Shown piece after piece: positions 1-64,000 of a stretch of DNA of 64,000 nucleotides. The DNA comes from Candidatus Nomurabacteria bacterium RIFCSPHIGHO2_12_FULL_42_19. GTDB lineage: Bacteria; Patescibacteriota; Minisyncoccia; Phycocordibacterales; UBA9973. Location of the stretch: contig MFUM01000004.1 of the NCBI GenBank assembly GCA_001786955.1, positions 4,457 to 68,456 of the forward strand, written 5' to 3'. The translations under genes and the position numbers were made by a program. The notes below the pieces were generated by a model that worked only from the letters and a program-made list of their open reading frames with translations, was not told the DNA's origin and did not search any database. Each line of letters starts with the position of its first letter. Positions within the stretch are counted from its first letter, which is position 1.

Positions 1-431
1 AGCTGGCCGCGAAAATCGGAAATATACGGCAGGCGGTCCCGGTCAAGCACATTAACAAATATTATGACTTTGCCCGGCCCGAAAATGTCGGACGGCAGGA
101 AACGGATACTGCCCCAGTCAATAAGCAGGCGCAGGTCGGATTCATGCTGCTGGCTGAAACCGCGGATAGAGGAGCCGTCAAAGGTCAGATTATTCGCCGA
201 GCCAAGCAGAAATTTTTTATCATAATCAAGCATATGAAAGCGGCCTTCCAGGTCCGTAAAGCAAAGCGTCACCGCCTTGATTCGTTTTTCTTTTTGCAGG
301 TATGCGCGATATTCTTTTTCAAGTTCCGCCGAGCTGGCCTTCTCCGCTCTATCTTGAGCGCGCAGGTTCATGGCCTCAAGCTCCCCGTAAGGAATTTCCA
401 AAAAGTTTTTCAATGCTTTATTATTTTCCAT
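1..431 (-). CDS. glnA: Glutamine synthetase, N-terminal part (partial; the gene continues past the window start)
   Basis: Minus-strand ATG at 431..429, open to position 1. Hand translation MENNKALKNFLEIPYGELEAMNLRAQ...VTLCFTDLEGRFHMLDYDKKFLLGSANNLTFDGSSIRGFSQQHESDLRLLIDWGSIRFLPSDIFGPGKVIIFVNVLDRDRLPYISDFRGQ. The FDGSSI(R/G)GF/W motif and overall pattern match the GS type I beta-grasp domain. The + strand ORF at 144..434 is antisense to this. Confidence 0.6.
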   Translation of the reverse strand, partial: MENNKALKNFLEIPYGELEAMNLRAQDRAEKASSAELEKEYRAYLQKEKRIKAVTLCFTDLEGRFHMLDYDKKFLLGSANNLTFDGSSIRGFSQQHESDLRLLIDWGSIRFLPSDIFGPGKVIIFVNVLDRDRLPYISDFRGQ

Positions 432-470
432 TGATTTTGCAAAATCACGTCGCGCAAACTCAATTAAAGC
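429..470 (-). promoter_or_regulatory. Conserved start-codon-proximal element, instance 1: hairpin GTCGCGC-N13-GCGCGAC followed by the perfect palindrome GATTTTGCAAAATC 1 nt before the ATG
   Basis: Minus sense reads GCGTCGCGCTTTAATTGAGTTTGCGCGACGTGATTTTGCAAAATCA-ATG. The same block recurs at 4336..4420, 12259..12310 and 63271..63330. Confidence 0.6.
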
Positions 471-705
471 GCGACGCTCTTTTATATTAATTTAATAAAT
501 ATTTAATATAATTAAATACTAAATTAAACTAATTATATACTATTTTTATATAATAGCTGTGGATAACCCCTCACATACGTGCACGTGAGGGGAAAATAAA
601 CAAAACCCCGCCTTACGGCGGGGTTTTGCGGCACATATACTGTCTATATAAAAATGTGAGAACACCTCACACTCACAAAAAGAGTATAGCATACTTGTCA
701 GAAAA

Positions 706-734
706 TTGCAAGTAAAAAGCAAATAGTGTAGAAT
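706..734 (+). promoter_or_regulatory. Sigma70-type promoter TTGCAA-17-TAGAAT driving the RNase P RNA
   Basis: TTGCAA at 706..711, a 17-nt spacer, TAGAAT at 729..734. The predicted start about 7 nt downstream coincides with the 5' strand of the RNA's P1 helix. Confidence 0.6.
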
Positions 735-740
735 ATCGGG

Positions 741-1139
741 GCAGGCATCGGGTAGCTACCCAGCTCCACTTTCAATACTGAAAGTAAAATTAGGTAAAAA
801 ATAGGTTGCTTATTTTACACAAAGTGATGAAATTGATTGAGTGTTGAAAGTGGGGCTGGGAGGAAAGTCCGAACACAGACCAGTTTAGTCTAGGAAAGTA
901 GAGGGTAACGCCCTCCCATAGCGATATGGAGTTGCGAACAGAAACGACCCGGTTAAGTCCGGCTGAAACGGCTAAATACTTACTCCTGTGCAAGATCGTG
1001 TCCAGCCCCACTTTTCAAAAAGTGGAGCTGGGAGAATCGCTTGAGCCTATCAGTAATGACGGGCCTAGATAAATTGCTATCCCTCTCGTATGCTTAATCG
1101 CATGTAAGGGGCACAGAATTCGGCTTATAGATGCCTGCA
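741..1139 (+). ncRNA. rnpB: RNase P RNA (bacterial type, with expansions)
   Basis: Contains GGAAAGTCCGAAC (P4 5' strand), GGGTAACGCCC, and ACAGAAtTCGGCTTATA (P4 3' strand). GCAGGCATC (743..751) pairs with GATGCCTGC (1130..1138) as P1. An intrinsic terminator follows. The ORF called at 790..1011 (-) lies inside this RNA and is rejected. Confidence 0.75.
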
Positions 1140-1149
1140 AAAAAACGAG

Positions 1150-1178
1150 AGTCCCCCGCCCAAAGCGGGGGATTTTCT
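1150..1178. terminator. Bidirectional intrinsic terminator (CCCCCGC-CCAAA-GCGGGGG with T/A runs on both sides)
   Basis: GC stem with flanking U-runs, lying between the convergent rnpB (+) and DUF192 (-) genes. Confidence 0.6.
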
Positions 1179-1179
1179 A

Positions 1180-1647
1180 TTAATATACAAATAAAACCCT
1201 GTCCCCTTCCTTTAAATTATTTTTATCTGAAAATCCGGCATTAATCTCCAAAATATATTTCGCATTAATATCCGGTCCAAAAGTTTCCGGATAGGACTCT
1301 GGCCACGCGTCTTTTTTTATATATATCACTTTCATATCTTCAGTAATCCAAACGATGTCTATTGGAAAATTCATTCCCTTCATCCAAAAATAATATTTGC
1401 CGGGATGTTCAAAAACAAACAGCATACCCTCGTTTGTTTTTAATTCATTCCGTCCTCCGAGACCTTTTTGCCGTTCGGCGTCAGTCAAAGCCAAATCAAC
1501 TTTAATATTGGCCCCCGTCAATCTCACATACTTTATATTTTCCGGACTAAGGTTCTTGACAGGCTGATTGATTAGAAAAAATCCTATTACAAAAAAAACA
1601 ATAACCAAGGCGAAGCTAGAGAAAGAAGAAATATTTTTTTTATTCAT
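1180..1647 (-). CDS. DUF192-family protein with an N-terminal membrane anchor
   Basis: 155 aa. The pattern GLGGR...GMLFVF...YFWMKGMNFPIDIVWI resembles DUF192/COG1430. Confidence 0.55.
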   Translation of the reverse strand: MNKKNISSFSSFALVIVFFVIGFFLINQPVKNLSPENIKYVRLTGANIKVDLALTDAERQKGLGGRNELKTNEGMLFVFEHPGKYYFWMKGMNFPIDIVWITEDMKVIYIKKDAWPESYPETFGPDINAKYILEINAGFSDKNNLKEGDRVLFVY

Positions 1648-1656
1648 AATTCAGGG

Positions 1657-3060
1657 CTATTTAGGATCTCCGTTCCAGCCGAAAAGTTTCCCAATAGAAT
1701 CCGCGCTCTCGCGTTTGCGGGCGATTTTAATCATCCCGTCCCGGGCAATAATTTTTAGCGGTGTCGCCAGAAGACAATGATGCGAAGCCAGGCCGTCTTG
1801 ATACGCACCGGTATCCAAGACCGCCACAAACTGGTCCTGGTTGTCATGAAGCTTCGGCAAAAGAATATAATTTCCCCCAGCTGTGTATTTATCATCTGAA
1901 TCGCAAGTGCTCCCCGCTAGCCAGGTTGTTTTCAGGGCGCCATGCATATTGTTTGCCGGAATGACGTGGAACTTTTGGTGTATAGCCCAAGTATCCTTAA
2001 TGTCGTTCATAAAAGATCCGTCAATAATATACCAGGCTTTGGCATTCGCTTTCGGTATAAATTTTTTGGAAAGCACTTTGTAAATCGTCATTTCTGCCGG
2101 AGCCACGATGTATTGCCCCCACTCTACTATAAGATTTGGATGCCTGATTCCCGCTTTGTCTGATAAATTTTTAAGTATTTTGATAATCTTACTGGAAACT
2201 CCTTTAGCGGTATAAAATTTTTTCTTTTCATAAGGAATGCCAAATCCGCCGCCAATGTCCAGCGTATCAAGCGAAGGATGGATTTTTTGCAATTGTATAT
2301 ACATACTAAAAGCATGCTTTATGCCGTTTAAAATACTTTTTTGTGTTTTAATCTGCGACCCCAGATGGTAATGCATCACTTTAAGGTTTTTCATTTTGTT
2401 TAATTCAAGAGCATCTTTTTCTGAAAGTCCGAAACGGTCAAATTTTTTATCCCAATGCGAATCGGTTTTAATATTCAAATCTATCCGAGCTCCGATGTCG
2501 CCTTTATATTTTGAAAGCCTTTCAATTTCATCCAGACTTTCTATAATCGGCACAATATTCATACCTTTAGCGCGAAGTTCTTCTATTAAATCCAAATACT
2601 GGTCGGTTTTCGGGCCGTTGCAAAGTACGCGGATTTTGCTGTTGAATTTCTCTCCTTCCCAAAGTTTCTTTACAATCCAAAGCTCGTTGGCGGATGTCGC
2701 TTCCAGATTGGCGCCCTCGGAAAGGAGTGAAAGGATAAATTCCTTATTTTGATTCACTTTCATTGGATAGTGATAGAAAAATTTCCCCCGATAGCCGTAT
2801 ATTTTCATATAGGCTTGAAAATAGCCAATCAAGTCTTTTAATCTGTCTTCAATGATAAAAGGGAAAATTACCTGCAGTGGCGTGCCATATTTATACGCCA
2901 GGTCGCTTAAATTATAAATGTGATGGCCTTCAGTGGCTGTCAGTTCGCCGTCCTTATTGACACCGAAAAACTGGGTGTTGAATTCATCCGCTCCGAGCTT
3001 CCAAAATTTCTTCCAATTTTTCTGCGGTCTTTTGGGCTTTTTGGGTTTTTTCTTCGGCAT
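1657..3060 (-). CDS. speA: PLP-dependent decarboxylase, biosynthetic arginine decarboxylase (SpeA)-like, shortened, with a poly-Lys N-terminus
   Basis: 467 aa. Motifs HYPMKVNQ, VLCNGPKTD, HYHLGSQ, LDIGGGFGIPY and GSTCDSDD align with E. coli SpeA motifs YYPVKVNQ, VIVCNGYKD, HFHLGSQ, FDVGGGLGVDY and ITCDSDG. Confidence 0.65.
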   Translation of the reverse strand: MPKKKPKKPKRPQKNWKKFWKLGADEFNTQFFGVNKDGELTATEGHHIYNLSDLAYKYGTPLQVIFPFIIEDRLKDLIGYFQAYMKIYGYRGKFFYHYPMKVNQNKEFILSLLSEGANLEATSANELWIVKKLWEGEKFNSKIRVLCNGPKTDQYLDLIEELRAKGMNIVPIIESLDEIERLSKYKGDIGARIDLNIKTDSHWDKKFDRFGLSEKDALELNKMKNLKVMHYHLGSQIKTQKSILNGIKHAFSMYIQLQKIHPSLDTLDIGGGFGIPYEKKKFYTAKGVSSKIIKILKNLSDKAGIRHPNLIVEWGQYIVAPAEMTIYKVLSKKFIPKANAKAWYIIDGSFMNDIKDTWAIHQKFHVIPANNMHGALKTTWLAGSTCDSDDKYTAGGNYILLPKLHDNQDQFVAVLDTGAYQDGLASHHCLLATPLKIIARDGMIKIARKRESADSIGKLFGWNGDPK

Positions 3061-3091
3061 CTAAGTAAAAATAATTATAGCAAGTGCTGAT

Positions 3092-3130
3092 AAAATGTAA
3101 ACCCCCACATCTATATATAAGTGTGGGGGT
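3092..3130 (-). terminator. Intrinsic terminator after tgt (CCCCCACA-loop-TGTGGGGG plus a T-run on the minus strand)
   Basis: Hairpin at 3102..3129 followed by TTTACATTTTA in the minus sense. A TTTACA-16-TATAAT-like promoter for speA overlaps it. Confidence 0.55.
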
Positions 3131-3138
3131 AAAGGATT

Positions 3139-4338
3139 TTAGGATTTTAAATACCCTTTTAAAAATTCCTTCTTGAATTCAAAGAAGTTGTCGTCCAGGA
3201 TTGACTGCCGGATTTTTTTAACTAAATTAATAATGAAATACAAATTATGTATTGAAGCAAGAGTTGCGGCCAGTATTTCTTTACCATGAAAGAGATGGGC
3301 GAGGTAAGCGCGGGAATAGTTCGCGCATAAATAGCATTTACAATTCTCTTCAACCGCATTAAAGTCATTTTTATATTTAGCATTCATTATATTTATTTTC
3401 CCATTTTTGGTATAGAGTGAGCCATTGCGGGCATTGCGCGTCGGCGCAACGCAATCAAACAAATCCACGCCGTTTTCTATGCCCATAAACAAATCCTCCG
3501 GCTCGCCGATGCCGAGCAGATGCCGAGGCTTTTCTTCCGGCAATATTTCATTTACCCATCGGACCGCTGTCTGCATATCTTCCTTGGCAAAAGAGCCGCC
3601 GATACCAAAACCGTCAAAATCTAAACTCTTTAGAAAGTTTGCCGATTTTTTTCGGAGCGTTTCGTCTCTTCCGCCTTGCACAATACCGAACAATGCAATG
3701 TTGTTTTTTTTATTTAATTTATCATGTTCTTCTAAACTTCTTTTTGCCCAATTATGAGTTCGTTCCAACGCCTCTGTCTGATATCTAAAATCTTCCGCCG
3801 GGCTGGTGCACTCGTCAAAAGCAAAAATTATATCTGCGCCCAGGTTGTGCTGGATTTGGATTGATTTTTCCGGAGTGATGTAATGGATGCTGCCGTCCAA
3901 GTGCGATTTAAAAGAAACCCCGTCCTGTCCGATTTTAGCCAAACGAGGAGCACCAGAGTCATCAAAGCGTTCCGGAATCAACAAGGACGAATCGGTAATT
4001 TTTGTGATTTTAGAAACCTGCTTACCATAAGCTGCGCCCAGGGAAAAAACCTGAAAGCCGCCGGAATCGGTAATTATAGGGCTATTCCAATTCATAAATT
4101 TATGCAGACCGCCCGCTTTGGCTACCAACTCATCACCAGGCTGTAAATATAAATGATAGGTATTGGCTAAAATTACTTCAGCTCCCAGATCCCTAGCCTG
4201 CTCGGGGGTCAGAGCTTTCACGCTGGCTTTCGTGCCGACCGGCACAAAAGCCGGAGTCTGAATAACTCCATGCGCTGTAGTGATGACTCCCACCCTTCCT
4301 AAACAATTTTCCAATTTTTTCTCTATTTTGAAATGCAT
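3139..4338 (-). CDS. tgt: Queuine tRNA-ribosyltransferase (tRNA-guanine transglycosylase)
   Basis: 399 aa. Contains GVIQTPAFVPVGT, ITDSGGFQV, and a C-terminal zinc site CKCYLCANYSRAYLAHLF. Confidence 0.9.
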   Translation of the reverse strand: MHFKIEKKLENCLGRVGVITTAHGVIQTPAFVPVGTKASVKALTPEQARDLGAEVILANTYHLYLQPGDELVAKAGGLHKFMNWNSPIITDSGGFQVFSLGAAYGKQVSKITKITDSSLLIPERFDDSGAPRLAKIGQDGVSFKSHLDGSIHYITPEKSIQIQHNLGADIIFAFDECTSPAEDFRYQTEALERTHNWAKRSLEEHDKLNKKNNIALFGIVQGGRDETLRKKSANFLKSLDFDGFGIGGSFAKEDMQTAVRWVNEILPEEKPRHLLGIGEPEDLFMGIENGVDLFDCVAPTRNARNGSLYTKNGKINIMNAKYKNDFNAVEENCKCYLCANYSRAYLAHLFHGKEILAATLASIHNLYFIINLVKKIRQSILDDNFFEFKKEFLKGYLKS

Positions 4339-4420
4339 TGATTTTGCGAAATCACGTCACGCAAGTTAATTCTGATGAATTATGTCGTGTTCTCCTTTAA
4401 AACACGACCGGCGCGACGCT
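4336..4420 (-). promoter_or_regulatory. Conserved start-proximal element, instance 2 (before tgt)
   Basis: Minus sense reads GCGTCGCGCC...(nested hairpin)...TTGCGTGACGTGATTTCGCAAAATCA-ATG. The palindrome GATTTCGCAAAATC sits 1 nt before the ATG. Confidence 0.6.
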
Positions 4421-4421
4421 T

Positions 4422-5264
4422 CTATATTTCCACTTCCACGAATTTTAACTCCTGAATATTGACCGGGCTGGAAAGCAACGCTTTGGCAAAAGGATTGCGT
4501 GGGTCAGAGATTATCTTTTCAACAACAGCCAAAAGCAGAGAATTAATGCCGGGCAAAACCACCTGATCTCCTTTTTGCAAGATAAAATCTTTAGGCATTG
4601 TCATTTCAAAATTTCCCCCGCCCCGCCCGACAACTTCCATAAAAACATCCCCGCCTGCGTGAGCAGACCGACCCGCAATTATAGCCTGCGTTCTTTCTCC
4701 TGCATTTGAAAACAAAATTACTTTGGAAGAATTGTCATAAGCAAGGCTCACGCGCCCAATCGGCACATTACCTAGGGCAAAAACTATATTCCCCGTTTTT
4801 ACTCCCCTGTTCGTGCCCGTATCAATGATAAGCGTATCATAAGGAGATTGATTCGGTTTGGACAAAATAGCGGATAAAATCATCTTAACCTTTTCGTTTT
4901 TCCCTGCCTTGCCGACAGGCAGACGTCCTAAAATTTCCTTGATTTTTAAATTCTCATCCAAAATAGAATTGTAATTCGCTGTTCTTGCTTCTTGTTCGTT
5001 CAGTCTCAATTTCAAATCTTCATTTTCCCAAAGAAGAGATTTTTTGGAATAAAAATAGGAACCGGCATCTGATAATTTTCCATTTATGTTATTTCCTAAA
5101 ATTAAAACCGGGCGGAAAAGCCATCCGCTCATATAGGACAGCCCGTTAAAAATTCCCGTTCTGAAATAAAATAAAACAATCAAAACAAAAGCGCTAAGCG
5201 CAATATTTAAAAATTTTTTTCTTTTATTTTTTTTATCTAGGAGGTAGCTCATCTTGGTTGCCAA
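4422..5264 (-). CDS. mreC: Rod shape-determining protein MreC
   Basis: 280 aa. N-terminal TM segment, a coiled-coil region, then a beta-rich C-terminus. It lies directly downstream of mreB. Confidence 0.75.
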   Translation of the reverse strand: MATKMSYLLDKKNKRKKFLNIALSAFVLIVLFYFRTGIFNGLSYMSGWLFRPVLILGNNINGKLSDAGSYFYSKKSLLWENEDLKLRLNEQEARTANYNSILDENLKIKEILGRLPVGKAGKNEKVKMILSAILSKPNQSPYDTLIIDTGTNRGVKTGNIVFALGNVPIGRVSLAYDNSSKVILFSNAGERTQAIIAGRSAHAGGDVFMEVVGRGGGNFEMTMPKDFILQKGDQVVLPGINSLLLAVVEKIISDPRNPFAKALLSSPVNIQELKFVEVEI

Positions 5265-6279
5265 TCAGAATTTCTTTATAAAGAGGAAGATTGTCCAGAA
5301 TTACCCCCGTCCCGCGAGCCACGGCCGAGAGCGGATCTTCCACTACATAAACCGGAATTTTAAGAACTCTTTGTAAAAGCTGGTCAAGCCCCGGAAGCAA
5401 AGCCCCGCCGCCGGACAAAGTAATCCCCCGATGCATTATGTCGGATAAAATTTCCGGCGGTGTCGTTTCCAGCATGTCTTTCACGCCTTCTACCAGACTT
5501 TTGATTGAAGATGAAAGCGCTTCACGAATATCGGAATCCGTCACCACTACTTCGCGCGGCAATCCGGTAAGAAGGTCCCGTCCGTGGACTTCTGTTTCCA
5601 TGTATTCTCCCTGGACAACGGAACCGATGGCAATCTTGACCATCTCGGCTGTCCGCTCTCCAATCAGTATTTTAAATTCATCGCGCATATAAGTGATAAT
5701 GTCATTATTCAGCCGGTCGCCGGCTATTTTCAGATTTTTTGACTTGACGATTCCGCCCAAGGAAATTACCGCAACATCTGTCGTTCCGCCGCCGACGTCT
5801 ATAATCATGGAACCAACGGGGTCTTTGATTGGAAGCCGGATGCCGATGGCGGCCGCCATCGGTTCTTCTACCAGGAAAACTTCCCTGGCGCCGGCGGAGC
5901 GCGCCGCATCGTAGACTGCCCGCGTTTCAACGTTAGTCGTGCCGGATGGCACGCCGACCAGGACTCTCGGCCGCGCCAACTTTTTGGACATTTTGTCGGC
6001 TTTGTTTATCAGATAGGAGAGCATTTCTTCGGTTACTTCAAAATCGGAAATAACGCCATCCACCAGCGGACGGATAGCTTTGATGTGCCCGGGAGTGCGC
6101 CCGAGCATTTCTTTGGCCTGCACGCCAACTGCCAGGATTTGATTGGTTTTGATGTTGACTGCCACGACTGAAGGCTCGTTGATTACGATACCGTGGCCTT
6201 TCAAATACACCAAGGTATTGGAAGTGCCCAGATCTATGCCGATGTCGTTGGAGATTAATTTGTAGAATTTTTCAAACAT
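5233..6279 (-). CDS. mreB: Rod shape-determining protein MreB (actin-like)
   Basis: 348 aa. Contains IGIDLGTSNTLVY, DVGGGTTDVAVISLGGIV and LSGGGALL. Confidence 0.95.
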   Translation of the reverse strand: MFEKFYKLISNDIGIDLGTSNTLVYLKGHGIVINEPSVVAVNIKTNQILAVGVQAKEMLGRTPGHIKAIRPLVDGVISDFEVTEEMLSYLINKADKMSKKLARPRVLVGVPSGTTNVETRAVYDAARSAGAREVFLVEEPMAAAIGIRLPIKDPVGSMIIDVGGGTTDVAVISLGGIVKSKNLKIAGDRLNNDIITYMRDEFKILIGERTAEMVKIAIGSVVQGEYMETEVHGRDLLTGLPREVVVTDSDIREALSSSIKSLVEGVKDMLETTPPEILSDIMHRGITLSGGGALLPGLDQLLQRVLKIPVYVVEDPLSAVARGTGVILDNLPLYKEILIGNQDELPPR

Positions 6280-6294
6280 AATTAAGAACGGTTC

Positions 6295-7563
6295 TTAAGA
6301 AGTTTCCCCAAGAACCGTTCTTGTTAATTCTTCTAAAGAAACAATTTTTCCTTTCTCTTCAGCACGTTTTTTTAATTCTATTCCTTTTTCTTTTATACTC
6401 CGTAGAGATACAACCGCGCGAAATGGTATTCCAAGTAAATCCGCATCAGAAAACTTTTCTCCAGCCGATATGTTCATTCGGTCATCGAACAGGACTTCAA
6501 TACCCGCTTTCGATAAGCTTTTATAAACTCTATCAGCTTCTGCCGAAGTTGTTTCATCGTCCCCAAGCGCAAGCAAATGCACCTGAAATGGCGCTATAGA
6601 TTCCGGCCAAATTATACCTTTATCGTCGGCCAGAACCTCTACCACCGTGCCCAAGAGACGCCCCAGCCCTATGCCATAACAACCCATTAAAACAGGGTGT
6701 TTTTCCCCTTTTTCGTCTGTAAAGGATAAATCAAACGGCGCTGAGTATTTTGTTTTTAAGTCAAAAATATTCCCAACCTCAATAGCTCTTTGCTCGACTA
6801 ATTTTTCCTTTTTCAGATTAAGCTGGTTTAAAATCTCATCACTTAAAACCTCCTTATTCACGGCAACACCGCTCGCTTCATCAACATAGATAACATCTTC
6901 GCCCACGGGAGTAATGGTTTGAAATTCATGCGAATATTTTGCAAAAGTCCCGCCTGAAGCGAAAGTCATATAAGTCAGGTGCCCAATACCGACTCTGGAA
7001 AAAATAGTTTTATAAGCATCTTGCATTTTGCTGTAAAAATTTTCAAAGTCCCCAGCCGAAGTGTGAAAAGAATACATGTCTTTCATGATAAATTCCCTAC
7101 CACGCAACATTCCGGACTTGGCGCGAAGTTCCATTCTAAACTTATTTTGAATTTGATAAATATAGAGCGGAAAATCTTTATGCGAGGAAATATAATTTTT
7201 TAAAATTGGAACAACTATTTCTTCATGGGTGGGTCCCAGGGCAACTTCCCGACCGGAAGAATCTCCGACTTTGTATAAATCATCCATTGCCTGCCACCGG
7301 CCGGTTTTTTCCCAATTTTCTTTCGGCTGCATTGTGGACATCAGGACTTCCTGCCCACCGACTTTATCCATCTCTTCCCTGATTATATTTTCAATTTTCC
7401 TTAAAACCCGAAGCCCCAGCGGCAGGTAGCTATAAACTCCGGCCATTTCTTTGTGAACAAAACCCCCGCGAATAAGCAATTCGGCGTTTCTGGAAACTTC
7501 ATCCGCCGGACTCTCTTTTCTGGTCCTGGTAAAAAGCTTAGATTGTCTCATGCTGTTAATCAT
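6295..7563 (-). CDS. proS: Prolyl-tRNA synthetase (short form without an editing insertion)
   Basis: 422 aa. Class II motifs are present: LRGREFIMKDMYSF and GCYGIGLGRLLG. Confidence 0.9.
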   Translation of the reverse strand: MINSMRQSKLFTRTRKESPADEVSRNAELLIRGGFVHKEMAGVYSYLPLGLRVLRKIENIIREEMDKVGGQEVLMSTMQPKENWEKTGRWQAMDDLYKVGDSSGREVALGPTHEEIVVPILKNYISSHKDFPLYIYQIQNKFRMELRAKSGMLRGREFIMKDMYSFHTSAGDFENFYSKMQDAYKTIFSRVGIGHLTYMTFASGGTFAKYSHEFQTITPVGEDVIYVDEASGVAVNKEVLSDEILNQLNLKKEKLVEQRAIEVGNIFDLKTKYSAPFDLSFTDEKGEKHPVLMGCYGIGLGRLLGTVVEVLADDKGIIWPESIAPFQVHLLALGDDETTSAEADRVYKSLSKAGIEVLFDDRMNISAGEKFSDADLLGIPFRAVVSLRSIKEKGIELKKRAEEKGKIVSLEELTRTVLGETS

Positions 7564-7631
7564 ACTTGCATCTTACCCGAAAAAAGTCTTTTGGTCAAAG
7601 CAAAAACTCTTCCATAAAATAGAAGAAAAAT

Positions 7632-7666
7632 TTGCAAAAAAGAGAGTTTTCTGCTATATTATTCGT
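7632..7666 (+). promoter_or_regulatory. Promoter TTGCAA-17-TATATT ending 6 nt before the rpsB ATG (leaderless or near-leaderless transcript)
   Basis: TTGCAA at 7632..7637, a 17-nt spacer, TATATT at 7655..7660, and the ATG at 7667. Confidence 0.5.
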
Positions 7667-8392
7667 ATGCAAAAAACAGATATTAGGAAAGATTCAGATA
7701 CAATAATAGAAAAAATGTTCAAAGCCGGAGCGCATTACGGCTACAGCAAGACCAGAAGACACCCTTCTGTTTCTTCGTATATATACGCCACAAAAAATAA
7801 CGGAGACATCATAAATCTTGAAAAAACAGGTGTGATGCTGGATGAAGCCGTGAAATTTGTAAAAAACCTGGGAGCTCAGGGTAAAGTTGTCCTTTTCGTC
7901 GGCACAAAACCTGAAGCCAAAGAAACAATCAAAAATGTTGCGGAATCCCTGAATATGCCCTACGTCATGGAAAGATGGATAGGGGGCACCCTCTCTAATT
8001 TCATAGAGATAAAAAAAAGGATTGCCGAACTGGAAAATTACCATAAAGACAGCCTTGAGGGCGGACTGGATAAGTACACAAAAAAAGAACGAGTGATAAT
8101 GGCTAAAAAAATAGAAAAACTCACAAGATATTATTCCGGACTGATTGGCTTAAAAAAAACTCCGGATGCTTTATTTATTATAGACGGAAAAGCGGAGCAT
8201 ATTGCCCTAACTGAGGCAAAAAAAGGAAATGTGCCTATCGTTGCTTTGGTAAACTCTGATTCAAATATTAAAGGTATTGATTATCCGATTATTGCCAATG
8301 ATTCCGGAATTCCATCCATCAAATTTTTTGCCGCCGCTATTGCCGATGCTTATAGAGAAGGTCAAAATTCCGCGCCGGTTAAAACATTTTAA
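7667..8392 (+). CDS. rpsB: 30S ribosomal protein S2
   Basis: FKAGAHYGYSKTRRHP matches the S2 N-terminal signature. The ORF track starts at 7550, but the promoter and the S2 alignment favour the ATG at 7667. Confidence 0.85.
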   Translation: MQKTDIRKDSDTIIEKMFKAGAHYGYSKTRRHPSVSSYIYATKNNGDIINLEKTGVMLDEAVKFVKNLGAQGKVVLFVGTKPEAKETIKNVAESLNMPYVMERWIGGTLSNFIEIKKRIAELENYHKDSLEGGLDKYTKKERVIMAKKIEKLTRYYSGLIGLKKTPDALFIIDGKAEHIALTEAKKGNVPIVALVNSDSNIKGIDYPIIANDSGIPSIKFFAAAIADAYREGQNSAPVKTF

Positions 8393-8398
8393 ATCCAC

Positions 8399-9214
8399 AT
8401 GTCTATTCAAATCACCACAGAGCAAATAAAAGGGCTCCGCGATATGACTGGCATTTCGGTAATGCAATGTAAGCGCGCCTTGGAAGAAGCCGAAGGCGAT
8501 ATAAAAAAAGCGCTGGCTATCTTAAAAAAAACAAGCTCGGATATTGCGCTTAAAAAAGTTAATCGTGAAGTTAAAGACGGAAAAGTTTGCATTAAAACAG
8601 GAAACCTGCCTCCTGCCCGCGCAGGCGGGGCGCAGGCAGGTAAAAAAGCAGTCTTGGTGTCTTTGCGCTGTGAGACCGATTTTGTCGCCAGAAATGAAGA
8701 CTTCGCTAAGCTGCTGGAAAATCTTGCGGAAAAAGCGATAAAAGTCGGAGTAGAAGAAATGAAAAAGGAGGCCAAAGACATGATTGATGCTATAATCCAG
8801 AAAACCGGAGAAAATATCCAGCTTGGCGACACATATGAAGTAAATGGAGGTATTTTGGGAAATTACGTGCATAATAATAAGACTGGAGTTATCGTAAGCT
8901 TGACAGGGGGTGATGCGGAACTTGCAAAAGATATAGCCATGCACATAACTGCCATGAAGCCGGAATATATTTCGCAAGACGAAATAACAGAAGATGCCAG
9001 AAAAATAATGAAAGAAATTTTCGAAAAAGAAATAGCCAGTATGGACAAGCCTGCGGAAATAAAAGAGAAAATGCTTCTCGGAAAAATGGCGGCCTATTTC
9101 AAAGAAAAAACCCTGCTTGACCAGGCATTCATAAAAAACGGGGAAGAAACAGTGGGCCAGCTCCTGGAAAAAGCCAAGGCAAAAATAAAAGAAGTAAAAG
9201 CTTGCTTAATATAA
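8399..9214 (+). CDS. tsf: Elongation factor Ts
   Basis: 271 aa. The UBA-like N-terminus reads ITTEQIKGLRDMTGISVMQCKRALEEAEGDIKKALAILKK. It carries the GC-rich insert PPARAGGAQAGKK. Confidence 0.9.
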   Translation: MSIQITTEQIKGLRDMTGISVMQCKRALEEAEGDIKKALAILKKTSSDIALKKVNREVKDGKVCIKTGNLPPARAGGAQAGKKAVLVSLRCETDFVARNEDFAKLLENLAEKAIKVGVEEMKKEAKDMIDAIIQKTGENIQLGDTYEVNGGILGNYVHNNKTGVIVSLTGGDAELAKDIAMHITAMKPEYISQDEITEDARKIMKEIFEKEIASMDKPAEIKEKMLLGKMAAYFKEKTLLDQAFIKNGEETVGQLLEKAKAKIKEVKACLI

Positions 9215-9224
9215 GAATTAAAAT

Positions 9225-9626
9225 ATGTATTTTCTTTTAATTTTATTTTTTACATCGCTTCTCGGAATCATTTTTATGATCGGGAAAAAGTTGGTTTTAC
9301 TGAAAAACGGGCAGATATTGAGCAGAGAAGAAACTTTTTTAAAAGCCCCTTATTTGGAAGAATGGAAGCATTTGACCGTTAAAAACATAAAAAAGCACGG
9401 TTATACGGGGCTCGTAGCCACAATCAGACTCTATGTCCGATCTTCCAATCTTTTAAAAAATAAATATCAAGAAGTAAAAATTAGAATAAAAAATGTGCGC
9501 GAAAAGAGCCAAAACGGCGGCTTATCAGAAAAAAAGGAAGCCAGTAAGTTTTTAAAAATGATTTCGGAATACAAACATAAAATCAGAGAAATAAAGCATA
9601 AAATACACGAGGAAGAAAATTTGTAA
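9225..9626 (+). CDS. Hypothetical protein with an N-terminal TM segment and a Lys-rich C-terminus
   Basis: 133 aa ORF with no recognisable domain. Confidence 0.4.
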   Translation: MYFLLILFFTSLLGIIFMIGKKLVLLKNGQILSREETFLKAPYLEEWKHLTVKNIKKHGYTGLVATIRLYVRSSNLLKNKYQEVKIRIKNVREKSQNGGLSEKKEASKFLKMISEYKHKIREIKHKIHEEENL

Positions 9627-9658
9627 ATGTGTTAGTATATTGAAGTTAAAATAATATT

Positions 9659-9731
9659 GCCGGCATAGCTCAGTTGGTAGAGCACTTCTTTTGTAAAGAA
9701 GATGTCCGGGGTTCGATCCCTCGTGCCGGCT
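9659..9731 (+). tRNA. tRNA-Thr (anticodon TGT)
   Basis: Cloverleaf: acceptor GCCGGCA/TGCCGGC, D-arm GCTCAGTTGGTAGAGC, anticodon stem CTTCT/AGAAG with loop TTTGTAA, T-loop TTCGATC. Confidence 0.9.
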
Positions 9732-9741
9732 CAATAGATAA

Positions 9742-10431
9742 TTAAGGACTTGTTTTATTGTTCCCTGCGGATGTTGTTCCCTGAAGCTTGAAAGATTCCC
9801 TGACCCGGGATGAAAGCTCGTCTATGTCATGGAAACCGGTCAATACATCATCGTCAATCACCAGCGCCGGAAGCACAGTATCTTTTATCTTGTAAATTTG
9901 CAGCATGGATTTTACAGCTGAAAGGTCGGTACTATAATCAAAAGAATAAACGCGAAGCTCCGGATATTCCGTGCGCAGGCTTGAAAGCACTAGACTTTCC
10001 CGCTCACACAAGCCGCAATTTGCCGCTGTTGTATAAAAATAAAGAATAAATGCGGATTTTACCCCGCAGCGCGCGGAAATCTTTTTTGCCAGCAGATAAT
10101 CCTTAATCTGCAGCAATGAATAATATTTTTTCAAATAAGACACCTCATCCGTAGCGCCTAAATTTTTTTGGCTCCATTCCAGCTTATTGCCCAATTCGCC
10201 AAGCTCGTCAGAAAATACTGAATCGGAAATATTCTTGCAAGAAAGTTCGGAAAGCAGGGAAAATTGGGTTTCCGAGGAAAGAATATCTATGGCTATTTTA
10301 TCTTGAATCGCTTTCAGTTGATTGATTTTTTGACTGCCAAAATAATTGCTGAGATAGCTGGCACTGGCGAAAAGACCCACGGTAATCAAAAACACGATTA
10401 AATATTTTTTCCAGTCAATATTATTATCCAT
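9742..10431 (-). CDS. Hypothetical membrane-anchored protein (contains a CGLC motif; possibly a thioredoxin-like fold)
   Basis: 229 aa. N-terminal TM segment. ANCGLCERE is the only notable motif. Confidence 0.4.
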   Translation of the reverse strand: MDNNIDWKKYLIVFLITVGLFASASYLSNYFGSQKINQLKAIQDKIAIDILSSETQFSLLSELSCKNISDSVFSDELGELGNKLEWSQKNLGATDEVSYLKKYYSLLQIKDYLLAKKISARCGVKSAFILYFYTTAANCGLCERESLVLSSLRTEYPELRVYSFDYSTDLSAVKSMLQIYKIKDTVLPALVIDDDVLTGFHDIDELSSRVRESFKLQGTTSAGNNKTSP

Positions 10432-10435
10432 ATAT

Positions 10436-11686
10436 TTATCTCCAAGTCGGTTTTTTGGATAAAATGGTATTGTAAACTCCTTTTATAAGCCAAAATGGAG
10501 CGATAATGCTAAAAACGGGAAAGAAATAAAGCATATTAAGGGAAAAAAGAGTTTTCTCTTCGGTCATTTTCCGCCCAAAAATTATTGCAAAAATTACCAA
10601 AAAATATATGACGAACACAAGAAACATAAAAGACCGGGTATTTATAAAAAAGGTATCAAAATAAAGACTTTTGATGGAGAAATAGAATCCGATAGTATTC
10701 AAAACTATAATCTTTGAATATAAAAAATTTCCCAAGTTATATATAATCTGGCCGAAAAGGTAGCTGACCGAAAAAATGGAGATAATTCCCATAGGCAGGG
10801 TAAAAGTGGCGAAATTACCGTATTTTTTTCTGAATAAAACATCGCGGTAATCAATCGTGTTATTTATAAAACCATAAATCCAGCGCACTCTTTGGCGGTA
10901 AAGCTTTCCGATTGTCGGCGGCGTATTGGTATAAACATACGCATCATTGCAATGCTCTATTTTATAGCGATTTTTCTGCATGCGATAAGCAATTTCCATA
11001 TCTTCCGTGTTGTGGCCATGGCGATATGGTCCTAGTTCATCAAATACTCTTTTCCTGAAAATTGTCAGAGGTCCCGGAGTTACATTGATAGCTCCCAAAA
11101 AACCGAGCATCTTTTTAAGATAAACTCCCATATTGTACTCGGCTTTCTGCGCGTATTGGATAAAGTTTTTCGGATTATGCACAATCACTGAGGGGGCTAC
11201 AGCCATGATACTGGGATTTTTTTCAAAATAACCCATAATTCGGACAAGCGACTCCGGATCTGTCACGGAATCCGCATCAAGACAGCCAAAAAAATCAGTC
11301 TCTAGATTTTCCAGTCCCAGATTCAGCGCGGTATATTTTCCCCCATTTTTCTTGTAAAAAACTTTTATGTTGGGATATCCCGAAAATTTATTTATTACAT
11401 TCCAAGTGCCGTCGGTAGACCCGTCATCCACGAGAAAGATTTGAATCCTATCTTGGGGGTAATTCAAATCAAGCAGAGAGCGTACTGTTTTATAGACAGT
11501 TTTTTCTTCGTTCCAGCAAGGCACGGTAATCGTCACCTTTGGATAAAAGCTGAGCTTAATTTTTTCATTTCTTTTTCTGGTGACTATCTTTTTCCTGTTC
11601 TCAAAAAAAGTGACGAAAAAAAAGACCTGCACGTAAACAGAAAAAAAGACCAAGATATAAAATATAACATCCGAAATTGAAGTCAT
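10436..11686 (-). CDS. Family 2 glycosyltransferase, processive membrane type (cellulose / PNAG / hyaluronan synthase-like)
   Basis: 416 aa. Contains VDDGSTDGT, a DxD motif, QRVRWIYG (the QxxRW motif), and flanking TM helices. Confidence 0.85.
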   Translation of the reverse strand: MTSISDVIFYILVFFSVYVQVFFFVTFFENRKKIVTRKRNEKIKLSFYPKVTITVPCWNEEKTVYKTVRSLLDLNYPQDRIQIFLVDDGSTDGTWNVINKFSGYPNIKVFYKKNGGKYTALNLGLENLETDFFGCLDADSVTDPESLVRIMGYFEKNPSIMAVAPSVIVHNPKNFIQYAQKAEYNMGVYLKKMLGFLGAINVTPGPLTIFRKRVFDELGPYRHGHNTEDMEIAYRMQKNRYKIEHCNDAYVYTNTPPTIGKLYRQRVRWIYGFINNTIDYRDVLFRKKYGNFATFTLPMGIISIFSVSYLFGQIIYNLGNFLYSKIIVLNTIGFYFSIKSLYFDTFFINTRSFMFLVFVIYFLVIFAIIFGRKMTEEKTLFSLNMLYFFPVFSIIAPFWLIKGVYNTILSKKPTWR

Positions 11687-11725
11687 GCGCTTACTGCCAA
11701 TATAGCATTTTAGAAGTTAGATGTA

Positions 11726-11797
11726 AACCCGTCACACTTACTTTTATGACACAACTAAATTAAATTATTACATATCGTTAAAGTAAGTGTGCGGGTA
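11726..11797. repeat. Intergenic inverted repeat (arms about 18 nt, AACCCGTCACACTTACTTT / AAAGTAAGTGTGCGGGT) with a 35-nt spacer
   Basis: Seen directly, between the GT2 start and the DUF378 stop. Confidence 0.5.
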
Positions 11798-11813
11798 AAT
11801 GAAAAAACAAAAA

Positions 11814-12107
11814 TTACATTTTCTTGTCCATACCCCCCGCTTCACAAGAAGCACAAGCTTCCATGCATTTCTTGCACCTGCAGCCAAAAATCTTCATAAC
11901 TGCGGCGAGACCCACAAGAACATAGACGACTCCTTCAGCAACCGGCCAAGAGCCGAGAAGTAGATTGACAACATTCCAATTGCTGCCATTGCCCATCAAC
12001 AATGCCACGCCTACCAAACCCCAATTCAAGCCTCCTATAATCAATAAGGGCTTCCTGACTTTCCTTACAACACACCCACTTTTACAACAACCTTTTCCAT
12101 TACACAT
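11814..12107 (-). CDS. DUF378-family small membrane protein with Cys-rich N- and C-terminal extensions
   Basis: 97 aa. IGGLNWGLVG is the DUF378 hallmark. The termini are MCNGKGCCKSGC and GCRCKKCMEACASCEAGG. Confidence 0.6.
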   Translation of the reverse strand: MCNGKGCCKSGCVVRKVRKPLLIIGGLNWGLVGVALLMGNGSNWNVVNLLLGSWPVAEGVVYVLVGLAAVMKIFGCRCKKCMEACASCEAGGMDKKM

Positions 12108-12258
12108 ATATTTTTCTTAAATTAATCCCAACGCTCTCGGGTCGGGACTCCGACTTTACATCGGGGTTAATAAAAAAGACCTTTATGTTAATACAGTTAT
12201 TATATCATATTCTTAAAATATGCTACAATGGTATATTACAAGTTAAATAGCAGAAGAA

Positions 12259-12307
12259 GTCGCGCTTCAATGGACAATTGCGCGACACGATTCTGCAGAA
12301 TCGAAAT
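12259..12307 (+). promoter_or_regulatory. Conserved start-proximal element, instance 4 (before the dsbA-like gene): GTCGCGC-N14-GCGCGAC then the perfect palindrome GATTCTGCAGAATC, then GAAAT-ATG
   Basis: Same architecture as the instances at 429, 4336 and 63271. The palindrome carries compensatory T>C and A>G changes relative to GATTTTGCAAAATC. Confidence 0.6.
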
Positions 12308-12991
12308 ATGCAAAACAATGACCAAAAACCGATAGCCGGGGCAATCCTTATCGTAGGGGTTCTCATCGCCGGAGCAATTCTGTTAAAAGACAGCAAGGCG
12401 CCAATAGTAAATGCACCAGCTGCAAACAATGAAAAAAATCCGACAACCGGAAGACCGGTCTCATCGGCTGACCATATAATAGGAAGCCTGAATGCAAGAT
12501 TAGTTATAGTAGAATATTCGGATCTTGAATGTCCGTTTTGCAAAGTATTTCACGACACAATGCATAAAGTGGTAGATAACAGCAACGGCAAGGTTGCTTG
12601 GGTGTTTAGGCATTACCCGATTCCCCAACTTCATTCAAAAGCTTTTCGCGAAGCCGAGGCCACGGAATGCGCTTGGGAGCAGGGCGAAAATGACGCTTTT
12701 TGGAAATATACAGACAGGTTGTTTGAGATTACTCCATCCAATAACGGCCTGGATGCGGCTTTACTGCCTGAGATTGCCGAATATGCCGGATTGAATGTCG
12801 CGTCTTTTAATGATTGTCTGGTTAGCGGAAAATTCACAAATAAAGTTCAAGCTGATATTGATGATGGAATCAAGGCAGGCGTAAATGGAACCCCGTCTTC
12901 TTTCATCCTGCAAAAGGGTTCCCGCGTTGATACTATCCCGGGTGCCCAGCCGTATGAATCGGTGATGCAAAGATTAAGCGAGATAAAATAA
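12308..12991 (+). CDS. DsbA-family thiol:disulfide oxidoreductase (thioredoxin fold, CPFC active site) with a signal anchor
   Basis: VEYSDLECPFCKVFH. Start set at 12308 (MQNNDQKPIAGAILIVGVLIAG) because the conserved leader element lies upstream. The ORF track's 12278 ATG falls inside the leader hairpin. Confidence 0.8.
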   Translation: MQNNDQKPIAGAILIVGVLIAGAILLKDSKAPIVNAPAANNEKNPTTGRPVSSADHIIGSLNARLVIVEYSDLECPFCKVFHDTMHKVVDNSNGKVAWVFRHYPIPQLHSKAFREAEATECAWEQGENDAFWKYTDRLFEITPSNNGLDAALLPEIAEYAGLNVASFNDCLVSGKFTNKVQADIDDGIKAGVNGTPSSFILQKGSRVDTIPGAQPYESVMQRLSEIK

Positions 12992-12997
12992 ATAAAA

Positions 12998-14206
12998 CTA
13001 GTCAAAATAATTTTTCAGACGGGAAATTTTGTCGTGTTGGCGAAGTTTTTCGTGAACCTTGGCTTCAATTTGGCGAATACGCTCGCGGGTAACACCGAAT
13101 TCTTCCCCTACTCTTTCCAGCGTATGCTGAATGCCGTCAAGCAGGCCATAGCGCATTTCAAGAATTTTCCGCTCTTTCGGGTTAAGTTCATCCAAAACTT
13201 CGCGAATCTGGTCGGAGAGAATCCGGCGGGAAGATTCCTGGTCGGGACGCAAGATTTTATCGTCCGGAATAAAGTTTTCCAGGGTTGACTTGTCGTCATC
13301 GTCCCCCACCGGCTGTTCCAGGGATACAGTCTCCTGGCTGATATTTTCAATAACATGGATTTTTTCAACCGGGATGCCCATCTCGGTCGCAATTTCTTCG
13401 GCTAGCGGTTCCCGGCCTAAATCCTGGCTGAGCCTCCGGTGTGTCTGCTTATATTTGGAAATTGTTTCCACCATATGCACCGGTATGCGAATAGTTCTGC
13501 TCTGATCAGCCAAGGCACGGGTAATGGATTGGCGAATCCACCAAGTAGCGTAAGTAGAAAATTTATATCCTTTGGTCCAATCAAATTTTTCCACCGCCTT
13601 GAACAAGCCCAAATTCCCCTCCTGAATCAGGTCAAGCAGAGTTAAATTCGCGCTCCGGCCGACGTATTTTTTTGCGATTGAAACCACCAGACGCAAATTA
13701 GCGCGGGCCAATAAATTCTTTGCTTCCATATCCCCGCGCTCGATGCGCTTGGCAAGATCCTTCTCGTCACCCGCACGAATGAGAGGATATTGCCCTATTT
13801 CTTTCAGATACATTTGAATTGAATCATGCAAGCTTGATTTATTTAAATCTTTATCATTAAGGTCAAGGTCGAGATTAAGCAAATTTCCGCCTTCCAACAC
13901 ATCAATCGAGGCTGCAGAAAATTTCTCATAAAGCTCGTCTAAAAACAAAATATTGTTTTCGATGTCCGGAAAAGTTTTTAATATCTCGTCATAAGTGATA
14001 AACCCGCGCTTTCTTCCTTTTTCTATAAGAATATTTGCCAAATGAGCTAGGTTTTCGGCTTTCTTTTCAGCATAAGATAATTTTTTGGTTTTCGGGGCTT
14101 TTTTAACTATTTTACGGGGCTTTTTTTTGATTTTTTTTACCTTTTTGCTTTTTCTCTTTTTCGCAACTTTCGCTTTTTTATTTAATTTTCTGTTTTTCTT
14201 TTTCAT
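12998..14206 (-). CDS. rpoD: RNA polymerase sigma-70 factor RpoD with a poly-Lys N-terminus
   Basis: 402 aa. Region 2 reads [39 protein letters not shown]. Region 4 has an HTH. Confidence 0.95.
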
Positions 14207-14213
14207 TAATTTT

Positions 14214-15950
14214 TTATTTACGATTATTTTTAATATTCTCTTTTTTCTTATTCAATTCATTTATTTCCTTCAAAATCTTTTTACCTATTTCCTCATTAGA
14301 CGTTTGTCTTAATTCCAGCATTTTCTTGCTTAACTCTTCATTAATATTTTCTTCTTCAAGATTCAGAAACATCTCCGTTATGCTATTTTCTAATTTTTCG
14401 TTGTTCGTATAAAATACTTCTGCTTCGAATATAAGATCTTGTTTGACAACTTCATACTTTTTATAAACTTCTCCTAATTTTTCAAAAATTGCCTTAAAGT
14501 CTATAGCGGACGTTGGACGTCCGAGTTCCGGACGTCCAACGTCCGCTAAGCTTTGCTGCCAAAGAGCGATGCCCAAGAGTTTTCGCTCTATGTAATCTTT
14601 TCTGTACATCTTGGTTAAGCTCTCTCCCGCTTCCTTAATTTCTTCTTTTTCATATCTGAACTCTTGCTCAATTTTTTTTAAATCATCCTGTAATGCATTT
14701 TGAGATATGCCCGAAAGGTCGCTAATCTTTTTTATAAAATGCATTTTTTCTATCGAGCTTTCGAGCGCATTTACAAACGGTAATATTGTGCCTTTTATTT
14801 CCCTACCGGCCTTACGGGTGTCATTGCTATAATTTTTTAAAACTTTACTTAAAAGAAATTCTATAACGTGTTTAGAGTTTTTAATGGCTTCGCGCCAGGC
14901 ATCCGAACCCGTCTTCCCAATCAAATCCGCCGGATCGACACCATCAGGCATATCCACCACTTTTACATCCATCCCCAAAGAAAGAGCGATTTTGCCGGCA
15001 CGAATGGTCGCACTTGCCCCCGCCTTATCAGCATCAAAAGCAAGCACTAGATTCTCCGATAGGCGCCGCACCAGTCCTAAATTGCTTACAACATTTTCTT
15101 TTGAAACAGTAGAATCCGATAAAGCTGTGCCGGATGTCGCGATTGTGTTTTTATATCCCGCTTGATGCGATAATATCAAATCCATCTGACCTTCCACTAA
15201 AACAGAGAAGTTGTTCTTGCGGATGGAATCCTTAGCCTTATCAATTCCGTAAAGCACCGCATTTTTGCTGAAAATGGGCGTCTCGGGAGAGTTTAAATAT
15301 TTCGGTTCTCCTTCCCCTGTAATTCTTCCCGAAAACGCTATAACTCTTCCGCTTGAATCATTCATGGGAAACATAATTCTATTGCGAAAACGATCATAGT
15401 ATCCTTTCTCCGTTTTTTTAATTAGCCCGGCACGCTCTATTTCTAAATCACTAAAACCTGTCAACTTCAAGTGTTCATAAAGCGTCCGCCAGTCATCCTT
15501 CGCAAATCCAATACCAAAATCTTTGATTGTTTTTTCGCTCAGTCCTCGAGATTTTAAATATTCTATTTGTTTCGTTTCTAAGTTAGAAATAAAGAACTTC
15601 TCTGCTTTCTCCATCGCCCTGTATAATTTTTCTTTTTCGCTTTCCGCTTCTTTCATTTCTTTGCTGTAAGCCTTAAGAGGCACTCCGGCCCTATCTGCAA
15701 GAAGTTTTAATGCGCCTTTAAAATCAAGCCCTTCAAATTCCTCGACAAAGGTAAAAATATCACCCGACGCCCCGCAGCCAAAACAGTAATAAGTGCCGCG
15801 GTCGGGAGAAATGAAAAACGAAGGGGTTTTTTCATTGTGGAACGGGCATTTCGCCTTCAGGTTTACGCCTGTCTTCTCGAGCTTTATATAGGAAGAGACT
15901 ACTTCTTCAATCGATAGCCTCTCCTTAATTTTTTGTACGGGGGAATTCAT
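14214..15950 (-). CDS. dnaG: DNA primase
   Basis: 578 aa. CHC2 zinc finger [30 protein letters not shown], followed by a Toprim domain. It sits upstream of rpoD in the classic operon arrangement. Confidence 0.95.
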
Positions 15951-16044
15951 GAATCTTTATCTTTGGTTGTTTTTAAAATTTTCATAAATAAGCTTATAAA
16001 TTATAGATAATCTGGGTTTGATATACATGTTTCTAATAACTGCC

Positions 16045-16129
16045 TTGACACATATTTCATATTTGCTATACTTCGGTAGTAAATGGCTTCGGCCTCCGAG
16101 AAACCCCCGCAAGGGGGTTTCGTCTTTTA
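16045..16129 (+). ncRNA. Candidate small RNA: promoter TTGACA-16-TATACT, then a ~50-nt transcript ending in an intrinsic terminator (AAACCCCCGC-AA-GGGGGTTT plus a T-run)
   Basis: Near-consensus -35/-10 at 16045..16072. The terminator at 16101..16129 overlaps the stop codon of the convergent mazF-like gene. No + strand ORF follows it. Confidence 0.4.
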
Positions 16130-16513
16130 TGGAAGAATATTATGTATTTTCTTAATTATCGTACCAAAGTCATTCTCTTTTATCATACCAATTTTTCTTG
16201 AAAGCCTTCTACTATCCAAAAGTCTTATCTGTGATAAAATACCGGCATAAGTCTTTCCACTGAACTCATATTGGTGATAATAGTTATTGTTTTTCTTGGA
16301 GCTTGTTAATGGTATCGCTAAAAATATACTGTTATTGAATTTTCTAATAATAAGGATAGGTCTTTCAAATAATTCATTTTTCCCATCTTCTTCATAACCT
16401 ATATTTTTACCAAGTGAACAAAACCATATTTCTCTTTCGTGGAAAAAGACATTAGATTTCTTGGTTGATAAACTTTTTTTTAATTTATTCCAATCGTCAT
16501 ATTCTTTTTCCAT
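16127..16513 (-). CDS. mazF: MazF/PemK-family endoribonuclease toxin (type II TA toxin fold)
   Basis: FERPILIIRKFNNSIFLAIPLTS matches the MazF/EndoA RPVLVI...VIVxPITS core. SQIRLLDSRRLSRKIG matches the EQIRTIDKQRL region. The ATG is at 16513 (MEKEYDD...). The ORF track's upstream TTG at 16540 is less likely. The region is AT-rich. Confidence 0.7.
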   Translation of the reverse strand: MEKEYDDWNKLKKSLSTKKSNVFFHEREIWFCSLGKNIGYEEDGKNELFERPILIIRKFNNSIFLAIPLTSSKKNNNYYHQYEFSGKTYAGILSQIRLLDSRRLSRKIGMIKENDFGTIIKKIHNILP

Positions 16514-16520
16514 ATTTTTA

Positions 16521-19500
16521 TTATTCTTTTTTAGAAACAACTTCTCTATTTTTAAATCCGGTTCCGGCCGGAATCAGTCGTCCAATAATGACATTTTCTT
16601 TAAGCCCCCGCAGAAAATCCACTCCGCCTTTAATGGCATTTTCAATCAGGACGCGATTGGTGTTTTGGAATGAAGCGGCCGAGAGCCAGCTCTTGGTGCG
16701 GAGTGATACTTCGGTAATGCCGAGCACTACTGTTTCGGCTTTTGCTTCTTTTCCGTTTAAGTCGGCGACTCTTTGATTTTCTTCTATAAAGGCCGTATTC
16801 TCAACGATATCGCCGATTGAAAAATTAGTTTCACCTGCATCTTTTATTTTTCGCCGAGAAAACATCTGACGAATAATTATTTCCGTATGCTTTCTGGATA
16901 TTGAGGCACTTTGAAGCTCATAAACTTTGTTTATTTCAGTAATGATATATTCTTCAACCAATTCTTTATTGCCCAATTTAAACATTTCGGCAATATCGGC
17001 CGATCCATCGGTCAAAAGCTGTCCTTTTTTTACCTGCTCCCCTATTTTTACGATTGGCATTCTACGGAAAGCCACAGTGTATTCCATCTCGTTTTTCTTG
17101 CCGTCAACCTTGCTGTCAGATAGAATTTTAATTATTTTCTCTTTCCCGTCTTTAGCTTTGATTTCTATTATCTCGCCATCGGTCTCGGAAATAACTGCGG
17201 GATTTTTTGGAATCCTTCTTTCAAATATTTCCTCAACACGCGGCAGACCGGTCGTGATATCGGTTCCCGCCACGCCTCCGGCATGAAAGGTGCGAAGCGT
17301 AAGCTGCGTGCCGGGCTCACCGATAGCTTGAGCCGCGATAATGCCGACAGCCTCGCCTTGTTCCACCAGATGATTGCGCCCCAAATCAAGCCCGTAACAC
17401 ATCACGCAAAGACCGTGCACCGTTTTGCACGTAAGCGGAGAACGGACGAATACTTCCGCAAAACCCGCTCCTTCAATATTGTATGCTTCTTCTTTGGTAA
17501 TCAAAAATCCTTTCTTGTAGATGACCTTGCCGTTTTTGTCTTTAAGGTCGCCTGCGAGTATGCGTCCCCGGATGTTTTTTGAAAGCGGAATTTCAATTCC
17601 GGAAATATTTTCCCTGGTAACTATTTTTCCTTCTTTCGTGCCGCAATCCTCTTCGGTAATCACAACATCCTGCGCCACATCCACCAATCTTCGAGTCAAA
17701 TACCCGGCTTTCGCGGTGTTAAGCGCCGTGTCGGAAGCGCCTTTTCTGGCGCCATGAGTGATAACGAAATATTCAATCGGGGAAAGTCCTTCTTGATAGC
17801 AAGGAATAATCGGAAATTCCAGTGTCTTGCCCTGGTTATTTTGAATAAGACCAATCATGCCTATCATTTGTACTAGAGAACTCATCGTACCGCGGGCTCC
17901 GGAAGTAACCAAGTCAAAGGTAGAGCCATTCTGGTCAAGAGTGCCTGGCAGGACTTTTTCCAAATCTCTCTTGGTATGGGTCCAGATTTCAATAATTTTC
18001 TGGTATTTTTCTTCTTCGGAAAGCAAACCTTCGCTCCATTGGGCCAATACTGCTTCTTCCAGTTTTTTACCTTGTTCTATAATCTTCGGCTTTAAGGGAG
18101 AAACCTCCACATTGTCCAATCCCCAAGTAGTGCCGGAAACTGTCGAGTATTTGAAGCCGAATTCCTTGATTTTATCCAGAATAGGAGGAGTATTGTCCAC
18201 GCCGCAGTGTATGATAAGCTCGTCCAAGAGCGAGGATAATCTTTTTTGGTTCATTTCATCGTTCACGTAGGTAAAATCGTTAGGCAAAATGCTGTTGAAA
18301 AGAAGTTTCCCCACAGAGGTCTCAAAAATTCCCCCGTCAAACTTTCTATATTTGTGCGTATCGGTCGCGAGAACTTTTATTTTGGCGCGCAGAGACACAA
18401 CTCCGTAATCATGGGCGGTAATAGCGGTATTCGGACTGGAAAAATATTTTCCTTCTCCTTTTTCCCCATCGACAGATTTGGTCATCCAATAAGCCCCTAG
18501 GACAATATCCCGGCTTGAATGTACTATCGGGTCTCCATTTTGCGGCTTGAGCAGGTTTTTATTGGCTGCCATTAATTCTCTGGCTTCCCATTGCGCTTCC
18601 TCAAGAAGCGGAACATAGACAGCCATCTGGTCTCCATCGAAGTCAGCGTTGAAAGCCTGGCAAACCAGGGGATGCACCTGAATAGCGTTGCCTTCAATTA
18701 AAATCGGATTAAAAGCCTGAATACCCAAGCGATGCAGGGTCGGCGCGCGGTTGAGCAGCACATATTTTCCCTGAATGACTTCTTCCAACATCGCCCAGAC
18801 TTCTCCGGTCCTCTCTTCTATAAGCTTGTTGGCTCCGCGGATATTGAATGCAAGTTCCGCCTGTAGAATTTTTGAAATTACGAATGGCCGGAAAAGCTCG
18901 AGCGCCATATGCTTCGGCAATCCGCATTGGTTGAGCTTGAGCTGGGGACCGACGACGATAACCGAGCGTCCCGAATAGTCTACGCGCTTTCCCAGCAAAT
19001 TCTGGCGAAAGAGGCCTTGTTTTGACTTTAGATTATCCGACAGGGATTTCAAGGGGCGTTTTTGGGACTGACTCATCGCCGCCGAATCGTTCTGCTTGGC
19101 AATCGAGTTGTCAATCAATGCGTCAACGGCTTCCTGAATGATTCTTTTTTCGTTTCGTAAAATTACATCCGGGGCATTAATTTCTTTCAATTTTTTCAAG
19201 CGATTGTTTCTATTTATCACCCGGCGATAAAGATCGTTCAAATCGGAAGTTGCGTGCCTGCCCCCGTCGAGAGCCACCATCGGGCGAAGTACCGGCGGAA
19301 TAACCGGAATAACCGTTAGAAACATCCATTCCGGCCTGATTCCCGCGTAAGTCATCGCGCGGATAAGGGAGAGCCTTTTTTGCAGTTTTTCTTTTTCAGC
19401 CGCGCTCGCTTTTTCCGCCATCTTCTCCGTGAGATGTTTTAATTTGTTTAAATCAAGATTCTTAAAAATAGAATAAATCGCCTCGGCACCGATATTGGCT

Positions 19501-20129
19501 TCAAAACAAGTACCGTATTTCAAAGAGTAATGATGGAAGGAAATTTCGTTCAATACTTTACCTTCGTAAATTTCTCCGATTTCTTTCTTGGTGATGGAAA
19601 GCAAAGTTTTCAGCTTCTCGCGGATGTCGTCATCAGCCGAATTTTTTAATTTGGTTTTATATTCCTTGTCCAGACCCGACAGAATATTTTCTTTTTCCTC
19701 TTCGTGAACCTTGGTAATGATATATCCGGCAAAATAGATTACTTTTTCAAGATCGGAAACGGAAATATTCAGGAGAATGCTCATGCGGGAAGGCACTCCG
19801 CGCAGAAACCAAATATGCGAGACCGGAGTGGAGAGCTCAATGTGTCCCATGCGCTCCCGGCGCACGATAGAGCGCGTAACTTCGACTCCGCATTTTTCGC
19901 AAATGATGTCTTTGTAGCGAATTCGGCGGTATTTTCCGCAGTAACATTCATAATCTTTTTCCGGTCCGAAGATTTTCTCATCAAAAAGGCCTCCGCGCTC
20001 GGACCGTCCGGTGCGGTAATTTATTGTTTCCGGTTTGGTAACTTCCCCAAAAGACCATTCTTTTATCTGCTCCGGAGACGCGAGCCGGAGCGCGATGCGG
20101 TCAAATTCAGTTGTGTTGAGAGTTTTCAT
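16521..20129 (-). CDS. rpoC: DNA-directed RNA polymerase subunit beta'
   Basis: 1202 aa. Contains the zinc-binding N-terminus and [14 protein letters not shown]. Confidence 0.97.
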
Positions 20130-20135
20130 ATTTTT

Positions 20136-23100
20136 TTATTTATCTCCGGATTTTTTTAAATCGACATCAAGCGCAAGACCTCGCAGATAATTCAAGAGCA
20201 CATTGAAGGACGCGGGAGAATTTGGCGGCCTAATTTTTTCATTTTTGATAATGGAATCAAATGTCTGAGAACGGCCTAAGATATCGTCGGATTTGATGGT
20301 AAGCATTTCGCGCAAAGTATAAGCCGCGCCATAGCCTTCAAGCGCCCAGACTTCCATTTCTCCGAATCTCTGTCCCCCGCCCTGAGCTTTTCCGCCCAAA
20401 GGCTGCTGAGTAATAAGCGAATAAGGTCCGATGGAACGCATGTGAATCTTGTCTTCCACCATGTGGTGCAATTTGAGCATATACATATAGCCCACAGCCA
20501 CATCCTGCTGGAAAGCCTCTCCGGTACGGCCGTCAAAAAGTTTTAATTTCCCATTCTCCGGCAACCCGGCTTTAATCAATTCTTCTTTTATTTCTTCATG
20601 CCGCGCCCCCAAGAATGGCGGAACAATAGCCTGATAGCCGAGACTGTTGGCAGCCATGCCTAAGTGCATTTCCAAAATCTGCCCCAAATTCATGCGGGAA
20701 GGAACGCCGAGTGGAGTCAGGATAATATCAATCGGGGTTCCGTCTTCCGCGTAAGGCATGTCTTCTTCGGGAAGAATGGTTGAAATGACTCCTTTATTCC
20801 CGTGCCTTCCGGAAAGCTTGTCCCCGACTGAAATATTCCTGATCTGCGCGACTTCAACCACGATTTTTTTGATGATTCCGGCTTCAAGCGCATGCCCTAA
20901 ATCACGGGAGAAAATCTTTACGCCAATAATGCGCCCGCGCTTGCCATGTTCCATACGGAGCGACGTATCTTTCACGTCGCGCGCTTTCTCGGCAAAAATT
21001 GAACGAAGGAGCCGCTCTTCCGGGGTAAGCTCGGTCTCGCCTTTGGGGGTAATCTTGCCAACCAAAATATCATTTTCCCGGACTTCCGCGCCGATGCGGA
21101 CAATGCCGTCTTCGTCGAGATCTTTCAATTTTAATTCGCCGACATTCGGTATGTCGCGGGTGGTTATTTCGGGCCCGAGCTTGGTATCGCGGACCACGCA
21201 GGTAAATTCTTCAACATAAACGGAAGTGAATTTGCTATTTTTAACCAGGCGCTCGGAAACAATTATCGCGTCTTCGTAGTTGGATCCGGACCAGGACAAA
21301 AAAGCCACAAAAATATTTTGCCCGAGAGAAATCTGCCCATTTACCGTGCTGCTGGTATCTGCCAATATATCGCCTTTCTTCACTTTATCGCCTACGTTCG
21401 GGAGTGGGCGTTGATGAAAGACTGCAAAATTGTTATTTCTCAGAAAATTAATCAAGTTGTAAATTTTTTCTGTTTTTCCCTTGACGACTATTTTTTTTGC
21501 ATCTAAATAAGAAACAACCCCGTCTTCCAGGCAGATAACCAGCCGGCCTGAATCGCGCGAGGCCGATTCTTCAACGCCGGTTGCTACAAGTGGAGCCTCC
21601 GGAAGAACGCAGGGCACAGCCTGTTTCTGCATATTGGATCCCATCAGGGCACGGTTCGCGTTATTGTGTTCTAGAAATGGAATCATTGAGGTCGCGATAG
21701 AGAAAGCCTGGTTGGGGGCAACGTCGATAAAATCAATCTGGTCGCGGGAAACTCGTCCTGGTTCGGTTTTAATTCTGGCTTCCACTTTTTCCTCGGTTAT
21801 TTTCCCATTTTCGTCATAAGGAATTCCGGCGTGCGCGATGTTGTACTTTTCTTCTTCCAGCGCGTTCAAATACACAATCTCGCTGGTAATCTTCCCGTTT
21901 TTAACTTTTGCATAAGGGGTTTCAATAATTCCGAAATCATTTATTTTGGCATAGGTGGAAAGATGAAGAATAAGCCCGATGTTCGGGCCTTCCGGAGTAT
22001 GAATCGGACAGACTCTTCCGTAGTGCGAAGGATGCACATCGCGCACCTCCAGTCCGGCGCGCTCACGAGTAAGACCTCCGGGTCCCAGGGCGGAGAGAGT
22101 GCGCAAATGCTCTATTTCATAAAGTACATTTTCCTGCGCCATGAATTGCGAAAGCTGGTTAGTGGTAAAAAATTCCTTGATGCGGGCCTGTAGCGGCCGC
22201 TGGTTGATAATCTGAATCGGCATTGCCGTGTCAACGTCAATAATGGACATGCGGTCTTGAATATTCCTTTTAATCTGCATCATGCCGGTGCGCACTTTTT
22301 GCTGAAGTATTTCTCCGACAAAACGCACGCGTCTCTGGCCTAAATGATCTATGTCGTCGGCTTTTGCTCCGGGAGTATTGTTTAAAATAATGATATTAGA
22401 AATTACGGTCACTAAATCTTCCTTGGAAATAGTTCGGCGGGCGAGTTCCATTTCGTCCATCGATTTTAGAAAACGCTGATTAAATCTGAACCGTCCAACC
22501 GGGGAAAGGTCATAACGTTCCGCGGTAAACAAGGAATTGATAAATTCTTTGGCATTGTCAGCGGTTGCCATGTCGCCGTCCCGGAGACGCTTGTAGATTT
22601 CAATATATGCATCATTCAAGCTTCCTTCTTTATCTTTGGAAAGAGAATCTTTAATAGTTTTTTCCGCAACAGAATTTTTCTCAAATGCTTTTAGAATCAT
22701 TTCGTTCGTTTCATAACCCATAGTGCGCAAAAACGTTGTCGCAGGAAATTTTCTCTTTTTGTCTATTCTTATATAAATTCCCCCATCCGCTTCCGATTCT
22801 ATTTCAATCCAAACTCCGCGAGCCGGAATAATTTTTGCGCCGAAATATTTTTGACCCTTGCTTTCAGATTCGGTGAAAAAAACTCCGAAGGACCGTGCGA
22901 GTTGCGGCACGATAACGCGCTCTACTCCGTTTATAATGAAAGTCCCGTGCGAAGTCATCAAAGGAAGCTCTGACATGAAAATCTCCTGCTCTTTAACAGT
23001 ACCTAAAATTTTATTGGTCAGTCGGACCCGCGCTTTAAGCAATCCTTGATGGGAAAGCTTGTTTATTTTAGAATTATTTTCGTCGGATTTGGACTCACTA

Positions 23101-23318
23101 AGAGAAAAAGAAGTGAATTCCAGTTGAAACTTTTTTCCGGAGTAATCTGCGATTGGAGAAAATTCTTTAAAAACTTCCCCGATACCCTGTTCAATCAGCC
23201 ATTTGAAACTTTTTAACTGAGCTTCAATCAAATTCGGAAATTCCACCAAGGGTTTTTTGTATCTGGAAAAGTACTTTTTGGGACGCTTTGTTTCTACGTG
23301 CATATTGATTGAGTCCAA
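20136..23318 (-). CDS. rpoB: DNA-directed RNA polymerase subunit beta
   Basis: 1060 aa. Contains GEMEVWALEGYGAAYTLREMLTIKSDD and other beta-subunit motifs. Confidence 0.97.
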   Translation of the reverse strand: MDSINMHVETKRPKKYFSRYKKPLVEFPNLIEAQLKSFKWLIEQGIGEVFKEFSPIADYSGKKFQLEFTSFSLSESKSDENNSKINKLSHQGLLKARVRLTNKILGTVKEQEIFMSELPLMTSHGTFIINGVERVIVPQLARSFGVFFTESESKGQKYFGAKIIPARGVWIEIESEADGGIYIRIDKKRKFPATTFLRTMGYETNEMILKAFEKNSVAEKTIKDSLSKDKEGSLNDAYIEIYKRLRDGDMATADNAKEFINSLFTAERYDLSPVGRFRFNQRFLKSMDEMELARRTISKEDLVTVISNIIILNNTPGAKADDIDHLGQRRVRFVGEILQQKVRTGMMQIKRNIQDRMSIIDVDTAMPIQIINQRPLQARIKEFFTTNQLSQFMAQENVLYEIEHLRTLSALGPGGLTRERAGLEVRDVHPSHYGRVCPIHTPEGPNIGLILHLSTYAKINDFGIIETPYAKVKNGKITSEIVYLNALEEEKYNIAHAGIPYDENGKITEEKVEARIKTEPGRVSRDQIDFIDVAPNQAFSIATSMIPFLEHNNANRALMGSNMQKQAVPCVLPEAPLVATGVEESASRDSGRLVICLEDGVVSYLDAKKIVVKGKTEKIYNLINFLRNNNFAVFHQRPLPNVGDKVKKGDILADTSSTVNGQISLGQNIFVAFLSWSGSNYEDAIIVSERLVKNSKFTSVYVEEFTCVVRDTKLGPEITTRDIPNVGELKLKDLDEDGIVRIGAEVRENDILVGKITPKGETELTPEERLLRSIFAEKARDVKDTSLRMEHGKRGRIIGVKIFSRDLGHALEAGIIKKIVVEVAQIRNISVGDKLSGRHGNKGVISTILPEEDMPYAEDGTPIDIILTPLGVPSRMNLGQILEMHLGMAANSLGYQAIVPPFLGARHEEIKEELIKAGLPENGKLKLFDGRTGEAFQQDVAVGYMYMLKLHHMVEDKIHMRSIGPYSLITQQPLGGKAQGGGQRFGEMEVWALEGYGAAYTLREMLTIKSDDILGRSQTFDSIIKNEKIRPPNSPASFNVLLNYLRGLALDVDLKKSGDK

Positions 23319-23501
23319 ATAAAAGAAAATAAACGAAAGAAAAACATACGAGGAAATGCTTTTCTCTAGCTTCTTTAGATTTATTTAGATATGATTAAGT
23401 TAAAACCTTGTAATATATACACAGGATTGCATCCGATACTCAATCAATGAATCTCAGCCACCTTACTCCTTTTCAACTTTTTTGTCAACTAAAACTGGGG
23501 A

Positions 23502-24236
23502 TTATCTATTTTTCTTCCATTCCTCTATTTTTTTGTGGTTTCCAGAGAGTAAAACTTTCGGAACTTTGTAATTTTTATTCTTATATTTTAAAACTTCCGG
23601 GCGGGTGTAAACTTCACTACTAGAGACTCGTTCTTCTTCTAGTGATTCATATTTACCCAAAACCCTGGGAATCTGGCGAGAAATTGAGTCTATTAAAACC
23701 ATCGCCGGTAATTCGCCTCCGGTTAAGACATAATCCCCTATTGAAATATCTTCTGCCTTAAATATCTTTTTGACCCGCATATCTATGCCTTCATAACGGC
23801 CGGAAATCAAAATAATATCGGTGTATTTTTTTACGGAATTTTTTGCATATGCCGTATTAAATTTTTTACCGGATGGAGAAAAATTTATTATTTTAATTCT
23901 AGAGCGTTTAGAAAGTGTTCTTGCGAATGGTTGACGTTGCGTAGTAGGAAATCCTGAGCGAGAACACTTTCTAAGAGCGTATTCAATAGCCTTTAGCATC
24001 GGCTCGGCTCTCATCACCATTCCCGGCCCTCCGCCGTAAGGCTTATCATCTACCGGGCGATACCCATTGTCTTTAACCCTCCTCCGCTTAAAAGCTTCGG
24101 ACGGGCGAGTAAAATCCCGCGGATTGTAAAATTTCACTTCTATCAGCTTGTTCTTCAGAGCCCGTCCGACAATAGACTCATTTAGGTATGAACTGAACAT
24201 TTCTGGGAATATGGTAATAATGTGAAATTTAATCAT
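23502..24236 (-). CDS. trmD: tRNA (guanine37-N1)-methyltransferase
   Basis: 244 aa. Starts MIKFHIITIFPEMF and contains YGGGPGMVM. Confidence 0.9.
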   Translation of the reverse strand: MIKFHIITIFPEMFSSYLNESIVGRALKNKLIEVKFYNPRDFTRPSEAFKRRRVKDNGYRPVDDKPYGGGPGMVMRAEPMLKAIEYALRKCSRSGFPTTQRQPFARTLSKRSRIKIINFSPSGKKFNTAYAKNSVKKYTDIILISGRYEGIDMRVKKIFKAEDISIGDYVLTGGELPAMVLIDSISRQIPRVLGKYESLEEERVSSSEVYTRPEVLKYKNKNYKVPKVLLSGNHKKIEEWKKNR

Positions 24237-24312
24237 AAAAAATTGCTTTGCCCGTCCGTAGCTTTAGCGAAGGAGGGTAATTATATGAAAACGCATTTTT
24301 ATATTATATTAC

Positions 24313-24342
24313 AAAACCCCGCTTTAGGCGGGGTTTTGTTTC
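24313..24342 (-). terminator. Intrinsic terminator (AAAACCCCGC-TTTA-GGCGGGGTTTT) after the KH gene
   Basis: Nearly identical to the hairpin at 603..628. Confidence 0.55.
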
Positions 24343-24347
24343 AAAAA

Positions 24348-24689
24348 CTAGATTCCCTTAAGGTCTTCCATTGCTTGGTCCACAGTCTTGAGCGTTGGGG
24401 CGGAACTCATTGATCCCGCGGGTCTCTCGGGTCTCATACTCCCCGCCGGTTCGTTGATTTTCAGATTCACACGGGCATTGTTCTTCATGCCAATAATGCG
24501 GAGCAAGGTGCGGATAGCCTTCGCAGTATTACCCATCCTTCCGATAATCTTGCCCATGTCGGCAGGATTTACGGTAAGACTGATGAGCACACCCATTTCA
24601 TCCACCGTGCGATCGATTTTTACATCGTTCGGATTGTCTACGAGAGCTTTTACTACATACTCTAGAAATATCTTGTCGGCTTCTTCCAT
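24348..24689 (-). CDS. KH-domain RNA-binding protein (YlqC-like, as found in rpsP-rimM-trmD operons)
   Basis: 113 aa. KH GxxG loop IGRMGNTAKAIR. C-terminal duplicated motif EPAGSM / RPAGSM encoded by GC-rich DNA. Confidence 0.8.
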   Translation of the reverse strand: MEEADKIFLEYVVKALVDNPNDVKIDRTVDEMGVLISLTVNPADMGKIIGRMGNTAKAIRTLLRIIGMKNNARVNLKINEPAGSMRPERPAGSMSSAPTLKTVDQAMEDLKGI

Positions 24690-24771
24690 ATGTGTTTCAG
24701 AATTTTATATTTTTAATCTAACTTTGCAGTGTTACGACCTGACATGCTGCCATACCTGTAATTATACGAAA

Positions 24772-25080
24772 TTATTTTTTCATTTTCAACTCCTTTCTCT
24801 TTAGTGTCGGCTTCTTTTTCGGCAGCACATTAACTTTTTTCCCTTCAATGACCTTGTCGTGCACCAAGAAATTATGCATCGTGTCAGAACATTTCGCGCC
24901 TTGGGAAATCCAATACTTTATCCGGTCAGCTATCAAGTTTTTCTCCCCGGCTTTTGGATTATAGGTGCCGAGTATTTCCAAAAACTTTCCACTCTTGGTG
25001 CTATTTTTTGAATCGGTCAAAACAGCCCGAAATGACGGATCATTTTTCCTGCCTATTCTCTGAAGCCTTATCTTTAACAT
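24772..25080 (-). CDS. rpsP: 30S ribosomal protein S16
   Basis: MLKIRLQRIGRKNDPSFRAVLTDS. Confidence 0.9.
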   Translation of the reverse strand: MLKIRLQRIGRKNDPSFRAVLTDSKNSTKSGKFLEILGTYNPKAGEKNLIADRIKYWISQGAKCSDTMHNFLVHDKVIEGKKVNVLPKKKPTLKRKELKMKK

Positions 25081-25145
25081 GCAGTGAGTCTAACATAAAT
25101 TATATAAAATGCAATCCGCCCCTATTTTATGCTATATTTAAAAGA

Positions 25146-27167
25146 ATGAAGGAATCTAAAAACAAATTGCAAGGTATTATTTCCATCTCTTCAAAAGGCA
25201 CAGGCTATGTGGCAACCGGAGAAGTGAAGAATAAGGGCCAGGACCCGGAAATTGATTTCCAGCATTTAAATACCGCCCTGCACGGAGATATGGTAGAGAT
25301 AATCTTGCACCCGAAAGGTAAAAATCGCCAAACTGCTGAAGTTTCAAAAATAATATCGCGCGCAAAAATGAATTTCGCGGGAGTTCTGGAAGAAGAAAAC
25401 AAAATGTTCTTCCTGAAACCGGACGATACAAAAATGTATACAGATATTCTAATCCCAACCAAGTTTTTAAATAATGCGAAAGTTGGACAAAAGGTTTTTG
25501 TGGAAATAATTTCATGGAAAGATCCCCACAAGGCTCCGGAAGGAAAAGTAATAAAAGTTTTAGGCCGTCCGGGAGACAATGATACTGAAATGGAAAGTAT
25601 TGCGATAGAAAAAGGCTTTGATGCGAAACTTCCGCATAAAGTGGAAGAAGAAGCAAGGAAAATAAAGCAAAACGGCATTAAAGAAACCGACTATGCCGGA
25701 CGCAGAGATTTTCGCAAAACCCTGACCTTCACTATTGACCCCTCGGATGCGAAAGATTTTGATGATGCGATATCTTTCAGATTCCTCCCCTCCTTAAATA
25801 AGGAGGGGGCAGGGGGTGGTAATTCAAAAGACCACCCCGCCTCCGGCACCCCTCCTAAAAAAGGAGGGGAAGAGCAATATGAAGTCGGCATACACATCGC
25901 CGATGTCTCGCATTATGTAAAAATCGGCAGTGCTTTAGATGAAGAAGCGCGAGAAAGAGGAACTTCGGTATATTTGGTAGATAGGACGATACCAATGCTG
26001 CCGGAAACGCTTTCTAATGATTTGTGCTCTCTGGTGCCAAATAAAGACCGGCTTACTATGAGCGCAGTATTTATCATAGATAAAAATGCTCATGTAAAAA
26101 GCAAATGGTTCGGGCGCACGGTTATACATTCAAAAAAAAGATTTACTTACGAAGAAGCCGAGGAGTTAATAAAAAAATCCGCTGCGCCGTTCCATAAAGA
26201 ACTTTTTATCTTGAACAGCTTGGCAAAAAAATTAACCGGGGAAAGATTTGCGCAGGGCGCAATATCGCTTGACCAGGAAGAAGTAAAATTTGTTTTGGAT
26301 AAAAATGGAGTGCCGTTGAAAGTAATAAAAAAAGAGCGCGGCGATTCAAACAGGCTGATTGAGGAATTTATGCTCCTGGCAAATAAAAAAGTGGCGGAGG
26401 TCTTGTCTCCAAAAAATATAAAGGGTGTGAAAGATGAAGGCGTATCCATATACCGAGTGCACGATCTGCCGAGTAAGGAAAAAATGGCCGATCTGGCGTT
26501 TTTTTTGCGAAGTTTGGGACATAGAGTCTCCTTGCAGAACGGCCTTATCCCGACATATGAAATAAATAAGCTTCTAGAGAGTTTGGCCGGCAAAAATGAA
26601 GAAGATACGGTGCATCGCGCAGTTATCCGTTCTATGGCTAAAGCGCTTTATTCCACCAAAAATATCGGGCATTACGGTCTGGCTTTTCAATATTATACTC
26701 ACTTCACTTCCCCGATTAGGCGCTATCCGGACATCATGGTGCACAGACTTCTGGAAAAATTCCTCTCTGGCAAAAAAATAAAAAAGGAGGATTTAAAAGA
26801 GAAATTAATCGAATATGAAAAAATCGCCCTAAATGCATCCGAACAGGAAAAACGCGCCGCAGATGCCGAACGAGCTTCCATAAAATATAAACAAGTGGAA
26901 TATATGTCCAGATATCTGGGAAAAAGCTTCGACGGGGTAATCAGCGGGATAACCGAGTGGGGCATGTATGTGGAAGAACTAGAGACAAAATGCGAAGGTT
27001 TGGTGCGGGTACGTGATATGAATGACGATTTTTATATTTTCAATGAAAAAAAATTGGAATTAACCGGACAAAAAAAGAAAAAAAAGTACAGGCTCGGCGG
27101 CCGTGTCAAAATAAAAGTAAAATCGGTTGATTTGGAGAGAAAAACGATAGATTATATATTGACATGA
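25146..27167 (+). CDS. rnr: Ribonuclease R (RNB family 3'-5' exoribonuclease with a C-terminal S1 domain)
   Basis: RNB motifs DPSDAKDFDDAISF and HIADVSHYV, plus HYGLAFQYYTHFTSPIRRYPD. Start taken at 25146 (MKESKN...) because the ORF track's 24954 overlaps rpsP. It carries an 88-nt GC-rich in-frame element. Confidence 0.9.
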   Translation: MKESKNKLQGIISISSKGTGYVATGEVKNKGQDPEIDFQHLNTALHGDMVEIILHPKGKNRQTAEVSKIISRAKMNFAGVLEEENKMFFLKPDDTKMYTDILIPTKFLNNAKVGQKVFVEIISWKDPHKAPEGKVIKVLGRPGDNDTEMESIAIEKGFDAKLPHKVEEEARKIKQNGIKETDYAGRRDFRKTLTFTIDPSDAKDFDDAISFRFLPSLNKEGAGGGNSKDHPASGTPPKKGGEEQYEVGIHIADVSHYVKIGSALDEEARERGTSVYLVDRTIPMLPETLSNDLCSLVPNKDRLTMSAVFIIDKNAHVKSKWFGRTVIHSKKRFTYEEAEELIKKSAAPFHKELFILNSLAKKLTGERFAQGAISLDQEEVKFVLDKNGVPLKVIKKERGDSNRLIEEFMLLANKKVAEVLSPKNIKGVKDEGVSIYRVHDLPSKEKMADLAFFLRSLGHRVSLQNGLIPTYEINKLLESLAGKNEEDTVHRAVIRSMAKALYSTKNIGHYGLAFQYYTHFTSPIRRYPDIMVHRLLEKFLSGKKIKKEDLKEKLIEYEKIALNASEQEKRAADAERASIKYKQVEYMSRYLGKSFDGVISGITEWGMYVEELETKCEGLVRVRDMNDDFYIFNEKKLELTGQKKKKKYRLGGRVKIKVKSVDLERKTIDYILT

Positions 27168-29068
27168 ACTTTGTTTTTAATTCAAAAATAAAATTGTGGA
27201 AATGGATTTTAGCCGCTATTTTTGTAGGATTTTTTTTGACGTCATTATTTTTTAAAAATACGGAAAAAGAAGGAATATTCCGGCCGCAAAATAATAAAGC
27301 TTCGGTAATACAACTTATCGCCCCGGAACCAAAAACAATAAAACCCCGGTATTTTTACGTCAATAAAGACGCAAACGGACAACCTAAAGTCTCCGCCACG
27401 GCATATTTGGTCGGTGATTTGAATACCGGAGAAGTCGTTTTGGCAAAAAATCAAGACCAGAAATTCCCGATTGCTTCCATATCCAAGCTGATGACGGCAC
27501 TTGTTGCTAGAAAAATAACAACTTTGGACGATACGGCGCGGGTAAGCAAAACAGCTTTGGCAACTTACGGCAAAAACGGCGAATTAAGGTTGGGAGAAAA
27601 AATAAAAATCGCCGACCTGATATATCCTCTTCTTTTGGAATCAAGCAATGATGCGGCGGAAGTACTCGCCCTGCATTTTGACAGAAATAATTTTATTTCA
27701 AAAATGAACCAGGAGGCGGAAAAATTAAAGATGTCCGGAACGTTATACGAAGATCCGAGTGGGCTTTCTCCCAATAACCAGTCGACCGCTTCCGACATAT
27801 TTAAGTTGACAGGATATTTGATGCAGCAACAGCCGGATCTGCTGAAAATCACGACAAAACGAAGTTATTCCGATAAAAAACATTCTTGGTCAAATATCAG
27901 CCAGTTTCTGGGCAAAGACGGTTATTTGGGAGGAAAAAGCGGATATACGGATGAAGCGAAACAAACAGCTGTTTCTATTTTTTCTTTGCCTCTCGGGGAA
28001 AATAGCTACCGCCCTGTTGCTATTGCCTTATTGCAAAGCTCTGACCGCTACAAAGACGTAGAAAATATCCTAAATTATCTGAAGAAAAACATATACTACG
28101 GGGGAGAAGCAGATGCAAATACCAATTGGGTGCAGGAAAAAATCGGAGTGCCGGATATTAAAGATCCTAATTTTATAACTATTGTTTTCGCCGGCGACGT
28201 AATGCTTGGACGCGGAGTCCGAAATTCAGTTATAAAAAATTTCAATAATGATTATTCCGCGCTGTTTGGAAAATCAAAAGAACTGTCGGAATTATTAAAA
28301 AAATCCGATATTGTTTTTGCTAATTTGGAAGGTACCGCTTCGGACCAGGGCATTGACCAGAAAAATTTATATTCTTTTAGAATGGACCCGGCCGTCATTC
28401 CGGCCTTAAGGGGCGCGGGCATCAGCATTTTATCTATGGCTAATAACCATATTGCGGACTGGGGACGCCTGGCATATATTGATACGCTTTCGCGCTTGAA
28501 AGAAAATGAAATACTCTACACCGGTGGAGGAAATAATAAAACAGAAGCCGAAACGCCGGCAGTTATTGAAAAATACGGAATGAAAATCGGTTTTCTCGGT
28601 TTCTCCGATAAAGGACCGGACTATATGGCGGCAGACGCCGATAAAGCAGGCGTTCTTCTGGCCAACGATCCGGATTTTGATGAAATAGTTAAAAAAGCCA
28701 GCGCCAAAGTTGACTATTTGATAGTTTCGTTTCACTTCGGTGATGAATACCAGGCGAAGCATAATGCCAGGCAGGAATATTTAGCGCACAGGGCGGTTGA
28801 TGACGGCGCGAAAATTATTATTGGAAACCATCCGCATGTCATAGAAGATACGGAAGTTTATAAAAACAGCTTCATCGCCTACTCGCTCGGCAACTTTATC
28901 TTTGACCAGTCTTGGAGCAAGGACACGATGAAAGGCATGCTTCTGGAAATTAAATTAAACAGAGACGGTTCTATGACAGTCAAGAAAAATATTGTCCAAT
29001 TAAATTCCGCTTTCCAGCCGGATAAAATAATTAAAGGCAAAGAGGAGAAAGTGATTTTCGGGAAGTAA
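27164..29068 (+). CDS. Fusion protein: N-terminal serine-type D-Ala-D-Ala carboxypeptidase (PBP, S11-like) plus a C-terminal CapA-family metallophosphoesterase domain
   Basis: 634 aa. N-terminal TM segment. PBP motifs SISKLMT (SxxK) and SGYT. The CapA-like half has GDVMLGRG, NLEG, ANNH and GNHPHV. Confidence 0.75.
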   Translation: MNFVFNSKIKLWKWILAAIFVGFFLTSLFFKNTEKEGIFRPQNNKASVIQLIAPEPKTIKPRYFYVNKDANGQPKVSATAYLVGDLNTGEVVLAKNQDQKFPIASISKLMTALVARKITTLDDTARVSKTALATYGKNGELRLGEKIKIADLIYPLLLESSNDAAEVLALHFDRNNFISKMNQEAEKLKMSGTLYEDPSGLSPNNQSTASDIFKLTGYLMQQQPDLLKITTKRSYSDKKHSWSNISQFLGKDGYLGGKSGYTDEAKQTAVSIFSLPLGENSYRPVAIALLQSSDRYKDVENILNYLKKNIYYGGEADANTNWVQEKIGVPDIKDPNFITIVFAGDVMLGRGVRNSVIKNFNNDYSALFGKSKELSELLKKSDIVFANLEGTASDQGIDQKNLYSFRMDPAVIPALRGAGISILSMANNHIADWGRLAYIDTLSRLKENEILYTGGGNNKTEAETPAVIEKYGMKIGFLGFSDKGPDYMAADADKAGVLLANDPDFDEIVKKASAKVDYLIVSFHFGDEYQAKHNARQEYLAHRAVDDGAKIIIGNHPHVIEDTEVYKNSFIAYSLGNFIFDQSWSKDTMKGMLLEIKLNRDGSMTVKKNIVQLNSAFQPDKIIKGKEEKVIFGK

Positions 29069-29100
29069 AAACAATTGAAATAGATAAAACTAATTAATTT

Positions 29101-31374
29101 TTATTTCGCAATTTGAGTAGCTTCTTCGAATTTTACCGAGAGAAGTTTGGAAGCTTCGTTGGAGCCGATGGTGACGCCGTAAAGAATTCCGGCTCTGGAC
29201 ATCGTTTCGCGGTTGTGGGTAACGACGATAAGCTGGGATTGCTTGGAGAGCTTCTCCAGCATATCCCCGTATTTTCGGGAGTTTGCTTCATCCAGCGCCG
29301 CATCCGTTTCGTCCAGCACCAAAAAAGGCGGCGGATTGACTTGCGACATAGCGAAAAGAAGGGCAATGGAAGTAAGCGACCTTTCTCCCCCGGAGAAAGC
29401 GTGAAGTTCCTTGACTTTCTTGCGCGGCAAAGAGACATTGATTTCTATTCCTTTTTCAATAACGATGTTCTCATCATCTTCTGATTCCCCCATTTCATCG
29501 TCATCTTCATTGATTTCATCAACTTTTTTCTTCTTAGTTTCAATAATAGAAATAGATCCGTGTCCGCCGCCAAACATTAATGAAAAGAATTCTTGAAACT
29601 CTACGTTGATTTTTTTGACACCTTCCTTGAATTCCGTATCTATTTTTTCCTTCAAATCAGCAATAAGTATAACCAGAGATTCAATGCTTTTGGATAAATC
29701 TTCCATTTCTTTCGTTAAAAATTGATCCCGCCCGGAAACTTCTTTATATTCCTTTATCAATTCCGCTCCGTTGCCCAGGCCCGTATCTTCTAATTTTATT
29801 TTTATGCGCTCAATTTTTTTCTTTTGGTCTTCTTGGTTATGCAATTCCCCGTTGTTTTCAATTTTATAGTCCTTATAAGAAAAAACTTCCCGTCCAATCA
29901 GGATTTCCCCTTCTTTTATCTCATTTTCAAAAGATTCGGCCCTATTTTTCAAATTCCCTTCTTTGATAGCCACAAGTTCCAGAGCGGAAGACAATTCTTG
30001 TTGTCTGACTCTCCAGGCAAATTTCTCCCGTTCAAGATCGCGTAAGGCCTCCATTTCCTTGTTTATTTCTTGTTTCAGTATCTCTATTGATTTGGCAATT
30101 TCTTTTTCTTTGCTTTCAATCCCTTTCATTTCTTCCAAGATTGCCTGCTGGGTTTTTTTTAGTTTTTCAATTTCTAAATTGTGGCTGGATTCATCCTTGT
30201 CATTTTGAGAGAATTTTTTCAAAATATTCTTAATACTCTCCAAAACGGGCCTAATCTCCTCAATACTTTCTTTTAAAAAAGCCAAATCTATAGAATTATT
30301 TATCTCACTGATTATGGCTTTGATTTCTTCCTGTGAAATTTCTATAAATAGGGATTTCTGTTCTTTCCTGCGTTCTTCCATTTCAACCATTCCCTCTATC
30401 CGCCCAAGCTTGCGTTCTATTTCACTTTTTACTCCGCGAAGGGAGTTGAGGCCTTCCTCAATTTTTCTCAATTCTTCTATTTTACCCCCACCCATCCTCC
30501 CCCTTATTAAGGGGGAGGTGTCAGAATGACGGAGGGGGTCGTTGTTTTCAACAATAGAAATTTTACCAGTTACATTTTTAAGTTCATTTGAAAGCTTGTT
30601 CCTTTCAGATGATAAATCGGCTTTCTCTTTCTCCAAAAAGATGCTTTCTTTCTTCAGATATTCCCCGTAAAGAGCCGTCAGCTCTGTTTGCATTTCTTTT
30701 GTTTTTTCAAATTTTTCCACCTGTTTCTTGAGAAAGTTAAGATGTGGGGCATTTTCCCGCCGCATTAAGGAAACCTCTTTCATGTTTTCATTCGTCCGTT
30801 CAAGTTTTCTCTCGCTTTCTTTTATCTTATATTGATAAATTTTAAGTCCCAAGGCATCTTCTACCATTTCTTTTTTTTCTCTTGCATTGGCGCTCAAAAT
30901 CCTGTCTGTCTCGCCCTGAGAAATAATGTGATGCCCGGAAGAACCTATGTTGACCGAGGCCAGCAAATTGTGAATATCCTTCAGTCTGACTTCTGTGCCA
31001 TTTAAAATATATTTATTCAACCCATCGGAAAAAACCTCGCGGGAAATTGAAATAACATCATAATTCAAATTAATATTCTCTCCCCCGTCATTGGAAAGCT
31101 TGAAAATTTTGTCGGAATTATTGAAATAGATGGTGACGGACGCCCGTGAGGCTTTTGGCAGATTTTTAGAACCTTTAAAAATGAGATCCGAACCGCCTTT
31201 TCCGCGCATGGATTTCATGGATTGTTCGCCCAAAACAAAGCGGATGGATTCCACCACATTGGATTTTCCGGATCCGTTCGGGCCGACAATGGAAACAATG
31301 GGATTTTCAAACTCTAAAACAGTTTTTTGGGCAAAAGACTTAAAACCATTTAGCTGGAGTGTTTTGAGCCGCAT
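29101..31374 (-). CDS. smc: SMC-family ATPase (chromosome segregation protein with a short coiled-coil)
   Basis: 757 aa. Walker A GPNGSGKSN at the N-terminus. C-terminal LSGGERSLTSIALLFA and LVLDETDAALD. Shorter than the canonical SMC (about 1180 aa). Confidence 0.8.
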   Translation of the reverse strand: MRLKTLQLNGFKSFAQKTVLEFENPIVSIVGPNGSGKSNVVESIRFVLGEQSMKSMRGKGGSDLIFKGSKNLPKASRASVTIYFNNSDKIFKLSNDGGENINLNYDVISISREVFSDGLNKYILNGTEVRLKDIHNLLASVNIGSSGHHIISQGETDRILSANAREKKEMVEDALGLKIYQYKIKESERKLERTNENMKEVSLMRRENAPHLNFLKKQVEKFEKTKEMQTELTALYGEYLKKESIFLEKEKADLSSERNKLSNELKNVTGKISIVENNDPLRHSDTSPLIRGRMGGGKIEELRKIEEGLNSLRGVKSEIERKLGRIEGMVEMEERRKEQKSLFIEISQEEIKAIISEINNSIDLAFLKESIEEIRPVLESIKNILKKFSQNDKDESSHNLEIEKLKKTQQAILEEMKGIESKEKEIAKSIEILKQEINKEMEALRDLEREKFAWRVRQQELSSALELVAIKEGNLKNRAESFENEIKEGEILIGREVFSYKDYKIENNGELHNQEDQKKKIERIKIKLEDTGLGNGAELIKEYKEVSGRDQFLTKEMEDLSKSIESLVILIADLKEKIDTEFKEGVKKINVEFQEFFSLMFGGGHGSISIIETKKKKVDEINEDDDEMGESEDDENIVIEKGIEINVSLPRKKVKELHAFSGGERSLTSIALLFAMSQVNPPPFLVLDETDAALDEANSRKYGDMLEKLSKQSQLIVVTHNRETMSRAGILYGVTIGSNEASKLLSVKFEEATQIAK

Positions 31375-31381
31375 ATTATTT

Positions 31382-32110
31382 TTAATCCAGCCAATTTTTT
31401 ATTTTTAATGCGGCTTCAGCCGCTTTCTGTTCGGCTTCTTGTTTTGATTTGCCCTTGCCCTCGGCAATCAAGTCCGGTCCGAAATAAATACCCACGGTAA
31501 AATGCTTGTCGTGGTCCGGGCCCGACTGATGCAAAACCTTATAGGCGGGAGTAACCAACACGAATTCCTGCGCTTTTTCCTGCACCAGGGACTTTGCATC
31601 GCGCCAAAGTTTTTTATTTACTATTTCTTCTGTCTTGGGCAGAAGAGTTTCAGCCACGAATTTATCTGCCGCATCATATCCTCTATCCAGATACATAGCT
31701 CCGACAAATGCCTCATAAGTATTCGCCAAAATATATTGCCTGGCTTTGCCGTAATCTTTGGCTTCGCCTTTGGACAAAAGTAAATAGTCGTTCATTCCTA
31801 TTTTTAAAGCAATTTCAGAAATAATAACGGCATTCACAAGAGCGGAACGAAGCGCGGTCAATTCTCCTTCCGTATAGTGCGGATATTTTTTATAAAGAAA
31901 ATCGGTGACAATGAGCTCGAGCACGGCATCGCCTAAAAATTCCAAACGTTCATTGTGGGAAAGAGAAGCCGCCGGATTTTCGTTTATATAAGAACGGTGC
32001 GTAAAAGCCTGTTTAAGCAAATCCTTATTCTTAAAAATTACTTTTATTTTTTTCTCAAAATTTGAAAAATGTGTCATGTTATCTGTTTGTTTTTTGTGAA
32101 ATAATTTCAA
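31382..32110 (-). CDS. rnc: Ribonuclease III
   Basis: [12 protein letters not shown] signature with a C-terminal dsRBD. Confidence 0.95.
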
Positions 32111-33041
32111 CCGCCTTGCTAATTAACGGGATAATGTCGTTATAAATACGGAGTTCCGGGATTGCGGAAAGCTCAAACCATCTTGCCCCATCCAGTCCGC
32201 CGGATTTTTCCAAGGCAAGTTCTCTGTATTCGCTCTTGGCTAAAAAATAAACCACCTTTTTCAGGCTTTTTCCTTTTTCTGGATGCGTTGCCACATATTC
32301 GTTTTCCCCCAATTTTTCTTCCATTTTAATATCAAGCCCGATTTCTTCCTTTATTTCTCTGATTGTCGCTTCTTCTTCGTTTTCTCCCTTTTCAATACTG
32401 CCCTTGGAAATAGTCCAATAGCCGAAAACATCATGCACTAATGCAAAAAAGACTTTGTTATTCTTTTTCGCATAAACAAGCGCTCCGCCTTTTTTCTCAA
32501 CTGGCAATTTTGCAGTATCCGGCACTTCTTCGTGTTTTTTCTTTCTGCTGACTTGTTCTTTTCCGGGCTCGCCTATTTCTTTATAAACCGCGCCTAAGAC
32601 GCCGTTGACGAATTTACCGGAATTCTCTCCGCCGAAAGTTTTTGCCAGTTCTATCGCTTCATTGATAGCCACTTTCGGAGGCACTTCCTTCCTGTCGCCA
32701 AAAAGGAGCTCCGTTAGGCCGATTCTCAGAATATTCCTGTCAACAACAGAAATCTTATCTATCGGCCAATCAGGCGCGGCCTTTTCTATGATTTCGTCAA
32801 TCATTGCGCGCTTCTTTAACACTTTATCCATAAGCGAGAACACAAAAACATCATCCTCCAACCCTGGGGCAAATTCTTTTAAATTTCTTTTGAGAATATT
32901 ATTTATCTCTCCGGAAATATCGGAATTGCTGATTTTCTTATCATCGGACCCGCCTGCGCTCGACTGTGGCGAGGCGAGCAGGAAATCCCACTCAAAAAGC
33001 GTCTGAAGAACTATTGATCTGGAAAGGTGCCTATTTGCCAT
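32079..33041 (-). CDS. nusB: NusB-like antitermination domain fused to a C-terminal NUDIX hydrolase domain
   Basis: 320 aa. The N-terminus [20 protein letters not shown]...[11 protein letters not shown] is NusB-like. The C-terminus carries a Nudix box [23 protein letters not shown]. Confidence 0.75.
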
Positions 33042-33074
33042 AAAATAATGAACGGGGTGAACAATTTGTCAATT

Positions 33075-33133
33075 CACCTCACCCCCGACCCCTCTCCTTA
33101 TCAAGGAGAGGGGTGCCAAAGGCGGGGTGAGGT
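33075..33133. repeat. Intergenic copy of the GC-rich hairpin element family (CCTCTCC-TTATCAA-GGAGAGG core with an outer inverted repeat CACCTCACCCC / GGGGTGAGGT)
   Basis: Same core as the in-frame copies in pheS, rnr and smc. It also sits in terminator position after rpmF. Confidence 0.6.
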
Positions 33134-33357
33134 TATTTCTCCGCTTTTTTTGCTTTTGCTTTCTTTTGTCTCTTTTCCGTCTTTTTGACTAAATCCAAAA
33201 TCTTTTTCCCGCGGTAAAAACCGCAAGATGAGCACACTGTATGGCGTCTTTTTAGGGCTTTACAATTTTCACACTTGGAAAAACTCGTAGTTTCCAAGGC
33301 GTGGTGCGAGCGACGGTTTTTTGTATGCGATTTTGTATGCCTCATTCGTACTACCAT
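33133..33357 (-). CDS. rpmF: 50S ribosomal protein L32
   Basis: 74 aa. Contains HHALETTSFSKCENCKALKRRHTVCSSCGFY, a C4 zinc ribbon typical of L32. Confidence 0.85.
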   Translation of the reverse strand: MVVRMRHTKSHTKNRRSHHALETTSFSKCENCKALKRRHTVCSSCGFYRGKKILDLVKKTEKRQKKAKAKKAEK

Positions 33358-33432
33358 AATGAATACATCCTAGCATATTAAGGCCGAAAAGCAATTTTCA
33401 TATTGAAAATAATATGTTATTATAAACGAATT

Positions 33433-35208
33433 ATGGAAAAGACTGAAAAACTAGGCAATTTAAGGCATACTCTGGCTCACCTGCTCGCATCGGCCATCGG
33501 AGAGATTTATAAATTTGATAAAATCAAACTTACCCTCGGTCCGGCCATAGATAATGGCTTTTATTATGATATTGATTTTTGCGGCGAAAAAATGACCGAT
33601 GCGGATTTGAAAAAAATTGAAGATAAAATGCGGAAAAATTTGCCTAAATGGACAGAATGGGAACATAAAGAAATAAGCAAGGACGAAGCGTTAGAATTTT
33701 TCAAAAACGAATACAAGGCGGAATTAATAAATGAAATCGCCCTACGCGGAGAGAAAATTACTACTTATACTTGCGGAGGATTTACTGATTTATGCCGTGG
33801 TGGACACTTGGCGCATCCGTCTAAAGAAATAGATCCGGATTCTTTCAAGCTGGACCGCGTGGCCGGCGCTTACTGGCGAGGAGATGAGAAGAACAAAATG
33901 CTCACCCGAATTTACGGATTGGCTTTTGAGACCAAAGAAGAACTGGATGCATATTTAACACAAAGAGAGGAAGCAGAAAAAAGAGACCATCGAAAGCTCG
34001 GACAAGAGCTTGATATTTTTATTTTTGATGACGATGTCGGCCCGGGACTTCCGCTTTGGTTGCCAAATGGCGCCGTGATTATTGAAGAACTGGAAAAATT
34101 AGCAAAAGAAACGGAAGAAAAAGCCGGATATGTTCGTGTGCGCACTCCCCATATTGCCAAAGAATCAATGTATAAAAAAAGCGGGCATTTGCCTTATTAT
34201 GCAGACAGCATGTATTCGCCGATGGACTGTGAAGGAGAAAATTACTATCTCAAAGCGATGAATTGCCCGCACCATCATAAAATTTTTGCCGCGCGGCCAA
34301 AAAGCTATCGTGATTTGCCCCTGCGGCTTGCCGAATATGGCACAGTCTATCGTTATGAAAAATCCGGAGAACTTTTCGGGCTTATGCGCGTACGCTCCCT
34401 CTCAATGAATGACGCGCATATTTATTGTTCGGAAAAACAATTCGCGAATGAATTTCGCGCAGTTAATGAAATGTATCTTAAATATTTTAAAATTTTCGGA
34501 GTTGAAAAGTATATAATGCGATTCTCTACCCATGATCCGAAAGAACTTGGAAAAAAATATGTGGACGAACCGGAGCTCTGGCTGAAAACGGAAAAAATGG
34601 TCCGTGATGTTCTGATTGAATCAAAAATTCCATATGTTGAGGTGCCGAATGAAGCGGCTTTTTATGGGCCAAAAATAGATGTGCAAGTCTGGAGTGCTAT
34701 TGGGAAAGAGTTTACTCTGGCCACCAACCAGGTTGATTTTGCAGTGCCTAAGCGTTTTGATTTAACATTCACAAATAAAGAAGGCAAGGCAGAAACTCCG
34801 CTTTGTATCCATCGTGCGCCGCTCGGCACCCATGAAAGATTTATCGGCTTCTTGATTGAGCATTATGCCGGCATCTTCCCTCTTTGGCTCTCGCCAGTGC
34901 AGGTAAAAGTAATTCCTGTCCGCACAAATCATAATGAATATGCGAAGCAGATTTTTGAATTATTAAAAGAAAATAACATCCGTGCGGAATTGGATGATAG
35001 CGATGAAAACCTCGGCACAAAAGTCCGCGATGCAAAAAATAAAAAAATGCCTTACTGGATAGTCATCGGCGACAAAGAAATAGAAGCAAAAAAAGTAACT
35101 CTTGAATCCCGCCTGCCTGCGCAGGCAGGCGACGCTGGACAATTAGGACAAATTTCAAAAGAAGAACTCGTCGCAAAACTTGTGGCCGAGGTCAAAATTA
35201 AAATATAA
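33433..35208 (+). CDS. thrS: Threonyl-tRNA synthetase (short form lacking the N-terminal TGS domain)
   Basis: HTLAHLLASAI (SAD motif), class II motifs, and an anticodon-binding C-terminus. The ORF track starts at 33403; the ATG at 33433 (MEKTEK...) is an alternative. It carries the palindromic insert GCCTGCCTGCGCAGGCAGGC. Confidence 0.88.
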   Translation: MEKTEKLGNLRHTLAHLLASAIGEIYKFDKIKLTLGPAIDNGFYYDIDFCGEKMTDADLKKIEDKMRKNLPKWTEWEHKEISKDEALEFFKNEYKAELINEIALRGEKITTYTCGGFTDLCRGGHLAHPSKEIDPDSFKLDRVAGAYWRGDEKNKMLTRIYGLAFETKEELDAYLTQREEAEKRDHRKLGQELDIFIFDDDVGPGLPLWLPNGAVIIEELEKLAKETEEKAGYVRVRTPHIAKESMYKKSGHLPYYADSMYSPMDCEGENYYLKAMNCPHHHKIFAARPKSYRDLPLRLAEYGTVYRYEKSGELFGLMRVRSLSMNDAHIYCSEKQFANEFRAVNEMYLKYFKIFGVEKYIMRFSTHDPKELGKKYVDEPELWLKTEKMVRDVLIESKIPYVEVPNEAAFYGPKIDVQVWSAIGKEFTLATNQVDFAVPKRFDLTFTNKEGKAETPLCIHRAPLGTHERFIGFLIEHYAGIFPLWLSPVQVKVIPVRTNHNEYAKQIFELLKENNIRAELDDSDENLGTKVRDAKNKKMPYWIVIGDKEIEAKKVTLESRLPAQAGDAGQLGQISKEELVAKLVAEVKIKI

Positions 35209-35217
35209 ACCCCCAAC

Positions 35218-35430
35218 CTAAAGTTCAAGTACCTCTTTCACAATTTGGTGTGCAACGATTTGAGCTTGTTTTCTACCCAACGCAGGAGTCATCTCCTCAA
35301 TTGCCTTTGCAATCAAAGAATCTCTTTCCTCTGGTTTGCTATCTGTCCTTTTAAGCCCCGTCATTAGCTCTACTCGCGCATCACGCAATCGCAAGTCTGG
35401 TGATTTTTGGTTTAGATCTGATTCTCTCAT
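35218..35430 (-). CDS. Hypothetical small protein (70 aa) downstream of the Doc cassette
   Basis: ORF only. Charged and helical, with no recognisable domain. Confidence 0.35.
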   Translation of the reverse strand: MRESDLNQKSPDLRLRDARVELMTGLKRTDSKPEERDSLIAKAIEEMTPALGRKQAQIVAHQIVKEVLEL

Positions 35431-35480
35431 TTTATATAAACTATTAAGCTAATAATGATCTAATCATACAAGTTAAGAAC

Positions 35481-35513
35481 TTATATATCAATCTCCGCCA
35501 GCTTGGCGTTGGA
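35481..35513 (-). repeat. Orphan duplicate of the gyrB 3' end (encodes [10 protein letters not shown]), in frame directly after the doc stop codon
   Basis: A 14-nt identical core ATATCAATCTCCGC is shared with 36295..36308. The flanking codons are synonymous but recoded (TCC AAC GCC AAG CTG versus TCA AAT GCA AAA TTA). Confidence 0.7.
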
Positions 35514-35957
35514 TTATTTTGTTGCATCGTAATCTTCAATATTCTCTTCAATAAAAGAATTTATTATATTCATAATATTATGTCTTTCTTCTGGTTTGCT
35601 TTCAGCAACTTTACAGGCAAATTGATAGATATCTTGGTTGGGAGTAGAGAGCCATTTGCCATTTTGAACAAGAAAAAATAGCAGTGTTGTAACTGCAATT
35701 CTTTTATTGCCGTTTTGAAAGGGGTGATTTTTTACCATCAAATAAAAGAGTATTGCTGATTTCCCGATAAGGCCTTCGTATAAACTTTTTCTATCAAAAG
35801 TTTGAAATGGTGTTGCAATACAACTTTCCAATTTATCTGGAAAACGCGTTTCAAAGTCAGGAATTGGTTCATTCCATTCCATAAATTCCTTGGCGAGTTG
35901 AAAAGCGATATATTCCACATCTGCCAGATTAATACGTTTAATCGTTTGACGTGCCAT
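35514..35957 (-). CDS. doc: Doc (death-on-curing) / Fic-family toxin
   Basis: 147 aa. HPFQNGNKRIAVTTLLFFL matches the Doc motif HxFx(D/N)GNKR. Confidence 0.8.
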   Translation of the reverse strand: MARQTIKRINLADVEYIAFQLAKEFMEWNEPIPDFETRFPDKLESCIATPFQTFDRKSLYEGLIGKSAILFYLMVKNHPFQNGNKRIAVTTLLFFLVQNGKWLSTPNQDIYQFACKVAESKPEERHNIMNIINSFIEENIEDYDATK

Positions 35958-35967
35958 AAAATTTTAA

Positions 35968-36252
35968 TTATTCTTTTCCGAGTTTTCGCAATGCGGGACC
36001 ATATTTCTTTACCACACGCTTAACAACATCTTCTATATCCTTTTTGCGACGATCTGGCACAAAAACGCCTAAAATGGTCTCATATTCTTCTCTTGGAATA
36101 ATATAATTTCTTCCAATTTTTTCAGCATGTATTTGGCCTGACCGAATCTTCTTAAAAATAGCAACTCTGGAAACACCAAGAAGTTTCGCTATTTCCGGCG
36201 CAGAAAAGTACTTTTTGCTCTCTCCTTCAAAAATATGCTTATTTTTCAACAT
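35968..36252 (-). CDS. Excisionase-family helix-turn-helix DNA-binding protein (candidate antitoxin or regulator for Doc)
   Basis: 94 aa. YFSAPEIAKLLGVSRVAIFKKIRSGQIHAEKIGRNYIIPREE resembles the Xis/AlpA-like HTH (TIGR01764 pattern). Confidence 0.65.
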   Translation of the reverse strand: MLKNKHIFEGESKKYFSAPEIAKLLGVSRVAIFKKIRSGQIHAEKIGRNYIIPREEYETILGVFVPDRRKKDIEDVVKRVVKKYGPALRKLGKE

Positions 36253-36260
36253 ATATATAG

Positions 36261-36276
36261 GTTAACATATGTTAAC
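36261..36276. promoter_or_regulatory. Perfect 16-bp palindrome GTTAACATATGTTAAC, the putative operator of the HTH-Doc operon
   Basis: It lies just upstream of the HTH gene start, next to a TATATAT -10-like stretch. Confidence 0.5.
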
Positions 36277-36291
36277 TCATAAATCAATGGG

Positions 36292-38397
<2,106 letters not shown>

Positions 38398-38412
38398 CTA
38401 TTATAGCAAATT

Positions 38413-40269
38413 TTACCGCACTTGCCAACCATTATTCTCCTTGATTTTATTGGTTATTTGAGTCATAACTGCATTTATTTCCGCATCTGTAAGAGTCCTA
38501 TCAAAAGACTGGAAAACTACCCTAAAAGCATAAGAGATTTTATCGTCCTTTTTAAACTCATCAAAGAGTTCCGGGCCACGAATTGCAAGACTTCCGGCAT
38601 TATTTTTTATAATTTTTTCTACATCTTTACTTTTAACTCCCTCCGGCACCCAGACGGCAATATCGCGTGCGATAAAAGGAAACAAGGACCACATCTTAAA
38701 AGCTCCGCCTGTGTGCTTTTGCGAACGGTGACGTTGCGAAGCAGGATATTCCTGAGCAAAAGCATCAGGCGAGGCTGATTTACAAAATTCTTCAAGACTC
38801 ATTTCTTTTACTTCTTTTTTATTTCCATAAGCCACATTCATTTCTTCCCCGCTCTTTTTAAACACCGTTCCAATTTCAAAAATTTTTATTTCGTCCATCC
38901 CCAACAAAGGCACGTTGAGTTGGTTTAATTTCAAACTTTCCTTCAGTCCGTCAGTCAGATTCGTCCGCAAAAATTTTTTATCCGAAGCGCTCTGCATCAC
39001 TTCCACTTCCCCACTATTACAAAAAGTATAAGTCATTACTTCACTATATCCTTCGCCGAGCAATTTATTTCTCGCCCAGGAAATCTTCGCATAAGTTTCA
39101 TTTACTTTTGTTTTAAAATTAATTTTTGGTATTTTTCCTTTTACTTTGTCATAGCCAATAATCCTTCCGATTTCTTCTGCCATATCTTCCTCAATTACTA
39201 AATCAAGCCGCATCGGTGGCACGGTGATTACGTATTCTTCTCCCCCTGCTAAGGGGGAGTGCCCATCGGGCGAGGGGGTCTTTGTATATTCAAAGTTATA
39301 TCTTTTCAAAATATCTTCCACTTGAGACACAGAAATGTCCAAACCAAGAATTTTTGAAATTTTTTCCACCGAGAAAGAAAGCTTTCTGATCTCCTGTTTT
39401 TGGGGATAGACATCGACAATGTTTTCAAAAATAGCTTCCGGACACATTTCTAAAATAAGCGCCGATAATTCCAGCATAGCGTGCGGGCCAAGTTCCGGAG
39501 ATAAATCGTTTTCAAAGCGCTTGCGTGCGTCCGTAAATATATTCAAAGCCTGCGCGGTTTTTCTTACGGAAGTTGGATTAAAATTAGCAACTTCCAGAAT
39601 TATATCTTTTGTATTATTATCTACTTCCGCAATTTTCCCGCCCTTGATGCCAGCAATGGCTAAGACATTCTTATCGTCCGAAATGACCATATTTGAAGAT
39701 TTGAACTTTATTTCTTTATTGTCCAGGGTGGTCATCTCCTCGCCGTCTTTACCGTTTCGGACAATTATGTCGCCCTGTATTTTATCCAAATCAAAAGCAT
39801 GTGCGGGCTGACCGCAATCAAACATCACAATATTCGCCGCATCTACCACATTATTTATGCTTCTCTGCCCTATTGACTCCAGATGCTTTATGACCCATTC
39901 CGGACTGGTGCCAATTTTAATATTCTTTACAATTCTCCCCATATATCTTCTACATTTATCTGATTGGACATCAATTTTTAATTCTGCCTGCCCCGCCGGA
40001 GCCTTGGGCGCAGGCGGGGGAATTTTATACTTCGGAGCAGGATCAACATACTTTATATTTAAAAGTGAAGCGAGTTCACGCGCCACGCCCTGGTGGCTAA
40101 GTAAATCATGCGCGCGGTTTGGCAAGATTTTCAAATCAAAAATATTATCATCCCCTTTTTTCTCTAAACTCTCAACTTCACAAAGATGGTAATTAAAAAC
40201 ATCCACAAATTTTTCTGCATCAGGTGCTTCCGGTATATACCATTTGAGCCAATTGTAAGAAATCAACAT
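38413..40269 (-). CDS. pheT: Phenylalanyl-tRNA synthetase beta subunit (shortened)
   Basis: 618 aa. N-terminal MLISYNWLKWYIPE, plus B3/4 and B5 cores. Two GC-rich in-frame inserts are present. Confidence 0.9.
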   Translation of the reverse strand: MLISYNWLKWYIPEAPDAEKFVDVFNYHLCEVESLEKKGDDNIFDLKILPNRAHDLLSHQGVARELASLLNIKYVDPAPKYKIPPPAPKAPAGQAELKIDVQSDKCRRYMGRIVKNIKIGTSPEWVIKHLESIGQRSINNVVDAANIVMFDCGQPAHAFDLDKIQGDIIVRNGKDGEEMTTLDNKEIKFKSSNMVISDDKNVLAIAGIKGGKIAEVDNNTKDIILEVANFNPTSVRKTAQALNIFTDARKRFENDLSPELGPHAMLELSALILEMCPEAIFENIVDVYPQKQEIRKLSFSVEKISKILGLDISVSQVEDILKRYNFEYTKTPSPDGHSPLAGGEEYVITVPPMRLDLVIEEDMAEEIGRIIGYDKVKGKIPKINFKTKVNETYAKISWARNKLLGEGYSEVMTYTFCNSGEVEVMQSASDKKFLRTNLTDGLKESLKLNQLNVPLLGMDEIKIFEIGTVFKKSGEEMNVAYGNKKEVKEMSLEEFCKSASPDAFAQEYPASQRHRSQKHTGGAFKMWSLFPFIARDIAVWVPEGVKSKDVEKIIKNNAGSLAIRGPELFDEFKKDDKISYAFRVVFQSFDRTLTDAEINAVMTQITNKIKENNGWQVR

Positions 40270-40280
40270 AAATTAAGTTA

Positions 40281-41072
40281 TTAAAACTGATTGAGGCGTA
40301 AATCTCCCTGATAAAAAAGTCTAACATCCGGAATACCCCATTTAATCATAGCAATACGGTCCAATCCTCCGCCGAAAGCAAAACCTTGGTATTTTTTAGG
40401 GTCCAAGCCGCAATTTTTGAGTACATTTGGGTGTAAAACACCTGAACCCATCATCTCAAGCCACTTCCCTTTGAACTTGGCGAAAACTTCCAGAGATGGT
40501 TCGGTAAAAGGGAAAAAACTGGGGCGAAATTCTACCTCCACATCATCACTCAACATTTTTTTGTAAAAATGGGTTAATACGCCCTTCAAATCAGCAAGGG
40601 AAACATTTTCTCCCACCATTGCTCCGTCTATCTGATAAAATTGCATTTCGTGCGTTGCATCCGTAGCTTCGTTGCGGAAAACTTTTCCGATGGAAATAAA
40701 AGCGGCTGGCAATCTGCCGTCTTTGCCCGCTTGCTCAATCGCGCGGGCGGTTACGGTCGTCGTATGTGTTCGCAACACAGATTTTGAATTACCACCCCCT
40801 GCCCCCTCCTTATCAAGGCGGGGAGGATTCTTTTCTCCTCCTGCCTGAGGAGGAGTGCCCGAAGGACGAGGTGGTTCTTTTATCCAAAATGTATCCTGCA
40901 TATCCAGCGCCGGATGGTCTTTCGAAAAATTCAAGGCGTAAAAGTTATACCAGTCGCTCTCCAGCTCCGGCCCGGTCGCGATTTCAAAACCAAGCTCCGA
41001 AAAAGCCCGATAAGCCTCCTCGGCTAACAGAGAAAGCGGATGTATTGTGCCCTTTTTTATGTCTTCGTTCAT
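40281..41072 (-). CDS. pheS: Phenylalanyl-tRNA synthetase alpha subunit (lacks the N-terminal coiled-coil)
   Basis: 263 aa. Class II core FRPSFFPFTEPS and GFAFGGGLDRIAMIKWGIPDVRLF. Carries an 87-nt GC-rich in-frame element. Confidence 0.9.
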   Translation of the reverse strand: MNEDIKKGTIHPLSLLAEEAYRAFSELGFEIATGPELESDWYNFYALNFSKDHPALDMQDTFWIKEPPRPSGTPPQAGGEKNPPRLDKEGAGGGNSKSVLRTHTTTVTARAIEQAGKDGRLPAAFISIGKVFRNEATDATHEMQFYQIDGAMVGENVSLADLKGVLTHFYKKMLSDDVEVEFRPSFFPFTEPSLEVFAKFKGKWLEMMGSGVLHPNVLKNCGLDPKKYQGFAFGGGLDRIAMIKWGIPDVRLFYQGDLRLNQF

Positions 41073-41075
41073 TGA

Positions 41076-41297
41076 TTAATGATGCGGGTGAATGGAGCCA
41101 TCATGTCCTAATTTATATTCAACCGTTTTGCCATTAACATGAGCAGAAAAAACACCACTTTGATGATTTTCAACATGTTTAAATAATTGATCTCTTAGCT
41201 CATCACTCATGCCTGCTAGGGCAGCATACGCGTGAGGGTGATTAGTAGCGTTAATATCATGCTCACCTATTTTTAGTCTTACATTTTCGTCTGACAT
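41076..41297 (-). CDS. Hypothetical His-rich small protein
   Basis: 73 aa ORF lying 3 nt upstream of pheS. Contains HPHAYAAL...HDGSIHPHH. Confidence 0.4.
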   Translation of the reverse strand: MSDENVRLKIGEHDINATNHPHAYAALAGMSDELRDQLFKHVENHQSGVFSAHVNGKTVEYKLGHDGSIHPHH

Positions 41298-41358
41298 ATA
41301 TTTAATAAAAATTAACTTATAATAAACAGATTATACCAAAAAATACCTATTTTACCAG

Positions 41359-44256
41359 TCATTTTTTCTTATAAATTTCTGCCATCCGGCAGTATTCGCA
41401 TTCGGTATTTTTGCCGTAAGAATTGTAGCGGCACTCCCGCTCCAACCAACGTCCGTTTTTCACCGACTCATCGTAATCAGCAATATCTTTTTTTAGCAGT
41501 CTAATTTCTTTTTCGGTGATTATTCTCTCATAAAAACTTTCTTTTTCATCTTTCGCTTCTAGAAATTCTAGCCGGCTTTCACTGACACTTACTTTCCACT
41601 CGGGGCTTTGATTAATTAAAAAAGAATACATCGCAAGCTGCCGTAAATTTCCACTCATCCTTCCTTCTTCGTCAAGCTTCTCAATTTCGAACTTTTTTCT
41701 TACTCCTCCGGTCTTAAAGTCCGTCACCCGCACCTCTTTGCCGTTTAAGTTTTCAATAAGGTCGATTTTCCCGTAAATCTTCAGGTGCGGATAATCGTTG
41801 TCTTTTATGGCAATGCTTTCTTCGGTCTTGCGGCTGAATTTTATTTCTTTCAGGCGGTTCTCTGTCCAGGATAAAACTACGCTTAAAATTTCTTTTCCTA
41901 TTCGCATACGTTCTCTGGAATCTTCAAACTCCCGCTTCAAAACCTCTTCGGTAACGATATCCTCGACTTCGCCCGGAGTTGGAATATTTTTCATCTTCAA
42001 AATCCTGTCTATTGACGCATGGACGGCAATACCGAATTCCAAAACTTCAATTTTATCTTTAGGCAGCTGCAATAAATTTTCAAAATACCATTTCCACGGG
42101 CATTCAAAGAAATTATTAAGCAACGAGACAGAAACATACCTGTCTTTGTATTTGTCTTTCACCAGCTTCGCCAGATGTGAAAGGTTCGTATTTTTATGAA
42201 TTTTTTTCTTTAGGGCCTGAGCCTTCTCTTTTTTAAAGACTTGGGGAGGCAAATCCGCTATAACCCTAGCAAGCTCCTGACTTCCTCCTTTCAAAGATTC
42301 TTTGGAATAAGAAAGGGTGCAGAATCTTTTGGCCCGGGTTATGGCCACATAGAGTTTGCGTTTTATGGCATCTATGTCTCGTTCTTCAACCCCCTCCGCT
42401 ATACTCTCGGATAATGTAAAGCCCATATGCCTGCCACCCACCAGTGATTTCTCATCCATGTGCGCAATCCAAACATAATCGAATTCCAACCCCTTCGAAG
42501 AATGCATAGTAAGAACTTTCACCCCCTCAGAAGAAGTAGTGAGAATTGGTATATGTTCATTATAAAATTCCAATTTTTCCAAATACGAAACGAACTGTGT
42601 GAATGTGATGTTGGGATTCTTTTCTTCTTCCCGAATCAAAAGTCCTAAAACGGTATCTAAAATTTCTTTGCCTGAAATAATTTTTTTCTCCCTGTTTTCG
42701 TTCTCAAATAGTTCTTGTCCGATTATTTGAATTAATGATTTCAAATCATTATCTTTAGAATCATCTTTCCATTTAATAAGTTCCCTAATCCACTTCTCTA
42801 CATTATTGTCAGCGGAAAAAAGAGTCGGAACTTTTTCGGAGATTTTTTCGAAAGAAAATTCTCGCATATTTTGAGAAACTATAAAAGCATGAGCCGAAAG
42901 TGGTTCGATGCCTGATATCTTGTCAAAAAAAGACAGGGCTAGAGACGTAATATCTCCATTATTAATTATTTTCAAAACTCGGATGAGTGCCTGCGTTTCC
43001 TCCTGGTCGAAAAGGCTTAGAGCTTCAAGGGTTCCGACTGGCACTCCCCCTTCATGTAATAATTCAAGTGCTCTGCGGACTTGTCTGTTCTTTGGCACCA
43101 GTATCGCGCAATCGTTAGAGTTTATCCCCTTTTTTATTTTTTCTTTTATATCAATTAAGGCGGCATAAATTTCCTCTTCCGGATTATCGGCCTCAAATAG
43201 TCTTATTATATGTTTTTCTTTATTTTGGCTTTTCAGTTTCTGGTCGGATAATACACTTTGCAGGAGTGCATGAGAAGCATCCAAGATCACCTGCGTAGAG
43301 CGATAATTGTCTACCAAGGTGATAAGCTTGGCGTCCGGAAATGTCTTCTTGAAACCGGCAAAGTATTCTATCGAAGCTCCGCTAAATCCATAAATGAGCT
43401 GCCTATCGTCGCCGACCACAAAAATGTCCGGCCTTTCAACAGCAGCCCAAACGCTGGTTAAAAATTCATTTTGCACGCGGGAAGAATCCTGATGCTCGTC
43501 TATGAGAATATACAAATATCTTTCTCGGATGAGTGAAGCGGCTTCATTGGAAACTTCCACAATCTTTAACAGAGATTCCAAAATGTCGTCATAATCCAAC
43601 ACATTTTTTTCCTTCTTTTTTTTCTCATATAAATCAATAAATATAATAACCTCCTTGGTCCGTTCCAGGCTTTCACTTCTTTTGGCGTCTTTTTTAAATT
43701 TGCTTTCGCCCAAATCTGCAACTTCTTTATCGATGCTCTTTGAAAATTCTTTGAGTGTTATACGCCCCCTTTTTAAAAGTGAGATGAGAGACTTTAGGTC
43801 TTGAAAATACCGCATAGGATTACCCCGCGGGCGAAGGTATTCCCAATCATTGTCCCGTAATATTTGGTCGAAAAATATCGCCCGGTCGGTGTCTTCCAAA
43901 AGTTTCGGCGCTGCCGTGAGCCTAAGAACCTTAAAATGTTCTTCTATTATTTTCATACCAAAGCTATGGAAGGTAAAAATATTTACTTTTTCTCCCGATT
44001 TACCGATATAACGATTCAAGCGCTCTTTCATGGCATCCACTCCGGAATTTGTAAAAGTGAGACATAAAATCCCGTCTGCCTTGATGTCGGTTTTCTGTAA
44101 GATATTAGCAATGCGAAGCGCCAGAATCTGCGTTTTGCCCGTCCCGGGGCCTGCCACCACCATTACCGGACCGTCTATAGTGTCCACGGCCTCTTTTTGA
44201 GCCTTGTTTAGATTTTTATATTTCTCGCCAAAAACATCACTATCGCCCATAGACAC
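41359..44256 (-). CDS. UvrD/PcrA-family SF1 helicase fused to a C-terminal PD-(D/E)xK nuclease domain with 4 Cys (AddA/AddB-like single-chain helicase-nuclease)
   Basis: 965 aa. Walker A AGPGTGKTQ. Helicase motifs DEHQDSS and VTRAK. The C-terminus has VTDFKTGG and the cysteines CPWKWY...CRYNSYGKNTECEYC. Confidence 0.8.
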   Translation of the reverse strand: MSMGDSDVFGEKYKNLNKAQKEAVDTIDGPVMVVAGPGTGKTQILALRIANILQKTDIKADGILCLTFTNSGVDAMKERLNRYIGKSGEKVNIFTFHSFGMKIIEEHFKVLRLTAAPKLLEDTDRAIFFDQILRDNDWEYLRPRGNPMRYFQDLKSLISLLKRGRITLKEFSKSIDKEVADLGESKFKKDAKRSESLERTKEVIIFIDLYEKKKKEKNVLDYDDILESLLKIVEVSNEAASLIRERYLYILIDEHQDSSRVQNEFLTSVWAAVERPDIFVVGDDRQLIYGFSGASIEYFAGFKKTFPDAKLITLVDNYRSTQVILDASHALLQSVLSDQKLKSQNKEKHIIRLFEADNPEEEIYAALIDIKEKIKKGINSNDCAILVPKNRQVRRALELLHEGGVPVGTLEALSLFDQEETQALIRVLKIINNGDITSLALSFFDKISGIEPLSAHAFIVSQNMREFSFEKISEKVPTLFSADNNVEKWIRELIKWKDDSKDNDLKSLIQIIGQELFENENREKKIISGKEILDTVLGLLIREEEKNPNITFTQFVSYLEKLEFYNEHIPILTTSSEGVKVLTMHSSKGLEFDYVWIAHMDEKSLVGGRHMGFTLSESIAEGVEERDIDAIKRKLYVAITRAKRFCTLSYSKESLKGGSQELARVIADLPPQVFKKEKAQALKKKIHKNTNLSHLAKLVKDKYKDRYVSVSLLNNFFECPWKWYFENLLQLPKDKIEVLEFGIAVHASIDRILKMKNIPTPGEVEDIVTEEVLKREFEDSRERMRIGKEILSVVLSWTENRLKEIKFSRKTEESIAIKDNDYPHLKIYGKIDLIENLNGKEVRVTDFKTGGVRKKFEIEKLDEEGRMSGNLRQLAMYSFLINQSPEWKVSVSESRLEFLEAKDEKESFYERIITEKEIRLLKKDIADYDESVKNGRWLERECRYNSYGKNTECEYCRMAEIYKKK

Positions 44257-44366
44257 ATTTTAACACCTTAAGAGACTTTCTCCATCTGCATTATATAACC
44301 AAATTATGTGTCAAATAAACGGTAAAATGCTTTCTTTTTATTGGAAATAATGTAAATTAGAGACAA

Positions 44367-44425
44367 GGAGGATTCGCATAGCGGTCTAGTGCCGAAGGAA
44401 ATATAGACTTGGAAAGCGCTTTTTT
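44367..44425 (+). pseudogene. Degenerate copy of the 5' half of tRNA-Ser(GGA), a tRNA fragment
   Basis: GGAGGATTCGCATAGCGGTCTAGTGCC...CTTGGAAAGCGC aligns with tRNA positions 1 to about 45 of the gene at 44452. It has a 13-nt insertion and no 3' half. Confidence 0.55.
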
Positions 44426-44451
44426 GTTTGTTAGTATTTGAATTGAAAAAT

Positions 44452-44536
44452 GGAGGGTTCGCATAGCGGTCTAGTGCGCACGCTTGGAAAGCGTGTGTGG
44501 AGCAATCCACCAGGAGTTCGAATCTCCTACCCTCCG
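44452..44536 (+). tRNA. tRNA-Ser (anticodon GGA), type II with a long variable arm
   Basis: Acceptor GGAGGGT/ACCCTCC. Anticodon stem CACGC/GCGTG with loop TTGGAAA. Variable stem GTGGA/TCCAC. T-arm AGGAG-TTCGAAT-CTCCT. G73. Confidence 0.85.
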
Positions 44537-44561
44537 CCTTCGATTGCCGAAAATAATTTAT

Positions 44562-44783
44562 TTAGGCGGGGATATCTATTCGCTCTGATCGGTCTTCTTG
44601 ATCGGCTTTTTGTCTGGCACGAACAACTTCTTCCATGTGAGTAAGTTCCGTCCTGGCCTGCGTTTCATTTTTGCCTTGCGTCATAAGTTTTTTCATCTCT
44701 TCCTCCCATTCTTCCGGAAGATATTTAAAGCCAGAACCTTGATAACCCGAATTATTTAAATTTTTTGGTTTTTCTATTTTCAT
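44562..44783 (-). CDS. Hypothetical charged small protein
   Basis: 73 aa ORF only. Confidence 0.3.
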   Translation of the reverse strand: MKIEKPKNLNNSGYQGSGFKYLPEEWEEEMKKLMTQGKNETQARTELTHMEEVVRARQKADQEDRSERIDIPA

Positions 44784-44818
44784 AAATTTATTTACTTTTT
44801 ACACCTCTAATAAAGGCA

Positions 44819-47014
44819 TTATAACATACTTAAAAATTCTTTCTCGCTTAATATTTTTACACCCAGCTTTTCGGCAACTTTAAGCTTGGAGCCCGGGTCC
44901 GCTCCGGCTACGATATAGGAAGTATTTTTTGAGACGGAACCCGCGACTTTCCCTCCGAGAGCCAGGATTCTTTCTTTAGCAATTTCTCGGGACATTTGGG
45001 AAAGCGTCCCGGTCAAAACGAAATGTAATTCGGTAAATTTGTCGGCTTTCTTTTTTTCCGCTCTTTCCACGATTACGCCATTTCTTTGCAATTTTTTTAT
45101 GAAATTCAAATTATTTTTATTATTAAAAAAATCATAAACGCTTTTTGATACAGCCGGGCCGATGTTTTCTATACTATCTATCTCAGCAAGGACTCCCCTT
45201 GCTGAAGTTATTAATTTTTCCAGAGTGCCAAAGTGTAGCGCTAAATCTCTTGCTGTTTCCTCCCCCACATGCAGGATTCCGAGCGCCCACAGAAAGCGTG
45301 AAAAAGGGATTTTCTTTTTATTTTTTATTTCATTGATTATGTTTTCCGCCGATTTTTCCCCAAAGCGTTCCAGGAGCGCTATATCTTCTTTTTTAAGGGT
45401 GAAAATGTCGGCTGCGTCGGTAATGAGCCCTTCGTCCTTGAATCTTCTCAGTATTTTCGGGCCTAATTCATAAATTTCAAAGACAGAAACAAAATGCTCT
45501 AAATACCTTTCGTTTTTTGCCGGGCATTTAGGATTGCTGCAATAATGAGCGACAGAGATATTCTCCAGCTCGCAAGATTTCTGAGTCGCGTAAGTCCCAC
45601 CCGGTACCCCGGGAAGGGTCAAGCGCGAAGAAATCTCGTGAGCCGAAGAATCCCCCATCTTTTTCTTCCTAACTTTTCCTCCGCAGGCCGGGCATTTGTC
45701 CGGCATTTTGAATTTTTTTTCTTTGCCTGTCCGCATCCGAATCAGCACCTCCACTACTTTCGGTATCACATCGCCGGCTTTTTCTATCACGACCGTATCC
45801 CCGATACGCAAATCAAGGCGCTCTATCTGGTCCATATTATGGAGAGTAGCCTTGGACACCCGGGAACCCGCCACCAGCGTCGGCTCAAAAAGAGCGAGCG
45901 GTGTCAATACACCGGTACGCCCGACATTTACCTTTATATCCTTTACTATTGTTGTCGCTCTTTCCGCCGGATATTTGAATGCCACCATAAAGCGCGGCGC
46001 CTTGCCGACCACCCCTAGTGTCTCCTGTAATTTCAAATCGTCCACCGAGACAACGACGCCGTCCGTGCCGTAGAGAAAATCGGGCCTGATTTTTTCAAAT
46101 TTCTTTATGAAAGTAAACACTTCATTCATATTAGCGCACAGAGCCTCCAATTTCTCAACTTTAAATCCAATCCTGCGGAGCATTTGATGTTTTTCGGAGT
46201 GGGTTTGCATAGCCGAATCATGAATTTTCTGAGTCGCGTAAGTCCCACCCCGTACTCGGGGAAGGGTCAAGCGCGAAGAAAATTCATGATTCGGCGTAGC
46301 CTCGGCTATATCGTAAGCAAAAAAATCCAATTCCCTTTTGGCGGCTAATTTTGGATCCAGCTGCCGCAAACTTCCTGCCGCGGCATTTCGGGTATTGGCA
46401 AAAAGGGGTTTTCCTTTTTTCTCATTTTCTTTATTCAATTTAACGAGCATTTCTTTGCTCAAAAGCGCTTCTCCGCGGATTTCCAGGTGCGGAAGGTATG
46501 GTTTTTGGAGAAGAAGTGGAATTGAATGTATGGTTTTGAGATTTTGGGTTATGTCTTCCCCAATTAATCCGTCTCCTCTCGTTGCGCCGCGCATAAACTT
46601 GCCATTTTCATAAACAAGCGAAACTGCCAACCCGTCAAACTTGACTTCGCAAAAATAATTAAATTTCGCGCGCGCAGGTAAAAGCTTTTTGATTCTTGTT
46701 TCCCACTCATATAATTCTGTCTCACTAAAAGCATCATTAAGAGAAAGCATGCGGGTTTTGTGCTGAACTTTTACAAATTTATTAAGCGGTTTGCCGGCTA
46801 CTCTGTTTTCCGGAGCATTTAAATCGTTAAATTCGGGGTATTTTTTCAAAAGCTCTTTAAGCTCGTGAGTGAGAGAATCGTAAACATCGTCGGTTACACC
46901 GGGGGCGTTTTGGGTATGATATAAATCACGCAAACGCGCGATTTCTTTTCGTAATTTTTTTACCCGCTTGGATTCGGCGAGGCTGGTTCTTTTTTTATCT
47001 TCCACCTCTTTCAT
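44819..47014 (-). CDS. ligA: NAD-dependent DNA ligase
   Basis: 731 aa. Adenylation domain (KFDGLAVSL), OB fold, Zn finger, HhH and BRCT. It contains two in-frame copies of a TIR-flanked repeat element. Confidence 0.92.
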   Translation of the reverse strand: MKEVEDKKRTSLAESKRVKKLRKEIARLRDLYHTQNAPGVTDDVYDSLTHELKELLKKYPEFNDLNAPENRVAGKPLNKFVKVQHKTRMLSLNDAFSETELYEWETRIKKLLPARAKFNYFCEVKFDGLAVSLVYENGKFMRGATRGDGLIGEDITQNLKTIHSIPLLLQKPYLPHLEIRGEALLSKEMLVKLNKENEKKGKPLFANTRNAAAGSLRQLDPKLAAKRELDFFAYDIAEATPNHEFSSRLTLPRVRGGTYATQKIHDSAMQTHSEKHQMLRRIGFKVEKLEALCANMNEVFTFIKKFEKIRPDFLYGTDGVVVSVDDLKLQETLGVVGKAPRFMVAFKYPAERATTIVKDIKVNVGRTGVLTPLALFEPTLVAGSRVSKATLHNMDQIERLDLRIGDTVVIEKAGDVIPKVVEVLIRMRTGKEKKFKMPDKCPACGGKVRKKKMGDSSAHEISSRLTLPGVPGGTYATQKSCELENISVAHYCSNPKCPAKNERYLEHFVSVFEIYELGPKILRRFKDEGLITDAADIFTLKKEDIALLERFGEKSAENIINEIKNKKKIPFSRFLWALGILHVGEETARDLALHFGTLEKLITSARGVLAEIDSIENIGPAVSKSVYDFFNNKNNLNFIKKLQRNGVIVERAEKKKADKFTELHFVLTGTLSQMSREIAKERILALGGKVAGSVSKNTSYIVAGADPGSKLKVAEKLGVKILSEKEFLSML
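45568..45643. repeat. ligA in-frame repeat element, copy 2 (imperfect TIR GCTCGCAAGATTTC / GAAATCTCGTGAGC plus a conserved structured core)
   Basis: Core TGAGTCGCGTAAGTCCCACCCGGTACCCCGGGAAGGGTCAAGCGCGAAG. It encodes SSRLTLPGVPGGTYATQK inside the ligase Zn finger, between the two Cys pairs. Confidence 0.7.
46212..46295. repeat. ligA in-frame repeat element, copy 1 (17-nt perfect TIR GCCGAATCATGAATTTT / AAAATTCATGATTCGGC plus the same core)
   Basis: The core differs from copy 2 at three positions. Two of them are compensatory within the stem CCCCG-TACT-CGGGG versus CCCGG-TACC-CCGGG. It encodes SSRLTLPRVRGGTYATQK in the adenylation-domain region. Confidence 0.7.
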
Positions 47015-47017
47015 ATA

Positions 47018-47509
47018 TTAATAAGATACTCTGATTTCACGTTCAATGCGATTCGGATTAGAGGGTAAACATCCGGAATCGCCAATATTATATCCCTTTG
47101 AGGTAACTGTCGTGATTATTGACGGTGCTTTAGTGATATTATCTTTAAAAACAGTCACATTGGCACAACCAAGCTCGCTATTACCCAGTCTGGAAACGAC
47201 AAAATTCCAGGATGGGAAAATGCCATTCAGGGTAATATTGCCACCGAGACACTGCACTGTGCCTGATCCTCCGCTCTGCACGAAAGAATTACTGGAAGGT
47301 TTGTCATTGTTGAGTGCGCATTCGGCGCCGGTATCAGCGGCAAAAAAAGCTTCATTGGTGTCTTTGGCGGAAGTGCCAAATCTGATTTCTTTCAAAGCAA
47401 TATTAGCAACACCCAGAGCGATGGCTAAAAGAATACTTGAAAGAGTAACTGCAAAAAGTATTACAAATCCCCTATTTTTTTTTATTTTTTTTATAATCAT
47501 TGCGTCCAA
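47018..47509 (-). CDS. Type IV pilus minor pilin / pseudopilin (PilX-like)
   Basis: 163 aa. Hydrophobic prepilin-like N-terminus GFVILFAVTLSSILLAIALG, beta-rich C-terminus with Cys. Confidence 0.6.
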   Translation of the reverse strand: MDAMIIKKIKKNRGFVILFAVTLSSILLAIALGVANIALKEIRFGTSAKDTNEAFFAADTGAECALNNDKPSSNSFVQSGGSGTVQCLGGNITLNGIFPSWNFVVSRLGNSELGCANVTVFKDNITKAPSIITTVTSKGYNIGDSGCLPSNPNRIEREIRVSY

Positions 47510-47955
47510 TTAAATAAATTTTCTGAAAAAGTTATGCTGTAATTCCCTGAACCTTGAGTCCAGGAAACGGTTGAGAAAATTTTAACTTCCTCCGAATTTA
47601 CTATAGTTTTTTGAATTGTGCGGCTAAAACTAGAATCGGCAGGAGAGGAAGGAGTTATGTCGGCTATGTTGGCATCTCTGAAATTACTCCAATTTTTTCC
47701 TGTCGTTTCGGTATATAAAACATAAGTGTCACGCACATTCCTGGCATACTCGATGCCTTCTTGGGTCAAATAGGCGGCAATTATTTTCTTTTTGGCATAA
47801 TTGGTATCGGCAATTCCCTGAGACAAAATTATCAGCAGGCCTAAAATTGACACGGAGAAAATGGAAACAGCAACAAGCGTCTCTATTAAAGTGAATCCCC
47901 TCGGCAAGTTTGGAACTTTTTGATTTTTATTTTTTTGTTTAAAAAAATTTCTCAT
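47497..47955 (-). CDS. Type IV pilus minor pilin (class III signal RGFTLIETLVAV)
   Basis: 152 aa with the canonical G/FTLIE prepilin cleavage and methylation motif. Confidence 0.8.
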   Translation of the reverse strand: MRNFFKQKNKNQKVPNLPRGFTLIETLVAVSIFSVSILGLLIILSQGIADTNYAKKKIIAAYLTQEGIEYARNVRDTYVLYTETTGKNWSNFRDANIADITPSSPADSSFSRTIQKTIVNSEEVKIFSTVSWTQGSGNYSITFSENLFNWTQ

Positions 47956-47959
47956 AATT

Positions 47960-48607
47960 TTAAATATCTATCAGTCTTTGGGACACTGAAGTCTGCAGAG
48001 AAAAGGGCGTGGCAACATTTTTAAAAGTTATCGTTCCAGTCAGTTTGATAGTAATAAAAGGTTGCTGCTGGTCGCCGGGAGGAGAAGTATAATTAGGGGG
48101 TTCGGCGCCCAATACTGAAAATCCGGAAACCGCCGAATCAATTACAACTTCGTCGGGAGTCAGTTGGATAAAATTAGATGCGCTATAAGGACCCGCCGTT
48201 GATTTGAAAATCTTGCCGCTGTCCAGATAGTAAATCCATTGATCGTCGTGATTAATCGGATCGCCGTCTGCAGCAGTAGAATCGCCATCGGCAGATTCAA
48301 AGGCTATGGCCCAGCCATTTATGCAACTCTTTGGAACGCTCACAATCGGAGAAGTAGTAGAAGGAATCGTGTCTCCGGCTGTAAAACAGTGATAATTATA
48401 TCCTGTTCTTAAATTTCTGGACATATCTTCCAGAATAAAACTTAAATTGTCTATTATTGAGCGCATGCTTTGCGATTTTTGGTGAAGCAGGTTGGCATTC
48501 AGGAGAGCGCCCATGCCGGCCATAATAATAATTATAAAAATAGACACGGCAATCATTGTTTCAATTATCGTATAACCGCCTTTAATTTTAAAATCTTTTT
48601 TAAGCAT
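47960..48607 (-). CDS. Type IV pilus minor pilin / pseudopilin (PilW/GspJ-like)
   Basis: 215 aa. GGYTIIETMIAVSIF prepilin motif. Confidence 0.75.
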   Translation of the reverse strand: MLKKDFKIKGGYTIIETMIAVSIFIIIIMAGMGALLNANLLHQKSQSMRSIIDNLSFILEDMSRNLRTGYNYHCFTAGDTIPSTTSPIVSVPKSCINGWAIAFESADGDSTAADGDPINHDDQWIYYLDSGKIFKSTAGPYSASNFIQLTPDEVVIDSAVSGFSVLGAEPPNYTSPPGDQQQPFITIKLTGTITFKNVATPFSLQTSVSQRLIDI

Positions 48608-48608
48608 A

Positions 48609-49202
48609 TTAATTTATCTGCACTCTGCCGGAAGGGTATAATTTAATTACAGCCGTCATTGATTGGGGTGATTTAATGGTAATTTGAATATAATCAAAAT
48701 TATTAGTTAATGTTGTACCACTTGAATCTTTAAAAATTGCGCCGGAATCTGTCCGTTTAAAAATAATAGATAGGGGGCTAATTGGAACACTCGGAACACA
48801 AGCAACACCGGTGCATCTGTCTATTCCAAATATGTAATTATTTTTTTGAATATCTATAGTGTTTAATGCTTCTCCGGCTTCGTAACCATTAAGATTATTA
48901 AAATCAGCAAAATAAATAAAACTTTTATTATTACTGAGGTCAAAATAAGTTCCATAAGACGGCTTCCAGGGCGAAACGGTTGGCGCCTGGGTCGGCAATA
49001 AGCCGGATAGGGATGATTTCTGCGCCTGAACGATTTGCAAAGCAATATCGCTGGCAAGATTTTTTATGTCAACTTTTGCCTGAAAACCCCCGTAGTTAAA
49101 CATCACAATAGAAGACATGGCCGAAAAAATGCTCAGAACAACAATGAGTTCTACATAACTCATTCCCGCATTTGTTCTATTTTTTTTGTTTAATTTTTTC
49201 AT
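48609..49202 (-). CDS. Type IV pilus minor pilin / pseudopilin (GspH/FimT-like)
   Basis: 197 aa. AGMSYVELIVVLSIF prepilin-like N-terminus. Confidence 0.7.
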   Translation of the reverse strand: MKKLNKKNRTNAGMSYVELIVVLSIFSAMSSIVMFNYGGFQAKVDIKNLASDIALQIVQAQKSSLSGLLPTQAPTVSPWKPSYGTYFDLSNNKSFIYFADFNNLNGYEAGEALNTIDIQKNNYIFGIDRCTGVACVPSVPISPLSIIFKRTDSGAIFKDSSGTTLTNNFDYIQITIKSPQSMTAVIKLYPSGRVQIN

Positions 49203-49238
49203 TTTTTAAAGAAAGAACCGTTCTTGCTTAAAACTTGC

Positions 49239-50063
49239 CTAAAAAAGACGCAATTCAAAAAGAAACGCCAAGAGCGCGCCTAAAACCAGATATGGAGCAA
49301 AGGGAATTTCGCTTTTTATTCCGTATTTTTTAGAAAAAACAACAAGAGAAAGACCGACAATGGCCCCAAGCCAGAAAGCGACCACAAGGCCGGAGAATGC
49401 GCGCGCGAGCCCAAGCAGCCATCCCAAGCCGACTGCCAGTTTGGCATCCCCCAGCCCCATCCAAGTTCCGGAAGACACGAGCCAAAATAAATAAAAAGGT
49501 AAAGCAATCAAGAAGCCGGACAAAAATTCCAAAATTGAAGGCATGTGCGGATAAAAACCTGCCTGCGCCCAGCCTGCGCTGGCAGAAGACAGGCCAGAAT
49601 TGTTAAAAAAGAATAAGCCGATAAAACCAAGAGCGCCTAAGGCAAAAGCGAGCGAGTCGGGGATTATTTTATGCCGGAGGTCGTAGACGGCAATAACCAC
49701 CAGAAGCGCGAATATCGCGGCATAATAAGCATAAGCGATAATAAATGCGGGAGTAAAAAAACTAAACTGTCCGCCCAGGGCGGAAAACTTTAAAAAGAGC
49801 GCCGCAAAAATCAGGCCGGTCGCCAGCTCGACCAAAGGATAGGAAATTGAGATTCTTGTTTTGCAGGTTCGGCATCTACCTCCCAAAACAAAAAAACTTG
49901 CGAGCGGGACAAGCTCATACCAGCAAAGAGTATTCTGACAGGACATACAGGCGCTTCTCCCGCCGAAGGATCTCTCGGTGTTCAGCCGGGCAATGACAAC
50001 ATTTAAAAAACTTCCGATAATCAGGCCAAAAAAAAAGAAAATAATTGTAACTACAATGATCAT
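49239..50063 (-). CDS. pilD: Prepilin peptidase (A24 family, leader peptidase / N-methyltransferase)
   Basis: 274 aa. Zinc motif CMSCQNTL...CRTCKTRISISYPLVEL, multiple TM helices, catalytic Asp region MGLGDAKL. Confidence 0.9.
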   Translation of the reverse strand: MIIVVTIIFFFFGLIIGSFLNVVIARLNTERSFGGRSACMSCQNTLCWYELVPLASFFVLGGRCRTCKTRISISYPLVELATGLIFAALFLKFSALGGQFSFFTPAFIIAYAYYAAIFALLVVIAVYDLRHKIIPDSLAFALGALGFIGLFFFNNSGLSSASAGWAQAGFYPHMPSILEFLSGFLIALPFYLFWLVSSGTWMGLGDAKLAVGLGWLLGLARAFSGLVVAFWLGAIVGLSLVVFSKKYGIKSEIPFAPYLVLGALLAFLFELRLF

Positions 50064-50084
50064 ATTAATTAAAACTATCCGTAA

Positions 50085-50543
50085 TTAATCACAAATCGGG
50101 CCGGAAATATTACCTATTTCCCCTTTGGCGTTGCCTTGAGAATCAATACACCAATAATTGAAATTTCCTTCTTTGCTTTTTAGTAAAGCCGAAACCACAT
50201 AGGCTGAGGGATTAGCAGCACAGGTTGGCATTGTCCCGCCACTTTGTTTTTGCGCTTCCAGTATCGCTGCCCAAATTACAGTATTGCTAAATGGCGTACC
50301 GGCAGTCTGAGCGCAAGGTCCGATACTATGAGAATCAGTCCCATAAGCATTCGGAATATTATTCAAATACAACAACTCCGTTTGCTGCATTACGGTCCTA
50401 AGATTTGTTTTAACTCCGGCATTTGCCCCTTTGGCTCTTGAAGCGGAAGTGGAAGTTAGTATTACTCCGGTCAAAATAGCAATAATCGCGACAACGACCA
50501 ATAATTCAATTAACGTGAAACCTCGTTTAAAATTAGTTTTCAT
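50085..50543 (-). CDS. pilA: Type IV pilin (major pilin paralog 2)
   Basis: Starts [29 protein letters not shown]. Start set at 50543; the ORF track's 50606 lies upstream of the promoter-like TATAAT and of pilA1's terminator. Confidence 0.85.
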   Translation of the reverse strand: MKTNFKRGFTLIELLVVVAIIAILTGVILTSTSASRAKGANAGVKTNLRTVMQQTELLYLNNIPNAYGTDSHSIGPCAQTAGTPFSNTVIWAAILEAQKQSGGTMPTCAANPSAYVVSALLKSKEGNFNYWCIDSQGNAKGEIGNISGPICD

Positions 50544-50605
50544 AAATTTATCTTTCCTATTAAAAGGACTTTCTAATCCATTTATTATACCAAACCAAAC
50601 AAGCA

Positions 50606-50645
50606 AAAACCACCCTGAGTTTTCTTGGAGGGTGGTTTTTGTTTG
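50606..50645 (-). terminator. Intrinsic terminator after pilA1 (ACCACCCT-loop-AGGGTGGT plus a T-run)
   Basis: Hairpin at 50606..50640. In the minus sense it is followed by TTTTGCTTGTTTGG. A TATAAT box for the second pilin lies downstream. Confidence 0.6.
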
Positions 50646-50665
50646 TTGTAATCTTTAAACAGATG

Positions 50666-51112
50666 TTATGAACATACGCCAACTGTTGGTACGGTGTTAT
50701 AGGCCTTTACCCATCCAGAGTTATCTACGCACCATGTTCCAGTGCCTTTTAACGCAGGAACACTCATAGACCACTTTTGTCCACTTGAACCAACAGAACA
50801 AGATGCGGTGCTGCCAGATTGAGTATTAACTTGAACAATTGCTGCTGCAATAACAGGATCAGCAAACATACCAGTAGCTGTGGTACATGCGGTAGCGCCA
50901 AAATCAGAAGCAGCATATTTATTACCACCAGTGACACTATCATAATAAAGTTCTGCTTGTGCACGAACATTTGCCATATTCGCTTTTACCGCCGCATCCG
51001 CGCCCTTGGAACGCGCCGAGTTCAATGATGCAAGCACGACTGATGCCAATATGCCGATAATCGCCACGACCACCAAAAGTTCAATTAACGTGAAACCTTT
51101 ATTCATTTTCAT
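50666..51112 (-). CDS. pilA: Type IV pilin (major pilin PilA)
   Basis: 148 aa. Starts [28 protein letters not shown]-terminal Cys pair. Confidence 0.9.
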
Positions 51113-51241
51113 AATCTTAATTTCTAAACTAAATTAATAATAATTAATAATGCAATTTCGACTCCCGCCTGCTCCCATAGGGCGGGCAGGTATTTTTAAT
51201 ACGTTCATTATAACATATATGCAAAAAAGTTATCCACACCC

Positions 51242-52450
51242 CTAACTTATCCCTCCCGCTAGATTGTAAATAGGCATTAATACGGAAACCAAAAGTACAC
51301 CTACTCCCAAGCCCAAGACCACAATCATTACAGGCTCTATCATGCCGACTAATGTATCAACCGCATCGTCCACTTCCCGCTTATAAAAATCGGTCAGAGT
51401 TTTTAAAATAGCGCCGAGAGAGCCTGTTTCTTCGCCGACTAAGACCATTTGCACCATAATTCCGGGTATTTGTTCTCCGTGCTTTTCAAGCGCCGCCGAG
51501 AAAGCCAATCCTGATTTTACTCCGTCTGCCACTTCTGCCAGCAGGTTTTTATATACCAGACTGCCTACGACTTGCCCGGTAATGTCTATTGCCCGAACTA
51601 TCGGGACACCCGACAGAAGCATAGTGTTCAAATTGTCCGTTATTCTGGAAAGATAAAGTTTTTTATATAAATTGCCTACAACCGGAGTGGAAAGACGCAA
51701 ACCATCAAGATATACTTTCCCTCTCTCCGTAGAAGCCAGCCGCCAAACCCAGATTCCTAAAAGCACGAGAAAAATCAGCGCAAAAAGACCGTAGTGAACA
51801 AAAAAATTAGAAACGGCAATCACTATTTTAGTATAAAAAGGCACGGCTTGGCCGGAATCCAGAATAATTGTGGAAAGTTTCGGGATTACAATCACGAACA
51901 TCAAACTCATCACGATAAAAAAGGTGGCAATAACAAAAGCCGGGTAAATAAGCGCGTTCCTGGTCTTGGAAGTAAGGGCGTATTGGCGATCCAGGTAGTC
52001 TGCCAAATGCAAAAACGTTTGGTTGAGTTTTCCCGTCTCTTCACCCACCTTAACCATATTTATATAAAAATCGGAAAAAACATCCGGATGATGGGAGAGA
52101 GAGCCAGAAATGGAAACCCCCGCCTGAAGATCGTCGCCAACTTGGGTAAGCTTATGCCCAAGAAGTTTGTTTTCGGTGTTCGCCGCAAGCATCGTAAAAG
52201 CTTTCAAGGCAGAAACCTGCGCTTCAAATAAAGTGGAAATCTGGCGTGAAAGAATCACTATGTCTTTCGGCTTTACTCTTTCAAAAAAGGAAAGCTGGAA
52301 AATCGATTTATTTTCTCCCTCTTCTTTGATAGAAATAACAACCAAGCCCCTGCGCTGAAGCCCGCTTATTGCTATGTCGCGGTTAGGCGCATCAATTTCT
52401 CCCTCTTTGTTTATACCCTTATCATCTATTGCCTTGTATTTAAATAACAT
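51242..52450 (-). CDS. pilC: Type IV pilus assembly platform protein PilC (GspF family)
   Basis: 402 aa with two GspF repeats and 3 TM segments. Confidence 0.9.
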   Translation of the reverse strand: MLFKYKAIDDKGINKEGEIDAPNRDIAISGLQRRGLVVISIKEEGENKSIFQLSFFERVKPKDIVILSRQISTLFEAQVSALKAFTMLAANTENKLLGHKLTQVGDDLQAGVSISGSLSHHPDVFSDFYINMVKVGEETGKLNQTFLHLADYLDRQYALTSKTRNALIYPAFVIATFFIVMSLMFVIVIPKLSTIILDSGQAVPFYTKIVIAVSNFFVHYGLFALIFLVLLGIWVWRLASTERGKVYLDGLRLSTPVVGNLYKKLYLSRITDNLNTMLLSGVPIVRAIDITGQVVGSLVYKNLLAEVADGVKSGLAFSAALEKHGEQIPGIMVQMVLVGEETGSLGAILKTLTDFYKREVDDAVDTLVGMIEPVMIVVLGLGVGVLLVSVLMPIYNLAGGIS

Positions 52451-52473
52451 AGAAATTTAAATTAACTTTTTGA

Positions 52474-52520
52474 CCACAGGTCGGACCTGTGGGTTTCCCA
52501 TAGGTCTGATCTGTGGTCCT
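52474..52520. repeat. Intercistronic palindrome CCACAGGTCGGACCTGTGG, followed by a second imperfect inverted repeat, between pilT and pilC
   Basis: Seen directly; no T-run follows on the coding strand. Confidence 0.5.
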
Positions 52521-52521
52521 A

Positions 52522-53580
52522 TTATATCAAGCGCTCAAGCCCTTTTGGATTAAGCGAATATTGATAAGCGTTATCTATGGAAATTTCCCCGGCGCGCACA
52601 AGCTCTATCAATGAATGATTCAAATCCACCATTCCGGATTCCATTCCCGTTTCAATAACCACATCTATTTCGTGCGTGCGTTTTTCGCGGATTAAGTTGG
52701 CAACCGCATTATTATTCAAAAGAAGCTCATAAGCCGGAATAAGCCCGCCCGCAATTCTGGGAATAAGCCTCTGGGAAAAAATACCGAGCAGGCTGGCTGC
52801 AAGCTGGGCGCGGATTTGGTCCTGCTGGTCGCCCGGAAAAGAGTCAATTATCCTGTCAATGGTCTGGGAGGCGTTATTGGTATGTAGGGTTGAAAGCACG
52901 AGATGCCCCGTCTCAGCCGCCGTTACAGCGGTTGCAATGGTTTCCGGATTGCGCATCTCACCTACCATTATTACGTTCATATCTTCGCGAAAAGCCGATT
53001 TTAGCGCCGTATGAAAATCTTTCGTATCAATACCGACTTCACGCTGACTAACAATAGATTTGTCGGGCGTGTATACATGTTCAATCGGATCTTCTATGGT
53101 TATTATATTACGCGCTTGTTCATTGTTAATTACATTAATCATTGCCGATAAAGTGGTTGACTTGCCTTGTCCGACAGGACCAACAACCAGAAAAAAACCC
53201 TGTTTCTTGCGGGCTAAATCGGCCAAAATGGGAGGCAGACGCAATTCTGTCATAGTCTGAACTTTAGGCACTAGTCTGAAAACTATATTAATCAAGCCTT
53301 TTTGGTAAAAGGCATTGCCGCGCAGTCTCGCTTTGCCGCGAAAATCATAAGAAAAATCGGCTTCTTGGTTTTCCTTAAATCTGTCAATTTTTTCTTTTTC
53401 CAGTATTTCGCCCAAAAATCCCAACATATCTTCTTGGGTCAAGACCGGATGCTTGGCAAGAAAAATAAGTTCTCCGGATACGCGGATAGCCGGCGCGCGC
53501 CCGGCGCCCAAATGCAAATCCGAGCCATTTTCGTGAATAACATTCAAAACAAGTTCTTCAAGTTCTTTTTTATAATCCAT
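52522..53580 (-). CDS. pilT: Twitching-motility (retraction) ATPase PilT
   Basis: 352 aa. Walker A GPVGQGKSTT. PilT-type AIRNLIRE-like region NAVANLIREKRTHEI. Confidence 0.9.
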   Translation of the reverse strand: MDYKKELEELVLNVIHENGSDLHLGAGRAPAIRVSGELIFLAKHPVLTQEDMLGFLGEILEKEKIDRFKENQEADFSYDFRGKARLRGNAFYQKGLINIVFRLVPKVQTMTELRLPPILADLARKKQGFFLVVGPVGQGKSTTLSAMINVINNEQARNIITIEDPIEHVYTPDKSIVSQREVGIDTKDFHTALKSAFREDMNVIMVGEMRNPETIATAVTAAETGHLVLSTLHTNNASQTIDRIIDSFPGDQQDQIRAQLAASLLGIFSQRLIPRIAGGLIPAYELLLNNNAVANLIREKRTHEIDVVIETGMESGMVDLNHSLIELVRAGEISIDNAYQYSLNPKGLERLI

Positions 53581-53586
53581 GATTTT

Positions 53587-53988
53587 TTATTTTGGAATAA
53601 TAACTTTTTTTTCTAAAATTTTTATCACTTGGTCAATTACTTCTGCCGGAGTAGAATTCGCCTTCACGATATATCCGGCTACTCCCAGCCGATTGCCTTC
53701 GTCAATATCTGATTGCTGGCTTTTATTGGATAAAACTATTTTCAAGCAATTCGGACACAATTTTTGCATATTTATTTTCGCCAGCATCTCAAAACCGTCC
53801 ATCTCCGGCATAATGATATCCATCAGCATGACATCAGGGCTTAATCCGCCTTTAAGTTTTTCTAGAGCCTGTCCGCCGCTTGGCGCCGTATAAACCTCAA
53901 AATTATTTTGGCTGAATTTAAGCGCATACATATCCAAAAGAAAGCTATCGTCATCAACTATTAAAATTTTTCTTTTTTCGCCTTCCAT
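53587..53988 (-). CDS. Stand-alone response-regulator receiver domain (CheY/PilH-like)
   Basis: KILIVDDDSFLLDMYALKF...DVMLMDIIMPEMDGFEML. The ATG is at 53988 (MEGEKRK). The ORF track's 54054 start adds a non-REC N-terminal extension. Confidence 0.8.
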   Translation of the reverse strand: MEGEKRKILIVDDDSFLLDMYALKFSQNNFEVYTAPSGGQALEKLKGGLSPDVMLMDIIMPEMDGFEMLAKINMQKLCPNCLKIVLSNKSQQSDIDEGNRLGVAGYIVKANSTPAEVIDQVIKILEKKVIIPK

Positions 53989-54065
53989 ATAATATTCCTT
54001 CTTTAAGCCAACATCCCCAATTATACTATAAAACAGCCACCAAGAGAAATTCATTGTTGCACATT

Positions 54066-55808
54066 CTATTCGCTCTCATTGCTGAAATTGTAGACTTCCG
54101 TGAAAGGAATTATGCCTTGCAGGGACTTTAACATGGCATCTTCTCTCATCATCAGCATTCCTTTACTGCGGGCCAATTTGTAAATTGCCGCATTGGTGGG
54201 ATTTTTCAGTATTATAGCCTGCATTTCCTTGTCAATTTTAAACATTTCAAAAACAGCAATACGGCCGCGTGTTCCGGAAGGACATTCGGGAGACGGTACG
54301 GTATCGTACATCTTGTCGCCTATTTTCGGCTTGAATTCAGCCGGTAAATCTTTCATTTGCTCTTCAATCTGCATCCTGACGCTTTGATCCATCGGCATCT
54401 CTTTGCGTGAAGACGGAAAGGTCATCCGAGCCAGACGCTGGGCAATAGAAACAATCAATGTCGGCGCAATCAAATATGGGTCAACTCCCATGTCCACAAG
54501 GCGAGGGACCGCGCCAATCGCGTTATTGGTATGAAGCGTAGAGAGCACGAGGTGTCCGGTCAAAGCCGCCTGAATCGCGAGCTGGGCCGTCTCCTTGTCG
54601 CGGATTTCTCCAACCATGATTATGTCCGGGTCCTGGCGCAGGATTGAACGAAGTCCTGAAGCAAACGTATAGCCAATCTCGGGCATCATTTGCGACTGAT
54701 TAATATCCGGCATATGATACTCCACCGGATCCTCCAAAGACACAATATTGCTTTTTTCCTTATCCAGCTCATTCATCATTGAATACAGAGTAGTTGATTT
54801 TCCGGATCCTGTCGGGCCGGTAATCAGGATAAGCCCATACGGCTTTTTTATCGCTTCTCTGATTATGTTCAGATTTGTTTCCGATAGGCCTAATTGGTCC
54901 AGCGGCTTGACTCCTTTTTCGGAATCCAGAATACGCATGACAACTTTTTCGCCATAATATGCCGGCATGGTGGAAACGCGAAAATCAATCTTGCGCCCGT
55001 CAATATTAGCGCTAAAAGACCCGTCTTGAGGCTTACGTTTCTCGTCCAATCGCAGCTTGGAAAGAATTTTTATACGCGCTACAATCCCGCCATAAACATT
55101 CGGCGGCAATACTATTGTGGTATGAAGCGCGCCATCCACCCGAAAACGTACTTTTACTTTTTCCCCCGTGTATTCAATGTGTATATCCGAAGCGCCTCCT
55201 TCAATGGCGTTGCGAAGTATGACGGCGACAATTTTTATAACCGGCGCGTCTTCCACTATTTTTGCTTCTTCGCCCGGTTTTATATTTTTAATTTCTTTGC
55301 TTAAATTTTCCTCGCTCAAGCTTTTAACATTGGCCATCTCCTCCTGACTCAATTCTTTAAGAGCTTCTTCAACTTGGCTTCCTATGCCCTTGTAAGTTTC
55401 CATAATGCCTTCATAATCGCTTTTGGAAATAAGAAAAATTTTGAAGGGAATGCCGATTTTGGTGGAAATAAACTGCAACGCATCCATCGCCTGTATATTT
55501 TCCGGGTCCATTACTCCCACTTCCAATACTCCGTCTTTCAACTCAATCGGGGCAAAATGATAATGGGTCGCCGAGTCTTCCGAAATATATTTCAGGGCAT
55601 CAAAAGATGTTTCTGCCGGATTTATATTTTTCACCGGTATGCCCAAATATTCTCCTTTTAGTTCAAGAATTTTTTCTTCCGGAACGCCGGACTCAATCAG
55701 CACTTCGTCAACATCACCGTCATAATCCCGGCTTGCACGGCTTTTAATCTCGCTTATTTGGCCTTCTTTGATTACGCCTCTTTTAGCTAATTCTTCTAAA
55801 AAGCTCAT
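54066..55808 (-). CDS. pilB: Type IV pilus assembly (extension) ATPase PilB (GspE family)
   Basis: 580 aa. Walker A GPTGSGKSTTLY and the tetracysteine motif CPECPSGTRGR. Confidence 0.9.
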   Translation of the reverse strand: MSFLEELAKRGVIKEGQISEIKSRASRDYDGDVDEVLIESGVPEEKILELKGEYLGIPVKNINPAETSFDALKYISEDSATHYHFAPIELKDGVLEVGVMDPENIQAMDALQFISTKIGIPFKIFLISKSDYEGIMETYKGIGSQVEEALKELSQEEMANVKSLSEENLSKEIKNIKPGEEAKIVEDAPVIKIVAVILRNAIEGGASDIHIEYTGEKVKVRFRVDGALHTTIVLPPNVYGGIVARIKILSKLRLDEKRKPQDGSFSANIDGRKIDFRVSTMPAYYGEKVVMRILDSEKGVKPLDQLGLSETNLNIIREAIKKPYGLILITGPTGSGKSTTLYSMMNELDKEKSNIVSLEDPVEYHMPDINQSQMMPEIGYTFASGLRSILRQDPDIIMVGEIRDKETAQLAIQAALTGHLVLSTLHTNNAIGAVPRLVDMGVDPYLIAPTLIVSIAQRLARMTFPSSRKEMPMDQSVRMQIEEQMKDLPAEFKPKIGDKMYDTVPSPECPSGTRGRIAVFEMFKIDKEMQAIILKNPTNAAIYKLARSKGMLMMREDAMLKSLQGIIPFTEVYNFSNESE

Positions 55809-55817
55809 AAATTAAAA

Positions 55818-56243
55818 TTAAGGAACGATTGGCGTCTGATTGTTTGGGATCGTATTTGGAACATTTGAGACATCGAGAGGCGCGGATATATTTTCAGCGC
55901 CAAATTGGGCAAAAGGATTTGGTCTGCCTTCGGTGCCATCCGGTATAAGATTTATTGGAGTATCGTGTAAATTAATAAACGCCGGATCGGAAAAAACAGC
56001 ATCATTCAATTTTATATTCTTGACATTCAATAGCAAGGTAAGAAAATCCCTGGCAACCAAAGAGGTCGGGTTTTGAATATTTATATCCGCAGGTAAATTA
56101 TTCGCGTCCGGCAATGAAGTATTGGAAGGCGATAAAACCAAACTACCTTGATCGGGGGATGATTTTATGAAAAAAACATAAATCAAAACAAAAATCCCGG
56201 CGATTATTACAAATATTATGATGTTTCTGATTTTGGGAATCAT
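55818..56243 (-). CDS. Hypothetical membrane-anchored protein (in PilP position)
   Basis: 141 aa with an N-terminal TM segment. Located between pilO and pilB. Confidence 0.4.
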   Translation of the reverse strand: MIPKIRNIIIFVIIAGIFVLIYVFFIKSSPDQGSLVLSPSNTSLPDANNLPADINIQNPTSLVARDFLTLLLNVKNIKLNDAVFSDPAFINLHDTPINLIPDGTEGRPNPFAQFGAENISAPLDVSNVPNTIPNNQTPIVP

Positions 56244-56244
56244 T

Positions 56245-56850
56245 TTAATTTTTTAGCCAATAAGTTCTAATGTGAAAATTATATTTGTAAACTTCGGAAG
56301 AAGAAGCCGATTTTGTATTGATGTTCACGCCCGTATCGGATGAAAAGGCAATTGATGATATGTCCACAATCCTGAGATTACTTTCCAGGTTCTTGGTAAA
56401 ATTAATAAAATTATGATAAGTTCCCGATGTGGAAAATTCCAAATCAAAAATTCCATAATCCTTGTGCGCCGGCTTGGCAATTCCGCCCTGGACCACCGCT
56501 GTTGTTGTAGTCGCCACGGCATTTGTATCCGTTGTGTTATATTTTACATCTTTCAAAACCATTCCATAAGGCGACGCCATTTGTTCTATTTCAAGAATCA
56601 GACGGATATTGTCAACATTCTCAGGCAGGAGTTTTTTAATTTTTATTAAATTTTCCGGATCAACAGCATTGTATTTGGCGGTCAATTTATCCCGTTCGTT
56701 TTCAAGCATTTTAGAATTGTCAAGCGCTTCATTATAAGCTGTGGCCTGGATTTTTAATGCGGACACATCTTCATAAAGGGGATTAGCAAATACGAAAAAG
56801 ACAGAGACTGCGATTCCTATCAAGATAATTGGCATGATAAATCTCATCAT
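56245..56850 (-). CDS. pilO: PilO-like type IV pilus inner-membrane component
   Basis: 201 aa. TM segment followed by a coiled-coil. Assignment is by position after pilN. Confidence 0.55.
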   Translation of the reverse strand: MMRFIMPIILIGIAVSVFFVFANPLYEDVSALKIQATAYNEALDNSKMLENERDKLTAKYNAVDPENLIKIKKLLPENVDNIRLILEIEQMASPYGMVLKDVKYNTTDTNAVATTTTAVVQGGIAKPAHKDYGIFDLEFSTSGTYHNFINFTKNLESNLRIVDISSIAFSSDTGVNINTKSASSSEVYKYNFHIRTYWLKN

Positions 56851-56856
56851 AAAAAT

Positions 56857-57447
56857 TTAACTCTGGAGTGTCTGTTTATAATTGACAAAACTCGGATCGA
56901 CCGAAAATTCCAAATCAAAAAGAACACTGCCTTTGTCGTCCAGGGTTAGGTTGGAAAAAATAGGATCAATCAAATTTTTATTTTTAGCGAACAAGTCAGA
57001 TTGAAGCGCCACCGAACTATAGCCGATTGCCTGTCCGGATATTTTAATGCTTATCCTGGTATTTTTATCCGTTTCAAGATTATAGCCGAATTTGGTATAG
57101 CGGATGGTTTTCATGGTAATGCTATCCAGCGTATTGAAAACGGGAGTAATGGCAATATGTTTGGATAAAATTTCGCTTGCTGCGCGCAGACGCCTGTCTA
57201 AAGTTTGCAATTCGGTTATTTTAGAAGGCTCAAAACGATTTTTGGCCAAGTTAAGGGTGTTCTCCATTTTCGTAATGTTTTTTATTACGATTCCTTTATA
57301 AAAATAAAGGCCTCCGGTTGCTAAAAGCACGGCGAATAAAACAAAAATAGAAGCAATAAGCAAAATACCGACAGGCCGCGCGGAAACAGCGCGCTCCCTG
57401 ACTATGGGTTTTTTGGGTATAAATGATGTTTGAAAATTTTGATCCAT
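56857..57447 (-). CDS. pilN: PilN-like type IV pilus inner-membrane component
   Basis: 196 aa with a single TM segment and a coiled-coil. Directly downstream of pilM. Confidence 0.55.
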   Translation of the reverse strand: MDQNFQTSFIPKKPIVRERAVSARPVGILLIASIFVLFAVLLATGGLYFYKGIVIKNITKMENTLNLAKNRFEPSKITELQTLDRRLRAASEILSKHIAITPVFNTLDSITMKTIRYTKFGYNLETDKNTRISIKISGQAIGYSSVALQSDLFAKNKNLIDPIFSNLTLDDKGSVLFDLEFSVDPSFVNYKQTLQS

Positions 57448-57474
57448 CTTCTTTTCCTTGCTTTATTATCGCAC

Positions 57475-58602
57475 TTATTGTAATTTTCGCAATGCCAAAC
57501 CCAAGGCAACCGCGAATTCAGGGCCCATAGTTTCAAGAACTTTTTCCAGAAACGCCGGCGCACTTACCTTGGAAAAAGGACGGCCAATTTCTATTTCCGC
57601 CCGGAAATTATTTACCGCCACCTCTTTCAGTCCTTTCAAAAGGGACCCGCCACCGGTAAATATTACCTTGCTGATAGTCCGATTATACTTCTTTTCGTAT
57701 CCCAACAACACATTATTAATCTCGGAAAAGATATAATCAATATGAACTTTAATAATATCAGCCAAGCTTTTTTCTGCCGGGTTTCCAAAAAGGCCGAATT
57801 CCTTCTTTATTTTTTCCGCTTCCGAAAAAGAAATGCTCAAAGACTTGGAAATGGAATTGGAAATGTCCGCTCCTCCCCTGTCTATCGTGTGATAACCCTT
57901 AACCATGCCGAATTCAACGATAGAAAGCTTGGTATGCGACGCGCCGAAATCTATCAGTAAAACCGGGGAAAGCTCGTGTTCAAAGTTTGCCCGGATGGAA
58001 GAAAATATTTCAATCTCAAAAAAAGAAGCCGAGAGACTGCACTGGGAAACAATTGAACGGTACTTGGCAACCGCATCGTTTTGCGTGGCGACGACCAGCA
58101 CGTTTATCTTGTCTGCCGGCTGGGGCGGCAAATCGGCATTGTTCGCTTCCTCAAAAGAAGCTTCTCTTTTCGGCAATATGAAATAATCAATGGAAACCTC
58201 GGTAATCGGCACCGGGATATATTTGCGGGCTTCGGTAGGAATAATCGCGGCTATTTCGGCGTCTTGTATCTGAGCCGGGAGCTCAATGGTAAAAATCAGG
58301 CTTGATTGAACCGGAATGGAAAGGGCTGGAGAGGCGCCGGTCACGCCGGATTGCTTGAGAACTTCCTGCAGAGCCAGCACGATTTTTTCAATGGGAAGAT
58401 TGGTAACGCGCCCTGCATCAAGATCGGCGTAAGGACCAAGCGCTATCGCTCCATAAGTTTCAAGTACTGCTTTGCCTCCTTTTCTTTTAATTTCAACCAC
58501 CTTAATCGCCGAAGAACCGATGTCAACACCAACAGCGCTGTTTCCATCGCTGCCCTGAAGCCTGCTGAAACTTGAAAAAAGATTTTTTAATAAATTATTC
58601 AT
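57475..58602 (-). CDS. pilM: Type IV pilus assembly protein PilM (actin-like ATPase)
   Basis: 375 aa. Contains VGVDIGSSAIKVVE and ...DFGASHTKLSIV. Confidence 0.85.
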   Translation of the reverse strand: MNNLLKNLFSSFSRLQGSDGNSAVGVDIGSSAIKVVEIKRKGGKAVLETYGAIALGPYADLDAGRVTNLPIEKIVLALQEVLKQSGVTGASPALSIPVQSSLIFTIELPAQIQDAEIAAIIPTEARKYIPVPITEVSIDYFILPKREASFEEANNADLPPQPADKINVLVVATQNDAVAKYRSIVSQCSLSASFFEIEIFSSIRANFEHELSPVLLIDFGASHTKLSIVEFGMVKGYHTIDRGGADISNSISKSLSISFSEAEKIKKEFGLFGNPAEKSLADIIKVHIDYIFSEINNVLLGYEKKYNRTISKVIFTGGGSLLKGLKEVAVNNFRAEIEIGRPFSKVSAPAFLEKVLETMGPEFAVALGLALRKLQ

Positions 58603-58641
58603 CCTTAATTTATGCTAAAATACCCCTTAAGTATAACATAT

Positions 58642-59292
58642 ATGAGTTTTTTAAACACCATATTAGGCATAGTTTTTCCCGTAAAATGCATATTGTGCGG
58701 CAAAACCGGGGTGGATTTATGCCTTGAATGCCTTAAAGACGCTCCGGCAGCCGAACGCGAGAGCGCAAGATGGATTTTCCCCCTTTATGATTATCGCCAC
58801 CCGGGCATCAAAAAGGCATTATGGTTCCTAAAATATAAAGGCAGGAAAAGATTGGCGGACGTTTTTGCGGAAATTATTTATGGCAGGATTTTGGAAGAAT
58901 TGTCCGATTTGTCCGTAATGGAAAACTTTAACAATGCTATTTTGGTCCCGATTCCCCTTTCGCCGAAAAGATACCGCGAACGGGGATTTAATCAGGCAGA
59001 ATTAATTTGCAAAAAGCTTATTGAGATAGATCAAGATGAAAATTTCAGATTGGAAGAAAATGTCTTGATAAAAATAAAAAATACCGAGCACCAGGTGCGT
59101 ATACAGGATCGGCGCGCCAGGTTAAAAAATCTAATTGGCTCGTTTGCGGTAAAAAATGAAGCATTGGTAAAAAATAAAAATATAATCCTGATAGACGATG
59201 TCACGACCACCGGCGCGACCTTAAACGAAGCGCGGAAAACTTTAAAGCAGGCGGGCGCACGAAAAATAATTGCTTTCACGATTGCGCATTAA
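58642..59292 (+). CDS. comFC: ComF-family phosphoribosyltransferase (competence protein ComFC)
   Basis: Zn-ribbon CILCGKTGVDLCLEC and PRTase motif ILIDDVTTTGATL. The ATG at 58642 is preferred over the ORF track's 58612. Confidence 0.85.
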   Translation: MSFLNTILGIVFPVKCILCGKTGVDLCLECLKDAPAAERESARWIFPLYDYRHPGIKKALWFLKYKGRKRLADVFAEIIYGRILEELSDLSVMENFNNAILVPIPLSPKRYRERGFNQAELICKKLIEIDQDENFRLEENVLIKIKNTEHQVRIQDRRARLKNLIGSFAVKNEALVKNKNIILIDDVTTTGATLNEARKTLKQAGARKIIAFTIAH

Positions 59293-59337
59293 GACATCTA
59301 TTTAAAAAATTTTATATTCTCATATTTTATTGCTATA

Positions 59338-60564
59338 ATGATTTTCATGAAACACTGCAAGGATTGCGAGCCGGCGCAGGAGAGCCATTTCGTGGCATAT
59401 ACTTCCGTTGTTCTGAGCTGGATAGACGAGCCGTTTTTCGACCTGATGGAAAGAATTTTCAAAAATATCGCCGAGACGTTGGCGGATGAAATTACCCTGC
59501 CTTTTTTTAAATTAATGGTTTTTTTAAAGCTCGGGCATTGGAGCGACAAGCCTGACGGCAAAGATACTTGGCGCACGAAGTGCTTCTGGGAAGAAGCGGA
59601 ACGGCGCGGGATAAAGATGCGCGAATTCCATTTGGGCCCTATTAAAGACGCTTTCATCGCGGAATATAAAGGCCCGCCTTCGCTAAAGCTTCGGCGGACA
59701 AGCAAAACAATACTCTTTGACGGTCTGCCCCGCCCCGGTTTTAAAGAATCCCCGGCGCTCAAATGGATGGACAATAAAGGCATAATGAAAGTAAAATTCC
59801 TGAAAGAAGGCTTGCCAATCGCGAATGGCGGAGTGGCTTTTACTAAAAGAGGCGCATTAAAAATTTTTAATAGCATAGCAAAACCGGTTATCACTAAGCC
59901 GAATCTAGGTTCCAGGAGCCGACACACGATGATACACATAAATACCGGAGAAGGCCTGATTGCCGGCTTTAAAAAAGCGAAAAAGTTGTCTCCGCTTGTC
60001 GTGATTGAAGAAGAATTGCGCGGATATTTATTCAGAGGCACTTTAATCGGCGGGAAATTAGCCGGAGTGGTCCGGCGCGACCAACCGGAAGTCACCGGCG
60101 ATGGCATGCATACTTTGAAGGAATTAATGGAAGAAGAAAATAAAAGACCGGAACGCAACGGCCCGATTTTTCATAAAATAATCGTGGATAAAGAAATGGA
60201 AATAGAATTAAAAAGAGAAAATATAACCATGGATGATGTTCCGGAAACGGGAAAAGTCGTGACTTTTTCCCAAAAGACAAGCCGGAGCTGCGGCGGGACC
60301 ACGACTGAAGTTACGGACATTGTGCATCTCGAGAATGTGGAAATGCTGGAGCATGTTGCCAGATTTTTGGACGACCCGCTCATCGGTGTAGATTTTATAA
60401 TTGAAGATATTACCAAGTCGTGGAAAGAAGAACAGCATTGCGGAATAATTGAATGCAACAGCTTGCCTTTCATAGATTTGCACCACTATCCTCTTTTTGG
60501 GAAACCGAACAATGTCGCCGGCAAGCTTTGGGATTTGGTATTGCCGGAATCAAAAATAGATTAA
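59338..60564 (+). CDS. ATP-grasp domain ligase (cyanophycin synthetase / RimK-like fold)
   Basis: 408 aa. KPNLGSRSRHTMIHI...VVIEEELRGYLFRGTLIGGKLAGVVRRDQPEVTGDGMHTLKELMEEEN matches the CphA-type ATP-grasp pattern KPxxGxxGxG...VIvEqyIxGxdyRvlVvggklVAvaeRvPahVvGDGrhTIaeLI. Confidence 0.55.
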   Translation: MIFMKHCKDCEPAQESHFVAYTSVVLSWIDEPFFDLMERIFKNIAETLADEITLPFFKLMVFLKLGHWSDKPDGKDTWRTKCFWEEAERRGIKMREFHLGPIKDAFIAEYKGPPSLKLRRTSKTILFDGLPRPGFKESPALKWMDNKGIMKVKFLKEGLPIANGGVAFTKRGALKIFNSIAKPVITKPNLGSRSRHTMIHINTGEGLIAGFKKAKKLSPLVVIEEELRGYLFRGTLIGGKLAGVVRRDQPEVTGDGMHTLKELMEEENKRPERNGPIFHKIIVDKEMEIELKRENITMDDVPETGKVVTFSQKTSRSCGGTTTEVTDIVHLENVEMLEHVARFLDDPLIGVDFIIEDITKSWKEEQHCGIIECNSLPFIDLHHYPLFGKPNNVAGKLWDLVLPESKID

Positions 60565-61064
60565 ATTCGTTTTAGTGTTTCTATGGAAATCTCTGATTTA
60601 GGGTCAAAAGCGTCTGGATCCATTTTAAGATGCGATACATATTTTCTCTCAACAGCAAATTCGCCTAAGAATTTTAAAAAATCTTCTTTGGTTTCCCTCT
60701 CTCCTTTTTCCTCCAGGTGTTCAAGAGGATGCGCTTCCGGGGTAAATTCAAAATGCCCGCATATTTCTCCGTCTTTATAAACTCGTAAATGATACTGGTC
60801 TTGGAAATCCGTTAATTTCCTCCAGCTCAAAACTTGGTCCTCATCCACCCAAGCGATAAAGTGATTGCCGAAACCCCATTCATCGTGGAGATGCTGTTTA
60901 AGCCCTTCCAGAGTCTTTCCGGGCGTCAACCAGCCAATATGGTATTTTTGCCTGCCTTTCTTGTGCCAAATAAGACCGGCTTTTAAAAGAATTTTGCGAA
61001 AGGGCAGGAAAAAACTATATATAAAATCCCAAATTTTTTGCTTTAGTTTGTCTTCCGGAGTCAT
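60561..61064 (-). CDS. Hypothetical protein
   Basis: 167 aa ORF only (HFIAWVDEDQVLSWRKL and a C-terminal acidic region). Confidence 0.4.
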   Translation of the reverse strand: MTPEDKLKQKIWDFIYSFFLPFRKILLKAGLIWHKKGRQKYHIGWLTPGKTLEGLKQHLHDEWGFGNHFIAWVDEDQVLSWRKLTDFQDQYHLRVYKDGEICGHFEFTPEAHPLEHLEEKGERETKEDFLKFLGEFAVERKYVSHLKMDPDAFDPKSEISIETLKRI

Positions 61065-61085
61065 AAAAACAATATAGCACGAAAA

Positions 61086-61487
61086 CTATTCGGTAGTCAC
61101 CCCGTCAAATTCCGGGCTATCGGCTTCTGCTTCGGCGCGAGTCGCCCGCATTACGCCGTCCTTGTGGTGCGCCGGGGAATAAATCGTGTAAAGTTTCAAG
61201 GCTTCGGTCTGTGAAATATTAACTACATTATGCTCCGCGCCAGCCGGCACGATGACCGCATCGCCGTCACCGACCGCGTATTCATTGCCGTCGATAAATA
61301 CCTTTCCTTCTCCTTTTTCAAAGCGGAAAAATTGGTCGTTGTCTTTGTGAATTTCAAGGCCGATTTCTTCGCCGGGCTTGAGGGCCATCAGCACAAGTTG
61401 GTTGTGCGCTCCGGTATATAAAACTTTCCGAAAATTATTATTTTCAAGAGTCAGTTTTTCTATATTATTTTTATATCCTTTTTTCAT
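61086..61487 (-). CDS. Cupin-domain protein
   Basis: 133 aa. ALKPGEEIGLEIHKDNDQFFRFEKGEGKVFIDGNEYAVGDGDAVIVPAGAEHNV matches the cupin two-motif pattern. Confidence 0.7.
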   Translation of the reverse strand: MKKGYKNNIEKLTLENNNFRKVLYTGAHNQLVLMALKPGEEIGLEIHKDNDQFFRFEKGEGKVFIDGNEYAVGDGDAVIVPAGAEHNVVNISQTEALKLYTIYSPAHHKDGVMRATRAEAEADSPEFDGVTTE

Positions 61488-61553
61488 AAATATATTATAT
61501 CACTTTTTTAATTTTGGGCGGGACACTCGGATCGGCATGGCAGTCTGTTTATT

Positions 61554-62120
61554 TTAAAGATTTTTGCTCAACTGTTCTACAACCTTCCCTAACTCAATCC
61601 AAGATGTTTTACGCCCTCCGTTTTGTTCCAGCCAGGAGCTTTCCAAATCAATAAGTCGAACACTGTTTTTGCTTCCAAGAGATTTTTCAGGAACTACATA
61701 GAATAACCACTGTAAGGGATTTCGCTGATCACACGTTTTGTTGAAAATTCCATGCCACGCGAATATAAATAATTCGCAGAATCTTCCTTGTTCCTCAATC
61801 TGTTCATCTAGGTGATCTCGTTTAAAATAAGACGGTTTGTTTTTTATTTGTGTAGAAAAAGCGTGAATAGCTTTACTACGGGGCGTCCATAATTGTTTTG
61901 CCGCAGATTGTTTAAGCTGTATGCGAATCCGCTTTATTCCGTTGCCTTTCTGAAAATCCCACGGATGCCAACCTGCAGCCACCCACTCCCATGCAGGATC
62001 GGTGATGAAAAGTGCTTGCCATACCATAGCTTCTGCGTAACTGCCTCGCTCACGATTATCCATAATTTTTTGATTATAGAGATGGTCAATAAGTCTTTTT
62101 ATGATTTCTTTATTGGACAT
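61554..62120 (-). CDS. Hypothetical protein (Trp-rich)
   Basis: 188 aa ORF only. Confidence 0.35.
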   Translation of the reverse strand: MSNKEIIKRLIDHLYNQKIMDNRERGSYAEAMVWQALFITDPAWEWVAAGWHPWDFQKGNGIKRIRIQLKQSAAKQLWTPRSKAIHAFSTQIKNKPSYFKRDHLDEQIEEQGRFCELFIFAWHGIFNKTCDQRNPLQWLFYVVPEKSLGSKNSVRLIDLESSWLEQNGGRKTSWIELGKVVEQLSKNL

Positions 62121-62148
62121 GTTTGGTTTAAGATTAAGGCAGCGGAGT

Positions 62149-62391
62149 CTACCGATAATAAATTAAATGCTTTTTTAAAAACGCTCGACCGGAGCCAGAT
62201 TTTAAATATTTTTCAAAATTAAAAGCCTTGTATTTGTCTTTTGTTGCAAAGTAAAAATCTAATTCCACTGGCAAACGAGTCGAGGTAGCGGGCACGTTAC
62301 CTTTTTTGTGTCTACTCAATCTGTCTTTCAAATTGTCAGTACAACCAATATAAAAACCATCTTTACATTTTAAACTGTACACATAATACAT
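62149..62391 (-). CDS. Small GIY-YIG nuclease-domain protein (UPF0213-like)
   Basis: 80 aa. YYVYSLKCKDGFYIGCTDNLKDRLSRHKKG is the GIY-YIG motif. Confidence 0.8.
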   Translation of the reverse strand: MYYVYSLKCKDGFYIGCTDNLKDRLSRHKKGNVPATSTRLPVELDFYFATKDKYKAFNFEKYLKSGSGRAFLKKHLIYYR

Positions 62392-62474
62392 TGATAAAGT
62401 ATAACAGCGAAGGTCGCCTTCGCAAATCTCCTGGCGGATTTCATCACGCCGAAGGTTTGCTACTGCGAACCGAA

Positions 62475-62562
62475 GGCGGATGAGGTGGGATTCGAACCCA
62501 CGGTCCTTTTAAGGGGACGGCGGTTTAGTAAACCGCTACCTTAAACCACTCGGTCACTCATC
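62475..62562 (-). tRNA. tRNA-Ser-like, type II (long variable arm); the anticodon loop reads TTACTAA, giving an apparent ACU anticodon
   Basis: Minus strand. Acceptor GGATGAG/CTCATCC. D-arm ACCGAGTGGTTTAAGGT. Anticodon stem GCGGT/ACCGC. Variable stem GTCC/GGAC. T-arm GTGGG-TTCGAAT-CCCAC. G73. The anticodon call is uncertain. Confidence 0.7.
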
Positions 62563-62628
62563 CAATTTTTTATAATAACATAAGGGAGTATAGCAAAAAA
62601 AATGGAAAAATAGCATTAATATGCTAGA

Positions 62629-62660
62629 GTAATTACGTAATTGATTACGTAATTAATTAC
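62629..62660. repeat. Tandem palindromic sites AATTACGTAATT (x2, the second copy partial) upstream of tRNA-Ser(GCU)
   Basis: Seen directly: GTAATTACGTAATTGATTACGTAATTAATTAC. Confidence 0.5.
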
Positions 62661-62800
62661 ATAAAGGAGCCGTGTCTATGAAATATAAACTGCTTTATAT
62701 TTCATCTGTTTCGCCAAAGCGAATAGGATTATGCGCCAAAGGCGCAATCCTAAGGGAAGAGCCCGAGAGGGCGCGAAGACACGTGACTGAACGAAGTAAA

Positions 62801-62889
62801 GGAGCCGTGTCTGAGCGGTCTAAGGTACATCTTTGCTAAAGATGCAGGGGCTTTATACCCCCTCGCGAGTTCGAATCTCGCCGGCTCCG
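62801..62889 (+). tRNA. tRNA-Ser (anticodon GCT), type II
   Basis: Acceptor GGAGCCG/CGGCTCC. Anticodon stem CATCT/AGATG with loop TTGCTAA. T-arm GCGAG-TTCGAAT-CTCGC. G73. Confidence 0.85.
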
Positions 62890-62907
62890 CATTGGGAAAA
62901 TAAAATT

Positions 62908-63273
62908 TTAGGCTCTTTTCTTTTTTAAACTTTTAACTGCTTTGTTTGTAATTCCTTTCCACTCGCTTTTTAATTTTTTGGCTAGAGCTTTGATGTCTTT
63001 CTCATGTAATTTATACTGCTTGGCATAATTTTCGGTTACAACATCTACCGCTTTGTGATAAACAGGAGCGCTGACTTTTTTAGCCTTTTTAACTTCACTT
63101 ATTACCTCTTTCTTTATTTTATCCATCAAGACTTTCGCTTTCTTTTGATGCGCCTTAGCCTTAGGACCAAATAAATAATACGCTCCGGCACCAAGCGCCG
63201 CTACTCCCGCTCCCACTGCCGCCATTTCACCCCCCGACATCCCCTTTTTTTTATTTGTATTATTTTTTTTCAT
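62908..63273 (-). CDS. Hypothetical Lys/Ala-rich protein with a Gly/Ala-rich TM-like segment
   Basis: 121 aa ORF, preceded by the conserved start-proximal element. Confidence 0.5.
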   Translation of the reverse strand: MKKNNTNKKKGMSGGEMAAVGAGVAALGAGAYYLFGPKAKAHQKKAKVLMDKIKKEVISEVKKAKKVSAPVYHKAVDVVTENYAKQYKLHEKDIKALAKKLKSEWKGITNKAVKSLKKKRA

Positions 63274-63330
63274 TTGATTTGATTTTGCGAAATCATGCCG
63301 CGCAACCGTCCGTTTTAGCGTAGCGTTAAT
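63271..63330 (-). promoter_or_regulatory. Conserved start-proximal element, instance 3 (palindrome GATTTCGCAAAATC 7 nt before the ATG; upstream hairpin degenerate)
   Basis: Minus sense reads TTGCGCGGCATGATTTCGCAAAATCAAATCAA-ATG. Confidence 0.5.
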
Positions 63331-63335
63331 AATTT

Positions 63336-63587
63336 TTAATCTTTTCGACTTTTTCTCTTTTTTCTAAAAAGAAAATTGAACACCGCGCTGTCCCTCACGT
63401 CTTCCAGCAATTCTTTCGTCGTATCACCCACATTGTCTATATTTTTTTCTATCTTGTCCATAATCCTTGAAAATGTGTTGGTGGCGCGGATAAGGTAAAA
63501 TAAAAATATCGCCGTTAAAATCCACAGCATAACAAAGCCGACGGATGATATAAAAAAGAAAACTTGTGATTGTAAAACGAGATCCAT
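63336..63587 (-). CDS. Hypothetical small membrane protein
   Basis: 83 aa with one TM helix. Confidence 0.4.
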   Translation of the reverse strand: MDLVLQSQVFFFISSVGFVMLWILTAIFLFYLIRATNTFSRIMDKIEKNIDNVGDTTKELLEDVRDSAVFNFLFRKKRKSRKD

Positions 63588-63624
63588 AACTGCATTATAG
63601 TATATTTAGTTATATAATTCAAAC

Positions 63625-64000
63625 ATGGAATTGAGCAACCAGTTAGAAATAAAATTCCGCCTGGATATAAATCAAAAGAAAGCTCTGCGTCGGCTGAAGA
63701 TTTTCTCGGTAGCCGATTTGCTGTTTCATTTCCCTGTCCGTTATAGCGATATCAGCGAAGTAAAAAAAATCGCGGAACTGATTCCGGGAGACATAGCAAC
63801 GGTATACGGTAAAGTTTCAAAACTGAAAACCAAAAAAGCTTTCCGCTCAAGAATACCGATGGCTGAGGGAGAGATTGAGGATTTGTCCGGAAAAATAAAA
63901 ATCATCTGGTTCAACCAGGCCTACCTCGCCAAGATGATTAAAAATGGCGAAAATGTAAAATTAACCGGAAAAATAACATTGGGGAAAAAAGGCATCTACC
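63625..64000 (+). CDS. recG: ATP-dependent DNA helicase RecG, N-terminal part (partial; continues beyond the window)
   Basis: ALRRLKIFSVADLLFHFPVRYSD is the conserved RecG N-terminal wedge region. The ORF is open to the window end. Confidence 0.75.
   Translation, partial: MELSNQLEIKFRLDINQKKALRRLKIFSVADLLFHFPVRYSDISEVKKIAELIPGDIATVYGKVSKLKTKKAFRSRIPMAEGEIEDLSGKIKIIWFNQAYLAKMIKNGENVKLTGKITLGKKGIY

Follow-up and report, generated by a model that had tools for sequence, protein, structure and literature searches.

A two-hairpin, probably mobile element at unusual translation starts in Paceibacteria-type CPR bacteria

The CPR/Patescibacteria represent a large, mostly uncultured share of bacterial diversity, and to our knowledge their translation initiation is essentially unstudied. 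The 64,000-nucleotide stretch of a Candidatus Nomurabacteria genome analysed here (the window) raises the question of what a short block with two inverted repeats is doing directly before the start codons of four unrelated genes, encoding glutamine synthetase, Tgt, a DsbA-like protein and a Lys-rich product. A sequence-only reading of the window had described the block as a conserved two-hairpin element, in the sense of the next gene and ending 1–7 nt before its ATG, and had proposed that it joins nitrogen assimilation, queuosine and envelope redox genes in one regulon.

All four loci were located as described (Table 1), with AATC-to-ATG distances of 1, 1, 5 and 7 nt at sites 1–4. The palindrome pattern matched four times in the window against 0.53 expected matches, a count reached in none of 100 shuffles. 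A covariance model scored the three simple copies at 57–70 bits (E 1e-13 to 1e-16) and, over the whole 64-kb window, detected no copy beyond the four loci and one nested copy. The range of 429–470 first assigned to site 1 truncates the element at its 5′ arm. The “N13/14 or longer” spacer holds as N13 or N14 at the simple copies, while the extra length at site 2 is the nested copy (GGTCGTGT..ACACGAC at AATTCATCAGAATT); the predicted RNA fold of this site comprises three hairpins, nested or adjacent. Copy 2 occupies the junction between the mreC stop codon (4422–4424) and the tgt ATG. As to the start codons, the frame upstream of glutamine synthetase ends at TAA without an earlier start codon, and the N-termini of DsbA-like homologues start MQNN. 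Site 3 lies on the plus strand amid minus-strand genes. The 5′ arm of copy 4 is imperfect (GCTACGC versus GCGCGGC). A possible in-ORF relic was also noticed in the trmD gene of the window.

Table 1. Copies of the element in the window, their parts and the adjoining start codons
Feature	Position	Strand	Details
Copy 1 (45 nt)	432..476	minus	covariance model 61.6 bits, E 3e-14; GTCGCGC-N13-GCGCGAC-G-(T GATTTTGCAAAATC A), then ATG
Copy 1, hairpin 1	469-475 + 449-455	minus	arms; loop 13 nt, 456-468
Copy 1, linker	448	minus	
Copy 1, hairpin 2	432-447	minus	
Glutamine synthetase ATG	429..431	minus	Pfam Gln-synt_N; directly after hairpin 2 closing base
Copy 2, outer (80 nt)	4339..4418	minus	arms 4411-4417 and 4356-4362; hairpin 2 4339-4354; GTCGCGC-N48-GCGTGAC-G-(T GATTTCGCAAAATC A), then ATG
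Nested degenerate copy in copy 2 loop	4367..4410	minus	covariance model 29.8 bits, E 5.8e-6
tgt ATG	4336..4338	minus	Pfam TGT 475 bits; product 100% identical to Ca. Nomurabacteria Tgt
Extended -10 promoter of dsbA-like gene, TGCTACAAT	12221..12229	plus	alignment of five orthologous leaders
Copy 3	12258..12303	plus	covariance model 69.6 bits
Copy 3, hairpin 1	12259-12265 + 12280-12286	plus	arms; loop 14 nt
Copy 3, hairpin 2	12288-12303	plus	C GATTCTGCAGAATC G
DsbA-like gene ATG	12308..12310	plus	Pfam Thioredoxin_4, DSBA; 5 nt past AATC
Copy 4	63280..63325	minus	covariance model 57.5 bits
Copy 4, hairpin 1	63318-63324 + 63297-63303	minus	5′ arm and 3′ arm; loop 14 nt, 63304-63317
Copy 4, hairpin 2	63280-63295	minus	
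Lys-rich 121-aa ORF ATG	63271..63273	minus	7 nt past AATC

The consensus unit of the family is about 45 nt long and reads (C)GYCGCGC-loop(..GAC..TT)-GCGCGRC-R-(YGATTY-YGNN-RAATCR). What had been described as a 14-nt palindrome with a 5-bp stem and a YGCA loop is indeed a hairpin, although its stem has 6 bp and its loop is a variable YGNN; the additional flanking Y–R pair covaries (T–A in 71 copies, C–G in 24). In the family alignment 93.7% of the cells are paired, versus 18–49% in slid controls, and each of the pairs 4–29, 32–47 and 37–42 is divided between approximately 70 U–A and 25 C–G with hardly any unpaired cell. An independent metagenome sample, in which copies were picked on hairpin 1 alone, gave a similar result: hairpin 2 was paired to 97–100%, with compensatory changes at five of its six pairs and a variable loop, and was wholly recoded in one copy, as was hairpin 1 in another. 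Variation by compensatory changes, as proposed for the window copies, is supported and fits a folded single strand, most simply mRNA. The identity of that strand gets no RNA signature from the mismatches in the unconstrained 5′ arm, as A·C is about as frequent as G·U. Columns 21 and 38, located in loops 1 and 2, also covary (A–U 36, G–C 35, A·C 14), which could be a loop–loop contact or a mere trace of subfamily structure.

The two hairpins differ in character. Hairpin 1 is G+C-rich, with a predicted stability of about −11 kcal/mol, and its loop of 11–14 nt accepts whole nested copies or 40-nt inserts. Hairpin 2 is A+U-rich and predicted to be marginal (−1.5 to −3 kcal/mol); its last base is 0–1 nt from the AUG in start-adjacent copies, and the AUG itself is unpaired in the predicted folds. 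Moreover, the weakest hairpin 2 variant was found in 38/59 start-adjacent copies as compared to 2/19 copies in ORFs (p = 0.0015).

Beyond the window, more than 117 pattern matches were obtained in GTDB species genomes, with about 100 in Nomura-, Kaiser-, Yonath-, Taylor- and Adlerbacteria, Paceibacterota or Minisyncoccia MAGs. The element was found in more than 60 Paceibacteria-type MAGs; the family is confined to Paceibacteria-type CPR bacteria and marks about 5% of the genes in one major CPR class. Two matches in IMG/VR lack the 5′ arm and are attributed to chance rather than phage carriage. A covariance model census of 717 kb of carrier loci, sampled as 8-kb pieces of the carrier genomes, returned 107 copies, and decayed copies were almost absent from it. 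An ATG-led ORF begins within 8 nt downstream of 58 copies (54%), with 14 copies at a distance of 1 nt and 33 at 2 nt (47 together), and the start codon after start-adjacent copies is always ATG. In a replicate sample 25/37 copies were located 1–2 nt before an ATG. Spacing varies far less on the ATG side than towards the upstream stop codon, relative to which the phase of the element is random (5/14), and stop codon, element and ATG are packed tightly within operons. About 19% of the copies are situated inside ORFs and about 20% have no adjoining ATG, some of them following a stop codon directly. A wide search, which asked whether the block is limited to the loci first listed and randomly oriented, instead returned many loci with about 95% of the copies in the sense of the flanking or host gene; sense orientation holds for those in 3′ UTRs as well. 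The only gene with copies on both sides in these 8-kb pieces is khpA-like (PF13083).

The proposed regulon does not survive this survey. Across more than 60 genomes the unit stands in front of over 50 unrelated housekeeping genes, among them those for EF-Tu, L10, L7/L12, S12, NusA, HU, RRF, RecA and GyrB; it also occurs in frame inside ORFs, nested and in tandem, and its presence varies between close orthologues. A double-stranded site for a dimeric protein, be it a regulon operator or a parS-like, nucleoid or uptake site, appears highly improbable. The 16-bp near-palindrome TGATTTCGCGAAATCA does resemble operator or parS-type sites, and several DNA-repair genes are marked (recA, ung, a methyltransferase gene, dnaG and gyrB). 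Still, the centre of the palindrome is the variable YGNN loop, whole stems are recoded with pairing kept, and hairpin 1 tolerates different loop lengths, 40-nt inserts and nested copies. Orientation is strict with respect to the gene, ORFs contain copies, the marked genes are unrelated and differ from relative to relative, and no promoter is overlapped. The symmetric, orientation-free half-sites before linked genes that characterise a regulon operator were not found.

The context of these starts is itself unusual. The genomes have no Shine–Dalgarno signal, with 44/616 genes showing the motif upstream versus 43 in a control window, so that the earlier remark on the element occupying the Shine–Dalgarno position is moot. 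Many genes are leaderless: −10 boxes peak sharply exactly 6 nt before the ATG (80 genes versus a background of about 8). Conversely, at genes carrying the element, recognisable extended −10 boxes lie 9–60 nt upstream of it. Thus, the element is predicted to be transcribed, with starts upstream rather than downstream of it. Conserved in orthologues, the promoter of the dsbA-like gene places copy 3 within the 5′ UTR. Orthologues free of the element are leaderless, have an A+U leader or show overlapping stop and start codons; gyrB, UNG and rpsL are leaderless where it is absent, and the usual A+U spacer before the ATG is missing in genes that carry it.

Several standard signals were compared with the element and rejected. 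The hairpin 1 loop of 11–14 nt exceeds the 3–8 nt required for an intrinsic terminator or attenuator, the U-rich stretch begins 4 nt past the stem, and a terminator scan did not flag the element. A σ70 leaderless promoter is not apparent, as positions −12 to −7 read TTTGCA or TCGCAA instead of a −10 hexamer. The loop motif TGGACA/TTGACA at about −34 has no −10 box in register, the real promoters being upstream, and the σ54-like TGGAC..TTGCA is wrongly spaced. A boxA-like CGCUUUAA, a CsrA-type GGA loop and the T-loop UUCAAU are each conserved in only some copies, and GUGAU could pair with the 3′ end of 16S rRNA in just one linker variant, the loci themselves containing no 16S sequence. A scan at Rfam gathering thresholds returned tRNAs only, a scan of site 3 at E ≤ 10 returned nothing, and searches of the literature for repeats or translation signals of CPR bacteria, and for the sequences themselves, yielded nothing relevant.

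Comparison of orthologues reveals insertion polymorphism. The presence of the element differs between orthologues that are 83–90% identical. At the mreC–tgt junction, relatives (82–83% identity) have overlapping genes or spacers of 1–5 nt, the overlap being TAATG, where the window carries an 80-nt insert. In the dsbA orthologues of loci L246, L248 and L249 the promoter and leader are common and only the 44 nt of the element are absent; a different insert of about 90 nt occupies the same spot of the leader in L247. Similar differences were observed at gyrB, hppA, comM, UNG and rpsL. Copies nested in the hairpin 1 loop occur at window site 2 and in L027, L034, L050 and L089, and L094 contains both a tandem copy and the only inverted arrangement seen. 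The pairs of empty and filled sites (mreC–tgt, dsbA leader) display no consistent target-site duplication, and no gene lies within the element. Copies are also kept at the same site in at least five species, where the stems have changed less than loop and flank, a weak contrast given that the nusA region is 89% identical throughout. The orthologous FtsK copies of L025 and L082 differ as entire subfamily types, and part of the conservation could stem from gene conversion between copies.

These features invite a reading as purely selfish DNA, in which the hairpins count only in the single-stranded DNA that a REP/RAYT- or IS200/IS605-like enzyme copies, without any role at the RNA level, and the ATG-adjacent position reflects insertion preference together with scarce intergenic space. 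Nested and tandem copies, the lack of target-site duplication and of an internal gene, and the alternative insert in L247 all agree with it, and REPs (PMC3733652) and RPEs (PMC10969869) provide precedents. Intercistronic spacers in the window measure just 2–22 nt, hence any intergenic insertion falls near an ATG. In-ORF copies also seem to decay, as in the possible trmD relic. Nevertheless, we regard this reading as unlikely: orientation tracks the gene and not the neighbourhood, as on the plus strand at site 3, spacing is held much more closely on the ATG side than on that of the upstream stop, and very few decayed copies were found in the 717 kb even though streamlined genomes should delete useless DNA. 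Same-site persistence in at least five species (with the reservation on nusA) and the dependence of hairpin 2 strength on context are further points against it.

Inside ORFs, about 18 copies are inserted in frame within single Pfam domains, in variable loops. All have one orientation and one codon phase and use one of four stop-free frames, adding 15 hydrophilic residues (45 nt) with the peptide RRASxDxARHDFAKS. Tolerance of the peptide accounts poorly for this use of a single frame.

The sharpness of the arrangement at start codons raises a further alternative, in which the element is a dedicated cis-acting RNA signal for a trans-acting factor. The latter could be an endonuclease with its cleavage site at the 3′ foot of hairpin 2, converting leadered or polycistronic transcripts to leaderless mRNAs and leaving the hairpins to cap the 3′ end of the upstream fragment, or a global RNA-binding protein that gates initiation at every marked gene. 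The very sharp spacing of 1–2 nt to what is always an ATG argues for such a signal, as do the leaderless state of gyrB, UNG and rpsL without the element, the tight packing in operons, the loss of the normal A+U spacer, the sense bias in every context and the strictly kept pairing of the very weak hairpin 2. Many marked genes, moreover, are core and highly expressed (EF-Tu, L10, L7/L12, S12, NusA, HU, RRF). Yet the roughly 19% of copies in ORFs lie where cleavage or blocking would be harmful, about 20% are not beside an ATG, and the marked genes share no theme and are not the same in close relatives, as one would expect of a regulon. Neither a matching Rfam family nor a candidate nuclease or binding protein was found, and the 8-kb pieces of carrier genomes likewise disclosed no trans-acting copying enzyme. 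We therefore hold this alternative to be a tentative one, rather less than likely.

On balance, the element is probably a miniature, non-autonomous mobile element similar to REP, RPE and MIRU, which folds locally in mRNA and is compatible with, and perhaps useful for, initiation independent of a Shine–Dalgarno sequence. New copies would arise in transcribed DNA in sense orientation and would persist directly 5′ of a start codon, whether within a short leader or in the gap from a stop codon to the following ATG; others would be retained right after a stop codon or in frame in protein surface loops. In the mRNA a strong G+C hairpin would form first and then, beside the AUG, a marginal one of A+U. 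Such a self-contained fold would stop upstream sequence from pairing with the start region and leave the AUG and the A-rich first codons open, and the meltable 16-nt A+U stretch may offer the ribosome a 5′ footprint. In a leaderless-rich setting without Shine–Dalgarno sequences, these properties would allow the element to take the place of a leaderless promoter, of an A+U leader or of overlapping stop and start codons without silencing the gene. We infer that the RNA fold is the selected one and that its effect on initiation is neutral to helpful; as for copying, the lack of an internal transposase and of target duplication probably indicates a trans-acting, single-strand-specific enzyme.

Several observations sit less well with the mobile-element reading, the single frame of the in-ORF copies among them. 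The barely stable hairpin 2 is kept paired, a constraint that a mere landing pad does not call for; spacing peaks at exactly 2 nt more sharply than would be expected from a compatibility filter; and copies in 3′ UTRs are also in sense, so that the start-codon argument cannot fully explain the orientation bias. A bolder proposal is a new translation-start signal for bacteria without Shine–Dalgarno sequences, i.e. a portable two-hairpin cassette that is cut at the 3′ foot of hairpin 2, giving leaderless mRNAs from leadered and polycistronic transcripts, or presents the AUG at the foot of the fold like a 5′ end, and that has spread like a transposon and brought this function to new genes. We consider this proposal doubtful. 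If a start or processing function is real, Shine–Dalgarno-independent internal initiation becomes directly testable with a 45-nt cassette.

In summary, the element does not act as the switch of a small regulon but is probably a mobile module of RNA structure associated with unusual starts of translation. It adds a covariation-backed 45-nt RNA or single-strand structure outside Rfam, without a literature match, and it is interchangeable with leaderless or A+U-led starts at the same genes in a CPR class that relies on such starts and does not use Shine–Dalgarno sequences. It should also be noted that gene callers begin some ORFs inside the element, which results in false N-terminal extensions in annotations; the covariance model can mask the element and flag the true start codons.

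Among known systems, the mycobacterial MIRUs are closest in position, as they “insert themselves at start codons” in a leaderless-rich lineage (PMC12548453). They are likewise short (40–100 bp) dispersed repeats, oriented with transcription and found at start codons or in intercistronic junctions, where they do little harm to expression (PMC12548453, PMC3184786), and the same position and orientation are found here. However, MIRUs rely on an internal mini-ORF, coupled at −4 nt, to keep the gene expressed and form tandem VNTR arrays, whereas the present unit consists of two hairpins and is unrelated in lineage and sequence. A coupled mini-ORF was absent on inspection by eye in all spacing classes: the stop-free frame has no start codon, and the ATG/GTG of the linker lacks a stop where it is in frame and a fixed stop where it is out of frame. 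The RPEs of Rickettsia, which insert in frame (PMC10969869), share the palindromic repeat, the in-frame location in conserved genes with the peptide in tolerated loops, and the reduced genome (PMC10969869, PMC3733652). Here, about 18 copies read ..ARHDFAKS and so add a conserved peptide in the same manner. RPEs measure about 100–150 bp and are not concentrated at starts, in contrast to a 45-nt unit of Paceibacteria that is mostly 5′ of an ATG. REP/BIME sequences, including CGTC-tagged ones, are G+C hairpins of 20–45 nt with covarying stems, many copies transcribed in operons, no target duplication, no internal gene and often a CGTC 5′ end (PMC3733652). They are mostly 3′ of genes, often as inverted dimers, with an unpaired tag, and the GTAG type flanks RAYT genes. 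In the present family conservation of the C in the terminal CGTC is only about 50% and the GTC pairs within the hairpin 1 stem, a second A+U hairpin is obligatory and dimers are rare; assignment to REPs, as single 20–40-bp palindromes with an unpaired tag in extragenic, downstream positions, was thus rejected (54% 5′ of an ATG, about 19% in ORFs, one inverted case in L094). So was a MITE, which would have a terminal inverted repeat and a consistent target-site duplication in place of two local hairpins. The MS2 operator and the fourU and ROSE thermometers are similar insofar as a weak A+U-rich hairpin at the initiation region could gate the ribosome; these are single loci whose hairpins sequester the Shine–Dalgarno sequence or the AUG, while the dispersed repeat has no Shine–Dalgarno sequence to cover and leaves the AUG unpaired. 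The element may be regarded as the second natural case, after the MIRUs, in which a small mobile element has specialised in the 5′ edge of ORFs and, after the RPEs, as the second case of in-frame palindromic inserts, here with a single-phase rule.

The two-hairpin block that the sequence-only reading placed before four ATGs is real, with small corrections. Direct reading of the sequence gives one order of parts at all four window sites, always sense to the downstream gene: a G+C inverted repeat, GYCGCGC ... GCGCGRC (hairpin 1), a linker of one purine, and a 16-nt near-palindrome, Y-GATTYY-GC-RRAATC-R (hairpin 2), whose AATC ends 1, 1, 5 or 7 nt before the ATG at sites 1–4. The palindrome pattern occurs four times in the window versus 0.53 expected. 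A covariance model assigned 57–70 bits to the three simple copies and, over 64 kb, detected no copies beyond the known sites except a degenerate fifth. This copy is nested in site 2 and explains the "or longer" spacer described earlier; at site 4 the 5' arm is imperfect. The downstream gene identities proposed from sequence were borne out at all four sites.

Element copies and other features with their positions (in the window unless a related locus is named)
Feature	Position (strand)	Remark
Site 1		Downstream gene: glutamine synthetase N-terminus
Site 2		Downstream gene: TGT
Site 3		Downstream gene: DsbA-like thioredoxin-fold protein
Site 4		Downstream gene: Lys-rich 121-aa ORF
Degenerate fifth copy	4367-4410	Within hairpin-1 loop of site 2; covariance model
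ATGs without Shine-Dalgarno motif/leaderless	61487, 61064, 63587, 62391, 7563 (minus strand)	Examples
gyrB ATG	38391	Example, as above
Intrinsic terminator	600-629 (-)	About 125 nt upstream of copy 1
AT-rich stretch	477-599	Must hold glnA promoter
DsbA-like ORF	12278-12991 (+)	Protein entry P0121
trmD stretch	23883-23972 (-)	Resembles, weakly, a decayed copy
tRNA-Ser call	62475-62563 (-)	ARAGORN
tRNA-Ser call	62801-62890 (+)	ARAGORN
Inverted tandem element pairs, L094	2504-2588 (-), 3040-3121 (+)	Flank khpA-like gene
CTAG/AGCTA-rich repeat, L247	about 195-290	Just before dsbA ATG
Similar sequence, L115	about 4790-4830	Upstream of element before EF-Tu

Across the alignment of element copies, standard pairs fill 93.7% of cells, against 18–49% with slid partners. 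Three pairs (position 2 of hairpin 1, and the outer Y-R and the inner pair of hairpin 2) alternate between U-A (66–71 sequences) and C-G (24–28), with almost no unpaired cells. As the first search pattern had fixed much of hairpin 2, an independent JGI/ENA metagenome sample was selected on hairpin 1 only, yielding 36–37 distinct genuine copies from low-GC contigs. Here hairpin 2 was 97–100% paired, with compensatory changes at five of six pairs and a variable 4-nt loop (CGCA, CGTA, CGTT, CGAA, TGCT and others); one copy carried a wholly different hairpin 2, CGAATC-agca-GATTCG, and another a recoded hairpin 1. The "palindrome" is thus a stem-loop rather than a symmetric duplex site, and the structural part of the original interpretation, a covarying two-hairpin element, stands. 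The predicted energy is about -11 kcal/mol for hairpin 1 and just -1.5 to -3 kcal/mol for hairpin 2, and the AUG is unpaired in the predicted folds. Columns 21 and 38 of the alignment (the 3' part of the hairpin-1 loop and the first loop base of hairpin 2) also covary (A-U 36, G-C 35, A.C 14), which could reflect a loop–loop contact or mere subfamily linkage.

The element is a lineage-specific dispersed repeat. A degenerate 23-nt pattern (3' arm plus hairpin 2) matched at least 117 loci when scanned against one genome per GTDB species. About 100 of the matches listed possess the complementary 5' arm, though the pattern did not demand it; the remaining ones listed are high-GC chance matches without this arm. 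Carrier MAGs are titled Nomura-, Kaiser-, Yonath-, Taylor- and Adlerbacteria, Paceibacterota/Paceibacteria, Minisyncoccia, Parcubacteria or "Patescibacteria group", and include some TPA MAGs labelled Saccharibacteria. The alignment consensus is (C)GTCGCGC-yTnAAnGGACrnTT-GCGCGAC-R-YGATTYYGCRRAATCR. In 717 kb of matched loci the covariance model found 107 copies, only about five of them outside the strict pattern, so that decayed copies are rare. IMG/VR gave two chance matches only, Rfam holds no matching family, and literature searches returned no description of the element.

An ATG opening an ORF, and always ATG, follows within 8 nt in 58 of the 107 copies, at a distance of 1 nt in 14, 2 nt in 33 and 3–8 nt in 11; in six copies it lies at 11–30 nt. 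About 18–20 copies reside within long ORFs. Some 23 lie elsewhere: many of these directly follow the stop of a same-strand gene upstream, and antisense placement relative to the surroundings is seen in only about five. The metagenome replicate shows an ATG at 1–2 nt in 25 of 37 copies and within 8 nt in 31 of 37. Roughly one third of the start-adjacent copies occupy a stop-to-ATG junction, the stop lying 1–27 nt upstream; in a further third an extended -10 box can be recognised at 9–60 nt upstream, which places the element within the 5' UTR. Such promoter and operon positions indicate that element and host gene are transcribed together, the element in sense. A dedicated signal, either one at which cleavage generates leaderless mRNAs or one bound by a global RNA-binding protein, would suit spacing this sharp, a hairpin of marginal stability that is strictly kept paired, and a sense bias that extends to 3' UTRs. 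We regard this explanation as possible but unlikely, given the copies inside ORFs and because no candidate factor emerged.

The marked genes encode NusA (five species), EF-Tu, L10, L7/L12, S12, RRF, RecA, GyrB, DnaG, UNG, HU, ATP synthase gamma, PNPase, aminoacyl-tRNA synthetases, SHMT, MurG, SecE, H+-PPase, ComM, transporters and small membrane proteins, with no metabolic theme among them. The regulon part of the original interpretation does not stand. A double-stranded DNA operator or regulon is disfavoured by the marked genes, which are unrelated and not conserved, by the copies within ORFs, and by the variable loop, the recoded stems and the strict orientation. In one related locus, L094, element pairs flank a khpA-like gene for a KH-domain RNA-binding protein (PF13083) in an rpsP-khpA-trmD cluster; the arrangement may be fortuitous or may hint at a binding partner.

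It had also been argued that the element occupies the Shine-Dalgarno (SD) position. No SD motif was present at any of the ~56 gene starts examined in the window, and several genes have an extended -10 box ending 6–8 nt before the ATG and are thus leaderless. For 616 genes predicted in the window and in some 100 related loci, the region -18..-4 showed no enrichment of SD-like 4-mers (44 versus 43 in a control window), and -10 hexamers formed a sharp peak with their ends exactly 6 nt upstream of the ATG (80 genes versus ~8 background). The clade initiates translation without SD pairing, often without a leader, and the positional argument is therefore void; the element occurs in genomes without SD use. 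Some annotation details of the window were noted in passing. The strong terminator near copy 1 (13-bp stem, then a U run) confines the glnA promoter to the adjoining AT-rich stretch. In public annotation the DsbA-like ORF begins at a TTG within the element and so gains ten spurious N-terminal residues, LRDTILQNRN; MQNN is where homologues begin. One of two ARAGORN tRNA-Ser calls is an unusual class-II tRNA-Ser with anticodon ACT, the second a tRNA-Ser(GCT) missing from the Rfam gathering scan.

Related loci give evidence of insertion and mobility. Copies are nested in the hairpin-1 loop at window site 2 and in L027, L034, L050 and L089, and tandem in L094. The window TGT is 100% identical to Candidatus Nomurabacteria MAG proteins and its GyrB 87.7% identical to that of a Paceibacterota MAG; gyrB carries the element in L043 and is leaderless in the window at this 87.7% identity. 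Presence likewise differs between orthologues of hppA (89.7% identity), comM (85.9%), UNG and rpsL. Closer relatives resolved two window sites. At mreC-tgt, relatives at 82–83% identity have overlapping or 1–5-nt junctions (aaaTAATGg, TAAaATG, TAAaaataATG); in the window, and likewise in a 97%-identical contig, the 80-nt nested element separates a new TAG from the ATG. For the dsbA-like gene, the promoter TGCTACAAT and an A+U leader are common to five orthologues. In three of them the ATG comes after 28–29 nt; in the window this leader is joined by the 44-nt element, which stops 5 nt short of the ATG; and in L247 the corresponding place is taken by an unrelated insert of ~90 nt. That CTAG/AGCTA-rich insert, from another lineage, has a similar sequence in L115, probably marking a second repeat family in these genomes.

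The element has thus entered leaders, tight junctions and ORFs, and at the same genes it is interchangeable with leaderless promoters, A+U leaders and overlapping stop/start codons. No consistent target duplication was seen at the filled and empty sites compared. As the element also lacks an internal gene and terminal inverted repeats and forms hairpins, it may, by analogy, be copied by REP/RAYT or IS200/IS605-type single-strand enzymes (PMC3733652). Purely selfish DNA, with hairpins serving transposition only, would accommodate the nested copies and the tiny intergenic space on offer; it seems rather improbable to us, as orientation is linked to the gene, distance is tighter to the ATG than to the stop, decayed copies are scarce and hairpin 2 strength varies with context. 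At nusA, the element persists in at least five species, its stems more conserved than the loop and upstream flank (whole region 89% identical).

In-ORF copies fall within single Pfam domains (UDG, amidase/GatA, UvrD_C, CMAS methyltransferase, TrmD, MsrA, GroES, DAO), in linkers (FtsK, WbaP-like sugar transferase) or in the RecA C-terminus, and alignments with insert-free orthologues locate them in variable loops. Each adds exactly 15 codons. Two sense and two antisense frames of the element are stop-free, and all copies with long-ORF support are sense and share a single codon phase, which encodes (R/G)RAS(I/V)D(G/T)AR(H/R)D(F/S)A(K/E)S. Since no copy disrupts its ORF, translation of the insert is the simplest assumption, as for the in-frame RPEs of Rickettsia (PMC10969869). 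The window TrmD reads RSGFPTTQRQPFAR at the exact loop where the TrmD of L087 has an in-frame copy; the DNA here (ACT ACG CAA CGT CAA CCA TTC GCA versus ACT GCG CGA CGT GAT TTT GCA) bears a weak resemblance to a decayed copy, below detection by the covariance model. Many Paceibacteria TGT homologues (P0013-P0103) carry variable 20–60-residue inserts after EHKKL, several sharing SLS(T/V)P(A/V)G(V/T)ALPLGSS(A/V)CET, which has the look of a further in-frame peptide derived from a repeat.

We infer that the fold that matters is that of the mRNA. Being self-contained, it would avoid pairing with the start region; the strong hairpin would be held away from the AUG, and the weak A+U hairpin adjoining it could melt to provide the ribosome's 5' footprint. 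Two observations fit this proposal: the weakest hairpin-2 variant is found in 38 of 59 start-adjacent copies versus 2 of 19 in ORFs (p = 0.0015), and the A+U spacer usual before the ATG is missing where the element is present.

The MIRU is described as a mobile unit that inserts at start codons in leaderless-rich mycobacteria, where a coupled mini-ORF preserves expression (PMC12548453). It is the nearest precedent, although the element has no mini-ORF; compact folding would take over that role. The element is best filed with the small palindromic dispersed repeats of the REP/RPE/MIRU kind, as something that behaves like them without belonging to any one of them, since the defining tests of the named families do not place it in any. 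What sets it apart is an obligate two-hairpin anatomy, a position flush against the start codon in a CPR clade that makes no use of SD, and in-frame insertion in a single phase.

Follow-up and report, generated by a model that had tools for sequence, protein, structure and literature searches.

A MazF-family gene between rpoC and dnaG

In the 64-kb stretch of Nomurabacteria DNA analysed here (hereafter the window), a gene resembling those of MazF toxins lies immediately downstream of rpoC with no evident antitoxin gene beside it, which raises the question of what restrains its product. MazF proteins are textbook type II toxins, and we know of no characterised member that lacks a protein antitoxin. 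A first-pass annotation had described the gene as a solitary toxin within the RNA polymerase operon, regulated perhaps in trans or perhaps by a small transcript converging on it.

The gene occupies 16127..16513 on the minus strand (ATG at 16513, stop codon at 16127-16129) and encodes 128 amino acids. Its assignment to the MazF/PemK family held: a Pfam HMM search matched PF02452 (PemK_toxin) over residues 27-126 (E=3.1e-08; 34.2 bits, with a curated threshold of 23.1), and PHROG 9567, a 'MazF-like growth inhibitor', matched the protein over its full length (E=1.4e-19). Searching the PDB directly with the toxin sequence found no MazF, so a fold search was needed to reach MazF structures. With an AF2 model (pLDDT 82.8) as query, the top 50 Foldseek matches were MazF/MoxT/YdcE structures only, for example 4mzp_E (E=1.6e-6) and 5ck9_A, which had the highest TM score (0.82 on target); 4mdx was also among the fold matches. 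An hhalign comparison with B. subtilis MazF, using a provisional BsMazF sequence, gave 94% probability and placed R51 opposite R25 and T70 opposite T48; these BsMazF residues, like R29 and T52 of EcMazF, are the catalytic Arg and Thr/Ser. The protein begins with an extra N-terminal helix (residues 3-16, with invariant W8 and K12), followed by the MazF core (R51-P52, T70, S94-Q95), and R51-P52 is invariant across 24 family members. A 137-aa version extended to a TTG start is unsupported, homologues all beginning at MEKEYD. With dN/dS of 0.04-0.1, the gene is under strong purifying selection. These comparisons show the product to be a MazF homologue under selection, predicted to have RNase activity and to be toxic.

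The placement given in the first-pass annotation also stands. The toxin gene lies on the same strand as rpoC (16521..20129; recognised from the ORF list and from rpoC Pfam domains in syntenic loci), a strand that had been left unstated and is minus. The rpoC stop ends at 16521, a 7-nt spacer (16514..16520) separates it from the toxin ATG, and 176 nt lie between the toxin gene and the dnaG ATG at 15950. The locus is AT-rich, as described (GC 0.29-0.33 over 16050-16650 against 0.40-0.52 in rpoC). The sequence of the spacer contains no Shine-Dalgarno element, and a weak -10-like AATAAT ends at 16520 (9/12 in the promoter scan); an SD-like 4-mer is present in just 7/56 toxin family members. Given the short gap and the missing Shine-Dalgarno element, co-transcription of the toxin gene with rpoBC is plausible, and upstream rpoC would likely supply read-through transcription.

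Search for a protein antitoxin

No antitoxin ORF had been reported on either side of the toxin gene, with the caveat that a small one might have been missed within the 3' end of rpoC; neither the ORF list nor the comparison of relatives altered that picture. Over the last ~400 nt of rpoC, minus-strand ORFs of at least 25 aa comprised only rpoC itself and the TTG-extended toxin version, and the sole ORF in the 176-nt gap was a 51-aa TTG ORF that crosses the hairpin described below. Across about 75 related loci the neighbours of the toxin are heterogeneous and include no conserved protein, the largest neighbour cluster comprising 5 loci. No similarity to MazE, PemI or EndoAI was found in the 64-kb window, a weak test that used provisional query sequences, and the window contains no toxin paralogues. 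With neither an ORF nor a conserved neighbour to fill the role, a protein antitoxin upstream, downstream or within the rpoC 3' end was rejected.

A predicted sRNA gene converges on the toxin gene

The convergent small transcript proposed in the first-pass annotation has clear sequence features on the plus strand, namely a promoter at 16045..16072 and a terminator at 16100..16121. The promoter combines a -35 TTGACA (16045-16050), a 16-nt spacer and a TG-extended -10 TATACT (16067-16072), scoring 11/12 in the scan. A predicted sRNA of ~50 nt, our candidate RNA antitoxin, follows at about 16078-16129 (+), with its start placed from promoter geometry; we infer that it is transcribed. It consists, in order, of the leader (G)UAAAU, hairpin 2, the linker UCCGA, hairpin 1 and a U-tract, and its 3' end and U-tract overlap the toxin stop codon. 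Hairpin 2 (16085..16094, +) is GGC-UUCG-GCC with a cUUCGg tetraloop, and hairpin 1, GAAACCCCC-GCAA-GGGGGUUUC with a GNRA loop and then GUCUUUUA, found by terminator scan and supported by covariation, is predicted to be the intrinsic terminator of the sRNA. A covariance model trained on a single subtype gave no match in the window; a second, R2, from a broader alignment, matched 16078-16124 (+) with 24.6 bits (E=0.01 in 660 kb), its sole match in the window, within which the sRNA 20-mer is also unique. The fold energy is -23.4 kcal/mol (z -2.7).

A known RNA family was ruled out by the absence of an Rfam match: the window region gave nothing at gathering score (best E 3.3), and the sRNA sites of 7 further loci also lacked a match. 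ToxI-like tandem repeats were likewise rejected, as TRF found no tandem repeats at 15500-17200 and the sRNA is single-copy.

The toxin and sRNA genes are conserved as a pair

The description of the toxin as solitary did not survive comparison with its relatives. The toxin family comprises 1378 clusters at 50% identity (E<=1e-10), with at least 583 matches in species-representative genomes, and in 78 of 81 distinct loci the toxin is followed by a convergent sRNA module made up of promoter, leader, hairpin 2, linker and hairpin 1. This adjacency spans about 80 genomes from several bacterial phyla, its holders being found among Patescibacteria, Saccharibacteria, Alphaproteobacteria and a Campylobacterota plasmid, and takes in essentially all family members examined. 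Since the same convergent sRNA comes after nearly every toxin, toxin and RNA together make up a single module of two genes.

The coupling holds in the other direction as well. Covariance models match almost solely at sites next to the toxin, and among metagenome sites with the sRNA 20-mer, 47/54 have a convergent toxin ending 30-68 nt away; 3 further sites lie at contig ends, and several others retain the sRNA beside a decayed toxin. Some loci combine an intact sRNA with a toxin that is truncated or frameshifted, and there are orphan sRNA genes, whose copies retain the promoter and both hairpins. By analogy, an intact sRNA next to a decayed toxin would be the pattern of decay typical of toxin-antitoxin loci. 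A loose sRNA pattern found just 5 matches in IMG/VR, all without promoter, hairpins or toxin; we regard these as chance and rejected phage carriage of the sRNA.

Several features indicate which strand is the functional one. The best promoter score across the 81 loci averages 10.1/12 on the sRNA strand, against 7.6 on the toxin strand and 7.9 in shuffled sequence, and the spacing from -10 to hairpin is 12 nt in 46/60 loci. Hairpin 2 has a UUCG loop in 54/78 loci and standard pairs in all 261 stem cells, with GC/CG/UA swaps. Hairpin 1 has 56 distinct stem sequences among 78 loci, with 603/606 cells canonical and a GNRA loop in 58/78. In a gap-free subset, pairing is 100% with double-sided changes in 6/10 pairs, which none of 500 shuffles equalled; family-wide, in an alignment fitted to the model, 99.7% of cells are paired and 144 cells are compensatory, and the score is 0.56 against at most 0.10 in slid controls. 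The sequence of the leader and hairpin 2 is conserved across phyla and that of hairpin 1 varies freely, and the sRNA region is identical or nearly so among lineages whose toxin synonymous sites are saturated. The leader reads GUAAAU in the window, against ACAAAU in most of the family. UUCG and GNRA loops, promoter and terminator would make sense only on the strand antisense to the toxin. At the level of sequence, these comparisons show a conserved sRNA gene, with its promoter, covarying hairpins and terminator, that is tightly coupled to the toxin gene. Between the two regulators suggested at first pass, the comparative data strongly back the convergent small transcript.

Possible modes of action

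The sRNA is very probably a functional partner of the toxin, and we consider it the probable antitoxin, with neutralisation as the role that its coupling and decay pattern suggest. Should it be the antitoxin, direct binding rather than antisense action has a little over an even chance of being the mode, and we slightly favour type III-like direct neutralisation over type I-like 3'-antisense control. As a whole, the reading of the locus as a MazF-family toxin joined to a constitutive, convergent ~50-nt antitoxin sRNA that neutralises it by direct binding is tentative, and we would place it somewhat short of even.

In such a system, low levels of toxin would come from rpoC read-through or from a weak promoter whose position suits a leaderless mRNA, with no Shine-Dalgarno sequence, and the sRNA would be made in excess from its near-consensus sigma-70 promoter. 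The conserved 5' part of the sRNA, a single-stranded (U)ACAAAU/GUAAAU and the cUUCGg hairpin, would bind the toxin in a type III-like manner and block its RNA groove, the leader acting as a pseudo-substrate and the hairpin perhaps being contacted by the subfamily-specific N-terminal helix of the toxin; the toxin would then be freed if the locus were lost or sRNA levels fell. Short single-stranded RNA, UACAU or ACA for example, is a known ligand of MazF proteins. Self-avoidance was tested as a clue to cleavage specificity; toxin ORFs show no depletion of the leader motif, so self-avoidance is uninformative on this point. Counted against this reading were the single-copy convergent nature of the RNA, this lack of motif depletion and the departure of the window's leader from the family form.

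The alternative that survives best, rather unlikely in our estimate, is a type I-like one in which the sRNA is purely cis-antisense to the toxin 3' end or 3' UTR, without RNA-protein contact, and the strong convergent promoter collides with rpoC read-through, control being exerted by RNase III cleavage, mRNA destabilisation or transcriptional interference. The convergent geometry and the overlap of the toxin stop codon by the sRNA 3' end suit it, and the sRNA terminator hairpin of type 2/3 loci extends over the final ~7 codons of the toxin. No sense-strand terminator was detected between toxin stop and sRNA promoter in the window's subtype (0/21 loci); a toxin transcript made by read-through would then be complementary to the entire sRNA, as befits antisense action. 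It is generally known that antisense antitoxins can overlap at the 3' end, as in txpA/RatA and bsrG/SR4 of B. subtilis, and these type I systems, which we grouped with SymE/SymR and RalR/RalA (the last two with enzyme toxins), share with the window a cis-encoded sRNA transcribed towards the toxin, a 3'-end overlap, a strong promoter and stable hairpins. Type I toxins, however, are normally small membrane peptides, hydrophobic and <60 aa, whereas the window encodes a soluble MazF-fold protein of 128 aa, a predicted RNase; its ORF is overlapped only at the stop codon in loci of the window type and over about 30 nt in type 2/3, and the conserved 5' domain of the sRNA falls outside that overlap. 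Pure cis-antisense action needs no conservation of primary sequence, yet the leader and UUCG hairpin are conserved across phyla. In 18/27 type 2/3 loci, moreover, a sense-strand terminator should end the toxin mRNA before the leader and hairpin 2, so the overlap there is confined to the terminator that the two genes share and these elements would take no part in cis-antisense pairing, and orphan sRNA genes persist with no toxin transcript to pair with. Pairing in trans with the toxin ribosome-binding region was rejected, as duplex energies with the toxin translation start are indistinguishable between cognate (-12.6 kcal/mol) and non-cognate (-11.9 kcal/mol; p=0.31) combinations and reveal no specific complementarity.

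A plasmid of Campylobacter also speaks for antisense control: in C. jejuni 81-176, CjrA is reported to serve as the antisense RNA antitoxin of a type I TA system (PMC10470494), and cjrA is located on plasmid pVir (PMC7826846). pVir encodes a 134-aa PemK-like protein, WP_011117588.1, that is 34% identical to the window toxin over residues 4-116, the N-terminal extension included; its gene has a hairpin after the stop and, about 90 nt downstream, a convergent promoter, TTGATT-17-TATAAT (TG), scoring 10/12. The toxin of the cjrA/cjpT system is reportedly a protein, a finding attributed to Shen et al. 2016, Mol Microbiol; if CjpT is the pVir PemK-like protein, cjrA/cjpT is a possible precedent for a MazF-type toxin with an RNA antitoxin. 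Unlike the window, the downstream sequence on pVir (locus L094) has neither a covariance-model match nor the ACAAAU-UUCG signature. The northern-validated pVir sRNA CJpv2 was rejected as a counterpart; it lies elsewhere on the plasmid, not beside the PemK-like gene.

It is unlikely that the pair is no toxin-antitoxin system at all, the MazF-like protein being instead an RNA-binding or RNA-processing partner of the sRNA in a small RNP, or the sRNA being its main substrate, with a regulatory or defensive role, such as guarding the downstream cargo slot, in place of addiction. Such a role would fit the tight protein-RNA coupling, the conserved extra N-terminal helix, which is missing in canonical MazF, the stable inheritance after rpoC in a Nomurabacteria subclade under strong purifying selection, and the variable cargo genes found behind the module in relatives. 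It fits less well with the conservation seen at the positions that match the catalytic Arg and Thr of MazF, and repeated pseudogenisation of the toxin with the RNA kept has the look of toxin-antitoxin decay; PADLOC, in addition, gave no match, and the cargo is missing in the window and in locus L014.

Quite improbable is a truly solitary toxin whose hairpins are a terminator or insulator and whose facing promoter is fortuitous, with control falling to a MazE-like protein encoded elsewhere, to a built-in N-terminal acidic-Trp helix inhibitor or to very low expression. The N-terminal D-x-W-N-x-x-K-K motif of the toxin may loosely resemble the Trp-containing MazE C-terminal tail, the portion of the genome inspected is 64 kb, and the gene lacks a Shine-Dalgarno sequence. 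A terminator, however, needs no near-consensus promoter in fixed phase, no conserved leader and no second, UUCG hairpin, and orphan copies keep the promoter and both hairpins; the window contains no MazE-like sequence, and the 75 loci share no conserved protein partner. Finally, a small leaderless peptide antitoxin encoded antisense from the ATG in AAATGG (MASASEK..., 55 aa; 16083-16250 in the window) is effectively refuted already, for although an ATG stands at the predicted sRNA 5' end in 47/60 loci, the other 13 have ACG, ATT or another non-start codon. The ORF is not conserved: its length varies between 2 and 74 aa, and in the closest relatives (L001, L015 and L017) a stop comes after 9-20 codons. 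It would also cross an intrinsic terminator, and no conserved peptide could accommodate the compensatory changes in the stems or the stem-length differences, which are not multiples of 3.

Relation to known systems

With type II MazEF/PemIK (Kid-Kis) the toxin shares the Pfam family PF02452, the SH3-like barrel fold and the aligned catalytic Arg/Thr; in contrast to those systems, no MazE/PemI/AbrB- or RHH-type antitoxin adjoins it in the window or is conserved across the 75 loci, it carries the extra N-terminal helix, and a convergent sRNA gene stands in the antitoxin's place. Type III systems (ToxIN, CptIN, TenpIN, AbiQ-antiQ) likewise pair an endoribonuclease of Kid/MazF-like fold with a structured RNA encoded at the locus and have no protein antitoxin. 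In known ToxN-type systems the antitoxin is encoded as tandem direct repeats that precede the toxin gene on its own strand, with a terminator between, and is processed by the toxin, whereas the window RNA is single-copy, downstream and convergent, with its own promoter and terminator. The window toxin also differs from ToxN, CptN and TenpN in being PemK/MazF, its non-membership being judged from Pfam returning only PF02452 and from the lack of a PADLOC match. A non-ToxN toxin with an RNA antitoxin has been classed as type III before, in AvcID, where the toxin is a deaminase (PMC10511110).

We raise, at less than even odds, the possibility that this is the first bona fide MazF/PemK class to have a dedicated sRNA as its antitoxin, one that is single-copy, structured and transcribed independently and that binds the protein. 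If so, it would represent a new architecture of RNA-antitoxin (type III-like) system, with more than 1000 protein clusters at 50% identity concentrated in Patescibacteria/CPR, and a new and widespread family of bacterial sRNAs that Rfam lacks; it would account for many 'orphan MazF' genes now labelled type II by annotation pipelines, and would blur the borders of types I, II and III, antitoxin type being swappable on one toxin scaffold. Patescibacteria have tiny genomes and few known regulatory RNAs, to which a compact structured sRNA class with clear covariation would be added. An RNA of ~50 nt and a protein of 128 aa are also small enough for direct biochemical and structural work.

Genomic setting of the module

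Between the sRNA promoter and dnaG lies a spacer (15951..16044, annotated on the minus strand) that is geneless in the window. Cargo genes of the kind that relatives carry in this slot, such as a 210-aa ART-PolyVal-like gene or a 574-aa Cys-rich gene, left no tblastn trace in the window and are likewise absent in L014, and PADLOC matched neither the locus nor the cargo genes. Being variable, they were rejected as a partner lost from the window, and we treat them as cargo and not as antitoxin. The position downstream of rpoC is confined to one Nomurabacteria subclade, and elsewhere unrelated genes precede the module; judged from the loci compared, post-rpoC placement is no property of the toxin-sRNA module. 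The site after rpoC, with a strong convergent promoter before dnaG-rpoD, may nevertheless affect read-through in this core macromolecular-synthesis operon.

A MazF-family toxin gene without an adjacent protein antitoxin

The gene between rpoC and dnaG encodes a 128-aa protein on the minus strand of the window (ATG at 16513, stop at 16127); a TTG-extended form of 137 aa was rejected because the MEKEYD start is common to all homologues. As the first-pass annotation had stated, the gene begins 7 nt past the rpoC stop (16521), 176 nt separate its end from the start of dnaG (15950; the gene after dnaG is rpoD), and the locus is more AT-rich than its flanks (GC down to 0.29–0.33, versus 0.40–0.52 in rpoC). 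Elsewhere, GC dips to 0.24–0.27 at 13950–14400, where the Lys-rich RpoD N-terminus meets the Lys/Glu-rich DnaG C-terminus.

The resemblance to MazF/PemK that had been proposed was borne out by a profile search with Pfam PF02452, which matched residues 27–126 at 34.2 bits (threshold 23.1, E = 3e-8); NCBIfam gave no match, and a sequence search of the PDB no relevant one. An AlphaFold2 model (pLDDT 82.8) contains a MazF barrel after an extra N-terminal helix (residues 3–16), and its best PDB fold matches are MazF, MoxT and YdcE structures and no others. In a profile alignment to B. subtilis MazF (approximate reference sequence), R51 falls on catalytic R25 and T70 on T48; R51-P52, S94-Q95, W8 and K12 are invariant among 24 diverse relatives. 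Judged from profile and predicted fold, the toxin is a true MazF/PemK family member. Among close relatives, dN/dS is 0.04–0.1 with synonymous sites near saturation, and selection therefore maintains the gene. The family comprises 1378 clusters at 50% identity (E ≤ 1e-10), and the N-terminal helix is covered in all of the best 150 of these.

The claim that no protein antitoxin lies alongside also held: on the toxin's strand, the rpoC 3′ end contains no ORF of at least 25 aa besides rpoC and the TTG-extended toxin ORF, and the sole ORF in the downstream gap passes through a hairpin. Queries with MazE, PemI and EndoAI found no match in the 64-kb window, a weak test given that the query sequences were approximate. 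For comparison we used 80 loci from species-representative genomes, the relatives numbering at least 583. Proteins flanking the toxin were heterogeneous across the fetched loci; no cluster of neighbours exceeded 5 members, a size reached by rpoC on the upstream side, within one Nomurabacteria subclade, and by a 574-aa Cys-rich protein on the downstream side. That the toxin gene follows rpoC is incidental and holds in one subclade.

A predicted convergent structured RNA adjoins the toxin

The first ~70 nt past the toxin stop are better conserved than the coding sequence, with a compensatory change in one hairpin. A convergent small transcript had been suggested as a possible regulator, and this lead proved sound: the plus strand carries a near-consensus promoter at 16045–16072 (TTGACA, 16 nt, TGcTATACT; 11/12 match), an intrinsic terminator at 16100–16121 followed by a U-tract, and a covarying RNA. 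The predicted sRNA (~16078–16129, plus strand) consists of a short leader, (G)UAAAU; hairpin 2, GGC-UUCG-GCC; the linker UCCGA; hairpin 1, GAAACCCCC-GCAA-GGGGGUUUC; and a U-tract, GUCUUUUA, which overlaps the toxin stop codon. A family covariance model has a single match in the window, at 16078–16124 on the plus strand (24.6 bits, E = 0.01 in 660 kb), and the core 20-mer likewise occurs once. Rfam 15 has no matching family for the sRNA in the window or in seven other loci.

The toxin had been called solitary, but it is not: of 81 distinct loci, 78 have this layout of promoter, leader and hairpins 3′ of the toxin gene (18 of the parses done by eye). The loci belong to Patescibacteria, Saccharibacteria, Alpha- and Gammaproteobacteria, a Saprospiraceae MAG and a Nitratiruptor plasmid. 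On the antisense strand the best promoter score had a mean of 10.1/12, compared with 7.6 for the sense strand and 7.9 for shuffled sequence. Most hexamers are TTGACA/TTGACT and TATACT/TATAAT, and the distance from the −10 to hairpin 2 is exactly 12 nt in 46/60 loci. Hairpin 1 has 56 distinct stem sequences and canonical pairs in 603/606 cells; a GNRA loop caps it in 58 of 78 loci, and a UUCG loop caps hairpin 2 in 54 of 78. Because these tetraloops occur on the antisense strand only, together with the promoter and terminator, the orientation of the sRNA is fixed. In a gap-free subset of 21 sequences every cell pairs (100%) and 6 of 10 pairs show double-sided changes, covariation that 0/500 shuffles matched; slid controls paired 33–53% of cells. 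In an alignment of 71 sequences, itself fitted to the model, the paired cells amount to 99.7%, 9/10 pairs covary with 144 compensatory cells, and the covariation score is 0.56 versus at most 0.10 when slid. The predicted RNA represents a new structured sRNA family.

In relatives, variable genes occupy the slot that separates the sRNA promoter from the following housekeeping gene (loci L001, 6463–7095, and L007, 6464–8188; also L010, L015, L017, L081 and L016). Before dnaG in the closest relatives it holds a gene for a 210-aa ART-PolyVal-like ADP-ribosyltransferase (37 bits), one for a Cys-rich protein of 574–591 aa without a Pfam domain, a 184-aa gene, or nothing, and the ATG of slot genes overlaps the sRNA −35 (ATGTCAA). 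The window's slot is empty, with no remnant of the relatives' genes, as is that of the related locus L014. In two Nomurabacteria assemblies (L002 and L006, 7092–8722), dnaG, a single 571–577-aa gene in others, is called as two ORFs (~275–302 aa and 243 aa); the cause would be a frameshift, a split gene or an artefact of assembly. A Kaiserbacteria contig carries a LOOT RNA (Rfam RF03000, 75 bits; L043, 6577–6696, plus strand) ~2 kb from the module. On the Nitratiruptor plasmid pNitYY0814_PLS (L095, 1955–2143), a 62-aa protein, ribbon-helix-helix-like by eye, sits just past the module, upstream of the rep gene, and might act as a copy-control repressor or, in that lineage, as a protein antitoxin.

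Coupling and decay of the pair

The exact 20-mer AAATGGCTTCGGCCTCCGAG has 54 sites in a metagenome collection, and in 47 of them a convergent MazF-like gene ends 30–68 nt beyond it; of the other sites, 3 run into a contig end, and in 4 no toxin is detectable even though the flank is long enough. A looser sRNA pattern gave only chance matches in viral contigs, with no toxin. Toxin-antitoxin loci usually decay by loss of the toxin with the partner retained. An intact sRNA gene stands beside a broken toxin in eight loci (L101, L129, L140, L106, L120, L119, L128 and L135), and the remnants are 5′-truncated (residues 86–128 only, directly past a pyrH-like gene, on three contigs), have the catalytic RP replaced along with in-frame stop codons, or are frameshifted. 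Extra sRNA genes, in tandem or alone, each have their own promoter and terminator; copies with no adjoining toxin (L079, 4489–4531, and L073, 3672–3714, both minus strand; L123; two sites in L135; L136) carry a TTGACA/−10 promoter, followed in the L073 copy by a separate canonical terminator.

Two architectures and expression of the toxin

In the subtype of the window, whose linker is UCCGA, the sRNA terminator is hairpin 1. A sense-strand terminator was found in 0/21 loci of this subtype, so transcription of the toxin gene probably continues across the RNA region. The commoner type 2/3 subtype has CGA or CU as its linker and an additional, third hairpin, which spans the last ~7 codons of the toxin gene plus the stop and has U-runs following both ways; it is predicted to terminate the sRNA in 25/26 loci and, in 18/27, also to end the toxin mRNA ahead of hairpins 1 and 2. 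There the conserved sRNA 5′ domain is not complementary to the mRNA. In such loci (e.g., L021, L024 and L085), the last ~30 nt of the toxin ORF fold into a hairpin with A-runs and T-runs on its flanks, which looks like a bidirectional terminator common to both transcripts.

A Shine-Dalgarno-like 4-mer was present for only 7 of 56 toxin genes, and a −10-like hexamer ~7 nt before the ATG is frequent in the 5′ regions of these 56 loci (16514–16548 in the window); together these features suggest leaderless or coupled, low-level translation. The module often begins 2–40 nt past the stop of a co-oriented upstream gene, and in the window the toxin probably rides on rpoBC transcription.

Mode of action and relation to known systems

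The best-supported reading of these comparative data is that the locus would be a toxin plus RNA-antitoxin module. The toxin belongs to a type II family, but the locus lacks the adjacent protein antitoxin that defines type II. A putative RNase of the Kid/MazF fold class paired with a structured RNA resembles type III, although the tandem, co-directional repeat array of type III is absent; the 3′-overlapping antisense RNA resembles type I, although no small membrane peptide serves as the toxin here.

We slightly favour neutralisation of the toxin by direct, type III-like contact between RNA and protein, because the leader and hairpin 2 sequences are conserved across phyla and in many loci fall beyond the stretch that overlaps the mRNA, because no specific pairing was found between the sRNA and the toxin translation start, and because the conserved N-terminal helix is unique to this subfamily. 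MazF proteins also bind short single-stranded motifs resembling the leader, which argues the same way. No depletion of the leader motif, as a sign of self-avoidance, was seen in toxin ORFs. The chief competing reading is type I-like 3′-antisense control or transcriptional interference, with which the read-through geometry of the window is consistent. A peptide encoded on the antisense strand was rejected, as its start codon is absent in 13/60 loci and ORF lengths span 2 to 74 aa, the closest relatives having early stops.

RNA-antitoxin systems are a known kind; new here are the MazF–sRNA module, which is widespread and apparently undescribed, and its sRNA family. In the full-text literature we found no paper describing a MazF/PemK toxin with an RNA antitoxin, nor this sRNA. 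As a possible precedent, published accounts describe a type I system of C. jejuni 81-176 with the antisense RNA antitoxin CjrA (PMC10470494) and place it on plasmid pVir (PMC7826846). A pVir PemK-like gene (L094, NC_008770.1 30634–31038) is 34% identical to the window toxin, N-terminal extension included; its stop is followed by a hairpin and, at a distance of ~90 nt, by a convergent promoter (TTGATT-17-TATAAT, TG; 10/12). The RNA region did not match the family covariance model. CjpT, the toxin of the CjrA system, is reportedly a protein according to Shen et al., and the PemK-like gene with its convergent promoter may be the published cjpT/cjrA pair. CJpv2, a validated pVir sRNA, maps away from this gene (IA3902 pVir 25244–25412).

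Follow-up and report, generated by a model that had tools for sequence, protein, structure and literature searches.

In-frame palindromic repeats are known from Rickettsia and a few others; we found no description of them for Nomurabacteria. RPEs, the in-frame palindromic repeats of Rickettsia housekeeping genes (Ogata et al. 2000, reviewed in PMC10969869 and PMC3733652), come in several coexisting families, and the peptide that they add is conserved and placed where the protein fold allows it. The element described here also adds a conserved peptide and coexists with other families, its sites may be compatible with the fold as well, and like RPEs it is a palindromic family that lies in frame in many unrelated housekeeping genes of a small, gene-dense genome. 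The two are set apart by description, since RPEs are ~100-150 bp long and restricted to Rickettsia and its relatives, whereas here a ~35-nt unit and ~90-nt doublets, both below the length reported for RPE-1, are found in a CPR host. Furthermore, RPE-4 and RPE-6 carry a CGTC tag (PMC3733652) that the Nomurabacteria element lacks, and the core motif of the latter spans phyla, unlike RPEs.

Intragenic REPs tagged with GTAG or CGTC (Di Nocera et al. 2013, PMC3733652), for example in Opitutus terrae and R. conorii, encode 20-30 aa as monomers or dimers, including in uvrA and uvrB. They share with our element stems of 8-13 bp, loops of 3-5 nt, an occurrence as monomers and as head-to-head or tail-to-tail dimers, G-T pairs within stems, and copies that abut stop codons. 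In contrast, GTAG or CGTC accompanies just 2-6 of 112 copies of our element, which is the background level, and copies in CPR genomes are mostly intragenic, whereas intragenic copies are a minority among REPs. REPs are short imperfect palindromes of 20-40 nt with many copies, a description that our element fits. REPIN-RAYT systems (Bertels & Rainey 2011, PMC3116915; PMC3337134) likewise have an inverted doublet of a short palindrome as their unit, and a conserved RAYT-like Y1 gene with flanking inverted hairpins exists in the clade studied here. However, the hairpin of this gene is not our element, the window contains no RAYT gene, and the Nomurabacteria element shows no within-genome sequence clustering; in addition, REPs are mostly located outside genes, while the CPR copies lie mostly in ORFs.

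In-frame MITEs such as the Coxiella QMITEs (PMC5896051; PMC10969869) are also small, non-autonomous repeats that fuse in frame with host ORFs, but they are marked by 15-30-bp terminal inverted repeats and by target-site duplications, and neither feature is evident here. PATE-like elements derived from IS200/IS605 have no TIR and no TSD, as here, and insert 3' of a fixed tetra- or pentanucleotide; no conserved motif of this kind emerged from the 112 copies. GC-rich hairpin modules are also found in the AT-rich, compact mitochondrial genomes of fungi, as the yeast var1 GC cluster and the Allomyces DHEs, where they are optional between strains. These mitochondrial modules sometimes lie in frame in protein genes; they are organellar and eukaryotic, and their sequences are probably unrelated to ours. 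A literature search of incomplete coverage, combining CPR, Patescibacteria or Nomurabacteria with REP, MITE, palindrome or in-frame inserts, returned nothing relevant.

The window analyzed here is a 64,000-nt stretch of a Nomurabacteria contig. Its repeat unit of ~35 nt comprises a hairpin made up of a pyrimidine arm and a purine arm, CCCCTCCTT-loop-AAGGAGGGG, followed by the G-run GGGGGTGGT. The unit takes the form of a single copy, a compact three-way junction, or an inverted doublet of ~90 nt (88-94 nt), the latter in either order (A then B in rnr, B then A in pheS). With profile HMMs made from 99 copies outside the window, five loci and nothing else are recovered within it, namely rnr, pheS, pheT, smc and the 3' end of rpmF. 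A sequence-only reading of this DNA had listed the same five, and all the hairpins it quoted are present, at 25787-25808, 25813-25838, 25849-25869, 30496-18, 33088-33114 and 39240-59. The features are as follows.

25167..27167, plus strand: host gene rnr (RNase R), 666-aa product identical to P0001
25784..25829, plus strand: rnr module A, hairpin CCCCTCCTT-AAAT-AAGGAGGGG, CA, G-run GGGGGTGGT and an AT-rich spacer; encodes LPSLNKEGAGGGNSK; holds the 32-mer at 25798-25829; nhmmer match to module A at 25786-25824, E=1.7e-13
25830..25871, plus strand: rnr module B, ACCACCCC, mini-hairpin GCC-TCC-GGC and hairpin CCCCTCCT-AAAAA-AGGAGGGG; encodes DHPASGTPPKKGGE; nhmmer match to module B at 25831-25869, E=1e-7
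30485..30542, minus strand: diverged compact unit in smc, outer stem ACCCCC/GGGGGT around GTCA-TTC-TGAC and CCTCCCCCTT-AAT-AAGGGGGAGG; encodes DPLRHSDTSPLIRGRMGG; weak profile match, E=0.16
33076..33134, minus strand: compact single unit at the rpmF 3' end, outer stem ACCTCACCCC/GGGGTGAGGT around GCC-TTT-GGC and CCCCTCTCCTT-GAT-AAGGAGAGGGG
33133-33357, minus strand: rpmF gene, in whose stop codon the 3' unit begins
39237..39282, minus strand: module B alone in pheT, ACCCCCTCGCCC-GAT-GGGCAC, then CTCCCCCT-TAGC-AGGGGGAG; encodes KTPSPDGHSPLAGGE; profile match, E=0.024
40281..41072, minus strand: host gene pheS, 263-aa product identical to P0121
40782..40834, minus strand: pheS module A, spacer, imperfect hairpin CCCCGCCTT-GAT-AAGGAGGGG and G-run; encodes KNPPRLDKEGAGGGNSK; holds the 32-mer at 40782-40813; nhmmer match to module A at 40787-40826, E=8e-13
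40835..40875, minus strand: pheS module B (first in the gene), ACCACCTCGTCC-TTCG-GGCAC, then CTCCTCC-loop-GGAGGAG; encodes PPRPSGTPPQAGGE; nhmmer match to module B, E=2e-8

Module B corresponds to module A in reverse complement, with ~8 extra nt that form an additional mini-hairpin. Module A aligned over its full length to the reverse complement of B with a score of 45.5, compared with 35.5 for the control, and the A/B consensus alignment scored 38.5 against 19.6 +/- 3.8 for shuffles. The rnr and pheS inserts are therefore inverted doublets in opposite order, similar to REPINs, and both the A-B and B-A orders are present in many genomes. The window holds 17 perfect GC-rich hairpins (0.65 in shuffles), and folding z-scores are -6.5 for rnr, -4.8 for smc, -3.4 for pheT and -9.2 for the rpmF 3' unit (-9.2/-7.9), with only -2.0 for the degenerate pheS copy. 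A GC content of about 75% had been said to distinguish the elements from their AT-rich host; the stems do reach this value, but whole elements lie at 57-67% in a window of 41%, and neither a scan of GC content alone nor a strict GC filter picked them out. The rpmF copy, which had been called non-coding, is indeed untranslated, although its start lies within the stop codon of the gene. The B-only insert in pheT is near-identical to a B-only insert in the rnr gene of L003. As a whole, the 64 kb contain at least 13 in-frame palindromic inserts of several families, and the core enzymes carrying them include RNase R, PheRS, SMC, LigA, DnaG, ThrRS and EF-Ts. In-frame palindromic repeats have so far been treated mostly as a Rickettsia curiosity with scattered further cases, but in this CPR genome they are pervasive.

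The rnr and pheS inserts share the 32-mer ATAAGGAGGGGGCAGGGGGTGGTAATTCAAAA, which occurs exactly twice in the window, at 25798-25829 on the plus strand and 40782-40813 on the minus strand, with no further match at up to three mismatches and none expected from shuffles. Both copies are in frame, as had been claimed, and in sense within long ORFs, which read ...LNKEGAGGGNSKD... in rnr and ...LDKEGAGGGNSKS... in pheS. The peptide given earlier for both proteins, NKEGAGGGNSK, is common to them from its second residue on (KEGAGGGNSK), the preceding residue being N in rnr and D in pheS. Their opposite orientation applies to the chromosome only, as relative to the coding strands the two copies agree in orientation and frame, and the pheS element starts at 40782 rather than at 40789. 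The sequence-only reading had further taken the shared 32-mer to imply recent mobility or gene conversion. On its own, this identity is weak evidence for recent movement because the core of the family is highly conserved and identical 32-mers occur even between unrelated genomes (17 of 2649 pairs). At unconstrained positions, copies within a genome are 49% identical and copies from different genomes 48% (permutation p=0.30). Within-genome homogenization was thus not found, and since copies of one genome are no more alike than copies of different genomes, nothing points to a recent burst or to concerted evolution.

In reference genomes, the core motif has 112 matches against ~0.3 expected by chance, mostly in Nomurabacteria/Paceibacterota. 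The same sequence of 40-95 nt is found in ~20 unrelated genes of more than 60 genomes from independent assemblies; these housekeeping genes include MnmA, UvrA, UvrB, TsaD, IF-2, GatA, AtpG and KsgA, and one more host gene was found in a metagenome. This recurrence bears directly on the idea that the inserts arose independently, by slippage or template switching, or through assembly errors, and do not form one repeat family. Several unrelated palindromes do sit at the same loops, so that some process may favor palindrome formation there, but the recurrence of one sequence in so many genes and genomes leaves this explanation essentially refuted. An assembly artifact in particular is ruled out because many assemblies made independently (NCBI, ENA, JGI and Logan) show the same inserts at the same sites. 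Approximately 60 of the 74 CPR copies lie inside ORFs of at least 150 aa, while in the non-CPR phyla most copies are extragenic. Viral contigs searched for the element gave no matches, and the Rfam covariance models yielded only tRNAs at the gathering threshold, with generic miRNA-hairpin noise below it.

The segments are insertions, as had been proposed, being absent from solved structures and from many aligned orthologs. In the RNB domain, the rnr insert is flanked by DFDDAISF and YEVGIHIAD, and the pheS insert is flanked by DMQDTFWIK and VLRTHTT. Against solved RNase R and PheRS chains, the alignment is interrupted exactly at these points, with 30-32 aa in place of 2-5 aa, and the inserts fall between conserved blocks of the solved homologs. 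Among orthologs at 75-85% identity, about half are missing the inserts. A short loop takes the place of the insert in 54 of 120 RNase R orthologs and in most of those of PheS, and the smc unit is missing from the smc orthologs of L001-L003. Empty-site DNA was found in L001. Where an insert is present, it appears as A only, B only, A and B, or a deletion remnant, and in other lineages the same loops hold a single module, the two together, or unrelated palindromes; at the PheS loop, these unrelated palindromes have stems of 20-21 bp. On a 120-tip tree, presence and absence changed at least 27 times, whereas shuffled labels gave 40 changes on average and never fewer than 31. The density of the element differs about four-fold between related genomes, and none is found in 22 kb of L001. 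Related MAGs are abundantly polymorphic for the presence of inserts, a comparison that had been suggested beforehand as a test. A search of metagenomes for a strain-level empty rnr allele gave no matches, a result that says nothing if the collection does not contain the population. No target-site duplication is visible at the rnr, smc and rpmF junctions; with an identity of only ~75% to the empty sites, the boundaries there are imprecise.

Gly/Pro-rich loops are added to the housekeeping enzymes, in line with the earlier claim, and these are predicted to be disordered. In an AlphaFold2 model of PheS of moderate quality (mean pLDDT 67), the insert lacks secondary structure and stays below a pLDDT of 50. 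Palindromic inserts account for much of the variation in length between CPR orthologs and should be masked in phylogenomic alignments; they also provide ready presence/absence markers for strain typing.

With a probability of roughly 0.68, we interpret the copies as a non-autonomous, REP/REPIN-like palindromic mini-element, akin to the Rickettsia RPEs, that spread in Nomurabacteria/Paceibacterota and is carried in the form of disordered loops. The element would have spread through these genomes, and because they are tiny and gene-dense, the surviving copies would be those at gene ends or in frame in permissive surface loops of housekeeping proteins. The copies would be read in the single frame that is free of stops and whose Gly/Pro/Ser/Lys peptide is hydrophilic, and would frequently be gained and lost at the same few tolerant loops. 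The elements are probably mobile now or were so recently. Extremely streamlined genomes carry such DNA too, with protein loops as its refuge.

One orientation and frame is used by 59 of the 68 in-ORF copies. Together with the preservation of the frame, this bias suggests that the element is retained in mRNA and translated into protein, and it may reflect selection on the peptide. The inserts might instead be intervening sequences, similar to introns or inteins, that are removed after transcription or translation and leave the mature proteins without them. Nothing direct speaks for this beyond the insertions for which the rRNA genes of CPR genomes are known. Against it, all in-ORF copies keep the frame and lack stops, and the frame bias is strong, neither of which would be needed in an excised sequence; moreover, the ~30 aa hold no catalytic residues and are far too small for an intein, and no Rfam family matches. 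We therefore consider removal highly improbable.

Conservation was measured on module B, since the loci had been found through module A and a test on the latter would be circular. Between orthologous copies, identity reaches 84% in module B, but 73% in the flanks and 48% at third codon positions. Within the stems, identity at codon positions 1, 2 and 3 is 92, 95 and 83%, unpaired positions show no codon pattern, and amino-acid changes are concentrated in the hairpin loops. The conservation is thus on the nucleotides of the hairpins and not on the peptide. A functional peptide module, in which a Gly/Pro-rich loop is selected as a flexible linker or as an interaction tag of several enzymes, would account for the one-frame bias and for the same peptide in many proteins. 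It is nevertheless very unlikely given the high conservation of third positions in stems and the location of the amino-acid changes; in addition, many orthologs dispense with the insert, for which disorder is predicted, and the copy at 33076-33134 is not translated at all.

Across 30 copies, 97.5% of stem cells are paired, compared with 48-65% when the partners are slid, and at one stem position a G-T wobble, which would pair in RNA but not in DNA, is present in 20 of the 30. Covariation adds little because only 2 of 19 stem pairs show compensatory changes, which are consistent with two subfamilies. Stem conservation beyond the neutral expectation and a core found across phyla would also fit a function for the host, in which the hairpins act as RNA or DNA, for instance by stabilizing mRNA against 3'-5' decay, by slowing ribosomes between protein domains, or by binding a conserved factor. 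The constraint on nucleotides rather than codons, the intact pairing with its wobble, the lack of within-genome homogenization, the conservation of the core in several phyla including cultured isolates, and the copy placed exactly at the 3' end of rpmF are all in favor of such a module. Yet about half of the close orthologs of essential genes do without inserts, which are freely gained and lost, related genomes differ widely in density down to the empty 22 kb of L001, unrelated palindromes replace the element at the same loops, true covariation is confined to the two pairs, and the rpmF 3' unit has no T-tail for termination. On balance, a benefit to the host seems unlikely compared with a mini-element carried in tolerant loops.

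In each hairpin, a perfect AAGGAGG resembling the Shine-Dalgarno sequence is paired with an anti-SD-like CCTCCTT, and a core of 33-40 nt is common to CPR and Bacteroidota, Ignavibacteriota/Kapaibacteria, Desulfuromonadales and others. More speculatively, and in our estimate rather doubtfully, the unit may be no REP private to one lineage but belong to an unrecognized superfamily of untagged palindromes, defined by the pyrimidine/purine, SD-anti-SD-like hairpin and the G-run, that either moved between phyla or was kept by a common function involving, for example, the ribosomal anti-SD or another universal factor, and that became a routine building block of protein loops in CPR. The presence of the core motif across phyla raises testable questions as to how the elements move and why they are kept.

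For the proposed mini-element, a mobilizing enzyme was sought by tblastn, blastp and a family HMM, and no Y1 transposase was found in the window. Near the 112 copies, a Y1 gene occurs only in L088, where it is flanked by a different repeat. No conserved flanking motif or end tag is present among the 112 copies, GTAG, CTAC, CGTC or GACG adjoins only 0-6 of them, equal to background, and the outer stems measure only 6-10 bp. The clade does have a conserved, apparently single-copy RAYT-like Y1 gene flanked by inverted hairpins. In L113, L114, L116 and also L002, these hairpins are TACGGAGGC-GTT/AAC-GCCTCCGTA, which is absent from the window, while the genes of L115 and L088 are flanked by other hairpins. 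The flanking hairpin differs from our element at every RAYT locus examined, and a link between the two was rejected on these grounds; element and enzyme are mismatched, the hairpin cognate to the RAYT-like gene being another one. No transposase adjoins the copies, and the resemblance of the element to the TIRYT TIR 'GGGGWSAS' (PMC3733652) is a possible lead.

Judged by its best protein matches, the window belongs to Candidatus Nomurabacteria bacterium GW2011_GWC2_41_8 or to a genome nearly identical to it. The 32-mer ATAAGGAGGGGGCAGGGGGTGGTAATTCAAAA occurs twice in the window, which has an overall GC content of 41%:

25798-25829, plus strand, in-frame and sense in the long open reading frame of rnr (RNase R ...SFRF-LPSLNKEGAGGGNSKDHPASGTPPKKGGE-EQYEVGIHIAD)
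40782-40813, minus strand, in-frame and sense in the long open reading frame of pheS (PheS ...FWIKE-PPRPSGTPPQAGGEKNPPRLDKEGAGGGNSK-SVLRTHTT)

No further match with up to three mismatches was found in the window, and shuffled sequences gave none. A scan for perfect GC-rich hairpins returned 17 in the window versus 0.65 in shuffles and recovered every hairpin quoted in the sequence-only reading. Profile HMMs built on 99 element copies from other genomes likewise detected all five loci of that reading (rnr, pheS, the 3' end of rpmF, pheT and, weakly, smc) and no others in the window. The observation is real and no artefact, with several details revised. The pheS element starts at 40782, whole-element GC is 57-67% instead of about 75%, and the copy after rpmF, described as non-coding, actually begins within the rpmF stop codon. 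The opposite orientation reported for the two 32-mers holds on the chromosome but not relative to the genes, where both point the same way.

The part common to the rnr and pheS inserts exceeds the 32-mer. Each insert consists of a module A (peptide pattern P-S/L-L-x-KEG-A/V-GGG) and a module B (P-x-SGTPP-xx-GGE), the order of the two being opposite in rnr and pheS. In module A, the hairpin CCCCTCCTT-loop-AAGGAGGGG is followed by 2 nt and the G-run GGGGGTGGT. Module B can be aligned over its full length to the reverse complement of module A, with a mini-hairpin of ~8 nt (GCC-loop-GGC) replacing the 2 nt; this makes the rnr insert an inverted doublet of a ~35-nt unit, and the pheS insert the same doublet in the other order. 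In these doublets, base pairing links the G-run of one unit to the C-run of its partner. At rpmF and smc the element is a single compact unit whose outer C-run/G-run stem closes a three-way junction (folding z = -9.2 and -4.8, respectively), and the pheT copy is module B alone.

Ortholog alignments bear out the claim that these segments are insertions. The alignments of RNase R to the solved chains 8cdu and 5xgu, and of PheRS alpha to 2rhq and 6p8t, are interrupted exactly at the insert, where 30-32 residues of the query stand against 2-5 in the solved chains. The site is a short loop (e.g. REV-NESE-YEVGIHIAD) in 54 of 120 RNase R orthologs of 74-85% identity; in the remainder it holds module A or B by itself, both modules, or an unrelated insert. 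PheS orthologs are mostly 235 aa long with a 4-residue loop at the site. Direct reading of the rnr site in three comparison loci gave an empty site (L001), A+B (L002) and B only (L003). Turnover is clearly high, and presence or absence varies among relatives, as had been proposed for checking: at least 27 changes are needed on a 120-tip neighbor-joining tree computed with the insert masked, a rough figure given the poor resolution of the tree, versus a mean of 40 and a minimum of 31 with shuffled labels. Some "empty" RNase R sites resemble deletion remnants (RIL-GGEVY). In the AlphaFold2 model of PheS, of moderate overall quality, residues 53-102, including the insert, score below 50 in pLDDT and lack secondary structure.

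In a collection of species-representative genomes, the core AAGGAGGGGGNNGGGGGTGGTAA gave 112 matches in 107 stretches, against ~0.3 expected. About two-thirds lie in Nomurabacteria/Paceibacterota/Patescibacteria MAGs; the full form that recurs in these genomes is a ~92-nt A-B doublet. The host genes form ~24 clusters, including RNase R, MnmA (two sites), UvrA, UvrB (two sites), TsaD, IF-2, PheT (two sites), GatA, ATP synthase gamma and KsgA. A single orientation and frame is used by 59 of the 68 copies that lie in open frames 150 aa or longer; antisense copies lie mostly just upstream of gene starts. The exact 32-mer was also found in one groundwater metagenome contig, in a different gene and the identical frame. 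Element density is ~0.8 sites per 10 kb in the window and ~0.2 in related loci fetched regardless of the element, and L001 has no site in 22 kb.

The other third of the core matches falls in Bacteroidales, Cytophagales (Spirosoma, Hymenobacter), Chitinophaga, Kapaibacteria/Ignavibacteria, Desulfuromonadales, Thioploca and others, cultured isolates included. Here, the common part is the hairpin and G-run only, and copies are mostly extragenic, some as inverted doublets; one copy is in-frame, in dapF of a Kapaibacterium (L008). The form CCCCCTCCTT-loop-AAGGAGGGGG-NN-GGGGGTGGTAA is present in Spirosoma, Hymenobacter and Geomobilimonas isolates (L047, L074, L062, L075, L085, L097, L103). Viral contigs contained no copy of the core.

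For a test of conservation we used module B, which lies outside the search pattern. Its identity between orthologous copies in rnr is 84%, compared with 73% for flanking coding DNA and 48% for third codon positions of the flanks. In a comparison of 29 copies from different genes, stem identity is 92/95/83% for codon positions 1/2/3, and no codon-like pattern is seen at positions that do not pair. Stem cells are paired in 97.5% of cases, versus 48-65% with slid partners. Together, these results indicate that the hairpin nucleotides are preserved, not the peptide. Compensatory changes occur in only 2 of 19 stem pairs, which fits two subfamilies. Such preservation would also fit the main rival explanation, a hairpin useful to the host as RNA or DNA, which we regard as unlikely given the turnover at the rnr site. 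We favor, at a probability of roughly 0.7, a non-autonomous palindromic repeat, resembling REPs and Rickettsia palindromic elements, that persists where protein loops tolerate it.

The identity of the two 32-mers had been taken to imply recent mobility or gene conversion, for which it speaks only weakly. At unconstrained positions, copies within a genome are 49.3% alike and copies between genomes 47.8% (permutation p=0.30), and 17 of 2649 between-genome pairs have identical 32-mers. A metagenome search found no strain-level empty rnr allele, a result that is uninformative if the population is absent from the collection.

A search for a mobilizing enzyme led to a Y1 (IS200-like) transposase homolog in L002, above the Pfam threshold. 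These RAYT-like homologs (~210 aa, 74-87% identity) are widespread in Nomurabacteria/Paceibacterota and about as conserved as housekeeping genes; one source labels the gene RayT. In L113, L114 and L116, and also in L002, it is bracketed, REPtron-like, by inverted copies of TACGGAGGC-GTT/AAC-GCCTCCGTA, and in L115 and L088 by other hairpins:

L113, 1958-1976 and 2638-2658: flanks of the RAYT-like gene
L116, 1956-1978 and 2640-2666: flanks of the RAYT-like gene
L114: flanks of the RAYT-like gene
L002, 15035-15772: RAYT-like gene
L088, 3425-4933: RAYT-like gene flanked by the hairpin repeat TTCCCCTAAGC-TGG-GCTTAGGGGAA, four copies, one of them within the transposase frame itself, apparently in-frame

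The window has only a 33-nt gap between rnr/PGA_cap and smc, the place that the gene occupies in L002 and L116. No RAYT-like gene was found in the window or, except in L088, near the 112 element copies. The arrangement is that of classic REP-RAYT systems, but the cognate hairpin differs from the element, and the search tied no enzyme to the element.

The element shares the monomer, head-to-head and tail-to-tail organization of REPs/REPINs (PMC3733652, PMC3116915). It carries neither a GTAG nor a CGTC tag, which places it outside the REP superfamilies so tagged, and because the cognate flank differs it has no demonstrable partner in a REPIN-RAYT pair. Like Rickettsia palindromic elements, it occurs in-frame in many housekeeping genes (PMC10969869), and it behaves like the REPs that Di Nocera et al. 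described within genes, uvrA and uvrB among them, where monomers and dimers encode 20-30 aa (PMC3733652). It lacks the hallmarks of MITEs, and Rfam holds no matching family. We found no papers linking CPR/Patescibacteria with such elements, which, with incomplete literature coverage, only suggests that the element is not yet described for this group. Its interest lies in its pervasiveness in CPR core genes, in the question of its mobilizer and in a core of ~35 nt common to CPR and several other phyla.

Further in-frame palindromes and inserts of other kinds were found in the window and, at the PheS loop, in other Nomurabacteria:

8605-8641 (tsf), 35110-35131 (thrS), 39978-40027 (pheT) and 49557-49593 (prepilin peptidase A24 gene): second GC-rich palindrome family, CCTGCCTGCGC...GCGCAGGCAGG
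~45564-45650 and 46212-46295: two copies of a ~80-nt palindromic element in ligA (44819-47014, minus strand)
14504-14548: 45-nt palindrome with a perfect 20-bp stem, TAGCGGACGTTGGACGTCCG-AGTTC-CGGACGTCCAACGTCCGCTA, in dnaG (14214-15950, minus strand)
32949-32981: GC-rich insert of 10-11 aa in a nusB-NUDIX fusion (32079-33041, minus strand)
L111, 3001-3780: PheS-loop palindrome GAGGATGCAGAAAAATTTTG...
L112, 3001-3774: PheS-loop palindrome ACGGAAGCCCGAGAAGAATTC...

The second family encodes peptides ending mostly in ...AQAG (...PARAGGAQAG, LPAQAG, PAPKAPAGQAE, SASAGWAQAG), and its copy in thrS adds exactly 18 nt to the sequence found in the L001 and L003 orthologs. The ligA copies are 91% identical over 64 nt, with an outer stem of ~19 bp and a deltaG of ~-55 kcal/mol; they encode HE(F/I)SSRLTLPxVxGGTYATQK, and one splits the Pfam adenylation-domain match. 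The nusB insert, weak in hairpin character, is missing from the L001 and L003 orthologs. The PheS-loop palindromes (70-75 nt, 20-21-bp outer stems, inner hairpins) are unrelated to the element; this one loop has thus served three families or more. Taken together, these cases make in-frame palindromic inserts a general feature of these genomes.

Two other repeats were observed in the window. A 33-nt stretch at 44360-44392, 85 nt upstream of tRNA-Ser(GGA) (44452-44538), matches the 5' part of that tRNA (44445-44477) at 88% identity; ARAGORN and Rfam predict no further tRNA at this place, and the stretch may be a partial tRNA duplication. A direct repeat of ~46 nt with a TTGATTTTGCGAAATCACGTCRCGCAA core occurs in three copies (412-457, 4319-4364 and 63260-63305) at or near gene starts, and may represent a shared promoter- or operator-like motif.
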